Shown here in pieces: positions 1-64,000 of a DNA stretch of 64,000 bases. The position numbers and the translations under genes were made by a program. The DNA comes from Dendrobates tinctorius (lineage: Eukaryota): assembly GCF_039654945.1 (NCBI RefSeq), contig NW_027361707.1, positions 4,092,001 to 4,156,000 of the forward strand, read 5' to 3'. The first letter of the stretch is position 1; each line of letters begins with the position of its first letter. The notes below the pieces were generated by a model, which searched no databases, was not told the DNA's origin, and was given only the letters and a program-made list of their open reading frames with translations.

Positions 1-65
1 AGGCAAAAAAGTGTAACAAATAGTGCTACACATACAACTGCACCAAGCAATTTTATGCCATAGAT

Positions 66-382
66 CGGGGTGGGGGATCTTTTTTCTGCCAAGGGCCATT
101 TGGATATTTCATATACCATCCTTTGGGGGCCATACAAACTCCACCAACAAAGTACAACCTGACTCTGGCACTGGTGTCAGGACGTAAGCTTTCATTGCAT
201 GCCCTTCAATGTTCAGTAGTGAACACTGCGTGTGTGCGCGCGAGAAGAAATTAATGAGATTGTGGCAATCAAAATACAGCTTCCTGCCAAAGAATGCGGT
301 CCCTAAGAATCTGCTCAGGGGCCTGATTAAAAGGTCATCGAGGGCCGTAAATGTCCCTGGGGCCTGAGGTTACCCACCCCTG
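66..382. mobile_element. hAT-type MITE
   Basis: TIR-like ends CGGGGTGGGGG...CCCACCCCTG; exact 8-bp TSD CCATAGAT at 58-65 and 383-390. Confidence 0.85.
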
Positions 383-547
383 CCATAGATAATAGAAAAG
401 TCATATAAAGCATTGCAACCCCCGATTAGCATAAAGGGCCAGAATCAACCAGGTTATAGCCAGTATAAGATAATATATCACATTCAAATACCTCATTAGT
501 GTACCAGGCCAAATAAAATGTTGGTTTTATCCTCTATAATCAGCTTA

Positions 548-995
548 GGCCGGTTTCACATTTGCGCTTCAGGGCGCAGCGACGGCCTGCGCACGGCCGC
601 CGCTAAGCCCCGCCCCCTGCAGCTCCTCTGCCGGTAGCTCCGCCTCCGGGCGCATGACGCTGCATGCGTCCCCTATCTTTATCACTGAGGCAGCAGGCCG
701 TGCGCAGTATGCGCTTGGCGGCGCCTGCGTTCTTTTGACGGTGCGCCGAGCGCAACCAAATTGCAACAGGTTGCACTTGGCGCTGGTTGGCGCACCGTCA
801 AAAGGACGCATGCGCCGTCAAACGCATACTGCACACGGCCTGCGTTCCCAGTGATAAAGATAGGGGACGCATGACGCATGCAGCGTCATGCGCCCGGAGG
901 CGGAACTACCGGCGGAGGCTCGGCAGGGGGCGGGGCTTAGCGGCCGCCATGCGCAGGCCGTCGCTGCGCCCTGAAGCGCAAATGTGAAACTGGCC
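548..995. mobile_element. PIF/Harbinger-type palindromic GC-rich MITE
   Basis: TIR GGCCGGTTTCACATTTGCG...CGCAAATGTGAAACTGGCC; TTA on both sides; almost fully self-complementary; a relative lies at 13911-14363. Confidence 0.85.
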
Positions 996-1145
996 TTACA
1001 CCAACACCTTAAGAGAAAAAAGGCCTGTGCTAAACATTATATTGCAGGCAAAAAAAACAAATATAGAACAATCTCACCCCCCATCCTTCACTGAAAGGGA
1101 CGAAAGGATTCATAAGGTGATGCTTATGTTAAATCAGGTAACGCC

Positions 1146-1187
1146 ACTCCCAACACGTTTCCTCTTACCCAGATTCTTCAGGGGAGT
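1146..1187 (-). ncRNA. Minimal (Penelope-type) hammerhead ribozyme-like motif, left arm
   Basis: Minus strand reads ACTCCC-CTGAAGA-ATCTGGGTAAGAG-GAAA-CGTG-TT-GGGAGT; stem I is a perfect 6 bp; the stem II closing pair is mismatched. Confidence 0.55.
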
Positions 1188-1378
1188 AAAAGGCAAAAAT
1201 CTTGGGGTGATCTTATCCCCTCAGTCACTGTTACCCGCTGCTACGGCTTAAAACCACAAAGCGGTGTAGTATGTAAGTATGTAGGTAAGCATACTACTGT
1301 ACGGCTTTGTGGTTTTAAGCCGCACCAGCAGATAACAGTAACTGAGGGGATAAGATCACCCCAAGATTTTTGCCTTTT

Positions 1379-1420
1379 ACTCCCCTGAAGAATTTGGATA
1401 AGAGGAAACGTGTTGGGAGT
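1379..1420 (+). ncRNA. Minimal (Penelope-type) hammerhead ribozyme-like motif, right arm
   Basis: ACTCCC-CTGAAGA-ATTTGGATAAGAG-GAAA-CGTG-TT-GGGAGT. Confidence 0.5.
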
Positions 1421-1574
1421 GGCGTTACCGGATTTAACATATGCATCACCTTATGAATCCGTTCAGCCCTTTCAGTGAAAGACGGGGTGAGATGGTTCCA
1501 TATTTGTTTTTTTTGCCTGCAATATAATGTTTAGCACAGGCCTCTTCTTTCAAGGTGTTGGTATAAGCTGATTA

Positions 1575-3388
1575 TCTAATATATAAAGCTCAAAGTGTGT
1601 GTGTATGCGTACAAGCGTGCATGTGCGTACGCGCGTGCGTGTACGTGCACGCGCGTGTGTGTGTACGCGCGTGCGTGCGTATGCATGCGTGCGTGCGTAT
1701 GCATGCGTGCGTGCGTATGTCCGGGATAGGCATCCGCACCGTCGCAGCTACAGCCACAAAATTTGGCACAGTCGCACGTCTGGACCCCGAGAGCGTCCTA
1801 AGCTATGTTGTGAGGCGAAATTTCAACCCCGGGCGTTCCAATTCACCAAACAATTTTGCCCCTGTCTACATACTGGGGAAAAAGTGTGCGCACGTCAAGC
1901 CCCGCCCCTCATTATGATGTCATAATGCCCCTATTTGCATACTGGAGAAGCAGTGTGTGCGTATCAAGCCCCACCCCTCATTATGATGTCACAATGGTTG
2001 CCATGGCGACGCTGTCATCATAGGTTGCAAGCCCTGCCGCCGCTCATTATGATGTCATAATGGTTGACTATGGGATGGAGGATATATATGACGGGTATAT
2101 GGGCACGGGACTATGAGATGGCGGATATGTATGATGGGTATATGGGCACGGGACTATGGGATGGAGGATATGTATGATGGGTATATGGGCACGGGACTAT
2201 GGGATGGAGGATATGTATGATGGGTATATGGGCACGGGACTATGGGATGGAGGATATGTATGATGGGTATAGGGGCACGGGACTATGGGATGAAGGATGT
2301 GTGATGGGTATATGGGCACTCGACTATGGGATGGCGAATATGTATGATGGGTATATGGGCATGGGACTATGGGATGGCGAATATGTATGATGGGTATATG
2401 GGAACGGGACTATGGGATGGCGAATATGTATGATGGGTATATGGGCATGGGACGGCGAATATGTATGATGGATATATGGGCATGGGACTATGGGATGGAG
2501 AATATGTATGATGGGTATATGGGCATGGGACTATGGGATGGAGAATATGTATGATGGGTATTTGGGCATGGGACTGAGATGAAGGATGTGTGATGGGTAT
2601 ATGGGCACTCGACTATGGGATGGCAAATATGTATGATAGGTATATGGGCATGGGACTATGGGATGGAGGATATGTATGATGGGTATATGGGCACGGGACT
2701 ATGGGATGGAGGATATGTATGATGGGTATATGGGCATGGGACTATGGGATGGAGGATGTATGATGGGTATATGGTCACGGGACTATGGGATGGAGGATAT
2801 GTATGATGAGTATATGGGCACGGGACTATGGGATGGCGGATATGTATATGGGCACGGGACTATGGGATGGAGGATGTGTGATGGGTATATGGGCACTGGA
2901 CTATGGGATAGAGGATATGTATGACGGGTATATGGGCACGGGACTATGGGATGGCGGATATGTATATGGGCAGGGGACTATGGGATGGAGGATGTGTGAT
3001 GAGTATATGGGCACTGGACTATGGGATGGAGCATATGTTTGATGGGTATATGGGCACAGGACTATGGGATGGCGGATATGTATATGGGCACGGGACTATG
3101 GGATGCAGGATGTGTGATGGGTATATGGGCATGGGACTATGGAATGGAGGATGTGTGATGGGTATATGGGCATGGGACTATGGGATGGAGGATGTGCGAT
3201 GGGTATATGGGAACTCGACTATGGGATGGAGGATATGTATGATGGGTATATGGGCACAGGCCTATGGGATGGTGGATATGTATGATGGGTATATGGGCAC
3301 GGGACTATGGGATGGAGGATAATTATAATTTGTTATAACTAACCACAGTTAGTTACTATGCCCGGGCAGCGCCGGGCTCTTCAGCTAG
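1575..3388 (+). mobile_element. Non-autonomous Helitron
   Basis: Starts TC after an A and ends CTAG before a T, with no TSD; subterminal GC hairpin GCCCGGGCAGCGCCGGGC; the empty site CTGATTA|TAGAGG can be read in the opposite arm of the palindrome. Confidence 0.85.
2068..3320. repeat. ~43-bp minisatellite (CTATGGGATGGAGGATATGTATGATGGGTATATGGGCACGGGA) inside the Helitron; a purine-pyrimidine microsatellite lies at 1595-1720
   Basis: Directly visible tandem units. Confidence 0.95.
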
Positions 3389-3524
3389 TAGAGGATAAAA
3401 CCAATGTTTTATTTGGGCCGTTATGCTAATGAGGTGTTTGAATGTGATTGATATATGATCTTATACTGGCTATAACCAGGTTGATTTTGGTCCTTTTATG
3501 CTAATCGGGTGTTGCAATGCTTAA

Positions 3525-4154
3525 GGCTATGTGTACACTGCAGAATCACCTGCGGGTATTTCCGCGCGGAACCGCAGTGACCTGCGGTTTTACACCTCTG
3601 TTAAAGGTGTGAAACCGCCCAAACAATTGACATGCTGCGGTTTATAAACCGCGCGGGAAAAAAGCGCACCGTGAGCACAGCGTTTTTGAAAACCCATAGG
3701 GTTTCATTGTACTGTACTTGGTCTGCGGAACTGCTGCGTTTCCGCAGGGCCAAAACCGCTGCGGAAACAACGCAGCAGCATACGCAACGTGTGCACATAG
3801 CCTTAGGCTATGTGCACACGGTGCGGATTCTGCTGCATATACTCAGCGGATTTAGCCCTGCGTATAGACAGAACCGCATGTGATGTACAGTACCATTGTA
3901 GCCTATGTGAAACAAAATCCGCTGTACACATGCGGCTTTTTTTCGTGCAGATTTGGTGCGGAGTGAAAAAAAGCAGCATGTCACTTTTGTGCGCTTTTGC
4001 TGCAGTTTTCCACCTGCTCCATTCTATAAATCTGCAGGTGGAAAACCACACTATAAAAAGCACTAAATCGTAAATCCAGGTCGTTTGATCTGTGGATTTT
4101 GTCAATTCTGCGCGGAAAATTCCTAAACAGAATATGCTCTGTGTGCACACAGCC
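3525..4154. mobile_element. Two tandem Harbinger-type MITEs (3525-3802 and 3806-4154) sharing a TTA
   Basis: TIRs GGCTATGTG(T/C)ACAC...GTGTGCACA(T/C)AGCC with TWA target sites. Confidence 0.8.
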
Positions 4155-4767
4155 TTATAGGACTTTTCTATTGTCTATGGCATAAAATTGCCTGGTGCGG
4201 TTGTATGTGCAGCACTTTGTATTACACTTTTTTTTGCCTTTTCGGGGTGCACTGTTGATTTGTTTGGTGAATTATTTATGAAAGTTTTTGCAAAAAGAAC
4301 TTTTTAAACATATATTAAAAGTTGCTAATACCAATGTGTGACCACTGAGGCCTAGAGAGGACACATGCCTTCCCCCTCAGATACCCAACAATGGACCCTT
4401 AGAAGGCACTCTTACAGCCATACAGAACCACTCTTAAAGGGATTGTCCATTTTGGAAAACCCATTACAACTAAAAAAGATTTACATAAGGTTATAAAAAA
4501 TGGACTGTGCCCATTACCAGGGAGCAGAGGATGTCAGGAGAGGTGATTGGGGGGGGACACAGTCAAAACTTCAGCCCCCTCACGTTCACAAACTCTTCTT
4601 TAGGGCGACCAAAAAAAAACAAAAAACATCATTTTCTTAACCCTTTGTAACCATTGACTGTAATTGAACATTGCTAATAAAGTTATTGAAAAAAAAAACA
4701 GTACAGGAACCCCAACAAACAGGGCGTTATAGAGAAAGCATATTTCCCTCAAGAGCAGGCAACTTAC

Positions 4768-4805
4768 CGGCGGCCGTCAGCGCGGTTGTCCCGGTGTCTG
4801 TACAT
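4768..4805 (-). CDS. SLBP: Probable first coding exon of histone stem-loop binding protein (MYRHRDNRADGR.., donor GTAAGT); the gene continues left beyond the window
   Basis: ATG in GTCATG context inside a CpG-rich patch and a consensus donor; the RADGRR-like peptide resembles the SLBP N-terminus; position and strand match the conserved SLBP(-)/TMEM129(-)/TACC3(+) order. Confidence 0.6.
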
Positions 4806-5315
4806 GACTGCGATTCTCCCACTAACACCGGCCTCACGACGCGTCATGCACCTACTAAGCGATGCGCGCCAGAAACAGAGCCTTTAACTGACTATGCCGG
4901 AATATACCACTGCTGAGCAATTGGTGGGGGAGTACAAATCTAGAAACACTCCCTCAAGCACCTTTTTTATTATTTTTCAGACCCACTTTTATAAACTGAA
5001 ACACTATTTTAGAAATAAATAGAATTTGCTGATGAATTTTTAAGATTTATCTGCACTAAAATAAAAAATTCCAGGGTCATAAATATACAAGCCACCCCTC
5101 AGAAAACAAACGCTTTTGGAATGTTCCACACGCTGCGCAGTGTTCCGGGAAAGGTGATAATCTATTGGTTCGATCTCGTTGGTGGGCGGGGACGGAAGTC
5201 TCTGGTTCTCTCACCTGATTGGCTGTCAGGGACTGTGCGGCCGTGTAGCGTTTTGAAGAGATTCCCCGCCATAATACTAGGAGACTTTTTTTTTAAAACA
5301 TTATTTTGGCGCTAA
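4806..5315 (-). promoter_or_regulatory. Putative SLBP 5' UTR and promoter with cell-cycle motifs
   Basis: Two CCAAT boxes (ATTGG at ~5165 and ~5218), GC box GGGCGGGG, ETS CGGAAGT, CHR-like TTTGAA at ~5252, E2F-like TTCCCCGCC and TTTGGCGC. Confidence 0.55.
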
Positions 5316-5669
5316 AATAAAAGGAAACAGACAAGTAGTAAATGAAGTGATGATTTACTGACTGAGAGAGTGGTTTTTATACCTGCTATGAGTCAGCTGA
5401 GTGTTTATTATTGAGGTTGATGGCGGCGTCTGTCGCTTGTATCGGGCATTGTTCACATTACGTTTTATCTGCTCTCGCAGATTTTTGTCATGGGGGTCCT
5501 AACCGATACCGCCGATAGAAGCCTTACGTCACTCATAGGACCCCGTTGTAAATAAATGTATATGACCTCATTATCAGCATCCACACGTCCACGGGGGTCG
5601 CCTCTAGGCAATATTGTACCTCCCAAATGTACGATGGCAAAGAGGGACACAAACTTTTTGTGTTCAGCA

Positions 5670-8600
5670 CATTCCCTCACACACAGTATGATAACCCCCA
5701 CACAGTACATCCCCTCACACACGGTATGATGCCCCCCACAAAGTACATCCCCTTACACACAGTATGATGCCCCCCACAAAGTACATCCCCTCACACACGG
5801 TATGATGCCCCCCACACAGTACATCCCCTCACACACGGTATGATGCCCCCCACAAAGTACATCCCCTTACAAACAGTATGATGCCCCCCACACAGTACAT
5901 CCCCTCACACACGGTATGATGCCCCCCACACAGTACATCCCCTCACACACGGTATGATAACCCCCACACAGTACATCCCCTCACACACAGTATGATGCCC
6001 CCCACAAAGTACATCCCCTCACACACGGTATGATAACCCCCACACAGTACATCCCCTCACACACAGTATGATGCCCCCCACAAAGTACATCCCCTCACAC
6101 ACGGTATGATGCCCTCCACACAGTACATCCCCTCACACACAGTATGATAACCCCTCATGGTACATCCCCTCACACACGGTATGATAACCCCCACAAAGTA
6201 CATCCCCTCACACACAGTATGATAACCCCCCATGGTATATCCCCTCACACACAGTATGATGCCCCCCACACAGTACATCCCCTCACACACAGTATGATAA
6301 CCCCTCATGGTACATCCCCTCACACACAGTATGATAACCCCCACAAAGTACATCCCCTCACACACAGTATGATAACCCCCCATGGTACATCCCCTCACAC
6401 ACAGTATGATAACCCCCCATGGTATATCCCCTCACACACGGTATGATGCCCCCCACACAGTACATCCCCTCACACACAGTATGATAACCCCTCATGGTAC
6501 ATCCCCTCACACACGGTATGATAACCCCCACAAAGTACATCCCCTCACACACAGTATGATAACCCCCCATGGTATATCCCCTCACACACACGGTATGATG
6601 CCCCCCACACAGTACATCCCCTCACACACAGTATGATAACCCCTCATGGTACATCCCCTCACACACAGTATGATAACCCCCCCATGGTATATCCCCTCAC
6701 ACACGGTATGATGCCCCCCACACAGTACATCCCCTCACACACAGTATGATAACCCCTCATGGTACATCCCCTCACACACAGTATGATAACCCCCCATGGT
6801 ATATCCCCTCACACACAGTATGATGCCCCCCACACAGTACATCCCCTCACACACAGTATGATAACCCCTCATGGTATATCCCCTCACACACGGTATGATG
6901 CCCCCCACCCAGTACATCCCCTCACACACAGTATGATAACCCCTCATGGTATATCCCCTCACACACGGTATGATGCCCCCGACACAGTACATCCCCTCAC
7001 ACACAGTATGATAACCCCTCATGGTATATCCCCTCACACACGGTATGATGCCCCCCACACAGTACATCCCCTCACACACAGTATGATAACCCCTCATGGT
7101 ATATCCCCTCACACACAGTATGATAACCCCTCATGGTATATCCCCTCACACACAGTATGATAACCCCTCATGGTATATCCCCTCACACACAGTATGATGC
7201 CCCCCACACAGTACATCCCCTCACACACAGTATGATAACCCCTCATGGTATATCCCCTCACACACGGTATGATGCCCCCCACCCAGTACATCCCCTCACA
7301 TACAGTATGATAACCCCTCATGGTACATCCCCTCACACACAGTATGATAACCCCTCATGGTACATCCCCTCACACACAGTATGATAACCCCCCATGGTAT
7401 ATCCCCTCACACACGGTATGATGCCCCCCACACAGTACATCCCCTCACACACAGTATGATAACCCCTCATGGTACATCCCCTCACACACAGTATGATAAC
7501 CCCCCATGGTATATCCCCTCACACACAGTATGATGCCCCCCACACAGTACATCCCCTCACACACAGTATGATAACCCCTCATGGTATATCCCCTCACACA
7601 CGGTATGATGCCCCCCACCCAGTACATCCCCTCACACACAGTATGATAACCCCTCATGGTATATCCCCTCACACACGGTATGATCCCCCCGACACAGTAC
7701 ATCCCCTCACACACAGTATGATAACCCCTCATGGTATATCCCCTCACACACGGTATGATGCCCCCCACACAGTACATCCCCTCACACACAGTATGATAAC
7801 CCCTCATGGTATATCCCCTCACACACAGTATGATAACCCCTCATGGTATATCCCCTCACACACAGTATGATAACCCCTCATGGTATATCCCCTCACACAC
7901 GGTATGATGCCCCCCACACAGTACATCCCCTCACACACAGTATGATAACCCCTCATGGTACATCCCCTCACACACAGTATGATAACCCCTCATGGTATAT
8001 CCCCTCACACACAGTATGATAACCCCTCATGGTATATCCCCTCACACACGGTATGATGCCCCCCACACAGTACATCCCATCACACACAGTATGATAACCC
8101 CTCATGGTATATCCCCTCACACACGGTATGATGCCCCCGACACAGTACATCCCCTCACACACAGTATGATAACCCCTCATGGTATATCCCCTCACACACG
8201 GTAAGATGCCCCCCACACAGTACATCCCCTCACACACAGTATGATAACCCCTCATGGTATATCCCCTCACACACAGTATGATAACCCCTCATGGTATATC
8301 CCCTCACACACAGTATGATAACCCCTCATGGTATATCCCCTCACACACGGTATGATGCCCCCCACACAGTACATCCCCTTACACACGGTATGATAACCCC
8401 TCATGGTATATCCCCTCACACACGGTATGATGCCCCCCACACAGTACATCCCCTCACACACAGTATGATAACCCCTCATGGTATATCCCCTCACACACGG
8501 TATGATAACCCCTCATGGTATATCCCCTCACACACAGTATGATAACCCCTCATGGTATATCCCCTCACACACGGTATGATGCCCCCCACACAGTACATCC

Positions 8601-9720
8601 CCTCACACACAGTATGATAACCCCTCATGGTATATCCCCTCACACACGGTATGATAACCCCTCATGGTATATCCCCTCACACACAGTATGATAACCCCTC
8701 ATGGTATATCCCCTCACACACGGTATGATGCCCCCCACACAGTACATCCCCTCACACACAGTATGATAACCCCTCATGGTATATCCCCTCACACACGGTA
8801 TGATAACCCCTCATGGTATATCCCCTCACACACGGTATGATAACCCCTCATGGTATATCCCCTCACACACAGTATGATAACCCCTCATGGTATATCCCCT
8901 CACACACAGTATGATAACCCCTCATGGTATATCCCCTCACACACGGTATGATGCCCCCCACAGTACATCCCCTCACACACAGTATGATAACCCCTCATGG
9001 TACATCCCCTCACACACAGTATGATAACCCCCACACAGTACATCCCCTCACACACAGTATGATAACCCCTCATGGTACATCCCCTCACACACGGTATGAT
9101 GCCCCCCACACAGTACATCCCCTCACACACAGTATGATAACCCCTCATGGTACATCCCCTCACACGCAGTATGATAACCCCTCATGATATATCCCCTCAC
9201 ACACAGTATGATAACCCCTCATGGTATATCCCCTCACACACGGTATGATGCCCCCCACACAGTACATCCCCTTACACACGGTATGATAACCCCTCATGGT
9301 ATATCCCCTCACACACGGTATGATGCCCCCCACACAGTACATCCCCTCACACACAGTATGATAACCCCTCATGGTATATCCCCTCACACACGGTATGATG
9401 CCCCCCACACAGTACATCCCCTCACACACAGTATGATAACCCCTCATGGTATATCCCCTCACACACAGTATGATAACCCCTCATGGTATATCCCCTCACA
9501 CACGGTATGATGCCCCCCACACAGTACATCCCCTTACACACAGTATGATAACCCCTCATGGTATATCCCCTCACACACGGTATGATAACCCCTCATGGTA
9601 TATCCCCTCACACACGGTATGATGCCCCCCACACAGTACATCCCCTTACACACAGTATGATAACCCCTCATGGTATATCCCCTCACACACGGTATGATCC
9701 CCACACACAGTACATTCCCT
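5670..9720. repeat. 4-kb minisatellite of two interleaved 37/38-bp variants; decays to ~10200
   Basis: Variant cores GTATGATAACCCCTCATGGTATATCCCCTCACACAC and GTATGATGCCCCCCACACAGTACATCCCCTCACACAC. Confidence 0.95.
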
Positions 9721-10599
9721 CACACAGTATAATGTCCCCCACACTGCATTCTATACAGTATGATGCCCCCCACACAGTACATTCCCGCACACACAGTATG
9801 ATGCTCCCATAGTTCCATCTACACACTATATTGCTCCCCACACAGTATGATGATTCCACGGTGCTCCCCAAACACAGTATTGATGTACCCACAGTATATT
9901 CCCTCACACACAGTATGATGCCCACACAGTGCCCTCCAGACAGTATGATGGCCCCGCAGTGCTCCCCTCAGTGTTTCCCATTAACAGTGCCCCACACTGC
10001 CTCTTCCATATTATGGTGCCTCTCCATACACTAAGATTCCTCCAGAGCCCCCCCCACTGTATGATTCAGCCGCATAGCCCCCCATAGTATGAAGTTTCTG
10101 CAGTGCTCCCCCACAGTACTTCTCATAAATTACGCTTCCTTAGTGCCTTCCCCAAATTATGGTACCCGTCACACACTATAAGGCTCAGACACTGTCCTCC
10201 ATATAGATATAAATGTTGGGTATATCCAGCATCACATCCACATGTAATAATTAAAATAAAAGTCCCTTATTATTCCATGTTAAAATTAGAGATTAAAAAC
10301 ATACTTAAAAAAAAGTGCCCACTAAAAAATATGATACCCCACAGCTCACAAAATGACTAACTTGTGCTTGTACTGTGCATGGTTGAGTTCACAATGTGGC
10401 TACGTCATGCTTGTTATGTGTGTGGTGGAGCTCACAAAATGGCTACCTCGTGTTTGTAATTATGTGGAGCTCACAAAAGAGCTACCTCATGGTTGCAATG
10501 TATGCGGTGGAGCTCAAAAACTGGCTACCTCATCCTAGTAATGAGTATGTAAAAGCTCTTGAAATGGCTACCTTGTGCTTGCAATGCGTGTGGAGTAAC

Positions 10600-10980
10600 T
10601 CCCAAAATGGCTACCATGTGCTTGTAATATATGTGGAGCTCACAAAATGGCTACCATGTGCTTGTAATATATGTGGAGCTCACAAAATGGCTACCATGTG
10701 CTTGTAATATATGTGGAGCTCACAAAATGGCTACCATGTGCTTGTAATATATGTGGCGCTCACAAAATGGCTACCATGTGCTTGTAATATATGTGGAGCT
10801 TACAAAATGGCTACCATGTGCTTGTAATATATGTGGAGCTCACAAAATGGCTACCATGTGCTTGTAATATATGTGGAGCTCACAAAATGGCTACCATGTG
10901 CTTGTAATATATGTGGAGCTCACAAAATGGCTACCATGTGCTTGTAATATATGTGGAGCTCACAAAATGGCTACCTTGTA
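10600..10980. repeat. 40-bp minisatellite (~9 near-perfect copies, degenerate flanks)
   Basis: CTCACAAAATGGCTACCATGTGCTTGTAATATATGTGGAG tandem. Confidence 0.95.
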
Positions 10981-12650
10981 CTAGTAATGTATGCAGTAGA
11001 GTGCACAATATGGCTACTTCGTGCTTGTACTGTATACGGTAGAACTTACAAAATGGCTACCTCGTGCTTGGAGAGAGAGGTGAATTTCAGTCAGTTGCCA
11101 CGTGGCACTATGGATACGTTGCCAACACTGGACGTTACATTGACTAAGCTGTACAAGGTCTTTCCTGTGGACAGTAATGTTATGCCATGCCTTGGTTTCC
11201 TCATAGAGAAATAGAGTCAATGCCAATTGGAGCCTATAACTTGGACACATGCCAATGGTGCTACTAAAGCGGCGAGCGCCAGAAGAACAGAGGGATATGG
11301 TGGCCATGTTAACCTGCCTCGCCAATATCCTGGACGTACAGTGGGAACGGAAAGTATTCAGACCTCTTTAAACGTTTAACTTTTTGTTTCATTGCAGCCA
11401 ATTGGTAAACTCAAAAAAGTTCATTTTTTTCTCATTACTGTACACTCTGCACCCCATCATGACTGGAAAAAAAACAGAAATGTAGAATTTTTTGCAAATT
11501 TATTAAAAAAGAAAAACTGAAATATCACATGGTCATAAGTATTCAGACCCTTTGCTCAGTATTGAGTAGAAGCACCTTTTGAGCTAGTACAGCCATGAGA
11601 CTTCTTGGGAATGATGCCACAAGTTTTTCACACCTGGATTTGGGGATCCTCTGCCATTCTTCCTTGCAGATCCTCTCCAGTTCCATCAGATTGGATGGTG
11701 AATGTTGGCGGACAGCCATTTTCAGGTCTCTCCAGAGATGCTCAATTGGGTTTAGGTCAGGGCTCTGGCTGGGCCAGTCAAGAATGGTCACAGAGTTATT
11801 CTGAAGTCACTCCTTTGTTATTTTAGCTGAGTGCTTAGGGTCATTGTCTTGTTGGAAGGTGACCCTTCGGCCAAGTCTGAGGTCCAGAGCACTCTGAAAG
11901 AGGTTTTCATCCAGGATATCTCTGTACTTGGTCGCATTCATGTTTCCTTCAATTGCAACCAGTCGTTCTGTCCCTGCAGCTGAAAAACACCCCCATAGCA
12001 TGATGCTGCCACCACCATGTTTCACTGTTGGGATTGTATTGGGCAGGTGATGAGCAGTGCCTGGTTTTCTCCACACATACCACTTAAAATTATCACCGAA
12101 AAGTTCTATCTTGGTCTCATCAGACCAGAGAATCTTATTTCTCATAGTCTGGGAGTCCTTCATGTGTTTTTTTTATCAAACTCTATGTGGTCTTGCATAT
12201 GTCTGGCACTGTGGAGAGGCTTCTGTTGGGCCGCTCTATCAAAAAGGCCCGACTGGTGGAGGGCTGCAGTGATAGTTGACTTTGTGGAACTTTCTCTCAT
12301 CTCCCTACTGCATCTGTGGAGCTCAGCCACAGTGATCTTGGGGTTCTTCTTTACCTCTCTCATCAAGACTCTTCTCCCACGATTGCTCAGTTTGGCTGGA
12401 CGACCAGGTCTAGGAAGACTTCTGGTGGTGCCAAACTTCTTCCATTTAAGGATTATGGAGGCCACTGTGCTCTTAGGAACCTTGAGTACAGCAGAATTCC
12501 TTTTGTAACCTTGGCCAGATCTGTGCCTTGCTACAATTCTGTCTCTGAGCTCCTTGGCCAGTTCCTTTGACCTCTTGATTCTCATTTGGTCTGACATGCA
12601 CTGTGAGCTGTGAGGTCTTATATAGACAGGTGTGCGCCTTTACAAATCAA

Positions 12651-12992
12651 TGATACTTCTTGGATATCGGTCAGACGCCTCTCTCACAGCCAAGCCAGAT
12701 CTCCCACTTTGCTCTGATGAGGGGCAGTACCCCGAAACACAGTGTCTGCAAATGGAGATTCTGGCTTGGCTTTTATCCTAAGTCATGTAAGAAGGCTCGT
12801 TAAAGGGTCGACATTGACTTTTAGGATTGCTACCTCCAATAGGTGGCACTAGAGTTCTAGTCCTCTTCCTCTCTGAAGAGACAATTTGCATAATTAGCAT
12901 ATTTCCCAGAGGAGCATTGCGGCTTTAAGTCTCCTCACCTCGACATGCTTAGCATGTCATTCTCCGCAAGGAGAAATTATACTTCTTGGATA
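12651..12992 (+). mobile_element. Retrozyme/satellite-2-like non-autonomous retroelement inserted into the Tc1
   Basis: 12-bp TSD TTTACAAATCAA (12639-12650, 12993-13004); 15-bp terminal redundancy ATACTTCTTGGATAT with a 326-bp period; contains a hammerhead. Confidence 0.85.
12688..12771 (+). ncRNA. Type I hammerhead ribozyme with extended stem I; predicted cleavage after GUC at 12746
   Basis: CTGATGA (12714-12720), stem II GGGG-CAGTA-CCCC, GAAA, stem III CAC-A-GTG, then TC; stem I AGCCAAGCCAG..ATCTCC..TTTGC pairs with GCAAA..GGAGAT..CTGGCTTGGCT. Confidence 0.85.
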
Positions 12993-13758
12993 TTTACAAA
13001 TCAAGTCATGTCAGTTTAATTAACCACAGCTGGACTCCAATGAAGGAGTAGAACCATCTCAAGGAGGATCACAAGGAAATGGACAGCATGTGACTTAAAT
13101 AGGAGTGTATGTGCAAAGGGTCTGAATACTTATGACCATGTGATATTTCAGTTTTTCTTTTTTAATAAATTTGCAAAAATGTCTACATTTCTGTTTTCTT
13201 TCAGTCAAGATGGGGTGCAGAGTGGACATTAATGAGAAAAAAAAAACAACTTTTTTGCATTTACCAAATGGCTGACATGAAACAAAGAGTGAAAAGTTTA
13301 AAGGGGTCTGAATACTTTCTGTACCTCCTGTAAATCCCTCAATCTGACATTCACGGTCCGAGACTACTTTGTACAGACCAGCAGCCACGGATCTCCTTGA
13401 CCCAAGTTTGGATCCCAACATCACAGACTGTACTGCACCGGCCTAGCATAATGGCAGCTGTGTGCCCCTCACCTCCCCCTTCCCTAACACAGGAAATCAA
13501 CACCATTCACATGTCCTGAAATAATAGATGACATGCCATGGATAGGTGGAGGCCTGGCTGCGGCTGTTCTGCTCCCTAAGGCCTCATTCACATGAAGTTT
13601 TTTCACAGATAGTACACACACCTGTTATAGCCTTGGGGGATGTTCACATGTCCATGTTATTTTTGGGGCCCGAGTGTCTGAAAATATAAAACTTTAACAC
13701 CACTTATCTAATCTTACCTAATTAAGGATTCAGCATAATGATGAAAAATGTTCCATAA

Positions 13759-14531
13759 GGGTATGTGCACACTTTGCGGATTCTGCTGCAGATCCGCAGC
13801 GGATTTGGCCCTGTGGATCCGCAGCAGATTCTGCTGCGTTGTACAGTACCAGTCTATGGAAAATGAAAAACCCAGCATGTCAATTCTTTTTGCGGAATCC
13901 GCAGTGGTTAGGCTAGTTTGACACTAGCGTTTATGAGCGCAGCGACGGCCTGCGCATGGCCGCCGCTAAGCCCCGCCCCCTGCCGCGCCCCTGCCGGTAG
14001 CTCCGCCCACCGGCGCATGACGCTGCATGCGCCCTGCGTCCCCTATCTTTATCACAGGGGGCGCAGGCCGTGCGCAGTATGCGTTTGGCGGCGCATGCGT
14101 CCTTTTGACGGTGCGCCGACCTGCGCCAAACGCAACTTGCTGCAGTTTGGTTGCGTCGGCGCACCGTCAAAAAGACGCATGCGCCGCCAAACGCATACTG
14201 CGCACGGCCTGCGCCCCCTGTGATAAAGATAGGGGACGCAGGGCGCATGCAGCGTCATGCGCCGGTGGGCGGAGCTACCAGCGGGGCACGGCAGGGGGCG
14301 GGGCTTAGTGGCGGCCGTGCGCAGGCCGTCGCTGCGCTCATAAACGCTAGTGTGAAACTAGCCTAAGACACCTGTTCCATTATAGAAATCCGCAGGTGTC
14401 AAAATGCAGGGGAAATCCGCAGGCTAATCCGCACTAAATCTGCAGGTAAAACGCAGGTTATTTTACCTGCAGATTTAGCCAAATCCGCGTGGAAAAATCT
14501 GTAGGACAATCTGCAACGTGTGCACACATCC
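13759..14531. mobile_element. Harbinger-type MITE with a nested palindromic Harbinger MITE (13911-14363)
   Basis: Outer TIR GGGTATGTGCACAC...GTGTGCACACATCC with TAA on both sides; inner TIR GGCTAGTTT.ACACTAGCG with TTA/TAA. Confidence 0.8.
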
Positions 14532-14539
14532 TAATTCGG

Positions 14540-17155
14540 ATCAAGGACACTGATGAAAAACGGTCCATAAATCAGATCAAGAGCAAAAAACGGCCTGTAA
14601 ATCAGATCAAGAGCAAAACACGGCCCATAAATCAGATCAAGAGCGAAAAACAGCCCGTAAATCAGATCAAGAGCGAAAAATGGCCTGTAAATCAGATCAA
14701 GAGTGAAAAATGGTCTGTAAATCAGATCAAGAGCACTAATGAAAAACGGCCCGTAAATCAGATCAAGAGCGAAAAACAGCCCGTAAATCAGATCCAGAGC
14801 GAAAAATGGTCCGTAAATCAGATCAAGAGCGAAAAACGGCCTGTAAATCAGATCAAGAGCAAAACACGGCCCGTAAATCAGATCAAGAGCGAAAAACAGC
14901 CCGTAAATCAGATCAAGAGCGAAAAACGGCCCGTAAATCAGATCAAGAGTGAAAAATGGTCTGTAAATCAGATCAAGAGCACTAATGAAAAACGGCCCGT
15001 AAATCAGATCAAGAGTGAAAAACAGCCCGTAAATCAGATCCAGAGCGAAAAATGGTCCGTAAATCAGATCAAGAGCGAAAAACGGCCCGTAAATCAGATC
15101 AAGAGCACTAATGAAAAACGACCTGTAAATCAGATCAAGAGCGAAAAACGGTCCGCAAATCAGATCAAGAGCAAAAAACGGCCCGTAAATCAGATTAAGA
15201 GCAAAAAATGGTCCGTAAATCAGATCAAGAGCGAAAAACGGTCCGTAAATCAGATCAAGAGCAAAAAATGGTCCGTAAATCAGATCAAGAGCGAAAAACG
15301 GTCCGTAAGTCAGCTCAAGAGTGAAAAACGGTCTGTAAGTCAGCTCAAGAGTGAAAAACGGTCCGTAAATCAGATCAAGAGCACTAATGAAAAAACGGCC
15401 CATAAATCAGATCAAGAGCGAAAAACGGTCCGTAAATCAGATCAAGAGCACTAATGAAAAATGGCCCATAAATCAGATCAAGAGCCAAAAACGGTCCGTA
15501 AATCAGATCAAGAGCACTAATGAAAAATGGTCCATAAATCAGATCAAGAGCGAAAAATGGCCCATAAATCAGATCAAGAGCAAAAAACGGCCCATAAATC
15601 AGATCAAGAGCCAAAAACGGTCCGTAAATCAGATCAAGAGCATTAATGAAAAATGGCCCATAAATCAGATCAAGAGCCAAAAACGGTCCGTAAATCAGAT
15701 CAAGAGCACTAATGAAAAATGGTCCATAAATCAGATCAAGAGCGAAAAATGGCCCATAAATCAGATCAAGAGCAAAAAACGGCCCATAAATCAGATCAAG
15801 AGCCAAAAACGGTCCGTAAATCAGATCAAGAGCATTAATGAAAAATGGCCCATAAATCAGATCAAGAGCCAAAAACGGCCCATAAATCAGATCAAGAGCC
15901 AAAAACGGTCCGTAAATCAGATCAAGAGGGCTAATGAAAAATGGCCCATAAATCAGATCAAGAGCGAAAAACGGTCCGTAAATCAGATTAAGCTTAAGAC
16001 TAAGATTAAGACTAAGCTGGCTTAGTGATCGGACCCAAAGAGTGGTCGTAAATGGCTGCACATCCAGTTGGAAGAATGTCTCAAGTGGGGTACCACAGGG
16101 CTCTGTCCTGGGCCCTGTATTGTTCAACATCTTTATCAACGATTTAGATGAAGGAATTGAGGGTAAACTGATTAAATTTGCTGATGACACAAAGCTAGGA
16201 GGGATAGCTAATACTAGAGAAGAGAGAGAGAGGATTCAAAAAGATTTAAATAAACTGGAGAAGTGGGCAGTAACTAACAGAATGGTTTTTAACAGGGAGA
16301 AATGCAAAGTACTACATCTGGGCAATAAAAATGAAAAAAGCATATATAGAATGGGAGGAATAGGGCTAAGTGACAGCACATGTGAAAAAGACTTGGGTAT
16401 ACTAATAGATCACAGACTGAATATGAGTCAACAGTGTGATGCAGCAGCAAAAAAGGCAAATGCAATTCTAGGATGTATTAACAGAAGCATACAGTCTAGA
16501 TCACGTGAAGTCATTATTTCCCTCTACTCCTCTTTGGTCAGACCTCATCTGGAATATTGTGTCCAGTTTTGGGCACCACATTTTAAAAAAGACATCAACA
16601 AACTGGAGCAAGTTCAGAAAAGAGCGACCAGAATGGTGACCGGTCTGCAAACCCTGTCTTATGAGGAAAGGTTGCAGGATTTGGGAATGTTTAGTTTGCA
16701 AAAGAGAAGACTGAGAGGAGACTTAATTGCTGTCTACAAATATCTAAAGGGCTGTCACATTGTAGAAGGATCAACTTTATTCTCATTTGCACAAGGAAAG
16801 ACTAGAAGCAATGGGATGAAACTGAATGGGAGGAGACACAGATTAGATATTAGAAAAAACTTTTTGACAGTTAGAGTGATCAATGAGTGGAACAGGCTGC
16901 CACGAGAAGTGGTGAGTTCTCCTTCAATGGAAGTCTTCAAACAGAGGCTGGACAGACATCTGACTGGGATGATTTAGCGAATCCTGCTTTGAGCAGGGGG
17001 TTGGACCAGATGGCCCAGGAGGTCCCTTCCAACTCTACGATTCTATGATTCTATGAGATCAAGAGGGCTAATGAAAAATGGCCCATAAATCAGATCAAGA
17101 GCCAAAAACGGCCCATAAATCAGATCAAGAGTGAAAAACGGCCCGTAAATCAGAT
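14540..17155. repeat. 30/36-bp minisatellite (TAAATCAGATCAAGAGCGAAAAACGGCCCG) split by a CR1 insertion
   Basis: The array runs 14540-15988 and resumes at 17056-17155. Confidence 0.95.
16017..17055 (+). mobile_element. 5'-truncated CR1 LINE (RT C-terminal part and 3' UTR)
   Basis: Open ORF with GVPQGSVLGP, FADD and LVRPHLEYCVQFW; 3' tail of ATTCTATG repeats. Confidence 0.95.
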
Positions 17156-17547
17156 TAGCGCACTTAGAAAAAATTTTCAGCGGTTCTTTACATATTAATA
17201 AAACTTTCCTTTTTTTTGTTCTACACCTCGTTGCTTTGGAGACTGACCACCGCTGCTAGATGGCAGAAGCAAAGAAAAAGCGTGCTAATTGATTGATTAC
17301 TCTTTTCTATTGGATTTGTAAGCACCATTTTGAAGCTGTCCCAGGATCGCTAAAGTGGGCCGTTATCTTCTAATACCGGTCAGCATCAGCACAGTGCTTA
17401 AAAGACAGACAGCAGCAGTGGTCGGTCTCCTAGGCAACGAGCTGTCAACAAAATAAAAGTGTTAATATCTCAAGAACGGTTGCAAATTTTAATAAACACT
17501 AAATTGAAAAAGTGCTCTATCTTACAATAGCCATCGGTGCGGATGGG

Positions 17548-18470
17548 AATAATAATAATAATAAATTTTATTTCTATAGCGCTGACATATTCCGCAGCAC
17601 TTTACATTTCAGAGGGGATTTGTACAGATGATAGACATTACAGCATAACAATAATCACATACAGTAGATTATAACAAATACCAAGAGGAATGAGGGCCCT
17701 GCTCGCAAGCTTACAGTCTATGAGGAAAGAGGTAGACACGAAAGGTGGGTGGTAACAGTTGCCCTGATTGTTTGGACCAGCCATAAAGTGCCTGTCACAC
17801 TAAGCGATATTGCTAGCGATATCGCTGTGTCTGATACTTACCTACGACCGGCTCCCCCGCTGATTATCGCTGATCGCGCGAGAACGTCCTGGACCGTTTC
17901 TCGTCGTCAGCTTCCTGCTGGGCTTCCTGCTGACGCCGACGACTGACTCGTGGACGCGGGTGGAGGACGTCAGGATCGCCGCCTCTAACAGGAAAGTAGC
18001 GACCCCCGACCCCTGCTATGTCACTGGTGAGATCTGCCTGTGTGACAGCTGACTAGCGACCACTTAGCGTCATATTGCTGGTCGGGATCGCTGGTGCATC
18101 GCTAAGTGTGACGGTACCTTAATGTTAAGTGTGTAACAGTACAGACACAGAGGGCTAATGGATGCATAAAGCATGTGGGAACATGATGCGGGGAACCTGG
18201 TTATGGTAAAACTTTTGGCTGTGCCACATAGGGATAGATTAGGTTAATGTGTTGAGGCGATAGGCCAGTCTGAATAAATGCTTTTTCAGGGCATGCTTAA
18301 AATTGTGGGGATTGGGGACTAATCGTATTGACCTGGGAAGTGCATTCCAAAGAATTGGCGCAGCACATGTAAAGTCTTGTCGACGGGAGTGGGAGGTTCT
18401 GATTATTGAGGATGCTAACCTCAGGTCATCAGCAGAATGGAGGGCGCGGGTAGGGTGGTATACTGAAACA
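17548..18470 (-). mobile_element. L2-clade LINE 3' fragment with a Harbinger MITE inserted at ~17786-18119
   Basis: (AAT)n tail then TATAGCGC..ATATTCCGCAGCACTTTACA; resembles the L2 3' end at ~37870. Confidence 0.6.
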
Positions 18471-21400
18471 AGGGAATAACCCTTTAAAGGGAAGGTGCAA
18501 CAATCTTTAATTTTGCATTAATAATTGATTATATAATCAATTATTTTAATGCAAAATTAAATGTTTAATATTATTTTTCTAAAATTAATTTTTACTTTAG
18601 CTATTGGGGGGCTGCCATTTCATTTGGAGTGTGTATTGCTAACAATATCGCTAAAGCATCACCGATTTGGTGACGCAGCAGCGATATCTCTATGTGTGAT
18701 ACTTACCTCCGACCGGCTCCCCTGCTGTCCATCGCTGATCGCGTGAGATAGTCGGGCGCTTCCTGCTGGGGTTCCTGCTGGTGCCGACGAGCGGCGCATG
18801 GATGCGGGCGGGAGGACTTCAGGATCGCTGTGTCTGTCAGGTAAGTAACGACCGCTAGATCGCTGCTATGTCGCTGGAGAGATCTGCCTGTGTGGCAGCT
18901 CACTAGCGACCATTTAGCGATGCACCAGCGATCCTGACCGGGTCGTATCGTTGTCGGGATCGCTGGTGCATCGCTAAATGTAAAGGGGCCTTAAGTGTCT
19001 GAGAAGGACACACACCTCACATACAGCAGCCCCTAGGCATAAGAGACTCTTGTATTACGACTGCCTTGGTCATTTTTAAGATAGATGAAGGGTCACAGCT
19101 GGGGCCCAATAGGCTTTCTATGACGGCCTGGATAAATATGCGCCAGACATGTCAAACCAAGGGTAATCCACTGTATCCCCCCAAGGGTACACACAGGTAA
19201 TCCCTTCCCATGACAAAAGAATTGCAAACTAAGACCCCATGAGGTTCTCACCCTTGGGGGTAACCTGATGTACAAAGGCGTCCCCAGACATGCAAATGAT
19301 GTTTGTTTGAGGGTGAGCAACTTTACCTGCTTGGCTAGTACTAAGTGGACCCATAACATGAATATTAGGAGTCGCACATACAGCAATCTGTCAGCGACAG
19401 CTTCTAAGCCAATTGCTTTGTGTCTGGAATAAGGGCTCATTCACACCTGTTTTTTTTTTTTTTTTTTTAAATCGTTTATTGACACAAAGGAATGTACACA
19501 CTGATATATAGTCAGAACAACACGTGTGACAATAGTAAATTGTTTGTACAGCGTTGATTATACAAATCTCTGCATCGTTATGTAGGTAGTCAACTAATTA
19601 ACAAATGAACAAGACCGTCAAACAACATTCAACAAACCTCAAAAAAAAAAAAAAAAAAGGAAAAAGTACTCTTAAACTACAACTATTCCGCCGTCAAGCT
19701 CAGTTATAGGAGATTAACCACCATGAAATGCCATAAAATTTAGACCATAATAATTACGGTGACGTTGAGCCACTACTCACTAGTAGAGTGAGATGAGAAG
19801 AGTTCCATCTGTCCCAGATCTTATAAAATGTCCCCAAACACCCCCTATTCTGATATAATGTACGCTCATATGGTACAACTGAGTTCACCAGTTCAATCCA
19901 ACATCTAAGAGAGGGGCGCGAACCACCCATCCAACAAAATGCCAGCACCTTCCTAGCCAGAAAAAGTGTCTCACGCAGGAAGAACCTGACATAGTGCCCC
20001 CAAGTTCCTTCAGCCAACACCCCAAATAGACACACTAGTGGACTGCGAGGAACAGGGGCTTGCACTAGAGATGTCAACAATGATGTTACCTCCCTCCAGT
20101 AGAGGAGGGTAACAGGGCATCCCCATACCATATGTATAAAATCTGCATCTAATGAACGGCATCTCAGACACTCTGATGACTGGAACCGACCCATTTTAAA
20201 GAACCGTATCGGAGTTAAATACAATTGATATATTATATATAATTGGGTAATTCTATTATTAATAGATGGGGATACCCTAGTTGAAGATTCAAGAATTTCC
20301 TCCCAGTCCTCCTCCTGCACATCAGGGATGAGTTCCTCCCATCTTCCCTTAACTGATCCCGTATCAGAGTCGGTTCCGACAGATAGCATGTATGTATATA
20401 AGGAAGAAATGAGACCCCGGGGGTCTTGCGAGTTAAGAATTCCAATCAAAGAAGAGATGAGATAATGCGGCTCACACCCGTACAGCGCACATATGATTGA
20501 AAAGCCGATCGGAGTTGAAGGTAGTGAAAAAATTGGGACCTCGGAATATTGTATTTAGCTTGTAGTTGCTCAAAGGACATTAGAGTACCATAATCATATA
20601 AGTTTCCCACCGAAGACACACCATACAAAATCCAAAAATTAGTGGATGGGTGATTCAATAGGACCGGAAAATAAGTATTATTCCATAAGGGCATTTCAGC
20701 TATGACGTTATCAAATCGAATAACTTTTTTAATTTGTCTTCAGACTGATCGCGCCAATCGAAGTAGGGGTAGCAAATGAGGAACACCAATTCTGTCCATT
20801 TCGAGGAAACCCAAGGGGCAGTCAGCCTCCGCAGCATGGATTAGATGACTCTCAGAATTAGGTAGATAGTTATCAGGCATCCATTTACTCAGAGCTTTAA
20901 CTTGCCCAGCTAAATAATATAGAAAAAAATATGGCAATGACGCCCCCAATCTATTAAAGGGAATCTGTCACCCTTTTTTTGGCCTTTCAGCTGCCGGCAT
21001 TGACATCAGGGGCTTATCTACAGCAGTCGGTAATGCTGTAGATAAGCCTCCGATGTAACCTGAAAGAAAAGAAAAACACAAAAAAAGGAAGAAATCCACA
21101 GGAAAAATGCAGGTCATTTGACCTGCAGATTTAGTAAAATCCGCGGGAGGATCCGCACCGTGTGCACATAGCCTTAGAGCTATATAACATTCTGTAATAA
21201 TCAGTGTATCTTCGGTCGAGGACACTACAGAATTATCCGGTTTCTGAATTTGGAGTATAGCATTAGATATATCATGTTGTCGCACCAGGAAAGCCAAGAA
21301 TTTACTTGCCTGATTCCCTAATTCAAAGTAGGATTGACGGGTGAAAAATAATTGACGTTTAGATTTAGCGTCCATGTATTGGGTATATATTCTCTGGGAG

Positions 21401-23554
21401 GTCAGCCATTCCTTTCTATTCACATTGGTCTGACTGGATATACATGCAGCCTCTGAGTCCTTTAGTCGTTGTTCCATCTCATTATCCTCCCTTGAAGTTA
21501 ACCCTTTTGATATAAGAGATTGTAGAGGCTAAACATCCTCTCAGATACGCCTTAAGGGTATCCCAAAATAAGTCAACATCTCAGGGTTCCGGGTGGGATG
21601 AAATAAAACAATTCAATTGATCTATAGTTCTATCATCAGATCCTATTAGTTTCAGACACAATAGATTGAATTTCCAGACTATATCGTTATTTGAAGTTTA
21701 AGTATAACCGGGCTATGATCCGAAACCTCTCTGTTGCCATGCTCGACACTGTCCTCCCACACCGCCAAGTTGCTGGATCCAAATATGTAATCTATGTGGG
21801 ATAAGGTGCACCTGGTAGATGAATGACAAGTGTATTCTTTCCCCTCAGGATGGTGCACCCTCCATAAATCTAGCCATCCACTGCCCTCGAGGAACAATGC
21901 CAGTTGAGACGGGTGTGGAGAAGTGCCCCTCCGGACATCCCATCACCCAATCTAAGGGGTACTTCACACTAAGCGAGATCACTAGCGATCATGTAGCGAC
22001 ACAACAGCGATCCTGACCAGCTCGTATCGTTGTCGGGATCGTTGGTGCGTCGCTTAGTGTAACGGGACCCTAAGCCTATCGAGGCAATTATTCATGACTG
22101 CATTGAAGTCCCCCATACATATAACATGCGCATCCCAGTAATTTATAGCGAAACTCATCACCTTTTGAAGGATTGACACATTAGCCGGAGGGGGGTTATA
22201 TATACACAATATGACGTATTTTCTTCAGTCTATCAATGCATATACAAAAACAAAGCGGCCCTCAGGATCCCTCCGAGCCTCTCTGACCTCCCATCTAACG
22301 TTTCTATATATCAATAATGAGACCCCCTTGAATAACTAGTGTGGAACGAGTGAATGAACCATTGTACCCATGGCTTTTGCACGCATCGAACTGTGTCTCT
22401 GGTCAGGTGCGTCTCCACCAAAGCCACAATGTGTGGGTGATACCGCCTAATCTGGGAAAATACCATAATCTTCTTACGAGGAGATTTGAGGTCCCTCACA
22501 TTCCAGGTCATACATATGATTTCAGAACCCATATCTTCTCATCTGAACATGGCATACATTATCGCTCAGGCAAAATTCAGAGACATCACATGTAAATATT
22601 TGACGGCGGCTTCTGCATAAATAATAAGAACCAAAACTAGTATAGAAAAGAGAACATAAGAAAAACCAGAAGAACATAAAGGAGCAAAGTCCTGTGCTCC
22701 TATCATTGGTTAAACAAAGGGATACCCTCACTGAATACAGTGTCATACTGGACACCAATAGAAGGAGCTCCAATCGCACAATTATCAAAATAGTCCCGTC
22801 CGGCATATTAGGAATTCTTTGCATCAGACCCCCTATGGGACTGCAGCCATTCAGCTGCCTCCGCTGGATCCAAGAAAATTTTGGTGGAGTCCTCATGGAC
22901 GATTCGGAGTCTGGCTGGATAGACCACGGAATATAAAACATTCTTTTCCCTGAGCTGCTTCTTGATCTCCAAGAATTGTTCCCGCTGCTTCTGGAGTTCC
23001 ATAGAGAAATCCGGGAAAATTGAGATCGTAGCATTACTAAATTTAATAGGACTCCTCTGCCGCACCAAACGTAAAATAGAATCTCTGTCCCTGCAATTGA
23101 GAAGGCGCGCCAGGAAAGGCCTGGGTGGAGCACCCGGAGGGAGAGGTTTTGTAGGGACCCTATGAGCCCTTTCAAGAGAGAACGTGGATGAGAATTCATC
23201 TCCCAGAGAGGTTTTAAGCCAGCTTTCCAGAAATTGCTCAGGTTGCTGACCCTCAGAGCACTCCGGCAGACCAATGATTCGTATATTGTTCCGGCGTAAT
23301 CTATTCTCTAGATCGTCTGCTTTTTGCTTCCAGGCGTTCAAAGAGCCAGCCTCTTTTGCCTACTTAGCCTCCATAGGTGTAATAGTGTCTTCTATATGGG
23401 ACACTCTTGTTTCAACTTCTGTAATGCGCCCCCTCATGGCCTGCATGTCCTGCCGGAGACGCCACACCTCAGTGTGCACATCCTCTATTTTCTCAGTCAG
23501 GGATGTTCTGGTCAAAGATATGGCCTTTCTTCAACTGTTCTCATGCCTGTCTAA

Positions 23555-23747
23555 GGGCAGAGACACACTGGCAAATTTTTCGTCCGAGAATCGGATCGTA
23601 AAACTTGCCCTGGCCGGCACCTCTCCTGAACTTGACAGCTGCATAGTAATCCATCACGCTGTCATGCTCAAGTCAGGAGAGGTGCCGGCCAGGGCAAGTT
23701 TTACTATCCGATTCTTGGCCGAAAAATTTGCCAGTGTGTCTCTGCCC
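23555..23747. mobile_element. Near-perfect palindromic Harbinger MITE inside L1 ORF1 (a smaller one lies at 21956-22070)
   Basis: GGGCAGAGACACACTGGC...GCCAGTGTGTCTCTGCCC, TAA TSD. Confidence 0.85.
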
Positions 23748-24344
23748 TAAGGGTCAATTCCTCCTGTTCACTCCCCTCTTCAGTACCAGCACGGTTTTTA
23801 CGCTGTTCCGCAGTTTTAGCCTGTGAGGAGCTATTTCTGAGAGACCGTGCATTGTCAGATGGATCAGTTTTTGCAAATTCTTTTATTGGCCGCTCCCGAC
23901 CCTTTTGTGCGATTCATGGCTAACAATAATGTGGTTTAATCAAGTGACTGAACTGGTATTTATAGGGGTTCCTCTCTCCCAACTTCAATCTGCAGCAGAG
24001 TTATTATGTGGCTAATATATCTAGAAACTGCTCTGGATAAATGAGCTGGAATAGAGTGTTCAATATTAAGCGCTGTGGCTGGTTCCAGGTTATTCTAGAA
24101 GTCCCGTATAACCAAACGATCTCCATTGCTTGTAGGGACAGCAATGAGGGTCCAAGGACCCTTAAGATGGCGGGTACTGACGGGCCTGGTGTATTATTAA
24201 TAGGGGAGTGTGGGGCTCATCTTTCAGAGCACACAGCACACATCCCCTTTAGATAACTTGAAAGTACAGTCTCACCGCCCGGGCAGCCCTCCGAGGATGA
24301 CATGCAGCGTCGCATCTCCTCCGGTTAGAGAGCGCTGCAGAAGA

Positions 24345-25872
24345 TCATAGAATCATAGAATCATAGAATCGTAGAGTTGGAAGGGACCTCCTGGGCCATC
24401 TGGTCCAACCCCCTGCTCAAAGCAGGATTCGCTAAATCATCCCAGTCAGATGTCTGTCCAGCCTCTGTTTGAAGACTTCCATTGAAGGAGAACTCACCAC
24501 TTCTCGTGGCAGCCTGTTCCACTCATTGATCACTCTAACTGTCAAAAAGTTTTTTCTAATATCTAATCTGTGTCTCTTCCCATTCAGTTTCATCCCATTG
24601 CTTCTAGTCTTTCCTTGTGCAAATGAGAATAAAGTTGATCCTTCTACAATGTGACAGCCCTTTAGATATTTGTAGACAGCTATTAAGTCTCCTCTCAGTC
24701 TTCTCTTTTGCAAACTAAACATTCCCAAATCCTGCAACCTTTCCTCATAAGACAGGGTTTGCAGACCGGTCACCATTCTGGTCGCTCTTTTCTGAACTTG
24801 CTCCAGTTTGTTGATGTCTTTTTTAAAATGTGGTGCCCAAAACTGGACACAATATTCCAGATGAGGTCTGACCAAAGAGGAGTAGAGGGAAATAATGACT
24901 TCACGTGATCTAGACTGTATGCTTCTGTTAATACATCCTAGAATTGCATTTGCCTTTTTTGCTGCTGCATCACACTGTTGACTCATATTCAGTCTGTGAT
25001 CTATTAGTATACCCAAGTCTTTTTCACATGTGCTGTCACTTAGCCCTATTCCTCCCATTCTATATATGCTTTTTTCATTTTTATTGCCCAGATGTAGTAC
25101 TTTGCATTTCTCCCTGTTAAAAACCATTCTGTTAGTTGCTGCCCACTTCTCCAGTTTATTTAAATCTTTTTGAATCCTCTCTCTCTCTTCTCTAGTATTA
25201 GCTATCCCTCCTAGCTTTGTGTCATCAGCAAATTTAATCAGTTTACCCTCAATTCCTTCATCTAAATCATTGATAAAGATGTTGAACAATACAGGGCCCA
25301 GGACAGAGCCCTGTGGTACCCCACTTGAGACATTCTTCCAACTGGATGTGCAGCCATTTACGACCACTCTTTGGGTCCGATCACTAAGCCAGTTATGAAT
25401 CCACCTAACAGTTGCCTTGTCCATTCCATACTTAGTCATTTTTTCAATAAGGATTGTATGAGAGACTTTGTCAAATGCTTTGCTGAAGTCAAGATATACT
25501 ATATCTACAGCATTTCCTTGATCCACCCAATCAGTGATACCGTCATAGAAGGAAATTAAGTTAGTCTGACATGACTTATTAGTTAGAAACCCATGCTGAC
25601 TGTTTAATCACTTCATTCTTATCCAGGTATTGACATACATGTTGTTTAATAATTTGTTCAAAGATCTTTCCTGGTATAGAAGTCAGACTCACCGGCCTAT
25701 AGTTGCCTGGGTCCACCTTCTTCCCCTTTTTGAAGATAGGAACAACATTTGCTCTTCTCCAGTCTTCTGGCACTTCTCCTGTTCTCCAAGAATTTTCAAA
25801 GATTATGGAGAGGGGTTCAAAAGTTTCTTCTGCTATCTCCTTCAGTACTCTGGGGTGTAATTCATCTGGACC
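24345..25872 (-). mobile_element. 5'-truncated CR1 LINE, same family as 16017-17055, inserted in the L1 5' UTR
   Basis: 364-aa RT ORF (YLDFSKAFD, GVPQGS, FADD); upstream NYRPVSLTS part is frameshifted; (ATTCTATG)n tail. Confidence 0.95.
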
Positions 25873-27611
25873 TCCTCTCAGTTTCTCTGCTGGTCGGGGG
25901 ATATTTACAGCGCCCGACACACCGGAGGCCGGGACCGCTCTCACGCAAGGATCAGAAGTCTCCCGGAGCCCAGGGGACTGCACTGCCTATATATATGCCG
26001 CGCCAGAGGGGGTCTCAAGAGCAGGATTGCACCAGGATCATAGGAGCTCCTCCATGACACGTCCTCACCGCACCATTACATCGCCACGCCCCCCACACCC
26101 ATTTTTTTTGCGTACGAGTGCTATTCTTTTTCACAGACAATACTCTAAGATTAGAAAACTAATCAAACCCGGACCAAATTCCAATTTTCTTGTACGAGAA
26201 AAATCACTGACATCTGAACGAGGCCTAAAGCCAACAGGACCGTGATCAGATCGCAATACCCACCCAAGCAGCCTGTTCTCCAGACATAGGCATGGTTAGA
26301 TGGGGGCAGGCGACCCAACGGTAGGGCCGAGTATTGCGACCCGAGAACAGATAGGCAGGTTTCACCTAACAGCAGTCGATTTCAGCAGGGCTATTTAACC
26401 ATGTAACGTCTTTGGGGCGTCCACACTTTTTCCTCATGGGAAATACAGAAGTGGCCATGTTGGATTTCCACCAAAGGTGTCTCTGGCAGCAGCCTAGTCC
26501 CTTGTAAAGTCCTCAGAACTTGATCAGTTGAGGTGTCCCAACTCATTTGTTGGAGGAGATAATGGTTGGTTCCCATAGTGGTCTGTCAGTCATGTTCTCC
26601 TCCTCTCTCCCAAGAGAAGCTCAGATTTATGGTTGAGTGGGGGAGAAATAGCTGATGGATGGACACCGGCAGCCAGCGCATGTGAATGGCCAGCTTCACC
26701 CCCAGGTGGGGGACATTTTACCAATTTGTCACTAAACATCAGCCTGAACAGGAAACAGACTGTATACACATGAGAACCGTAGAGGGGAGAGTCCATAATT
26801 GTTATACAAAGGTATACCCACAGGAACATGAAGCTAGGATGGAGTGGCGAGATGTGCGGCTGTCATCCTTAACGAGGGGCATAGCGAAAGACCATGCAAT
26901 GGAGTTTAGGACGTATAACAGGATGTGGTGGAAAATGAGGACAGGACCCTGAGGACATTGCTTCCAAACATTACACAGCTCACAGATACCATCATGGTCT
27001 TATGATAGGAGCCACCGGGGTAACAAGTCCATCCATGTCATTTCTTCCTCTGGAATATCACCTGTGAGTGATATTAAGTGGAAGGAACCGCAGCCACAAA
27101 GTGGAGACCCCATAATGTTACAGAACGGGGGTCACTGAGTGCTGAGGAGCAGAAAAGTCACTAACGCTCTGCTGACTCCATAACAAAGAATAAACTCAGA
27201 AGTAAAACATATTACTACACATGCAAATAATATGAGGTAACTTAATACCAAGTCAACTATGGGGGAAGAAGTCTCCTACTGTAAGTGCATGTGTGCTGCA
27301 GACTAAATGGCGACCCATTGGCGAAATCACAAGAAATCAAAAAGCAAACAAACTGAGAACCAGGTTATTAGTGCTGGTGGAAAATAAACTTTGATAAAGT
27401 ATTTGGAATGTGTAGTATGCCTGTGAAGCAGTCATTGAAGATTTGCCACATGGAAGTTCCCACCCTGACGCGCGTTTCAAAGTCTGCGTTCATCAGTGAG
27501 GATCAATATGATCAACTTACCATCCTTTTACACTCTGGCAACTACAGTATATGTTTTTACAGACGTCTATGCACTATATTTTCACAATATGATACTTGTG
27601 AAAACTAATTA

Positions 27612-28494
27612 GGCTATGTGCACACGTAGCAGAAAATTTCTGCTTAAAAACCGGACTCCCTTCCCAGAAACCGCAGATTTCTGTGCAAAAAACAGTTTTA
27701 TGCGTTTTTCCATGTGGTTCCTGACACAGAATTAGTCAGAAATGCTGAAAAATCCGCAAAATTAATGAGCATGCTGCGTTTACCACGAAGCGTTTTTTTT
27801 TTGCGGTAAAAGACACAATGTGCACAAAAATTGCAAAATGAATGGGAAGCTTATTTTTAAGCAAATTTTTTGGCAAATCCGCTAAAAAAGAAAAAACGCT
27901 ATGTGCACACAGCCTTATACCTGTGCACTGCTACTTTGTGCTGTATTAGGTCAATCACAGCTGTACCTGGTTATTTTCATATCTTTCTGTATTTTATTTT
28001 ATACACTGATGTGTATTTTTCTGACCTATAATTTTGACGTCTATCTGCAGTTGTATAAGTCGCAACTATTCAGTGACATTTCTACTTGCATAGATCCAGC
28101 TATCAGATTTGTCACTTGACAGTTCCCATTTTTTATCTGGTCATTTTTCCCACGTTGTAAGGCTGAGTGCACACGTACTTTTTTTGCCCTGCGGATTGTT
28201 CCGCGCAGAATTGAAGAAATCCGCAGGTCAAATGACCTGCATTTTTCCTGTGGATTTCTTCCTGTTTTTTTGCGGTTCTCCCCCTGCGGATTTGGAGAAT
28301 GGAGCAGGTGGAAAACCACACAAGAGTAGTGACATGCTGCATATTTTGAACCACAAGAAAACCAGGTGGAAAAAGCCACAGCATCTGCACAGCACTTTTT
28401 TTTCTATTAACATGCTACTGTACATCACAATGCGGATATGCAGCGTTTCTGTGCGGTAAAATCCGCTGGAAATCTGCATCGTGTGCACATGGCC
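27612..28494. mobile_element. Two Harbinger-type MITEs (27612-27914; 28161-28494)
   Basis: GGCT..GTGCACAC TIRs with TTA/TTA and TAA/TAA flanks. Confidence 0.75.
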
Positions 28495-28920
28495 TAATAC
28501 CAAGAAAATTTGGTGTTTTTCACCCAGCACTATTGACCTGGTTGTCTATTTCTCTTTGTGATTTTTTTTTTTTTCCTGACTCCATAACTGGAGTCCAGCC
28601 CTCCTCTGGAATAACTTCAGCACAAACTACACCCCCTGCCTGGAGCTTCATGGCAGAACCGCTGCAGGCTGCCTTACAACACCAAGCACGATCCCGAGTC
28701 AGGAAAGAGTGGTGTAAAGCTGCCACCACTGCAATCCAGAGGAAACGTGTTCTGTGCATGACAGATCACACGTCTGTATCTGGCATCTGATGGGAGAGTC
28801 TCAGTTTGGTGAATGCCAGAACGTTACCCTCCTGACTGTAATGTACAGTTGGGTGGAGGGATAGCACTATGGGTTTTTTCAGGGTTCGGCCTCTTCGTGT
28901 CAGTGAATTAACATCTTAAC

Positions 28921-29207
28921 TAGTGATGATTTTCCCTGAGCATGCTCGGGTGGTCCGAGTATTTGGAAGTGCTCGGAGATTTAGCTTCTATCGCCACAGC
29001 TGTATGATTTGTGGCTACTTGACAGCCTGAGTACATGTGGGAATTCTTTAAGAAACAGGCAATCCCCACATGTAGTCAGGCTGTCTAGCAGCCACAAGTC
29101 ATGCAACTGTGGTGACAAACCAAGTTTCCTAGCACTTCCAGATACTCGGAGACCACCCATGCATGCTCAGGGAAAACCCGAGTAATGAGCACACTTGTTC
29201 ATCACTA
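28921..29207. mobile_element. hAT-type palindromic MITE inserted in a degraded Tc1 fragment (~28560-29330)
   Basis: TAGTGATGA...TCATCACTA; 8-bp TSD ATCTTAAC (28913-28920, 29208-29215). Confidence 0.85.
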
Positions 29208-29473
29208 ATCTTAACCCTTCAAACATTAAGGACAATTTTAGAGTGGAGCTTTGTTAAAGGCCCTTTTATGTTCCATGACTGTATTCTGAGCACGAGCTCC
29301 ATACAGGCATGGCAGGAGAGTCTGGTAAGAGAGCATGGACCTCATCCACCACTTGATATTATAACTTTAGATTTTTGTACCCCCTGACCCCCCCTAGACT
29401 TCAATGGGCGAGTTGTACAAATTTTCCCTTGAAAGTCAGATGCATGCTGAGATTTGTTTTTCACATGCAGATT

Positions 29474-29508
<35 letters not shown>

Positions 29509-29535
29509 CACCACACAATAATGTACAGAAATCAA

Positions 29536-29541
29536 TTTATT
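29536..29541 (-). terminator. Candidate TMEM129 polyadenylation signal AATAAA (~1.2-kb 3' UTR)
   Basis: TTTATT on the plus strand, followed on the minus strand by GU/U-rich sequence. Confidence 0.5.
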
Positions 29542-30428
29542 AAAACAATGTAATAAAACCTTCAGTGACACATTCGATCAGTAACGCTCGATCACACCCT
29601 GAATACAGAATTTGTGTCACCCTGATATACAGCTTTGCTGCATAAAACATTATAAACCCCATCTGCTACCTGTGGCCCTCCATCTGTTGTGAAACTGCAG
29701 GTCCCAGCATGCCATGTAAGCGGTACAATATTACTGGGACTTGTAGTTCCTTAACAACCAGGAAAGCCCCAGTTGGCGATAAATGTAAAATCATTGGAGG
29801 AAATACTTCATACAGAAACAAGAAGTGAAATGTAGGAGAGAAAGGACGCCCTCCCTGCAGCAGCGGCGAAGTGTCGCACCAACGTGTCTCCCCCGAACAT
29901 CAGGGCTAACGAGTATGGGCCTTCACATCCGTATAATAGAGATTAAAAGGCTTGAGAACTGCTTGTGTTAACAGCGCCCCCAACAGGAGGGGCCTTCGTC
30001 CCAAATACTAAAAAAGTGACTGATGCTTTACGTAAGGTTAGGACCCACTTTTTTGGTCCAAGTTCAGTGTGTACGCCACACAAAACGCGTCCAAGAGGAC
30101 TGTAATGGAAGAAAGCAGATCGCAACAAAGTTAAAAAAAATAAAATATATAATATATATATATATATATTTCGTTGATTTGATACATTAAAAAAAATAAA
30201 AAAATAAGATGAGCCTTCTTATACTCTGTGGCTAAAGCACTGCCTCTCTGCTACTGCCCCTGGCCATTGCCAACATGGCTGCGCTGGCGTTTTCAGCTAA
30301 TTGTTAGGCTTCGTGATCTACTGCGGTCTATGTCGCCAGAGCTGCTGAGCCCAGCGATCATCAGCAGCAGTCAAACTGTGCCGTGTCATAACGATGACGT
30401 ATAGAATTTTACACTTGACTTTGGGTGG

Positions 30429-30462
<34 letters not shown>

Positions 30463-30733
30463 ATTAAAAGTGCCTATAACATACTGATAATGCCACCCTG
30501 ATTGCGATCGGAGCAGTCGCACACTGATACAAGATAGTGGCGACAGCGGCACTACGAGTCCGAACAGAACCATTTGCATTATGCTCCTTCAACAGACCGC
30601 ATGTCCAGGCAGCAGACCCGACTGAATGACGACCCAGGGGTCTGCTCAGGATTCCTCCTCTGCTACATTTCCATAGAAAGAACACTGGATTGTGCAAAAA
30701 AAAGTTCAAGATACAAAACCGTAGAGAGCGCGG

Positions 30734-30982
30734 TCATCGTATAAGGCAGACATCCACGATACAGAATTTGGCACGGCAGGTGGGGCAGGGCACTTGGCTG
30801 GACAGCCAGGTCTCTGGATGCTGCTGGTCCTGGCGACTTGCGAACCACTTGCCCATGCAGGTTAGGCACCACATGGGCCGGCAGTAACATTGCCGACACT
30901 CTCCTTGGTTGGCCTCGTGGCAATATTTCACCAGCTTGATGTTGGCAATAGTTTGCATGCAGCCAATGCAGGGCTCCAGCTC
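30734..30982 (-). CDS. TMEM129: TMEM129 exon 4 (C4C4 RING domain, stop codon)
   Basis: ELEPCIGCMQ..CRQCYCRPMWCLTCMGKWFASRQD..CPTCRAKFCIVDVC; acceptor TTTCAG; phase 0. Confidence 0.97.
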   Translation of the reverse strand, partial: ELEPCIGCMQTIANIKLVKYCHEANQGECRQCYCRPMWCLTCMGKWFASRQDQQHPETWLSSQVPCPTCRAKFCIVDVCLIR

Positions 30983-31813
30983 CTGAAACAAGAGGAAACA
31001 GGTCCTATATTAAAGACATGACTGAGATCTGGCCCTAGAAAGGCTAAATGACAACCAACATGGCCGCCATTATAGCCCTCAGATGGTAGTGGCCAGGCCA
31101 GCACACCATGTTTGTGCCATGTCTATAACAAGCAGCAATGTATTACCCATGAATCTCTCGAAGACCCCCTAGAAAACCCAACCAAATATTCACAAAGGCT
31201 GCCGGCAGCCACTACTATGGCATCTCGCTTCCATTTACATGCTACCAACACAAAAGCAGCATTTCAATGGTTCTGGTGGGGGCTTATCGACTTTACTAGA
31301 ATTAAAGAGATCATCTATTACTTTTGCATTGATGCCCTATCCTTAGGACAGAGCATCAATGTCTGATTGACCAGGGTCCGGCACCCCAGAAGTACTTACT
31401 TGGACAAACTTTAACATTTTTTTCCAGTTACTGCACCTCCCCTAAAACCATTGTATGTACTAATAAAAACTTCAGCTCACCATGCAACAAACCCTCATAC
31501 GTTGGGGGGGGGGGGGAAATAAAGTTACAGGGCTACTCCCTCCTCCAAGATCCTATCCAAATATCTAGAGTAATATTAGCAAATGCCTCCAGTTAAAAAT
31601 ATAGTATAGTTTTTCCGATTCACCATGTCACTTACCCCATGTGCATGGCATTGCGGTAGCTTAGGCGTCCATGGTTACGACAACCAATAGTTGGTAGCGG
31701 TTGTAATCATGGATACCCAAGATACTGCAATACCCTGCACTTGGGGTAAGCAACATAGGATATCAGAAGAGCTATAGTATAATTTTAACTGGAGGCATGT
31801 GAATAATATATAT

Positions 31814-31873
<60 letters not shown>

Positions 31874-31878
<5 letters not shown>

Positions 31879-33447
31879 GGGCAAAAAAGTATTTAGTCAG
31901 TCAGCATTAGTGCAAGTTCCACCACTTAAAAAGATGAGAGGCGTCTGTAATTTACATCATAGGTAGACCTCAACTATGGGAGACAAACTGAGAAAGAAAA
32001 ATCCAGAAAATCACATTGTCTTTTTCATTTTATTTGCATATTATGGTGGAAAATAAGTATTTGGTCAGAAACAAGATTTCTTGCTCTCACAGACCTGTAA
32101 CTTCTTCTTTAAGAGTCTCCTCTTTCCTCCACTCATTACCTGTAGTAATGGCACCTGTTTAAACTTGTTATCAGTATAAAAAGACAACGGTGCACACCCT
32201 CAAACAGTCTGACTCCAAACTCCACTATGGTGAAGACCAAAGAGCTGTAAAGGACACCAGAAACAAAATTGTAGCCCTGCACCAGGCTGGGAAGACTGAA
32301 TCTGCAATAGCCAACCAGCTTGGAGTGAAGAAAATCAACTGTGGGCACAATAATTAGAAAATGGAAGACATACAAGACCACTGATAATCTCCCTCGATCT
32401 GGTGCTCCATGCAAAATCCCACCCCGTGGGGGTCAGAATGATCACAAGAACGGTGAGCAAAAATCCCAGAACCACGTGGGGGGACCTAGTGAATGAACTG
32501 CAGAAAGCTGGGACCAGTGTAACAAGGCATACCATAAGTAACACACTACGCCACCATGGACTCAGATCCTGCAGTGCCAGACGTGTCCCACTGCTTAAGC
32601 CTGTACATGTCCAGGCCCGTCTGAAGTTTGCTAGAGAGCATTTGGATGATCCAGAGGAGTTTTGGGAGAATGTCCTATGGTCTGATGAAACCAAACTGGA
32701 ACTGTTTGGTAGAAACACAACTTGTCGTGTTTGGAGGAAAAAGAATACTGAGTTGCATCCATCAAACACCATACCTACTGTAAAGCATGGTGGTGGAAAC
32801 ATCATGCTTTGGGGCTGTTTCTCTGCAAAGGGGCCAGGACGACTGATCCGGGTACATGAAAGAATGAATGGGGCCATGTATCGTGAGATTTTGAGTGCAA
32901 ACCTCCTTCCATCAGCAAGGGCATTGAAGATTAAACGTGGCTGGGTCTTTCAACATGACAATGATCCAAAGCACACCGCCAGGGCAACGAAGGAGTGGCT
33001 TCGTAAGAAGCATTTCAAGGTCCTGGAGTGGCCTAGCCAGTCTCCAGATCTCAACCCTATAGAAAACCTTTGGAGGGAGTTGAAAGTCCGTGTTGCCAAG
33101 CGAAAAGCCAAAAACATCACTGCTCTAGAGGAGATCTGCATGGAGGAATGGGCCAACATACCAACAACAGTGTGTGGCAACCTTGTGAAGACTTACAGAA
33201 AACGTTTGACCTCTGTCATTGCCAACAAAGGATATATCACAAAGTATTGAGATGAAATTTTGTTTCTGACCAAATACTTATTTTCCACCATAATATGCAA
33301 ATAAAACAGACAGTGATTTTCTGGATTTTTTTTCTCAGTTTGTCTCCCATAGTTGAGGTCTACCTATGATGTAAATTACAGACGCCTCTCATCTTTTTAA
33401 GTGGTGGAACTTGCACTATTGCTGACTGACTAAATACTTTTTTGATA

Positions 33448-33487
<40 letters not shown>

Positions 33488-33504
33488 TTTTTTTCACCCC
33501 AGTG
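31874..33504 (+). mobile_element. Tc1-family transposon in TMEM129 intron 3
   Basis: ~200-bp ITRs CACTGGGGCAAAAAAGTATTTAGTCAG; transposase N-terminus disrupted; catalytic part open at 32402-33250 ([22 protein letters not shown]). Confidence 0.95.
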
Positions 33505-33872
33505 TGGTCTGGAGAGGCCTCAATAATAGATTGCCTTTACCAAAAATTCAGGTCTTATTGAAGGATATAGGATTTCTTGGCCAAATCCAGGCAACTCTCT
33601 GGGGGGGGGGGGGTCACGTGTGTGTGGAAAGACATTGTAGGGGACTCAGCACTTAACCAGCGAGGCAAGCCTTTAAAATTTAAGAATCTGTGAGGATCCT
33701 GGAGGTCAGGTTCCACCATTCATGAAGTGATCAGGAATAGCAGATGACAAGGTATGGACCTAGGAGAAGGGGCAGACACGTGACTTCACACCCAGCTTGT
33801 CCACCTCCGACACTAGATCCTGTGGTAATGGACATCAGCCACCCCCCCCCCCCCCCCCCTTCCAGGAATTAC

Positions 33873-34032
33873 CCGGTTGCTCCGCAGCTCGTACACATGA
33901 TTGGCTTCCACCAGAGTGCGGAACGTATCCAAGAACATGTCGCTCAGCGTCTGATGTATCACCACGTTGGCTGCGTTCCGTATTGGGGCACGAAGCTTCT
34001 CCTTCAGGTCGCCGTATTCTGTTGAGTTCAAT
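33873..34032 (-). CDS. TMEM129: TMEM129 exon 3
   Basis: LNSTEYGDLKEKLRAPIRNAANVVIHQTLSDMFLDTF; CAG/GTAATT boundaries; 160 nt keeps the frame. Confidence 0.95.
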
Positions 34033-34334
34033 CTGCATAAATATAAACAAGGAAGAGATGACAGATCCCTCTATTCTCTGCCGTGCCCCACAGACCTTAA
34101 AAGTCACCGATCCTAAGTGTCCACATGGAGTCGCCAGAAACTCAGCTGGCAAGTCACCCGTTACCACTGACTAGAAGAGTCCCATACAACCTAAAAGAAA
34201 GCCAGCAAAACCCACACCGATTTACATGGGGGTCCGCTGACCACGTACCATGCATCACCTCTGAGAGACACCGAGTGATGATGTAACCGCCAGGTGCTAC
34301 CACCACAGACTTGTATTAGAAGCACATGTGCTAC

Positions 34335-34809
34335 CTGATGTTGAAAGACTCCACATTGGGGTTAACGCTGGCGACCAGTATGGTTATAAACTGCACAGGA
34401 GTGTTGGAGTCCGGGGACATTTCGTGGTGCCTGGACTCGGTTACAGTGAGATGAATGTCTTGCTGGTGAGCCACATACACCTTGTAGGTGGTGACCTTCA
34501 TCACCCAGGAGTCTGTGACGATAATCCGGGCCCCAGGAGCCCCTGTTGCAAACTTGTCTATGCTCCGGAACTCCCTGTTGATGGAGGAGGCCACGACCGT
34601 CCAGTCAGACTGAGGCAGCGCATGGTGAGACAGGACCAGCGCCAAAGGGTGATTACTCCACTTCTTCCAAGACCAGTAGTGGATGAGGCAGCCGGTGGTG
34701 GCCGGGAGGACGAACACAAACAGAGCAAAGACCCTCCAACCTTCACTGGCAGAGTCAAAGTAATACAGCTGCTTCTCCGGGGCCGCCAGGCACATCCCTA
34801 TATAATAAC
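34335..34809 (-). CDS. TMEM129: TMEM129 exon 2
   Basis: YYIGMCLAAPEK..DKFATGAPGARIIVTDSWVMKVTTY..FNIR; 475 nt; CAG/GTAG boundaries. Confidence 0.97.
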
Positions 34810-35039
34810 CTGGGAGCAAGAAGAGGAAGGAGTCACAACCCTTACTGCTACAGCACCAACGAGGGGCACACAAGCGATACAGGGAGGAAGGAGGTACAGG
34901 CAGCAGTGAAGATGCAAATGGCGCAGGGGACACAGAGGGGGGAAGCAGGAGGTAGAAGAGATGCATGAGGCAGCACAGGACATGCAGGCGGTGCAATGGG
35001 GGTGGGGCATAGGGGATGAAGGCCAGAGCAGATGCCGGC

Positions 35040-35680
35040 ACCGGAGGAGGACATGCGGGGGTGGCAATTGGCAATGCAGACAGCGGAGGAGGACATGCGG
35101 GGGGCGGCGGCACGGGGGGGGGGGGGAATGCAGACAGCGGAGGAAGACATGCGGGGGCAGCACAGGGGGGGGGGGATGCAGACAGCGGAGGAGGACATGC
35201 GGGGGGCGGCGGCACGAATGCAGACAGCGGAGGAGGACATGCGGGGGGCGGCGGCACGAATGCAGACAGCGGAGGAAGACATGCGGGGGCAGCACAGGGG
35301 GGGGGATGCAGACAGCAGAGGACATGCGGGGGCAGCACAGGGGGGGGGGGCCATAGACAGCAGAGGAGGACATGCGGGGGCAGCACAGGGGGGGGGGGCC
35401 ACAGACAGCAGAGGAGGACATGCGGGGGCAGCACAGGGGGGGGGGGACACAGACAGCAGAGGAGGACATGCGGGGGCAGCACAGGGGGGGGGGGGACACA
35501 GACAGCAGAGGAGGACATGCGGGGGCAGCACAGGGGGGGGGACACAGACAGCAGAGGAGGACATGCGGGGGCAGCACAGGGGGGGGGGATGCAGACAGCA
35601 GAGGACATGCGGGGGCAGCACAGGGGGGGGGGATGCAGACAGCAGAGGACATGCGGGGGCAGCACAGGGGGAGGACATGC
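35040..35680. repeat. GC-rich ~50-bp minisatellite with G-tracts in TMEM129 intron 1
   Basis: GCAGACAGCAGAGGAGGACATGCGGGGGCAGCACAG(G)n units. Confidence 0.9.
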
Positions 35681-35697
35681 AGCAGGCAGCCACTCAC

Positions 35698-35902
35698 CCA
35701 GGGGCAGCAGGGAGTGCACCATAAGCGTGGCCGCGGTTCTCCGCACATGGTACTGAATGAAGGCCATGTCCTCAATCCCCAGCCAGCCGGACAGCAGGTT
35801 CTGCACGGTGATCCCGGCCGAGCGGAACTCATTGGGGGTGAACACGAAGCACACGGAGAACACCACGTAAGCCAACGTGAAGGTGACGGCCGGGCTCTCC
35901 AT
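35698..35902 (-). CDS. TMEM129: TMEM129 exon 1 (spliced CDS is 362 aa)
   Basis: MESPAVTFTLAYVVFSVCFVFTPNEF..HSLLPLG|GTGAGT; exon lengths 205+475+160+249 = 1089 nt. Confidence 0.97.
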
Positions 35903-35964
35903 CACAGTGCGGAGCAGGGGGAAGTCTGTAACCATCGTACACTGCGGGGAAAACACCACAAAAA

Positions 35965-36040
35965 CAGCGCACACTTCCGGTACAGCAGGGCATGCCGGGG
36001 ATTGTAGTTATAAAGCGGTTCTCAGAGTCACGTGACGGGA
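35965..36040 (-). promoter_or_regulatory. TMEM129 proximal promoter
   Basis: ETS CCGGAAGTG, ZNF143-type ACTACAATCCCCGGCATGC, palindromic E-box GTCACGTGAC. Confidence 0.65.
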
Positions 36041-36687
36041 ACCAGCTGTGATACATCCATCCTGTCATGGAGTCACCGTCCCGCTCCACTGTAACGGAGC
36101 TGCAGCTGTGCACAGCTGAGAAATGGTCAGATCTCAGCTTCTGGCCCTCTGGGGTCCAGCGCTGCACACTGGGCCTGTTCCCCACTATAAGATCAGGGTG
36201 GGAAGAACCTGACCCAGAAAACACAAAATACAGAAATAAAGTTAGAAGTCGCTTCTTTCCCCAAATACCAGTGACCCCGTCACCCGCTGGAGAAGCCGCC
36301 ATTGATCTTCGTCTTCATTTATTTTCTTCCTCCGGCGGTGTCACTATGAGGGTTGGTTTTTCGCAGAACGATTCATCATAGCAAATAACGTAGAGGAAAA
36401 CGGGAGCAAAACGCTCCAAACGAAATGGCGGCTCAGCCGTCCGCCCATCGCGCGGTTTCTGGCTTCTTATGCCCCGCGCTGTGTGATATTCTGAGTGAGC
36501 AGCTATCTCGGTGACCGGATCCCCACTGTGGCGTCATGTCCTAACAGTGGATGTAGGAGAACCTCCGCAGAGGACCGCGCTGTTACTGAGAATAATCTCT
36601 ATATAAAGACCAATATTGATATTACCGCCATATGGTCAGTGGTAAATACCAGTCCTACAGAATATATAAGAGATCACAGCACAGTAA

Positions 36688-37062
36688 AGGCCCCGTTACA
36701 CATAACGATGTTCCAGCGACCCCACCAACGATCCGACATGATGGGATCGCTGGGAAATAGCTGATCGCTGGTGATCGCTGGTCACATAGACAGCCCCTCC
36801 AGCGACCAGCACCAGCGAGCAAGCTGGTATCCAAGGTAAACAGCAGGTATCCAGGAGCTGCGCGGCGCTTAGATACCCGCTGTTTACATTGGAAACCAGC
36901 GTCGCTGATCGCTGGTCTCTCACTGCCACACGCAGCGATGCGCGGGAGACCAGCGATCAAAAAACGGCCCAGGACGATCCAGCACGATCAGCGATAACCG
37001 GCAGGGGGGCCGGTCACTGATCCCCATCACACACAGCGAGATCACTGTGTGTGACGGGGCCT
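36688..37062. mobile_element. Harbinger-type MITE
   Basis: AGGCCCCGTTACAC...GTGTGACGGGGCCT with TAA/TTA flanks. Confidence 0.75.
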
Positions 37063-37267
37063 TTACAGATAGTGACTTACCGCTGACGTTCTTTCTGATG
37101 GAATCATTCACTTTTCACGCCTTTGCCATCAGGCCCAGACCGACATGACGACTCCTCCAGCCAGGACTTGACTACAGAGAATACAACAAAGGCACATTTC
37201 ACATCTCACATTTTCAGCACTGTCCGAAACGGGACTATTCCCAACCTGCACAAACTCCTCATCCTGC

Positions 37268-37630
37268 TGATACCCCAATACTGAGCCGCTGCTGCCGTAT
37301 GTGTCCCTATTACTGCACCTGATACCCCAATGCTGAGCCGCTGCTGCCGTATGTGTCCCTATTACTTCACCTGATACCCCAATACTGAGCCGCTGCTGCC
37401 GTATGTGTCCCTATTACTGCACCTGATACCCCAATGCTGAGCCGCTGCTGCCGTATGTGTCCCTATTACTGCACCTGATACCCCAATGCTGAGCCGCTGC
37501 TGCCGTGTGTCCCTATTACTGCACCTGATACCCCAATGCTGAGCCGCTGCTGCCGTATGTGTCCCTATTACTGCACCTGATACCCCAATGCTGAGCCGCT
37601 GCTGCCGTATGTGTCCCTATTACTTCACCT
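37268..37630. repeat. 46-bp minisatellite (~8 copies)
   Basis: CTGATACCCCAATGCTGAGCCGCTGCTGCCGTATGTGTCCCTATTACTGCAC-type units. Confidence 0.9.
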
Positions 37631-37678
37631 ATTGTGTGGTTCTGTGTGACCTCTAAATTCTAAAGCAACCCTCTAGAA

Positions 37679-40343
37679 CAGGGGTCCACAACATATAGCT
37701 CGGGAGCCACATGTGGCTCGTGGTCCCATGAATTGGGGCTCGCAACTGTCTGCCAGCTTGGTGCATTAACTCCAGGTCTAGCAAACAGGTATGAAGAGTA
37801 CATCTCGAAATGGTGAATTTTGTGAGTAGCCCTACACAGAAGAGCAGATCTGGATGCACATATACTGCTCTTATTATTAATATGCATTTATATAGCGCCA
37901 ATTATTCCATGGCGCTTTACATGTGAATAGGGGAAATATAGACAAGTATAATAAACATGTGTAAGACAAGGGACACACAAGTACATAAGGAGAGGGGACC
38001 CGGCCCGTGAGGGCTTACAGTCTACAGGGATGGGTGAGGATACAGTAGGAGAGGGTAGAGCAGGTCGTGCGGTGGTTCAGTAGGCTGAGGATCGCTGCAG
38101 GTTGTAGGCTTGTCGGAACAGGTGGGTCTTCAGGTTCTTCTTGAAGGTTTCCATTGATGGTGAGAGTCTGATGTGTTGGGGCAGAGAGTTCCAGAGTATG
38201 GGGGAAGCACAGGAGAAGACTTGTATGCGGTTGTGGGAAGAAGAGATAAGGGGAGAGTGGAGAAGGAGATCTTGAGAGGATTGAAGGTTGTGTGGCGCCC
38301 CTGAGGGTTCAGTCGCCACAGAGGTACTGCACCTCCTCCTGAGGTGTGGTACCCCACCATTCAGGTAAGGTGGAGACACCTGACCACACTCCAACACCTG
38401 CATCCCACACAGCATAGTAGTGTAGCAAAGCACCCTTTGATAGCTCCCTGCTTGGAACACGAAGCGTGCTGGGAGGCGGGTGGAGTTTAGTTTGCACTCA
38501 AAAGAGTGGGAAGGGAGTAGAATTTGGTTAGTTGATCACAGGAGTCTGACGAGGTCAGTCTGTGAAAGAAGATCCCAGGAGTGGTTTGGATGAAGGAAGT
38601 GATGCAGCCGACCTCAGTGATCTGGGTCCGCTGGCACAGGAAAGGAACTTCGATAGAAAGCCTGACTCTCCATAAGAAGGAAAAGGATTAGTATGGAACG
38701 TGAGGAGAATAAGAGAACAAGGACCAGGGTTAGAGGAGAACCCTTCCCAAGTTCTAAGTGCAAGGCCAGGGTCTGGTCCCCAAGGTTGTACGGACACTAA
38801 TGGTCCTGCAGCAGACACCGGAGGAATAGAAGTTGTCACCACTTTATTCCCACACAAGACTTGGGGGCACAACAGCAACGAGAGTGAGCCGGGACTAGGT
38901 AGAAGGAGTCCCCGAAGCAGGCTACAGCTGTCTGCCGTACAAGTAGAGTTCATAGGAACATCTGACAGGAGGAACTCCAGTGTAACTCAGTACTGTGAGT
39001 ACTTCACTAAAAGGCGCTAAGAGGGAGACGTTCAGAAAAGGCACATATGTGGCGGAGTGTTGGAAAGGAGTACTTCATCTTGCCTGGAAGATGGCTTAGC
39101 TCCTGACCTGGAGGACACGGCACGGATGCGGGCTCTTGTGCCACAACAGACTGTGAGTAAAGCTTTGGAACTACATGCCCTGGTGTCCACTTATTCCTGC
39201 GTCAACCTGCCCGGCACTGCTACATTCCCTGCGCCCGACACTACACCATCTACGTGTCACTTCACCTACTCTGCCCTGGGACTACAGCCCTGCCTGTGGA
39301 GGGCTATAACATCATTGCTGCACCCCACCATCTGTCCCAGAGGATCTGTCTGCAGCGTCGGCTTAACACCTTCATTGCCGAACATCACAGGTGGCGTCAC
39401 GAATCACTCATAAACTTTCATCACCATAAGCACACTGAACATTCCCCTTTTACATTGGGCGCCAAGGGCCACGGGCCGGGTCCCAGCTGCCGTGACATGT
39501 CCCATTGAAGGTCATCGGGCCTGGTACCGAGTACCCCGTTTCCCTGGGAGGGCGACCCAGTTGCGTGCGGGTAGGTACCTGGAGACCATGTCACAGATGT
39601 ATGGAGGAGACAGGTTGTAGATGGCTTTGTATGTCATGGTTTGGGTTTTGAAATGGAGCCTCTGGGCAATAGGAAGCCAGTGAAGGGCCTGGCATAGTGG
39701 GGAGGCTTGGGAATAGCGGGGAGACAGGTGGATTAGTCAGGCAGCAGAGTGTAGGATGGACTGGAGCGGAGCCAGAGTGCTAGAGGGGAGGCCAGAGAGT
39801 AGGAGGTTGCAGTAGTCGAGGCGGGAGATAATAAGAGCATGCACTAGTGTTTTTGTGGATTCGTGGTTCAGGAATGCACGGATCCGGGAAATATTTTTGA
39901 GTCTGATGCGGCAGGAGGAGGCGAGGGCTTGGATATGTGGTTTGAAAGAGAGCACAGAGTCGAGGTGTTGGAGAGTTTAGAGATGTTTTAGGTATGGTAC
40001 GCTGGAGGATAGTACTACCTGTTAGAGGAGGTGCACAAAGCTGGATGTGACAGTGTGTTGGGAGTCCTTGATGGGAGAATACTGAATGGGGGTATTGTAG
40101 GAACCCCTGGTTCTCAGTGTACTGCTTTGGGGTGATTTCTGTGGAAAAGCTTTGGTTACCATTATACCTGTAATAGGGGCTTTGGTTGACACTACTTTGA
40201 AGAGGGTGGGAGCTAGATGTGGCTCGCGACCCTCTCTCAGTGCTGAATGTGGCTCGCGATCCTTTCTCAGTGCTGAATGTGGCTCGCGACCCTCTCTCAG
40301 TGCTGAATGTAGCTCTTAAAGTCAGAAAGGTTGAGGACCACTG
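37679..40343. mobile_element. hAT-type element hosting an L2 fragment (~37870-39965, minus strand) that in turn hosts a solo LTR
   Basis: CAGGGGTCCACAAC...GTTGAGGACCACTG with near-TSD CTCTAGAA/CTCCTAGA; L2 RT C-terminal peptides HALIISRLDYCNLLL and LWNSLP..LKTHLF. Confidence 0.7.
38291..39559. mobile_element. Solo LTR (Gypsy-like)
   Basis: TG...CA ends (TGTGGCGCCC...GGGCGACCCA); 4-bp TSD GTTG; interrupts continuous L2 sequence. Confidence 0.8.
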
Positions 40344-40669
40344 CTCCTAGAATATAGTAATGCTGGGTGCAAGAACCCTAGAAAACGGCCCACATTTTGC
40401 CCCTAGAAAGTAATATTGCCCTGTGTGCCCCTTTGACAGTTTACATTTAATAATGTCTCAAGTCTCCCCCCTGTACAGCTCCCCTATACACAATATGATG
40501 CCCCCTCACTGTATAGTACTACCCACACAGTATACAGACCCCTTAGTAGCCCCCAAACTATTAAATGGCTCCCTCACTGTAATCTCCACACTGTATGATG
40601 GCTCCCTAGATAGCCTCAATGTAGTATAATGCACTGAATAGTGCTCAATATAGTATAATGCACTCCGCA

Positions 40670-42080
40670 TAGGCAGACTCTATATAGTATACTGCACCCC
40701 CATACGCAGACGCTATATAGCATAATGCAACCTCACAGGCAGACTCTATATAGTATACTGCACCCCCATACGCAGACGCTATATAGCATAATGCAACCTC
40801 ACAGGCAGACCAGGCAGACTCTATATTGTATAATGCAGCCCAATAGGCAGACTCTATATAGTATACTGCACCCCCATAAGCAGAGTCTATATTGTATAAT
40901 ACACTCCCCATAGGCAAACTCTATATAACACAATGCAACCTCACAGGCAGACTCTATATAGTATAATGCACCCCCCATAGGCAGACTCTATATAGTATAC
41001 TGCACCCCCATAAGCAGAGTCTATATTGTATAATACACTCCCCATAGGCAAACTCTATATAACACAATGCAACCTCACAGGCAGACTCTATATAGTATAA
41101 TGCACCCCCCATAGGCAGACTCTATATAGTATACTGCACCCCCATAAGCAGAGTCTATATTGTATAATACACTCCCCATAGGCAAACTCTATATAACACA
41201 ATGCAACCTCACAGGCAGACTCTATATAGTATAATGCACCCCCCATAGGCAGACTCTATATAGTATACTGCACCCCCATAAGCAGACTCTATATTTTATA
41301 ATGCACCCCCATACGCAGACTCTATATAGCATAATGCAACCTCACAGGCAGACCAGGCAGACTCTATATTGTATAATGCAGCCCCATAGGCAGACTCTAT
41401 ATAGTATACTGCACCCCCATAAGCAGAGTCTATATTGTATAATGCACTCCCCATAGGCAGACTCTATATAGCATAATGCAACCTCACAGGCAGACTCTAT
41501 ATTGTATAATGCACCCCCCATAGGCAGACTCTATATAGTATACTGCACCCCCATAAGCAGACTCTATATTGTATAATACACTCCCCATATGCAGACTCTA
41601 TATAGTATACTGCACCCCCATAGGCAGACTCTATATAGCATAATGCAACCTCACAGGCAGACTCTATATTGTATAATGCACCCCCCCATAGGCATACTCT
41701 ATATAGTATACTGCACCCCCATTAGCAGACTCTATATTGTATAATGCACTCCCCATAGGCAGACTCTATATAGTATACTGCACCCCCATAGGCAGACTCT
41801 ATATAGCATAGTGCAACCTCACAGGCAGACTGTATATTGTATAATGCACCCCCTTAGGCAGACTCTATATTGTATAATGCACCCCCATAGGCAGACTCTA
41901 TATTGTATAATGCACCCACATACGCAGACTCTATATTGTATAATGCACCCCCATAGGCAGACTCTATATTGTATAATGCACTCCCGTAAGGCAGCCTCTA
42001 TACTATAGCATAATGCACCCCTCATAGGCAGACTATATAGTATAATGCACCCCCATAGGCAGACTATACTGTATATAGTA
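40670..42080. repeat. ~36-bp minisatellite with trimeric higher-order structure
   Basis: GGCAGACTCTATATAGTATAATGCACCCCCATA variants. Confidence 0.95.
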
Positions 42081-42089
42081 TAGTATAGG

Positions 42090-42858
42090 TCTGGTGAACT
42101 CCCTATTCTGGTAAAGGAAGGTAGTGAGCCTGATTTTCAGGCACCTGAGCCTAATGATGATGACTGGCTGAGTGGAGTCACTGACTGGATATAAGGCTGC
42201 CGACACCCTTCTGCCCTGCGGGTGATTTCTCTGTGGACTTCTAGGACACCAGTCTGATTCCTGCTCCTCTAAAGCTAAGTTTTCTGCTTTGCCTTTTTGC
42301 ATTTGTGTTTTGTTTTTGTTTGCCTTGCTTTTCTGGATTCTGCCATTCCCTGCTGGGGTGAGCTGAATCTCCTTTTGCCGGTTGCTCTGTCTTCAGAATA
42401 TTCCTGAGTACTGACATAGTCTTTTTGAAGCCTAGCGTCTTCAGGGCCTTTTTCACTGTCAGTCTGTTGGCTCTTATTTTCATAGGGTTTTTCACGGATT
42501 GCAGACAGCAGCCTTCCTGTCCTTTCCTATATAGTTAGCTTGGGCCCCGTCTTTGCTCAGTCTATCTTTCTGTCTGTGTTGTGTTCTTTCTTCTTGCTTC
42601 GCCGTCATTATATGTGGGGGGCTGCCTTTTGCTTTGGGGTCTGCTCTGGGGCAGTTTAGATTTCCCTTTCTGTCTTTAGGCTATCTAGTCCTCCGGCTGT
42701 GATCGAGGGGTCTAGGGCATCGTAGGAACCCCCCACGGCTTCTGCTAGTTGTGTTGATAGGTTCAGGGGTCTGCAATCCGATAGCTGCCAACCTCTCTGG
42801 TTTTCTGGACTTAGCTTGCATTTCTGTTTTTGCCTCCTACGGTGACTCAATCATAACA
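42090..42858. mobile_element. Possible solo-LTR remnant
   Basis: TATA-like GATATAAG, pyrimidine-rich body, ends ...CATAACA; the 5' end and TSD are not resolved. Confidence 0.35.
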
Positions 42859-43879
42859 GGATGGGGCAGGAGGAGGGAATGGGATGGGGAGGAGGGAATG
42901 GAACAGGGGTGAGGGAGGGGTAAATTGGACATGGGTGGGGGAGGGGGAATCAGACTGGGGAGGGAATGTGTCGGAGTTGGGGGAAGGGGATGCGGATGGG
43001 GTAAGGAGTGGGACGAGGGGAGGAGGGAATGGGATGGGGGTGGGGGAGGGAATGGGACTGTGGGAATGAGGGTATGGGAGGGAGTGGGGCAGGAGGAGGG
43101 GGAATGAGGCAGGGTGGGTGAGGGGGTAGTGGGATGGAGGTGGGTGAATTCCTATGAAGAAGCTCTTTTATTAGGCTGTTTCGATATCTGGAAGAATGAT
43201 TGTGTGGTGAAGAAGATGTGAGCCTGCTGTCAGTCCTGTGTCCTGCATTGCACTGTGGCAAAATTGCTGCTTTTGTAATCAGTTCTACACACAATTTTTT
43301 TTCTTTTTTTAAATAAAAGGTGTCGCACGGACCCAAAATAATTAAAGCTACAACTCAACCCCCTGAAAATAACAACCAATTCTATTGACAGAAGAATACA
43401 TTAGGGCTCACAGATTACGGCCACTGAAGACAATTTTTTTTTAAATTTTTTAGGTAGTAAAAAAGTGTGGAAAAACATGTAACTCTGGAAAGACGACGGC
43501 GGCCGCCCCATCAGACAACTGACCGGGCCTGCTGCTCCACCACAAGGGGGCACTGTACAAAGCCCAGGACATAGGACTAAAATTAGTGTTTTTTTACACT
43601 TTCACCCCACTGGGATTTTTCCCTCCTTTCAGCACATTGTATTTCCAAAATGAATGACGTCAGGAAACCAGGTGTGCTGAGGCATGGAGGAAAAATGTGA
43701 AACACGGCTTCGAGGGGTTAATGACCACGTGACACTAGCTGATCTTGCTTGCACTGCTTTGCCCTATGACCTCAGAATGGTGGGCAGTGATTATATCGCG
43801 ACAGTACAGTCCCGTGACCGTAAAGCGCTTTTTGCGTCAGCTGTACATATCAACCTTGTTGTCAAGGTGACGTCATTAC

Positions 43880-44147
43880 AGACCTACAGCTCTCTGGCCG
43901 TGCAGCACGCATGCGCTGAATTCTACGCGCGCTCCCGAGTCAGCGACTGCGCCCACGTCGGCAGAAGCGCTTTCCTGACCTCTGATTGGTGGGTTCGTAT
44001 TTGCGTCATGACACTGCCACCTTTCCTGGCTTCTGATTGGTCACATCCCGCGAACTGTCGAAATTCAAATAGACTCTGCAGCAGTTCGGTGTACGGTGGA
44101 GGAGAGCGAGACGAGGGGTTAAATAGCGGCACCGACCAACGCAGCAG
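43880..44147 (+). promoter_or_regulatory. TACC3: TACC3 promoter and non-coding exon 1 (donor CAG|GTAACG at 44147)
   Basis: CpG-rich; two CTGATTGG (NF-Y) boxes, E2F/CDE-like TCCCGCG, CHR TTCAAA, NRF1-like GCATGCGC; the G2/M promoter architecture expected for TACC3. Confidence 0.7.
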
Positions 44148-44319
44148 GTAACGGGCGCCGGAGAGGACGTGGTGCTGAGTGACCGCTGGTACTGGAGCAG
44201 GATGGTCGGTGTGAGAGCGGCACATGGGGCGTGAATGTGTGGCCGCGTTATGTCGTAGTATTGCGGGGTCCTGAGTCCCACTACGTCACTTCTATGGACG
44301 GGATACATCCTGTTACTGT

Positions 44320-45655
44320 GCTATACGCCAGAGCTGCACTCACTATTCTGCTGGTGCAGTCACTGTGTACATACATTACATTACTGATCCTGAGTTACAT
44401 CCTGTATTATACCCCAGAGCTGCACTCACTATTCTGCTGGTGCAGTCACTGTGTACATACATTACATTACTGATCCTGAGTTACCTCCTGTATTATACGC
44501 CAGAGCTGCACTCACTATTCTGCTGGTGCAGTCACTGTGTACATACATTACATTACTGATCTTGAGTTACATCCTGTATTATACTCCAGAGCTGCACTCA
44601 CTATTCTGCTGGTGCAGTCACTGTGTACATACATTACATTACTGATCCTGAGTTACCTCCTGTATTATACTCCAGAGCTGCACTCACTATTCTGCTGGTG
44701 CAGTCACTGTGTACATACATTACATTACTGATCCTGAGTTACCTCCTGTATTATACCCCAGAGCTGAACTCACTATTCTGCTGGTGCAGTCACTGTGTAC
44801 ATACATTACATTACTGATCATGGGTTACATCCTGTATTATACGCCAGAGCTGTACTCACTATTCTGCTGGTGCAGTCACTGTGTACATACATTACATTAC
44901 TGATCCTGAGTTACCTCCTGTATTATACTCCAGAGCTGCACTCACTATTCTGCTGGTGCAGTCACTGTGTACATACATTACATTACTGATCCTGAGTTAC
45001 CTCCTGTATTATACCCCAGAGCTGCACTCACTATTCTGCTGGTGCAGTCACTGTGTACATACATTACATTACTGATCCTGAGTTACCTCCTGTATTATAC
45101 CCCAGAGCTGCACTCACTATTCTGCAGGTGCAGTCACTGTACGTACATTACTGATCCTGAGTTACATCCTGTATTATACTCCAGAGCTGCACTCACTATT
45201 CTGCTGGTGCAGTCACTGTGTACATACATTACATTACTGATCCTGAGTTACATTCTGTATTATACCCCAGAGCTGCACTCACTATTCTGCTGGTGCAGTC
45301 ACTGTGTACATACATTACATTACTGATCCTGAGTTGCATCCTGTATTATACTCCAGAGCTGCACTCACTATTCTGCTGGTGGAGTCCTGGTGTACATACA
45401 TTACATTACTGATCCTGAGTTACATTCTGTATTATACCCCAGAGCTGCACTCACTATTCTGCTGGTGCAGTCACTGTGTACATACATTACTGATCCTGAG
45501 TTGCATCCTGTATTATACTCCAGAGCTGCACTCACTATTCTGCTGGTGCAGTCACTGTGTACATACATTACTGATCCTGAGTTACATCCTGTATTATACT
45601 CCAGAGCTGCACTCACTATTCTGCTGGTGGAGTCCTGGTGTACATACATTGCATT
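44320..45655. repeat. 86-bp satellite (~15 copies) in TACC3 intron 1
   Basis: AGAGCTGCACTCACTATTCTGCTGGTGCAGTCACTGTGTACATACATTACATTACTGATCCTGAGTTACATCCTGTATTATACTCC; the ORF track repeats every 86 nt. Confidence 0.95.
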
Positions 45656-46219
45656 ACTTGTTTGTTTGTACATATGGGAATTATTTTGGGGACCCCCTGC
45701 CCTTTATTTAATAAAAAAAAAAAAAATGACTGTTTTCAAGGCCCCATGTGTGCATATTTTTAAATTGGTAACCCAGGTTCTCTCTGCTTTGTGGCAGGTA
45801 TTGTGCAGACCTCCTATTTTTAACTACTTCCCATTTGCCCATAGATGATTGATGTCTGGGCGGACCACACGTTAATCTGTATTGACTTTCTAAAAAGTCA
45901 CTTCATAGTAGAGCAGCTGCCATTATGGAGCTGTAGGAGCGGGGAGCCGGCTGTCAGACAGAGATAGTTTGTTACCGACTCTTCCTGATCGCTGTGTGTA
46001 CAGAATAGGCAGTGCTGACAGCGCTTCCTCTTACAGTCCCAGCGGTCATGTGATCACTGGGTTTAAGGAAGGAGCTGGAACTGCTGTGTTCTGGGAAATC
46101 CGGTCAGCTGTTATGTAGGCAGAAGGGTGAGTTTCCACTGTAACTGGGGATAATATACCAGCCCCAGTTACAGGGGAAATCGGATGAAAAAAAACAATAT
46201 ATAATATACTATCTTCTGC

Positions 46220-49200
46220 TTCTTTGGGGGGACACAAAGTACCATGGGATGGTCTGCTGCCACCTGGAGGCTGACACTATTATTACATTCTAAATGAGAA
46301 GTGGCTCCTTCCTAGCAGACTATACCTCGCCTGCTAGCCTCCGGCTCCCTTAGTTTTGTCTAGTGTCAGTGGCAAGGTTGGTGTCAGACCTGCCTTATTC
46401 GTTAGCCGTTTTGTTTTCAGCTGGATTGTGTTCAGGGTAACGGGGTGTAATTGCGTGCTCTGTTTCGCCCACGTTTGCATGCATCTTGCTGTATCAATGA
46501 CATTTTTATGGTGATCCCTTTGTATGCGAACTTGCTTCGGTAGTAGTTGATTACGGTATTCTTTTGGTTGCTCCCTATACCATTGGTTGGTGCCCACCAT
46601 AACACTTAAACCTATTTCACCCACGTGGTGATGGAGTGCAGGCTGTAATTGTGCAGTCAGTATCCTCTCGTCAGTATGGCTGAACTAGAGTACCTTGACA
46701 CTCAGTGGTTGGGTATGGAGTGGTGGCCCATAAGCCAACGCCTGCCTGTGCACCCCACATAGTGCGCGTGTTTAGCATGGAGCAGAACATTGGATTTAGT
46801 ATCTTCGGGACAGGTGAGTATAGCCCTGTTGTGACTGTTTGACCCGTCCTCGTAGACCACCTCTTCCCCACCCCCTTCCTCACTTTTTTCACCTCCTCTG
46901 CTTATGGTAGGTCCAGCGTGGAGAGACTCGGGCCTGTGATGTCTGGTTGCTGGGTCCTGTTAACATGTTGGAGTTCTGTGCTGCCGAGTGCACCATGCTG
47001 TTTCGGTCTGCCCTTCATACAGTATATCGCCGCCTACTCTTTGTTGAGGTGGTCCGATTACCTGGGCTAGGTGGAGTGGACCGCCTGGCGCTGGTTGCCC
47101 TGGTGTAGCGGTTGCTTTACCTCATCCTCTAAGTCAGGGTTTCCCAACTCCAGTCCTCAAGGCCCACCAACAGATCATGTTTTCAGGATTTCCTTAGTAT
47201 TGCTCAGGTGATAATTGCTTCACCTGTGCAATACAAAGGAAATCCTGAAAACATGATCTGTTGGTGTGCCTTGAGGACTGGAGTTGGGAAACCCTGCTCT
47301 AAGTCTCCCTCTCTGGAAGAAGTCAAAGATCTTTCGTTTCGACCCCTGTTAGGAAGTACCCGTCCCTCAATGCTCGGACTCTAGTTCCAGCTTAGAGCTT
47401 GTTAGGCCACACGTTCAGTGTTTTACCTCAGTGTTTGTGAGCCAAATCCTGGAGTGGAACGGTCAGAAGAAGGTGAGGGAGATGGTGGAAAGTCTGGTGT
47501 CTGCTCTTGACTCCTCTCTAGAAGTGATGTCAGATGACCCCTGTCCTCCACTGAATCACCCTGCTTCCCCAGGTCAGGCCCAGCCGTCCATTTTGAAGAC
47601 TGGGGCTTTGCATTTCCGCCTGTCATCAGTTTCCATTACCGGTGGATATACTCCCTCCGTGAGCTCCCTCTCTTTGAGTGGTAAGCCCTCCAGAGGCAGA
47701 GGATTTTTCCATCTGATGGGCAGCCCCCCCACTCAGGGATTCTTCCTGGTTGGGTGGCTGCCTCCTTTTCAGGGAGGCATGGCTGGGAGCAGTCAGCGTC
47801 TTATGGGTCATAGAGGTAGTCTCTTTTGGCTACAGGATAGTTTGTCAATTTTTTTTGTGAGATTTTTTTTTTTTTTTTTCGGATCTCGTTTCTCCATTAT
47901 AAGAGCCAGTTTTAATCAAGCCATAGCATCCCTGATTCAAGCAGGAGTATTCATGAGGGTTCCTTCTTCAGAGGGTTCTAGCTTTCTGACTCATCACCGA
48001 TTTATTCACTTTACAGAATCTGGAGAGTTTGCAGATTGTCTTGATTCCCTGGAACATTTCAGATGGGACATCAACAGGGCAAATGCTGTGATAATTCCAA
48101 TACAGCGGGTTTGCTTTCTTGGGATCATATTCAATGCAGTTCAAGTGTCGCTCTTCTTTCCAGAGGAGAGAAGACTAGCACTGCAATCCTCTGTCCAAAT
48201 TCTGAAGTAGCCAGAGAGACATGCTCTCTGGTTTTACATGAGTCTTGGGGAAGATGGTAGCAATGTTCACGGCAGTCCCGTTTGCACAATTTAATTCAAG
48301 GCCTTTACAGAACACACTGTTGGCCTGTTAGGACTGGTCGATACAATCTCTAGACCGTCCAGTCCTCCTTCCACTTTGCTGACACCAGTTTCTCAGGTGG
48401 TGGTTGATGTTGAGCCTATTAATCCAGGGTTGCTCCTTCCGCCCCACCCAGTGGCCGATTCTGACCACGGATGTCAGCCTTATCGGATGGCTGGGCCATC
48501 TTCCTTCACTTGTTAGATCCTGGAACAGTCAGGATAGACTCCTTCCAATCAATGTATTTGAGCTCAGAGCCATCTGTCTGGCTCTTCTACATTGGCAACA
48601 CCTGGTTCTTGGATTGCCCATCAGGATTCAGTCAGACAATGCCACGGCAGTGGCCTACATGAACAGTCAAGGAGCGATGTGGAGTCTATTTGCTATTTCA
48701 GAGGTGACAGATGCTGAAATGGGCAGAGGACAAGATTCGTCTGATCTTGGCGATTCATATACCTGGAGTGGACAACTGGGCAGCAGGTTTCTTGAGCCAC
48801 AAGGACCTAGATGCAGGAGGATGGGCTCTTCTCCCAGTGGTTTTAGAGCAGATTTGTTGTCAGTGGGGGTGCACCAGATGTGGACCTGTTGGCAAAAGGG
48901 TAAACCACAAGGTACAAAGATTTGCCGTAAGAACTTGGGATCCTCAGGCAGTTGCAGCTGACACATTGGTAATTCCCTTGTCTCAGATCTTGGAGGCCCT
49001 TCAGGCTCCACTTTTGGAACCCCTCAGACTTCTGCACTTCATCTTGCTTATAAAGTAGCTTTCCTTATAGCCATCACAACTGTTTGGAGAGTATCGGCTC
49101 TTGCAGTTTTCTTGTCAAGTTCCTTACCTTTCAGCATCAGATAAGGGTGGTTTTGGCTTTTCACCGTAACGAGGACATGGTCTTGCCTTCATTTTGCCCT

Positions 49201-49790
49201 ACACTTTCTCATCAGTTCGAGAAGGCTTTGCATAACTGAAATGCCACTGTACAGCCCTGACATCTATCAACCATTGCCCCATTTAGGTCTGATTCCTTGT
49301 TTTTCACACCAGAAGGTCCTCGTAGGGGACTGGCCACCTCTAAGATAACTATTGCTCCCTGGATTAGAACTGTCACCATTCAGGTCTAGAAGGCGAAGGC
49401 CAGGCTGACTCCACTTGGGGTTAAGGCACACTCTACACGGTCGGTGGACGTTTTGCCACCAGTTATCAGTTCTGCAACTCTGTAAAGCAGCTACTTGGTC
49501 CTCAGTACATAATTTCTCCAAGTTTTACAGGATCCACACCTTTGCTTAATTATGAAAATCTTCCTTCCAAGACTTGCATCCAGACTGCAGTTGCTCAGTC
49601 TTCTGACTGAGCCAACAGTGGAGAATTTGGTAGTAACAGTAGATTATTCATTTTTTCCTCCCCTGGGATAACTTTAGGACTTTCCATGGTTCTGTCTCCC
49701 AATAAAGCTGCCGAGAAATTAAGATTTTTGGGACTAATCATTAAAAATGTTTGATAGTGGTCTTCATTGGTGGACACGGCACAAACACTT
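46220..49790 (+). mobile_element. Old, degenerate DIRS1-like tyrosine-recombinase retrotransposon
   Basis: RNase H remnants LTTDVSLIGW, INVFELRAI, IQSDNATAVAY, HIPGVDN; YR remnants (APLLEPL, AHSTR-like); ends approximate. Confidence 0.75.
47135..47296. mobile_element. Palindromic hAT MITE inside the old DIRS
   Basis: CAGGGTTTCCCAACTCCAGTCCTCAAG...CTTGAGGACTGGAGTTGGGAAACCCTG; TSD CTCTAAGT. Confidence 0.9.
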
Positions 49791-50795
49791 AGTTTCCCAC
49801 TTGCGCATGCGTTTTTGTTGTTTTCCCCTCTCAGGTGTAATTGGATTTTTCTTTGTTTTTAGATCAGTGGTATTTAAAGTGTTTTAGTGGTCATTTTAGA
49901 ATAAGTCATGTATTTCTGTTTTTAGCAAAAAAAAAGATTACATAAAAATTGGTGCCCTACTTATCGTGAAACGCCGCAATAATTATTTTAACGTGAGAAA
50001 AAGATCGCTTTCTAAACTGCATGAGCAAAAAGTGTGCGTGGTCCAGAACAGGCGTAAATGGCCCAGTCATATGCAGACAGCCCATGTCACCTGCTGATGC
50101 TGCAGCGATCTGCTGGGTAAGTGATCGCATATCCTAGAGAAATCATCACTTGCTGACATGGATGGGTCCCTCTCCATAGCAAGCCGGGTCATTTAGGAGT
50201 CGGGATGCCATGGTCCGGTGCTGTGGTACTTTCCTTTATCTGAATGGAGGTAATGCCATCATGGTATCCCAAGTCACGGAGCTGCCGGGGGAAATCTGGT
50301 GTAGCGGCTTCCCCCATGTGACCAATATAATGAGTTACTGCACAGCGCCACCTAGTGGACAAAGCCATCAGAAATGCCAGATGTGGAAAATGTCACCCCT
50401 GTGAGGTTTTTTTGTTTTTTTTTCCCCATGACATCTGCTTGAGGTATAGGCCGTTTGATTTGTTCTTCATTACTAGTTTTAAAAGGATTGTAAACTAATA
50501 ATGGATTACTTATGCTTACGGGACGCCTGCCGCTTCTCCATACAGCTTGGGTCATCCACAAGTATCCTGGCTTCCTCTTCTGGTGGAGGGTGACCGCTGC
50601 AGCCACTGACTGTCAGCACCGGTCATGTTTCATCTCAGCCAGAAAAGTCTCCTCAGCTAGAGGAAGCCAGGTGACCTTCATGGGAGGGGGCACTGGCAGC
50701 AGGACAGGGCAGTGACGGGGGGTCCGGTAGGTGACTGTTTTGCCGTCGGCCTTCTCGCCTCTGCTTCTCACCCCGTTCCTTTGTTTCCTTGTAGG

Positions 50796-50957
50796 ATGAG
50801 TCTGCAGATATTGAACGATGAGAATTTCGGGTGCGACATAGCAGCAGAGCCGTGCGACTTCCTGTTCACCCCTCCTCCTGGCACCGGCCGCCCCTCCATC
50901 CTGCGTCCTTCACAGAGGGATAATCTGCCTCCGAAGTGCGCGGTGAAGGGCATGAAG
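50796..50957 (+). CDS. TACC3: TACC3/Maskin first coding exon
   Basis: [38 protein letters not shown], matching the TACC3 N-terminus; acceptor GTAG and donor GTATCT. Confidence 0.95.
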
Positions 50958-51064
50958 GTATCTTGGGTCTGCGCGGCCGGCGAGCACAGGAAGCGTCCTC
51001 TACAGCCACATGTGTTTTTACTAGTCGCCGTGTGTTTGTGATTTTTTTTTTTTTTTTTTCTTAG

Positions 51065-51201
51065 GTGACGTTTCAGACGCCGATGAGGGATCCTCAGACT
51101 CACAGGATTGTAACTCCCAGCATGGCCAACAAGCAGGACGGCGTCTTCACGCTGGACGACTGCGCCCAGGCGCTGGAGCAGCTGCATCTCTCCTCCAGCC
51201 G
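51065..51201 (+). CDS. TACC3: TACC3 coding exon 2
   Basis: [21 protein letters not shown]..; donor GTGAGT. Confidence 0.95.
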
Positions 51202-51608
51202 GTGAGTTTCCTCTAGAACATTAGCAGTCATCCTGTTCGAAGGTTCCTTCACTTCCTGTCAATGCGTCATAAATGTCAAAACATCCCTTTAGATAGTCCG
51301 ACCTCATATGTAATGGTCACAAAGGGAGACTTCCAGAGCTGGAAGGCTGCGGTAGTAAGGTGATGCCTGGTCAGACGCTCGGGGCACAAGGGTCTCCCCC
51401 ATGATGTTGTACTTGGGCACTGTATGGGATCTGTAAGGCTGCTTGCCCAGGTTTTGAGTCATAAGTCACATAAGAAAATGCTAAAGTGACTCGCGTAACC
51501 CTTCCTGTCATCCAATTAATGTGTCATAAACTGCTGTAGGGTTGGGTGGCTTATAAATAAGGGGCGAACGTTGTTGGTCACGGCTTTATGTGCAGTCTAG
51601 GCTTTTAA

Positions 51609-51914
51609 AGGCAGTTGTCCAGGACGAAGAAATGAAAAGCCAATCATTGGCATACATGATCAGTGGAGGATTAAAACATGGCTCCCCCGACTGATCAGCT
51701 GATCGCTGGTACTGTGGCGGCTGACGGTACGGGGTACAGCGCCGTAGACTGTGGTGGTCTTTGTCAGGTACTGCTGCTCGACTCCTATTCTGGAGCTTGT
51801 AACAGTGGATTGGTGGGGATGCCAGGTGTCAGACCCCCATTCCTCCCCACACCAATGATCTGATATTGATGACCTAAGGATTGGGAACTGATGTCAACAT
51901 GGTGAACAACCCCT
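51609..51914. mobile_element. Kolobok/T2-type MITE
   Basis: TTAA-AGGCAGTTGTCC...GAACAACCCCT-TTAA. Confidence 0.65.
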
Positions 51915-52053
51915 TTAAAGATGGTGAATTACGGTGTGCATAGCTGTGGTGTTTTTTGCAAAACTGCTATCAAGAATTGCGACGATATGCCATGCATTAT
52001 GGTAACGGGGCATTTATTGCTCATTACTGATTGAAATTTATTTCCTTTCCCAG

Positions 52054-53493
52054 TTTGAATTCAGGAGACCCCAATGTTACAAGTGAGCCCACCACCCTTC
52101 CTGAAGATGAGATTCAATTGATGAGCATGGGAGCGTACACAATTGATTTTGACAACCTAGGAGATATAAATCCATTCAAAAGTGGGAATAAAATGGTGAA
52201 TTCACCTGTGAAATCTGAGCCTCCTGCCGGGGTCTTCACTGAGCCTCCTGCCGGGGTCTTCACTGAGCCTCCTGCCGGGGTCTTCACTGAGCCTCCTGCC
52301 GGGGTCTTCACTGAGCCTCCTGCCGGGGTCTTCACTGAGCCTCCTGCCGGGGTCTTCACTGAGCCTCCTGCCGGGGTCTTCACTGAGCCTCCTGCCGGGG
52401 TCTTCACTGAGCCTCCTGCCGGGGTCTTCACTGAGCCTCCTGCCGGGGTCTTCACTGAGCCTCCTGCCGGGGTCTTCACTGAGCCTCCTGCCGGGGTCTT
52501 CACTGAGCCTCCTGCCGGGGTCTTCACTGAGCCTCCTGCCGGGGTCCTCACTGAGCCTCTGCCAGACTTGGAGGTGAAAAGCGTGTGGGGGGAGGCTCCT
52601 GTTGACGCTTCTCTTGCTGATCAAACTATGTCTTTATTGCGGGCTACCCAATTAAATCCAGATTCTCCAGTCACCGTACAGCTCTGCCCTGGAAGTGTTG
52701 AGGTGTCTGGTAAAGCTTCTCTAGATGATACAGTTCCTCTGACTGAGGAGTCTAACCCTGCCCCTGAGGATTCTAACTCCGCCCCTGAGGAGCCAACACA
52801 TATGGCAGCAGGTGAAGCTTTAGATAGCAGTCCTCCAGAAGAGGCAGAATCTGTTAGTATGGACACCATTGCTGCAGGAGTGATACAAAACCCTAACAGC
52901 GCAGGTGACAATACATCACCACCCAATGTTCCAAATTCTCCCCCACTCCCGAAAGCCACCTACAAATTTGACCCTGGTGAAATTGATTGTATTGATCCAT
53001 TTAATACTGGTGGGTCAAAGCTGCAAAATTCCCCTAAGAATCCAGTTTCTGAAAATGGAGACAATCCTAAAGGTGAGCCGTTGAAACTGGAGTTTGACTT
53101 TGGAGGAGACGATGCTGCTGTCAAAAAGCCACCACCCAAATTGTTGGGGAAGCGTCTTGGTGTCAAACCGTTGCCTAAGAAAAAAATTGCTCCCAAAGTA
53201 GCCGTGCCGGAGAAACCTAAGGAACAAGCTCCTCCTCAGCCGTCAGAACCTGAAGGGGACGTCATCGTTCCCAAAGCATCTTACAACTTTGACTGGGACA
53301 GGTTTGACGACCCCAACTTCAATCCGTTCGGAAGCGGAGGGACAAAGATTGCCGGTTCCCCAAAAGCGAGGAAAGCGGCCGGCGATGCACTGTGTGTGAA
53401 GAAAGAGGAAAGTCCACCAAAGGCAGACGCCGGTGATGCTGTGGAGGAGTTGAGTAAGAAGGCTGACTGCGATACATCAGGAAACATTGAGAA
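52054..53493 (+). CDS. TACC3: TACC3 large coding exon 3 (1440 nt) with three SDP/SPAZ-type repeats and a coding VNTR
   Basis: Open frame; GAYTIDFD..INPF, ATYKFDP..IDPF, ASYNFDWD..FNPF repeats; splice phases agree with neighbouring exons. Confidence 0.93.
52215..52560 (+). repeat. 24-bp coding tandem repeat, 14 units encoding (EPPAGVFT)n
   Basis: CTGAGCCTCCTGCCGGGGTCTTCA x14; the last unit has one substitution. Confidence 0.97.
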
Positions 53494-54063
53494 GTAAGAA
53501 CTTTGCGTATTGCAAACTATATGTATGGGATCTGAAGTGGTGGGGAAATCACTGGTAAACCTTGGATTAATCTTGGTCTTGATACAGTGCCTACTTAGGA
53601 GAGACACTGTATCTGGGTAAAAGTCTTTGGTTGTTCCTACATTAACAAATCGCTAGTAAGCTCTGTAAAGTGGACCTACAGGCTTTCCTGACCTCTGTCT
53701 TGGTAAATAGTTGTGGTCCCAATAAGCCTTGTGCTGTTCCTCCTTTCTCCTGCCTGGAAAAGACTATAAAAAGGGACAGGAGGAACAGCGCAAGAGTCCA
53801 AGAATTGTTCCAAGGTATTTACTAAAACGGACACGTCTGCTGATCACCATATATGCGTTATTGACCGGTCTTGTTTACGCTGGCTTGTACGCTGGTGCAT
53901 TCCACCAAGAAGTCGGCCACTGCCACAGGTGAGGGACGAGTTCTTGACACTGTGGTCTACAGGGTTTAAGCAGAAGATGTCATGGGAAAAATCTATAGTA
54001 ACGTCTGCTTGATTACAGGCTGCACTGGAAAGTCACAACTCAAGTCTTGCTTCTGTATTGTAG

Positions 54064-54124
54064 AACTGTTGAGGAGCCCGGTGCAGCTGAAGAGAAGACT
54101 GGAGACGTCACACAGGAGAACAAG
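54064..54124 (+). CDS. TACC3: TACC3 coding exon 4 (short)
   Basis: TAG|A ACT GTT GAG..AAC AAG|GTGAGA; 61 nt restores the phase between flanking exons. Confidence 0.75.
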
Positions 54125-54671
54125 GTGAGAAGTCTTCATTTCTACTTTATCGAACAATTACTTGACCCCCTTAAATCCTTGTGGCTTTATTGCCTTCACA
54201 TGTGGCCCATGCACATACTGGAAGTAACAATATCTCGCTGTTTGTGTGACCGCTGCAGCCAATCAATTAATATCAAATTGATTTGTGTGGTCTTCAGGAG
54301 CGCATCACTCCATTGCCTGCCGGCTTCATGCTTGTCGGGGGGCAGGGCGCTCCTGAGGATTGACAGTTCAGATCGGCATCATGGGGGGGGGGGGAGCGCA
54401 GGGCCACTGTGGCCGGTCAGATACAGCCGTCTAGCAAAGAGCTTGCACATGAGCGCTCCTGCCTCAGACCAGCTGCTGCTGAAAGACCTCAGAGGTGGCC
54501 AGTAGCCTAAACGAGCAGTAACTATAAATATGCTCTGTGCTCAATAATTGATGGTTTTTTAAACAAATTGAAGGGCTTCTTGTCTTAACAAGCAATTAGT
54601 AATTGTTCCCATTCAACAAATACTAATTGTTTTCTGCCCTGCTTGTCATGACTGGAGCAGAGCATCTATAG

Positions 54672-55158
54672 CAGGGGTCTCAAACTCAGCTGAGTTAATG
54701 GGCCGCACATAAAAAAAAAATTTGAGCTGGGGGGGCCGCATTCCTTTCAAACTAAATACACCCCGTACACGCGCCGCACACCTTGTACACACGCGGCTCC
54801 GCTCCGTACACCTTATACACACAGGGCTCCGCTCTGTACACATCATACACACAGGGCTCTGCACACCTCGAACACACAGGGCTCTGCTCCATCCACCCTG
54901 TAAACCCCTCCTGACCCCACGCATAAACTTGCCTTCATCCAATATCATGACAACCAGCACACTGAGGCCCCTGATCATGTGACCCCTGACTCCTCCCCTC
55001 CTGTGACCTCATCACAAGTCCTGTGCAGTGTGTGTGCACACAGAACAGCCAATGCCATCGCCGCTTCTGAATGCGTACCTTCCTCCTGCCTCAGGGAGTG
55101 AGACATGTGGTGCACCCGCCTCATGGGCCGCATGCGGCCTGCGTGTTTGAGATCTCTG
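54672..55158. mobile_element. hAT-type non-autonomous element
   Basis: CAGGGGTCTCAAAC...GTTTGAGATCTCTG; TSD ATCTATAG. Confidence 0.85.
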
Positions 55159-55600
55159 ATCTATAGTATGACAATAAGGCTGAGAAGACTTGTGCAAAAG
55201 GAATTACATTATCTGCTGCCAGAGGGGGAAGGACACCGATTCTGAGCTCAACCCAGCAAAAGGTAGCAACTAGTGTTGAGCGATACCTTCCGATATCGGA
55301 TCGGACCGATACACCAAAAATATCGGGTATTGCCGATTCCGATACCGGAAACCAATGCAAGTCAATGTGGCACAAATATCGGAATGACAATCACTGTCAT
55401 TGTAGCAGGCATCGCCCGATGGGACTTGTAGTCCCATCGGACGATGCCCGCACAGACCCCCGGCAGGCCCGCACAGACCGCGCATCATGATGACATCATT
55501 TCAGCAGCCAATCACAGCCATGCCATTAGTTAACATGGCTAACACAACTGGCTCATTGCATTATGGGAACTTCCGATTCCGGTATTCGATATTTTTACAA

Positions 55601-58600
55601 TTTTACTCTTCGCCACGACAGCACCCACTTGGAGAGAGGGGTCCGCCCATAGGAACAGGAAACCTACAGAGATAAAAGAGGGCGGTCCGCCTCTCCTCCT
55701 CAGTTGGTTTCCTGTTCCTATCGGAACCACAGGATCTCTACAGAAGACATACCTGGGCCAAGGAACCGCCTGTGCAGTGTCCGTGCGAACGGCAGGGGTT
55801 CCGGTCCAGAAGCAGCGTCGGGGGGAGTGCTGGAATCCGGCTCCCCCCTCGTCTGAGACGGCAGCGTAAAAGAAACACCGGTACCGGGTGGAGCCGACCG
55901 GGGGTTTTCTTATGGATACACGTCACCGGGATCTTTGAGGCAACCATCCCGGTCCGTGTGGGAGTGCGGAGCCGAGATAGAGAGGCTATCTCTGGCGTTC
56001 TGAAACGCAGGTACAGCGAGGACGCAGGTACAGCGCTGGGGGAAGGTAAGGAGGAACTTCCGGGTTACCGGAGGTTCCTCAGCGTACAGCGCATGCGCGG
56101 TCTTTCACAGCCGCGCGATACCAGCAAAGGAGCACTCCCCGCCCCCTCCGGAGAAAAAAAAAAAAATAGGGATGTGATTTAATATAGCGGCGCCGGACGG
56201 TGTTTCCAGGCCGGGGCGCAGGCTAAATGAATGCACCGGAAGCAGGTGCACCTGGGAGGGGGAGGTACCAGGTATTGAAGGGTGGCATAAATAACCGAGG
56301 GGGATAATGATAGAGCGTGCAGACATGTCTTCCCCAAGACAGGACACGCATCCCCAAGCAGGTGATACGGCAGCAGCGGAACAGCGAGGCTCCTCGGATA
56401 GGAGCCACAGAAGTCATGCCAAAAGAACCCCTTCTCAGCCTCCTGAACCGGTACCTACAGCTTCTCTGGGTGAGTGGACGACTCTCTACNNNNNNNNNNN
56501 NNNNNNNNNNNNNNNNNNNNNNNNNNNNNNNNNNNNNNNNNNNNNNNNNNNNNNNNNNNNNNNNNNNNNNNNNNNNNNNNNNNNNNNNNNNNNNNNNNNN
56601 NNNNNNNNNNNNNNNNNNNNNNNNNNNNNNNNNNNNTAAAAGGAAGGAAAAATCAAAAAACAAGGAAGGTGCCCTCTGTACACGTCCTTTACCGGACTCT
56701 TATACAAAGAGGCTGTGCAAAAAGTGCATTTCTGAAAATACAAAACAGACTTCAACATCAGCCACAGATATAAGGGCTATAATAAGGGAGGAACTACAAG
56801 CCCTAACCCAGTCAAGCGGCATATCCAAGAAACCTAAGGCTAACAGACCAACGGCAGTTAGCTTAGATACAGACGAAGCAATAGTCTGACAGCTCCAATA
56901 CGTCTACATCATCCTCTTCCTCTGATATGGAGGGTCGTTCATGTTTTCCGTTAGAGAACATGGACAACTTGGTGAAATCTGTAAGAAACACCATGGGTTG
57001 CACAGACACCAAGGAGCCACAAACGACCCAAGAGATTATGTTTGCGGGATTGACAGGAGGAAGAGGGTTTTTCCCGTTATACCGGCAATAAAGGCCTTAG
57101 TCAAAAAGGAATGGGAGAAGCAGGATCAGAGAGGTTATCTTCCCTCGGCTTCAAAAAGAAGGTATCCCTTTAGCGACGAGGAATTAACGTGGTCTAAGGT
57201 CCCGAAGGTCGACGCGGCAGTTGCCTCAGCCTCAAAGCAGTCGGCCTTACCAGTAGAAGACGCAGGGATTCTAAAAGACCCACTGGACCGGAAAGCGGAG
57301 GCCTCACTAAAGAGAGCATGGGAGGCAGCCACGGGCACGTTTAAGCCGGCAATAGCCAGTACTTGCACAGCTCGCTCTATGCTGGTCTGGATTGATCAGC
57401 TAGACCAACAAGTGGAACAAAAAGTCTCCAGAGACAAGGTACGAGCAGCCATACCACTGATTCGTGGGGTAGCGGCATACATAGCAGACGCATCAGCCGA
57501 TTCACTACGCATGGCAGCCAGAACAGCAGGCTTGCTTAATAACGCCAGACGAAGCCTATGGCTTAAAAGCTGGAGAAGTGATACCCAATCCAAGGCAAAG
57601 CTCTGTGCCATACCTTGTGAGGGTGAGTTTTTGTTTGGAAAAGCGTTGGACAAAATCCTTGCTAAAGCAAAAGAAAGGAAAAAAGGGTTCCCTAACCCCT
57701 CTCTCCCATTTTATAGGAGAGCGTTCAGAAGACGACCATTTGGTAGGGGAAGAACAACAGAAAATCAGAACCGCTGGGCCACGAAAGAAGGAAAAGGAAA
57801 AGGTGCTATGTTTAGGGGATCCTCCTTCCGCAGAGATCGGACCTAGAGAACCAGTCCCTCCAGTGGGAGGGAGACTAAAAATTTTCCTTCAGGAATGGGA
57901 AAAAATCACGACCAGCCCTTGGGTCCTGGGCATTATTAGAGAAGGACTAAAATTAAATTTCCATCATGTGCCCAGTAACTCAGTCATTGTAACATCCCTT
58001 AACTCCCCAGTCCAACAGCGGGCCTTAGAGACTGAAATTTTCAGTCTTCTGGACAAAAAAGTCTTGGTCCAGGTGCCAAAAGGACAGGAAGGGAGAGAAT
58101 TTTACTCCCCTCTCTTTCTGATACCTAAACCCAATGGCTCATTCAGGACGATAATTAACCTGAAGAAACTGAATACTTTTATAACAAATCATAGATTTAA
58201 GATGGAGTCTATTAGATCCGCAATTAAGCTCCTCTTTCCCAATTGTATGATGGCAGGCCTGGATCTGAAAGATGCCTATTATCATCTTCCCATCCATTAC
58301 AGATTTCAGAAATACCTCAGAGTGGCGGTCTTCCTCGAGGGCACCATAAAACACCTTCAGTTCACAGCCATGCCATTCGGCCTTTCCATCGCTCCAAGAG
58401 TCTTTACAAAGGTGATGCTGGAAGTAATGGCCTTCTTACGCCAAAAGGACACGCTGATAGTACCCTATTTGGATGATTTTTTGATAATAGGTAACTCAAC
58501 TAAACAATGTAATGAACGAGTGGCTGATGCAATCTTATCCCTACAGGCTCTTGGTTGGGTAATAAATTTCAAGAAATCCAGAATCGAGCCACAATCAGTT

Positions 58601-59754
58601 CAGTCCTTCCTGGGTCTTCAGCTAGACAGAGGTTTTTCGGAAGGGCTAGTCAACACTCTCCTACAAAGTCGGAAATTGTCTACAACAAAAATTTACACCA
58701 GGGTGTGGAGAAAATTCCTAGAGTTTCACACAGCCCCTGATTCCAGAGAAATTCCAATAACAGCAATTCTAGAATTTCTACAAAGGGGGAAAAAATTTAG
58801 GACTATCTGTTAACACTCTAAAAGTCCAGGTGTCGGCTCTAGGGGCCCTCTATAGTTATAATGTGGCGGGAAATAGATGGATTACCAGATTTATCTCGGC
58901 CTGTGAGCGGAGCGAACCGGTACACATACCTAGGGTCCCTCCTTGGGACTTGAATTTGGTGCTGGAGGCCCTTACACGTGCTCCGTTTGAACCATTAGAC
59001 TCAATATCCCTTAAACGCCTATCTCTCAAAACAGTACTGCTAGTTGCACTAACCTCAGCCAGAAGGGTTAGCGACATACAAGCACTATCGATAGAACCCC
59101 CTTTCCTATTAACATTCCAGGATCAGCTAATATTAAAACCAGACCCCTCATACTTACCAAAGGTAGCAGGGAAGTTCCATAGATCACAAGAAATCCACCT
59201 CCCCTCATTTTTTAATAACCCTTCTACTCCAGAGGAAGAGAAATTTCATACGCTAGATGTTAGAAGAGCAGTATTACAATACATCGAGAGATCTAGCAGC
59301 TGGAGGAAGAGTAGGGCTCTATTTATTTCCTTCCAGGGCCAAAAGAAGGGATATGAGGTCACAAGGGGTACCCTGTCACGATGGATCAGAGATGCGATCA
59401 GCCTGTCATACTCCGCAAGCAATGAAGATCCCCCCGGAAGGTATCAAGGCACACTCCACCAGAGCAATGGCTTCTTCTTGGGCAGAGAGGGGAGATGTCG
59501 CAATCGAGTCTATATATGGCTGCTACTTGGTCAACACCCTCTACCTTTTATAACCACTATAGACTGGAGTTATCATGCTCATCCGACCTAACCTTTGGTA
59601 GAGCGGTCCTCGGCATGGTGGTCCCTCCCAGGTGAAGGTCTCTGAAAGTCTCCAAGTGGGTGCTGTCGTGGCGAAGAGTAAAAAGCCGGATTACTTACCG
59701 GTAATGCTCTTTTAATGAGTCCACGACAGCACCCGTCCACTAACCCTCCCTAGA

Positions 59755-59799
<45 letters not shown>

Positions 59800-60018
59800 C
59801 ACACCATCTTAGTTATAGAAATACAATGAACATATAGAATAATATAATGGCCTAATAATTGGCGGTCCTCCGGGTACTCTGAAATCCAACTGAGGAGGAG
59901 AGGCGGACCGCCCTCTTTTATCTCTGTAGGTTTCCTGTTCCTATGGGCGGATCCCTCTCTCCAAGTGGGTGCTGTCGTGGACTCATTAAAAGAGCATTAC
60001 CGGTAAGTAATCCGGCTT
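55601..60018 (+). mobile_element. Young DIRS1-like retrotransposon (gag, RT, tyrosine recombinase; RNase H region deleted)
   Basis: Near-identical ITRs (55613-55706 vs ~59887-59980); ICR at ~59651-59734; gag to 57846; RT (LDLKDAY, MPFGL, YLDD); YR (LTSARRVSD, AHSTR). Confidence 0.93.
56490..56636. other. Assembly gap (N run)
   Basis: Run of N bases inside the DIRS gag region. Confidence 1.
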
Positions 60019-61103
60019 ATCGAACTCTGTATCGGAATTCCGATACCGTGAATATCGGCCGATATTTGCGGTATCGGAATGCTCAACACTAGTAGCAACA
60101 GCTTTCCTTGGGGATAATGACAGATTCCAGGGATGCTGTGGTCCCAGTGACTTAATAATCAGTGACAACCCCCCCCCCCCCCCCCAAGAGGAACCTGACC
60201 ACCCCCCTTGACTTCTTCCAGATTTGTGGTCTGCTTGTCTGGGTTTATGGAGCGGGCTTAGGAGCTGAGCCTGCTCCTCATGGGGCAGATGCTGGCTCTG
60301 ATATAGTCAGCACCTACCTGTGTTTTATCTAATGGCTGGAGATGGCTCCCATAAAAAAAGTTATCTACTTTTTTTAAGGAGGAGGGGGGGGGAAATAAAT
60401 ACACTTTTTTTACTGCCTGCTTGTGCCGGCACCGATCCGTGCCTGGACGGAGCGGTCACAGACCACTCCTGACAGCGATTCAGGAGATTGTATTATACAC
60501 TACACCCCGCCCCCCCCCCCCCGAAACATGAGTTGATGATGACGGTTTGACAAGGTGTGTAACGGGCATGTTATTAGTTTTTGCACACTCATTGTCCATA
60601 TTGTGATTTGTTACTTGTCTATTACTTGTTTCCACCTTATTTCACTTGATCCTTTGTGAACAGTGGCTTGCAAAAGTATTCAACCACTCAGCATTTTCCG
60701 TGCTTTGCTACCTCGGTACCGTCTCATCTACTGTCAGCGTATATCACACCGGCCTTCGGATAATCTCCAAGGGCTGTGCGTTGTCACTCGCACCCATAGA
60801 CTTACATGGGTGTGAGTGAGCCGAGCCTCTGCGCCAATCGCAGCACTTTGGCTGTGTAGAGGCTGATAACCTTCCTTTTTAAAAAAAAAAAAAATAAATA
60901 AATAAATAAAAACCTGTTATTGCTGAGATTCTTTTTATTGTATAACCCATCCCATGCTAAAGTGTTTTTTTTTTTTTTTTTTTTTTTTTGTACCCCCCCC
61001 CCCCCCCCCACTACAACGGCAAGGAAAACGAAAAATCACCCATGGTCATGATGGGGTTGTCACCTCATAACTGCGTCCCAAACTTTTTCCCATGTCTCCT
61101 CAG

Positions 61104-61296
61104 GTTGATGATGTGAAGATGACGGCTGAGGAACCGGCTGCTACGCAGACTGAAGACAATTCCCTCAAGACTCTTGTGACCCCAGAATATAACGGGCTGC
61201 CCGCTAACGTGGGATTAGTGGACACAGATTTTGGTGCCGCCCTTCAGATGGACTTTAGGTCCGCGGACGAGTTTGACTTCAAGCCCGCCACCGAGT
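61104..61296 (+). CDS. TACC3: TACC3 coding exon 5
   Basis: CAG|VDDVKMT..DFRSADEFDFKPATE|GTAAGG. Confidence 0.85.
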
Positions 61297-61385
61297 GTAA
61301 GGAGCGCAGGTTGATCTGTCAAGATGAGTGTTCGCTGCTTAGTTGACGTCTCGGGGTGACCGCTGTCCTCTTCCTTTTCTTACAG

Positions 61386-61444
61386 TGGAAGGCTTCGGCC
61401 AACCGATAGAAATTGACTATTTGGAGAACTTCGGCTCCTCTTCA
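61386..61444 (+). CDS. TACC3: TACC3 coding exon 6
   Basis: EGFGQPIEIDYLENFGSSS|GTAAGT (conserved DYLEqFGsSS motif). Confidence 0.93.
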
Positions 61445-61466
61445 GTAAGTCTCCTCTGGATCAACA

Positions 61467-61545
61467 TGTTAGGGCAGGTTAGGATAGGATATGGGTTGAA
61501 CTAGATGGACTTAAAGTCTCCCTTCAACCTTGATTACTATGTTAC
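61467..61545 (+). mobile_element. Short CR1 3'-end fragment
   Basis: GGGTTGAACTAGATGGAC..CCTTCAACCT..TACTATGTTAC. Confidence 0.6.
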
Positions 61546-61658
61546 TTCTCTGTCTCCATTGTCGGTGAATTATTTACGACCTGCCCCGGCTATTGTCTGG
61601 CCAGTCCTGACTTATGGAACTTACTAAAACATCGTCCTCCCCTCATGGTCTTTTGTAG

Positions 61659-61783
61659 TTCAAAGAATCTGCTCTCCGAAAGCAATCCCTCTACTTGAAA
61701 TTTGACCCCCTACTCAGAGAGTCACCCAAGAAGTCTGCGGCTGCTGGCCCGGCCGTAGTGTGCGATGTTCCGCTGAGGAGCAG
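61659..61783 (+). CDS. TACC3: TACC3 coding exon 7 (Aurora-A phosphosite and clathrin-binding dileucine)
   Basis: [23 protein letters not shown]. Confidence 0.97.
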
Positions 61784-61856
61784 GTAGGTGACGCGCCAGA
61801 TGGTGGCCATCATCTGTAAGGTGAGGCAGTCACGTAACGCTATTCTACACTTTCAG

Positions 61857-61965
61857 GACGGAGCTCTTCGGATCTTTTCCTGAACCGTCGTTTCCGGTGA
61901 ATCTGTGCCTTGAAAATGAGGAAAAGCCTAAAGGACTCGATCTCCTGGGGACTTTCACCATCTCT
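61857..61965 (+). CDS. TACC3: TACC3 coding exon 8
   Basis: ..[16 protein letters not shown]|GTAAGT; phase consistent. Confidence 0.88.
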
Positions 61966-62806
61966 GTAAGTAACACTTTGAAAAAAAAAGAGAAAAACTT
62001 TTTTGCAGCGTCTGCCATCAAGTTACACCCGCTTCAATCCTGTTAAACTAGTTTGTTGTAGACTTTAAAGTGTTCTCTTCTCGGACATTAAAGTTATTTC
62101 TAGGTTTGCTATTGATGACATGTCTACGGGACAGAGCGATATCTGATGGGATAGGGTCTGACGTCCCATCACGGTTCCATACCTTGGAAAGTGGCCATCT
62201 CTGGGGACTGCGGCTTGGCTGCGATTGGCGTGAATGTGATCTGAGCAGTGCCTGGGAATGGCTACTACAGTATATGGAGCTGTGCTGTGTGGCTCTGTTT
62301 AGTTTTAATCCAGAGCTGAAAACTGCTGATCGGTGGAGGTGCTAGATGTCTGTACCCTACCCTGCCTAATATACTAAGGTTGGCTCCTCCATATCCTAAT
62401 GGAACCTGTCACCTTGGGAAAAACTGTAACCTGCAAGTAAATGGCCTTACAGTCCTTCCTGGCCTCTTTACTAAAAGTGCAGCTACTGGGAGAAAATTAT
62501 CTTGTTTCTCCCTGGGAGCTGCCGGCTTTCAGTCCTAGAGGCGACTACAGTCGCCGTTCACAGAACTGCCCATGAAAGCCGTTCCCAGTCACTTGCTGGA
62601 GCTCCGATGTGCCGCACACCTCAGGATGCAAGCAGTGACCCTGCCTTATATCCTCAGTCCGTGTGCCTGCAGCGAGGCGTCCCTCCTGGGTGCAGCAGTC
62701 TCCTCCTGTCACTATAGCAGCCTGCACTTGTTTAGGCAGCGGCCGCTCCACAATGGTGTCCGGTTACACTCCACAGCCTTCTCAGTACAGTCTTCTTACT
62801 CCACAG

Positions 62807-62953
62807 GACAACGCTCCCTTAATTCCAGACCCGACAAACGTTGTGCCGGCTCCTGACCCTTTCCTGCTGCCGTCTGATGTGGGGGCAATCGTGGAAGTGC
62901 TGAAATACAGCCAGATGGACATGGATGGCGCTATAGAGAAAGTCAGGCTGGAG
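62807..62953 (+). CDS. TACC3: TACC3 coding exon 9 (start of the TACC coiled-coil; the gene continues beyond the window)
   Basis: [31 protein letters not shown]|GTGAGT. Confidence 0.93.
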
Positions 62954-64000
62954 GTGAGTGACTGCGCTTGATTTATGGCTCCGAAGGATGCAGCCAGGTC
63001 CCGTTTCTGGACCACTCAGCTGTGTCCTGCTGGGCTTAAATACAGGCAACTTTTTTAAAAGCTGTGAGTCTGCTGAATTTTCAGATTTCAGTGGTCGCTA
63101 ACTGCAGTTTTTTTTTTTTTTTTTAAACTTTATTTTGGACTTTTTTTTTTTTGCGTTTTGTTTATTTGCTGGATAATCTGGTATAGATTATTTGATGCCA
63201 GATTAAAGGGATTTCATGTAGATTGCATACCTTTCATACAAGTTTTATTAGTGTTTTAGTTTTTAGGGTATGTGCAAGATGTTCATAAACTGGCAGCGCT
63301 TTGGATGCAGCACATGTCCGCTGCCAGCTTTTGAATGTAGGTAAATCTGCGTGTGTTCATTGAACCGTGCGGATTTACCGCATCCAGTACATTGTATGGG
63401 TGAAATTTATGTTGCGGAATCTCGTGTCTCCACAAGATAAATAGACATGCTGCAGTCTGGAGAGACACGCCGCATGTTCATCTCCTGGGGTGAGCCTCAG
63501 GTGTGTCTGGACACATTGTGGGCATGGGGTTTCTTGAGATCCCATCCACTATGCTGTAACATTTGGATGCTGCACAAGTACACAGCGTCTAACCCGCAGC
63601 GTTTACGGACACTGTGCACCTACCCTTTTATTTTTTTAAATTTTTTTTTTTTTATTATTGCCTCAAAATTGTAGTAAAAAATCTACAGGTGGCCACAAAT
63701 CCATCCCTGACTCTGCTCAATCAATGGAAAAATATAGTCTCAATGTGGTGTCACAATTTGTTTTGTTAAGCACACCCACTTACAGTACTTGGAATGTATC
63801 AGGTATCATCCATGTTTTGAGTATATTGTCATAGTAGGTTTTTTTTTTTGTTTTTTTTTTTCTTTCCATAAATTTCCACCGCCAACTCATTCATGTGACA
63901 AGATCTTGCAGCAATCCACACACCAAGCAGAGACTCCTCTGTTCGAATAACCAGGATGGACTCTGACTATACGCTAAATGGCTAAAGACTTGTATTTCTA

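Follow-up and report, generated by a model that had tools for sequence, protein, structure and literature searches.

A probable solo copy of a hammerhead-bearing non-LTR retrozyme inserted into a Tc1-type transposon of the frog Dendrobates tinctorius

In this work we ask what has interrupted a Tc1/Sleeping-Beauty-type transposon of Dendrobates tinctorius, and by which route it could have come there. The window, that is the whole analysed stretch of 64,000 nucleotides (contig NW_027361707.1), holds at 12651-12992 of the plus strand an insert of 342 bp. It belongs to a non-coding hammerhead repeat with a period of 326 bp, of which it covers 1.05 units. We find it most probable that this is a solo copy of an abundant, SINE-like non-LTR retrozyme of the frog, with a non-coding unit of about 326 nt and a type I hammerhead of the satellite 2 kind, which was inserted into Tc1 at a staggered break. 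The features on which the argument is built are collected in Table 1.

Table 1. Positions of the features of the insert and of its host transposon within the window
Feature	Position	Strand	Basis or remark
Target site duplication (TSD), left copy, 12-mer TTTACAAATCAA	12639-12650	.	exact direct repeat; A/T at 9/12
TSD, right copy, TTTACAAATCAA	12993-13004	.	exact direct repeat, 12 bp
Insert start, 16 nt	12651-12666	+	repeated at 12977-12992, 15/16 identical
Insert end, 16 nt	12977-12992	+	repeat of 12651-12666
Host Tc1/Sleeping-Beauty-type transposon	11332-13337	-	terminal inverted repeats 11332-11558 / 13110-13337
Tc1 transposase ORF, N-terminal part	12597 down to 12160	-	Pfam HTH_SB 9e-25 + HTH_Tnp_Tc3_2
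Type I hammerhead domain	12688-12771	+	pair table, MFE fold, descriptor
Helix I	5' strand 12688-12713, 3' strand 12747-12771	+	12 + 5 + 5 = 22 standard pairs
Core CUGAUGA	12714-12720	+	pair table
Helix II GGGG/CCCC	12721-12724 / 12730-12733	+	4 standard pairs, loop CAGUA
GAAA	12734-12737	+	pair table
Helix III ACAC-A-GUGU, palindromic	12737-12740 / 12742-12745	+	4 standard pairs, 1-nt loop
C17	12746	+	3' end of GUC; T-C at 12745-12746
Predicted self-cleavage site, 3' of GUC	12746/12747	+	motif position; 96 nt from copy 5' end
Exact octamer ATTTGCAT	12885-12892	+	followed by the imperfect Staf/SPH-like site
Staf/SPH-like site, imperfect	12903-12920	+	SBS rule of PMC3082894: CCCR met (CCCA), conserved C at position 13 instead of 12

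Data on other copies were taken from Logan contigs of four public runs (X1, X5, X8 and X17) on 12501-13144, which are summary tables rather than single copies. X1 is labelled 'DNA?' and X5 is of unknown kind, both of about 2 gigabases, X8 and X17 are merely guessed to be RNA, and contigs cannot show RNA ends.

The first-pass annotation had described a discrete insertion with an exact 12-bp TSD in the 5' region of Tc1. The duplication is indeed exact, and empty Tc1 sites were found in three of the runs (four contigs in X1, one in X5 and three in X17). These contigs, in which 12638 is joined to 12993 with 354 bases skipped and 12 letters shared, are other copies of Tc1 without the insert, carrying a single 12-mer. 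Loose contig ends behind 12650 and before 12993 run on as Tc1 sequence. In the host transposon the inverted arms measure 93, 102 and 50 nt and match at 82-96%. The insert is oriented antisense to the Tc1 transposase and lies 53 nt upstream of its ATG, and thus, given the start of the transposase ORF, sits in the 5' untranslated part of Tc1. It entered an already existing, older Tc1 at a staggered break, which left the 12-bp duplication. Among the rows listed, about six positions (12694, 12713, 12754, 12791, 12810 and 12834; less than 2%) set the copy apart from the majority of the family, and the flanking Tc1 departs from its own majority by about 2%, similarly to the insert; the insertion is fairly young, not brand-new.

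The exact place of the junctions is uncertain by 2 nt (AA) at the left and by 1 nt (T) at the right end of the insert. Such microhomology of 1-2 nt at both junctions counts in favour of a capture at the DNA level, in which repair of a break in Tc1 would have used extrachromosomal circular DNA of satellite origin, or a tandem array as the source of filler DNA, and a circular or tandem DNA donor would likewise yield a permuted copy slightly longer than one unit. We consider this route very improbable, because a clean 12-bp target duplication is a sign of staggered endonuclease nicks and not of end-joining, and because the hundreds of independent family ends with unlike AT-rich flanks, described below, are as for an active retroelement.

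Returning to the retrozyme reading, the structure of the insert is simple. No poly(A) was found on 12651-12992, and the 3' end reads ...GGATA; the repeat search found no terminal inverted repeats at the insert, helix I of the hammerhead being its sole inverted repeat. Neither an ORF over 49 aa, nor a tRNA or tRNA-like part, nor long terminal direct repeats are present in 12651-12992, so that the lack of poly(A), TIRs and ORF noticed at first reading was confirmed. In a direct repeat search 12649-12667 and 12975-12993 were identical at 18 of 19 positions with a spacing of 326, and the sole mismatch of the 16-nt overlap is G at 12652 against T at 12978. Since the 16-nt start is repeated at the insert end with a period of 326, the copy is longer than one unit. 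The period given by the first-pass annotation therefore stands, while its claim that the first 15 nt recur has to be shifted: the exact 15-mer is 12653-12667, which equals 12979-12993 and reaches 1 nt into the right TSD. A unit slightly exceeding one monomer and starting away from the cleavage site had also been proposed, and both parts agree with the 1.05 units found here and with the position of the predicted cut 96 nt inside the copy.

BLAST of the element against the window gave no second copy in the 64 kb. Other repeats are numerous there. Minisatellite arrays with periods of 24-126 bp were observed at 2066-3321, 5665-9726, 10343-11070, 14555-15992, 37267-37630, 40644-42065, 44322-45658 and 52215-52563, among them one of 4 kb built of 37/75-bp units and another of 1.3 kb, whose 86-bp units share 94% identity; these arrays are unrelated to the retrozyme. 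A long ORF with a Tmpp129 domain (5.8e-64) at 34331-35974 of the minus strand is overlapped by a GC-rich tandem array of 42-48 bp, and another ORF at 56941-57846 of the plus strand carries a LAP2alpha domain (2.9e-21); both are likely exons of host genes, or else retrocopies. The 147 N in a row at 56490-56636 are an assembly gap or a mask.

The initial claim of a type I hammerhead core with a long bulged stem I was recovered both by the descriptor and by hand, all helix pairs being standard save one U-U. Every position of the hammerhead core (C3-U4-G5-A6-N7-G8-A9 ... G12-A13-A14 ... A15.1-U16.1, H17) is matched, and the layout is that of type I, with helix I open-ended and helices II and III closed by loops. 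Helix I is interrupted by a 1-nt bulge at 12759, by an internal loop (12705-12707 / 12753) and by the U-U at 12713/12747. The predicted cut site is uninterrupted within the copy. Helices I and II are both present in the minimum free energy (MFE) fold, whose z-score against shuffles is -5.2. A descriptor of the core plus three helices found one site in the 64-kb window and three sites in 300 dinucleotide shuffles (0.01 per shuffled window); it demanded just 5/8 helix I pairs, and 22 are present at 12688-12771.

Although the same core and three-helix junction as in the Rfam hammerhead families are seen by manual and descriptor analysis, no Rfam model matches. A search with Infernal and Rfam hammerhead models had been named in advance as a check, and it brought no support: no hammerhead family reached the gathering score on the whole window, nor did any appear when 651 nt or just 101 nt were searched with E up to 10, where the output consisted of weak chance miRNA/snoRNA matches on the long hairpin and nothing else. 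A possible reason for the miss is the 1-nt loop of helix III together with the very long, bulged helix I.

Helix III itself deserves attention. On paper it has four pairs with the 1-nt loop; sterically, it comes to three pairs with a triloop. The fold of the monomer has -39.0 kcal/mol with this helix and -39.6 without it, the MFE structure preferring a competing pairing. When two domains are joined by an intermolecular ACAC.GUGU helix, the gain is 6.8 kcal/mol. The view that a stem III with a 1-nt loop would be too weak in a monomer thus held, no stability being gained in the fold. These folding energies support the expectation that the motif would act as a dimer, like published amphibian hammerheads, for which good cleavage was reported with dimers and poor cleavage with monomers (PMC7229834). 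The circular fold of the 326-nt monomer, with a GC content of 46%, has a predicted -108 kcal/mol and z = -4.4.

Comparison with the family adds to this picture. Element 31-mers occur in runs that belong to ten studies and bear four organism labels; among the listed runs with such 31-mers none is on record as RNA. In X1 and X5 the summed contig depth of the element, which should not be read as a copy number, is comparable to that of the Tc1 flanks, therefore the repeat is high-copy, and the dispersed family suspected at first reading is borne out by its abundance and by 31-mers under four labels. Other copies were also sought in metagenomes (by conserved hammerhead strings), by exact look-up of small ORFs and in protein databases, with no match; these collections are uninformative on a frog genome.

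In all four runs position 12713 is A in more than 99% of depth. The U-U beside the core, which had already been pointed out, is hence a private feature of the present copy; in the family, helix I is closed by an A-U pair at this place. Because it consists of a single unit and carries this private U-U beside the core, this copy is predicted to be probably inert. Within the catalytic core just 12718 (N7) varies among the rows listed, between T and C, with C at 16% in X1, 79% in X5 and 97% in X17. N7 is the one position that the hammerhead does not need. Among the rows listed there are no variants in 12719-12740 or 12882-12925, and about 30 in the rest of the unit. Two position pairs of helix I (12694/12765 and 12704/12754) hint at an exchange of G-C to A-U; we do not count these as covariation, since owing to truncated copies the depths differ two-fold between the strands.

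One could object that an ordinary repeat carries here, by chance or after decay, a string that looks like a hammerhead and has no role as a ribozyme. The silence of the Rfam covariance models speaks for this, as does the sole frog bench test, in which most retrozyme dimers failed to cleave (8/9; bioRxiv 10.64898/2026.07.22.740005), a result that counts against ribozyme function. Two other core-like strings of the window, moreover, are clearly due to chance. The one at 32682-32726 reads CTGATGA...GAAAC...GTC and can be drawn with a 'helix II' of 7 bp and a 'helix III' closed by a 1-nt loop; it was rejected as it lies inside a second Tc1 transposase frame (ORF 32402-33250), has A-A at the base of helix II and failed the descriptor; the other, at 27467-27496 of the minus strand, is devoid of helices II or III. 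For the motif in the insert such an origin is barely credible in view of the descriptor result, obtained with a lenient demand on helix I, of the variation confined to the free core position N7 among thousands of contigs (rows listed), and of the family base at 12713, which restores the pair beside the core.

We then considered where other copies begin and end. Twenty-nine X1 contigs and one X8 contig reach 12649 from ...CCGCAAGGAGA, which is the unit end at 12964-12974; the unit in other copies therefore continues across the 5' end of this one. In X17 a back-joint leads from 12953 to 12650 ('goes back 304'). Multiple units thus occur head-to-tail, as seen in the junctions of unit end and unit start in X1 and X8 and in the back-joint of X17. 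Hundreds of contigs stop matching at 12890-12893 (170 + 354 in X1 and 293 in X5) and go on with unlike AT-rich continuations of a median of about 250 nt, which means that ends differ between copies. Depth climbs towards 12853-12874 and drops after 12896, as 5'-truncated copies ending near 12892 would give. The ends of the present copy are not the common family ends; with a 3' end at 12992, about 100 nt away from the common end (~12892), its priming site is atypical. Ends that vary from copy to copy, named in the first-pass annotation as a possible support, were hence observed in the contig tables, where other copies either read through or end elsewhere. Of the eight X1 contig pieces listed, two begin their match at 12745, beside the predicted cut site, the contig itself continuing; these starts could reflect copies from ribozyme-cut RNA and are too few to judge.

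The same junctions bear on a further explanation, namely that the insert is a 5'-truncated terminal piece (pseudo-LTR, pLTR, plus hammerhead) of an autonomous Penelope-like element (PLE). Insertions of PLEs are mostly 5'-truncated, with one terminal repeat and its hammerhead kept (PMC8557442; bioRxiv 10.64898/2026.07.22.740005), and frog retrozyme families are sister to PLE pLTRs (bioRxiv 10.64898/2026.07.22.740005). This origin appears quite improbable to us. The 5' 16 nt repeat the 3' end at a 326-nt period, hence the template was unit after unit and not an ORF followed by a pLTR; contigs join unit end to unit start; and the motif is a full type I hammerhead with helix III and a long helix I, while the hammerheads of PLEs are minimal and lack helix III (PMC7761336).

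As a solo retrozyme copy, the preferred reading, the insert can be set beside known systems. It resembles metazoan non-LTR retrozymes (PMC7229834; bioRxiv 10.64898/2026.07.22.740005) in having a non-coding unit of 326 nt, within their range of 170-400 nt, and a type I hammerhead, in its GC content below 50%, in the absence of LTR, PBS and PPT, in the many copies and dispersed monomers, and in a TSD longer than 4 bp. The average unit of amphibian retrozymes is 316 bp according to the same sources. In contrast to tandem retrozyme arrays, the present copy is a solo insertion. Satellite 2 of newt and axolotl is given as about 330 bp (Epstein & Gall 1987 as cited in PMC7229834); the likeness to it (HHR_Amex1/2) is one of size and form, comprising the unit length, the type I hammerhead and the weak palindromic helix III, and the octamer block recalls the promoter reported for the newt repeat. 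HHR_Amex1 differs in its helix III, which is a single pair with a palindromic tetraloop cap instead of ACAC-A-GUGU. With Penelope-like insertions (PMC8557442, PMC11167929) the insert shares an AT-rich target, a length above one unit (partial tandem), the lack of poly(A) and a variable 5' end; unlike them, it has neither an RT/GIY-YIG ORF nor an inverted 5' arm nor a recognisable 30-40-bp tail. By eye, short similarities (TTCCCAGA and GTCTCCTCA..CTTAGC) to REP4, Penelope-6 and Neptune primers (bioRxiv 10.64898/2026.07.22.740005) were noticed, which are suggestive only.

As to the mechanism, in the published model of animal non-LTR retrozymes (PMC7229834, PMC7761336) the hammerhead cuts the transcript, a host ligase joins the products into circles, and a reverse transcriptase (RT) acting in trans copies them into cDNA of more than one unit. 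With a purified enzyme of Penelope-like type, AT-rich DNA was nicked and reverse transcription began within multimeric RNA (PMC11167929). The present copy could have been made in a similar way, with a reverse transcriptase supplied in trans that would act by target-primed reverse transcription on AT-rich DNA. The most likely source of such an enzyme would be a Penelope-like element, the pseudo-LTRs of which have been published as relatives of the frog retrozymes. In the 64-kb window no Penelope-like RT or GIY-YIG domain was found, the RT ORFs there being LINE-like; 12651-12992 is devoid of the inverted 5' arm that many insertions of PLE type show, and no 30-40-bp tail was recognised on the insert, there being no canonical family end for comparison. 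As arm, tail and a partner PLE are frequent and not obligatory, their absence lowers the attribution to a Penelope-like enzyme without removing it. The RT ORF fragments of the window (Pfam RVT_1, with a weak L1 dsRBD-like match), located at 16042-16977 and 57578-58813 of the plus strand and at 24432-25526 and 22808-23341 of the minus strand, are LINE-type remains.

The template would have been longer than one unit, being either an uncleaved multimer of a tandem array or a re-ligated circle of the monomer. These two account equally well for a permuted copy of 1.05 units. We lean slightly towards the uncleaved multimeric transcript; a monomer circle copied slightly more than one round is a serious candidate too, to which we would give a little less than an even chance. 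From the sequence of the overlap, its single mismatch would fit slightly different neighbouring units of an array a little better, and could also be a later mutation. In the life cycle of the family the hammerhead would trim multimers to monomers, presumably as a dimer, since helix III by itself is too weak, and a host RNA ligase would close the monomers.

Outside the ribozyme core, 12882-12925 is the only long block of the family free of variants among the rows listed, and it contains the octamer and the Staf/SPH-like site of Table 1. Many family copies end within this octamer, at 12890-12893. No PSE was identified alongside the octamer block in the unit. For newt satellite 2 an snRNA-type promoter has been reported (Coats et al. 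1994, cited in PMC2220036). By analogy, the block 12885-12920 is a candidate internal enhancer or promoter of snRNA type, and in the mechanism above it might serve as the element's own snRNA-type enhancer; the octamer may mark the usual start of reverse transcription. A more specific account would combine these points: the block would provide the element with an snRNA-type promoter of its own, the octamer would also be the usual RT start, and the present copy would have arisen from an atypical start of the reverse transcriptase followed by slightly more than one round on a closed 326-nt RNA circle. We regard this account as rather unlikely. If true, such a footprint of a circle would be direct vertebrate genomic evidence for circles, and not array transcripts, as the transposition intermediate.

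Repeat-associated hammerheads of Xenopus tropicalis were reported in 2011 (PMC3088659), non-LTR retrozymes of amphibians and frogs, with dispersed monomers and cDNA of more than one unit made from a circle, have already been described (PMC7229834; PMC7761336; bioRxiv 10.64898/2026.07.22.740005), and such elements are carried by 7/7 sampled amphibians, with 57 families in Xenopus and monomers spread evenly along chromosomes (bioRxiv 10.64898/2026.07.22.740005). The kind is thus already published for amphibians, frogs included, and the present copy, clean but ordinary, changes nothing in present knowledge. It is a well-bounded example of the published class, with an exact TSD, an empty site, an internal cut site and more than one unit, and it fits the published model in which animal retrozymes spread via RNA longer than one unit. 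To those working on frog retrozymes two observations on the family are possibly of use: its invariant parts are the ribozyme core and the octamer/SPH-like block, and many of its copies end within the octamer.
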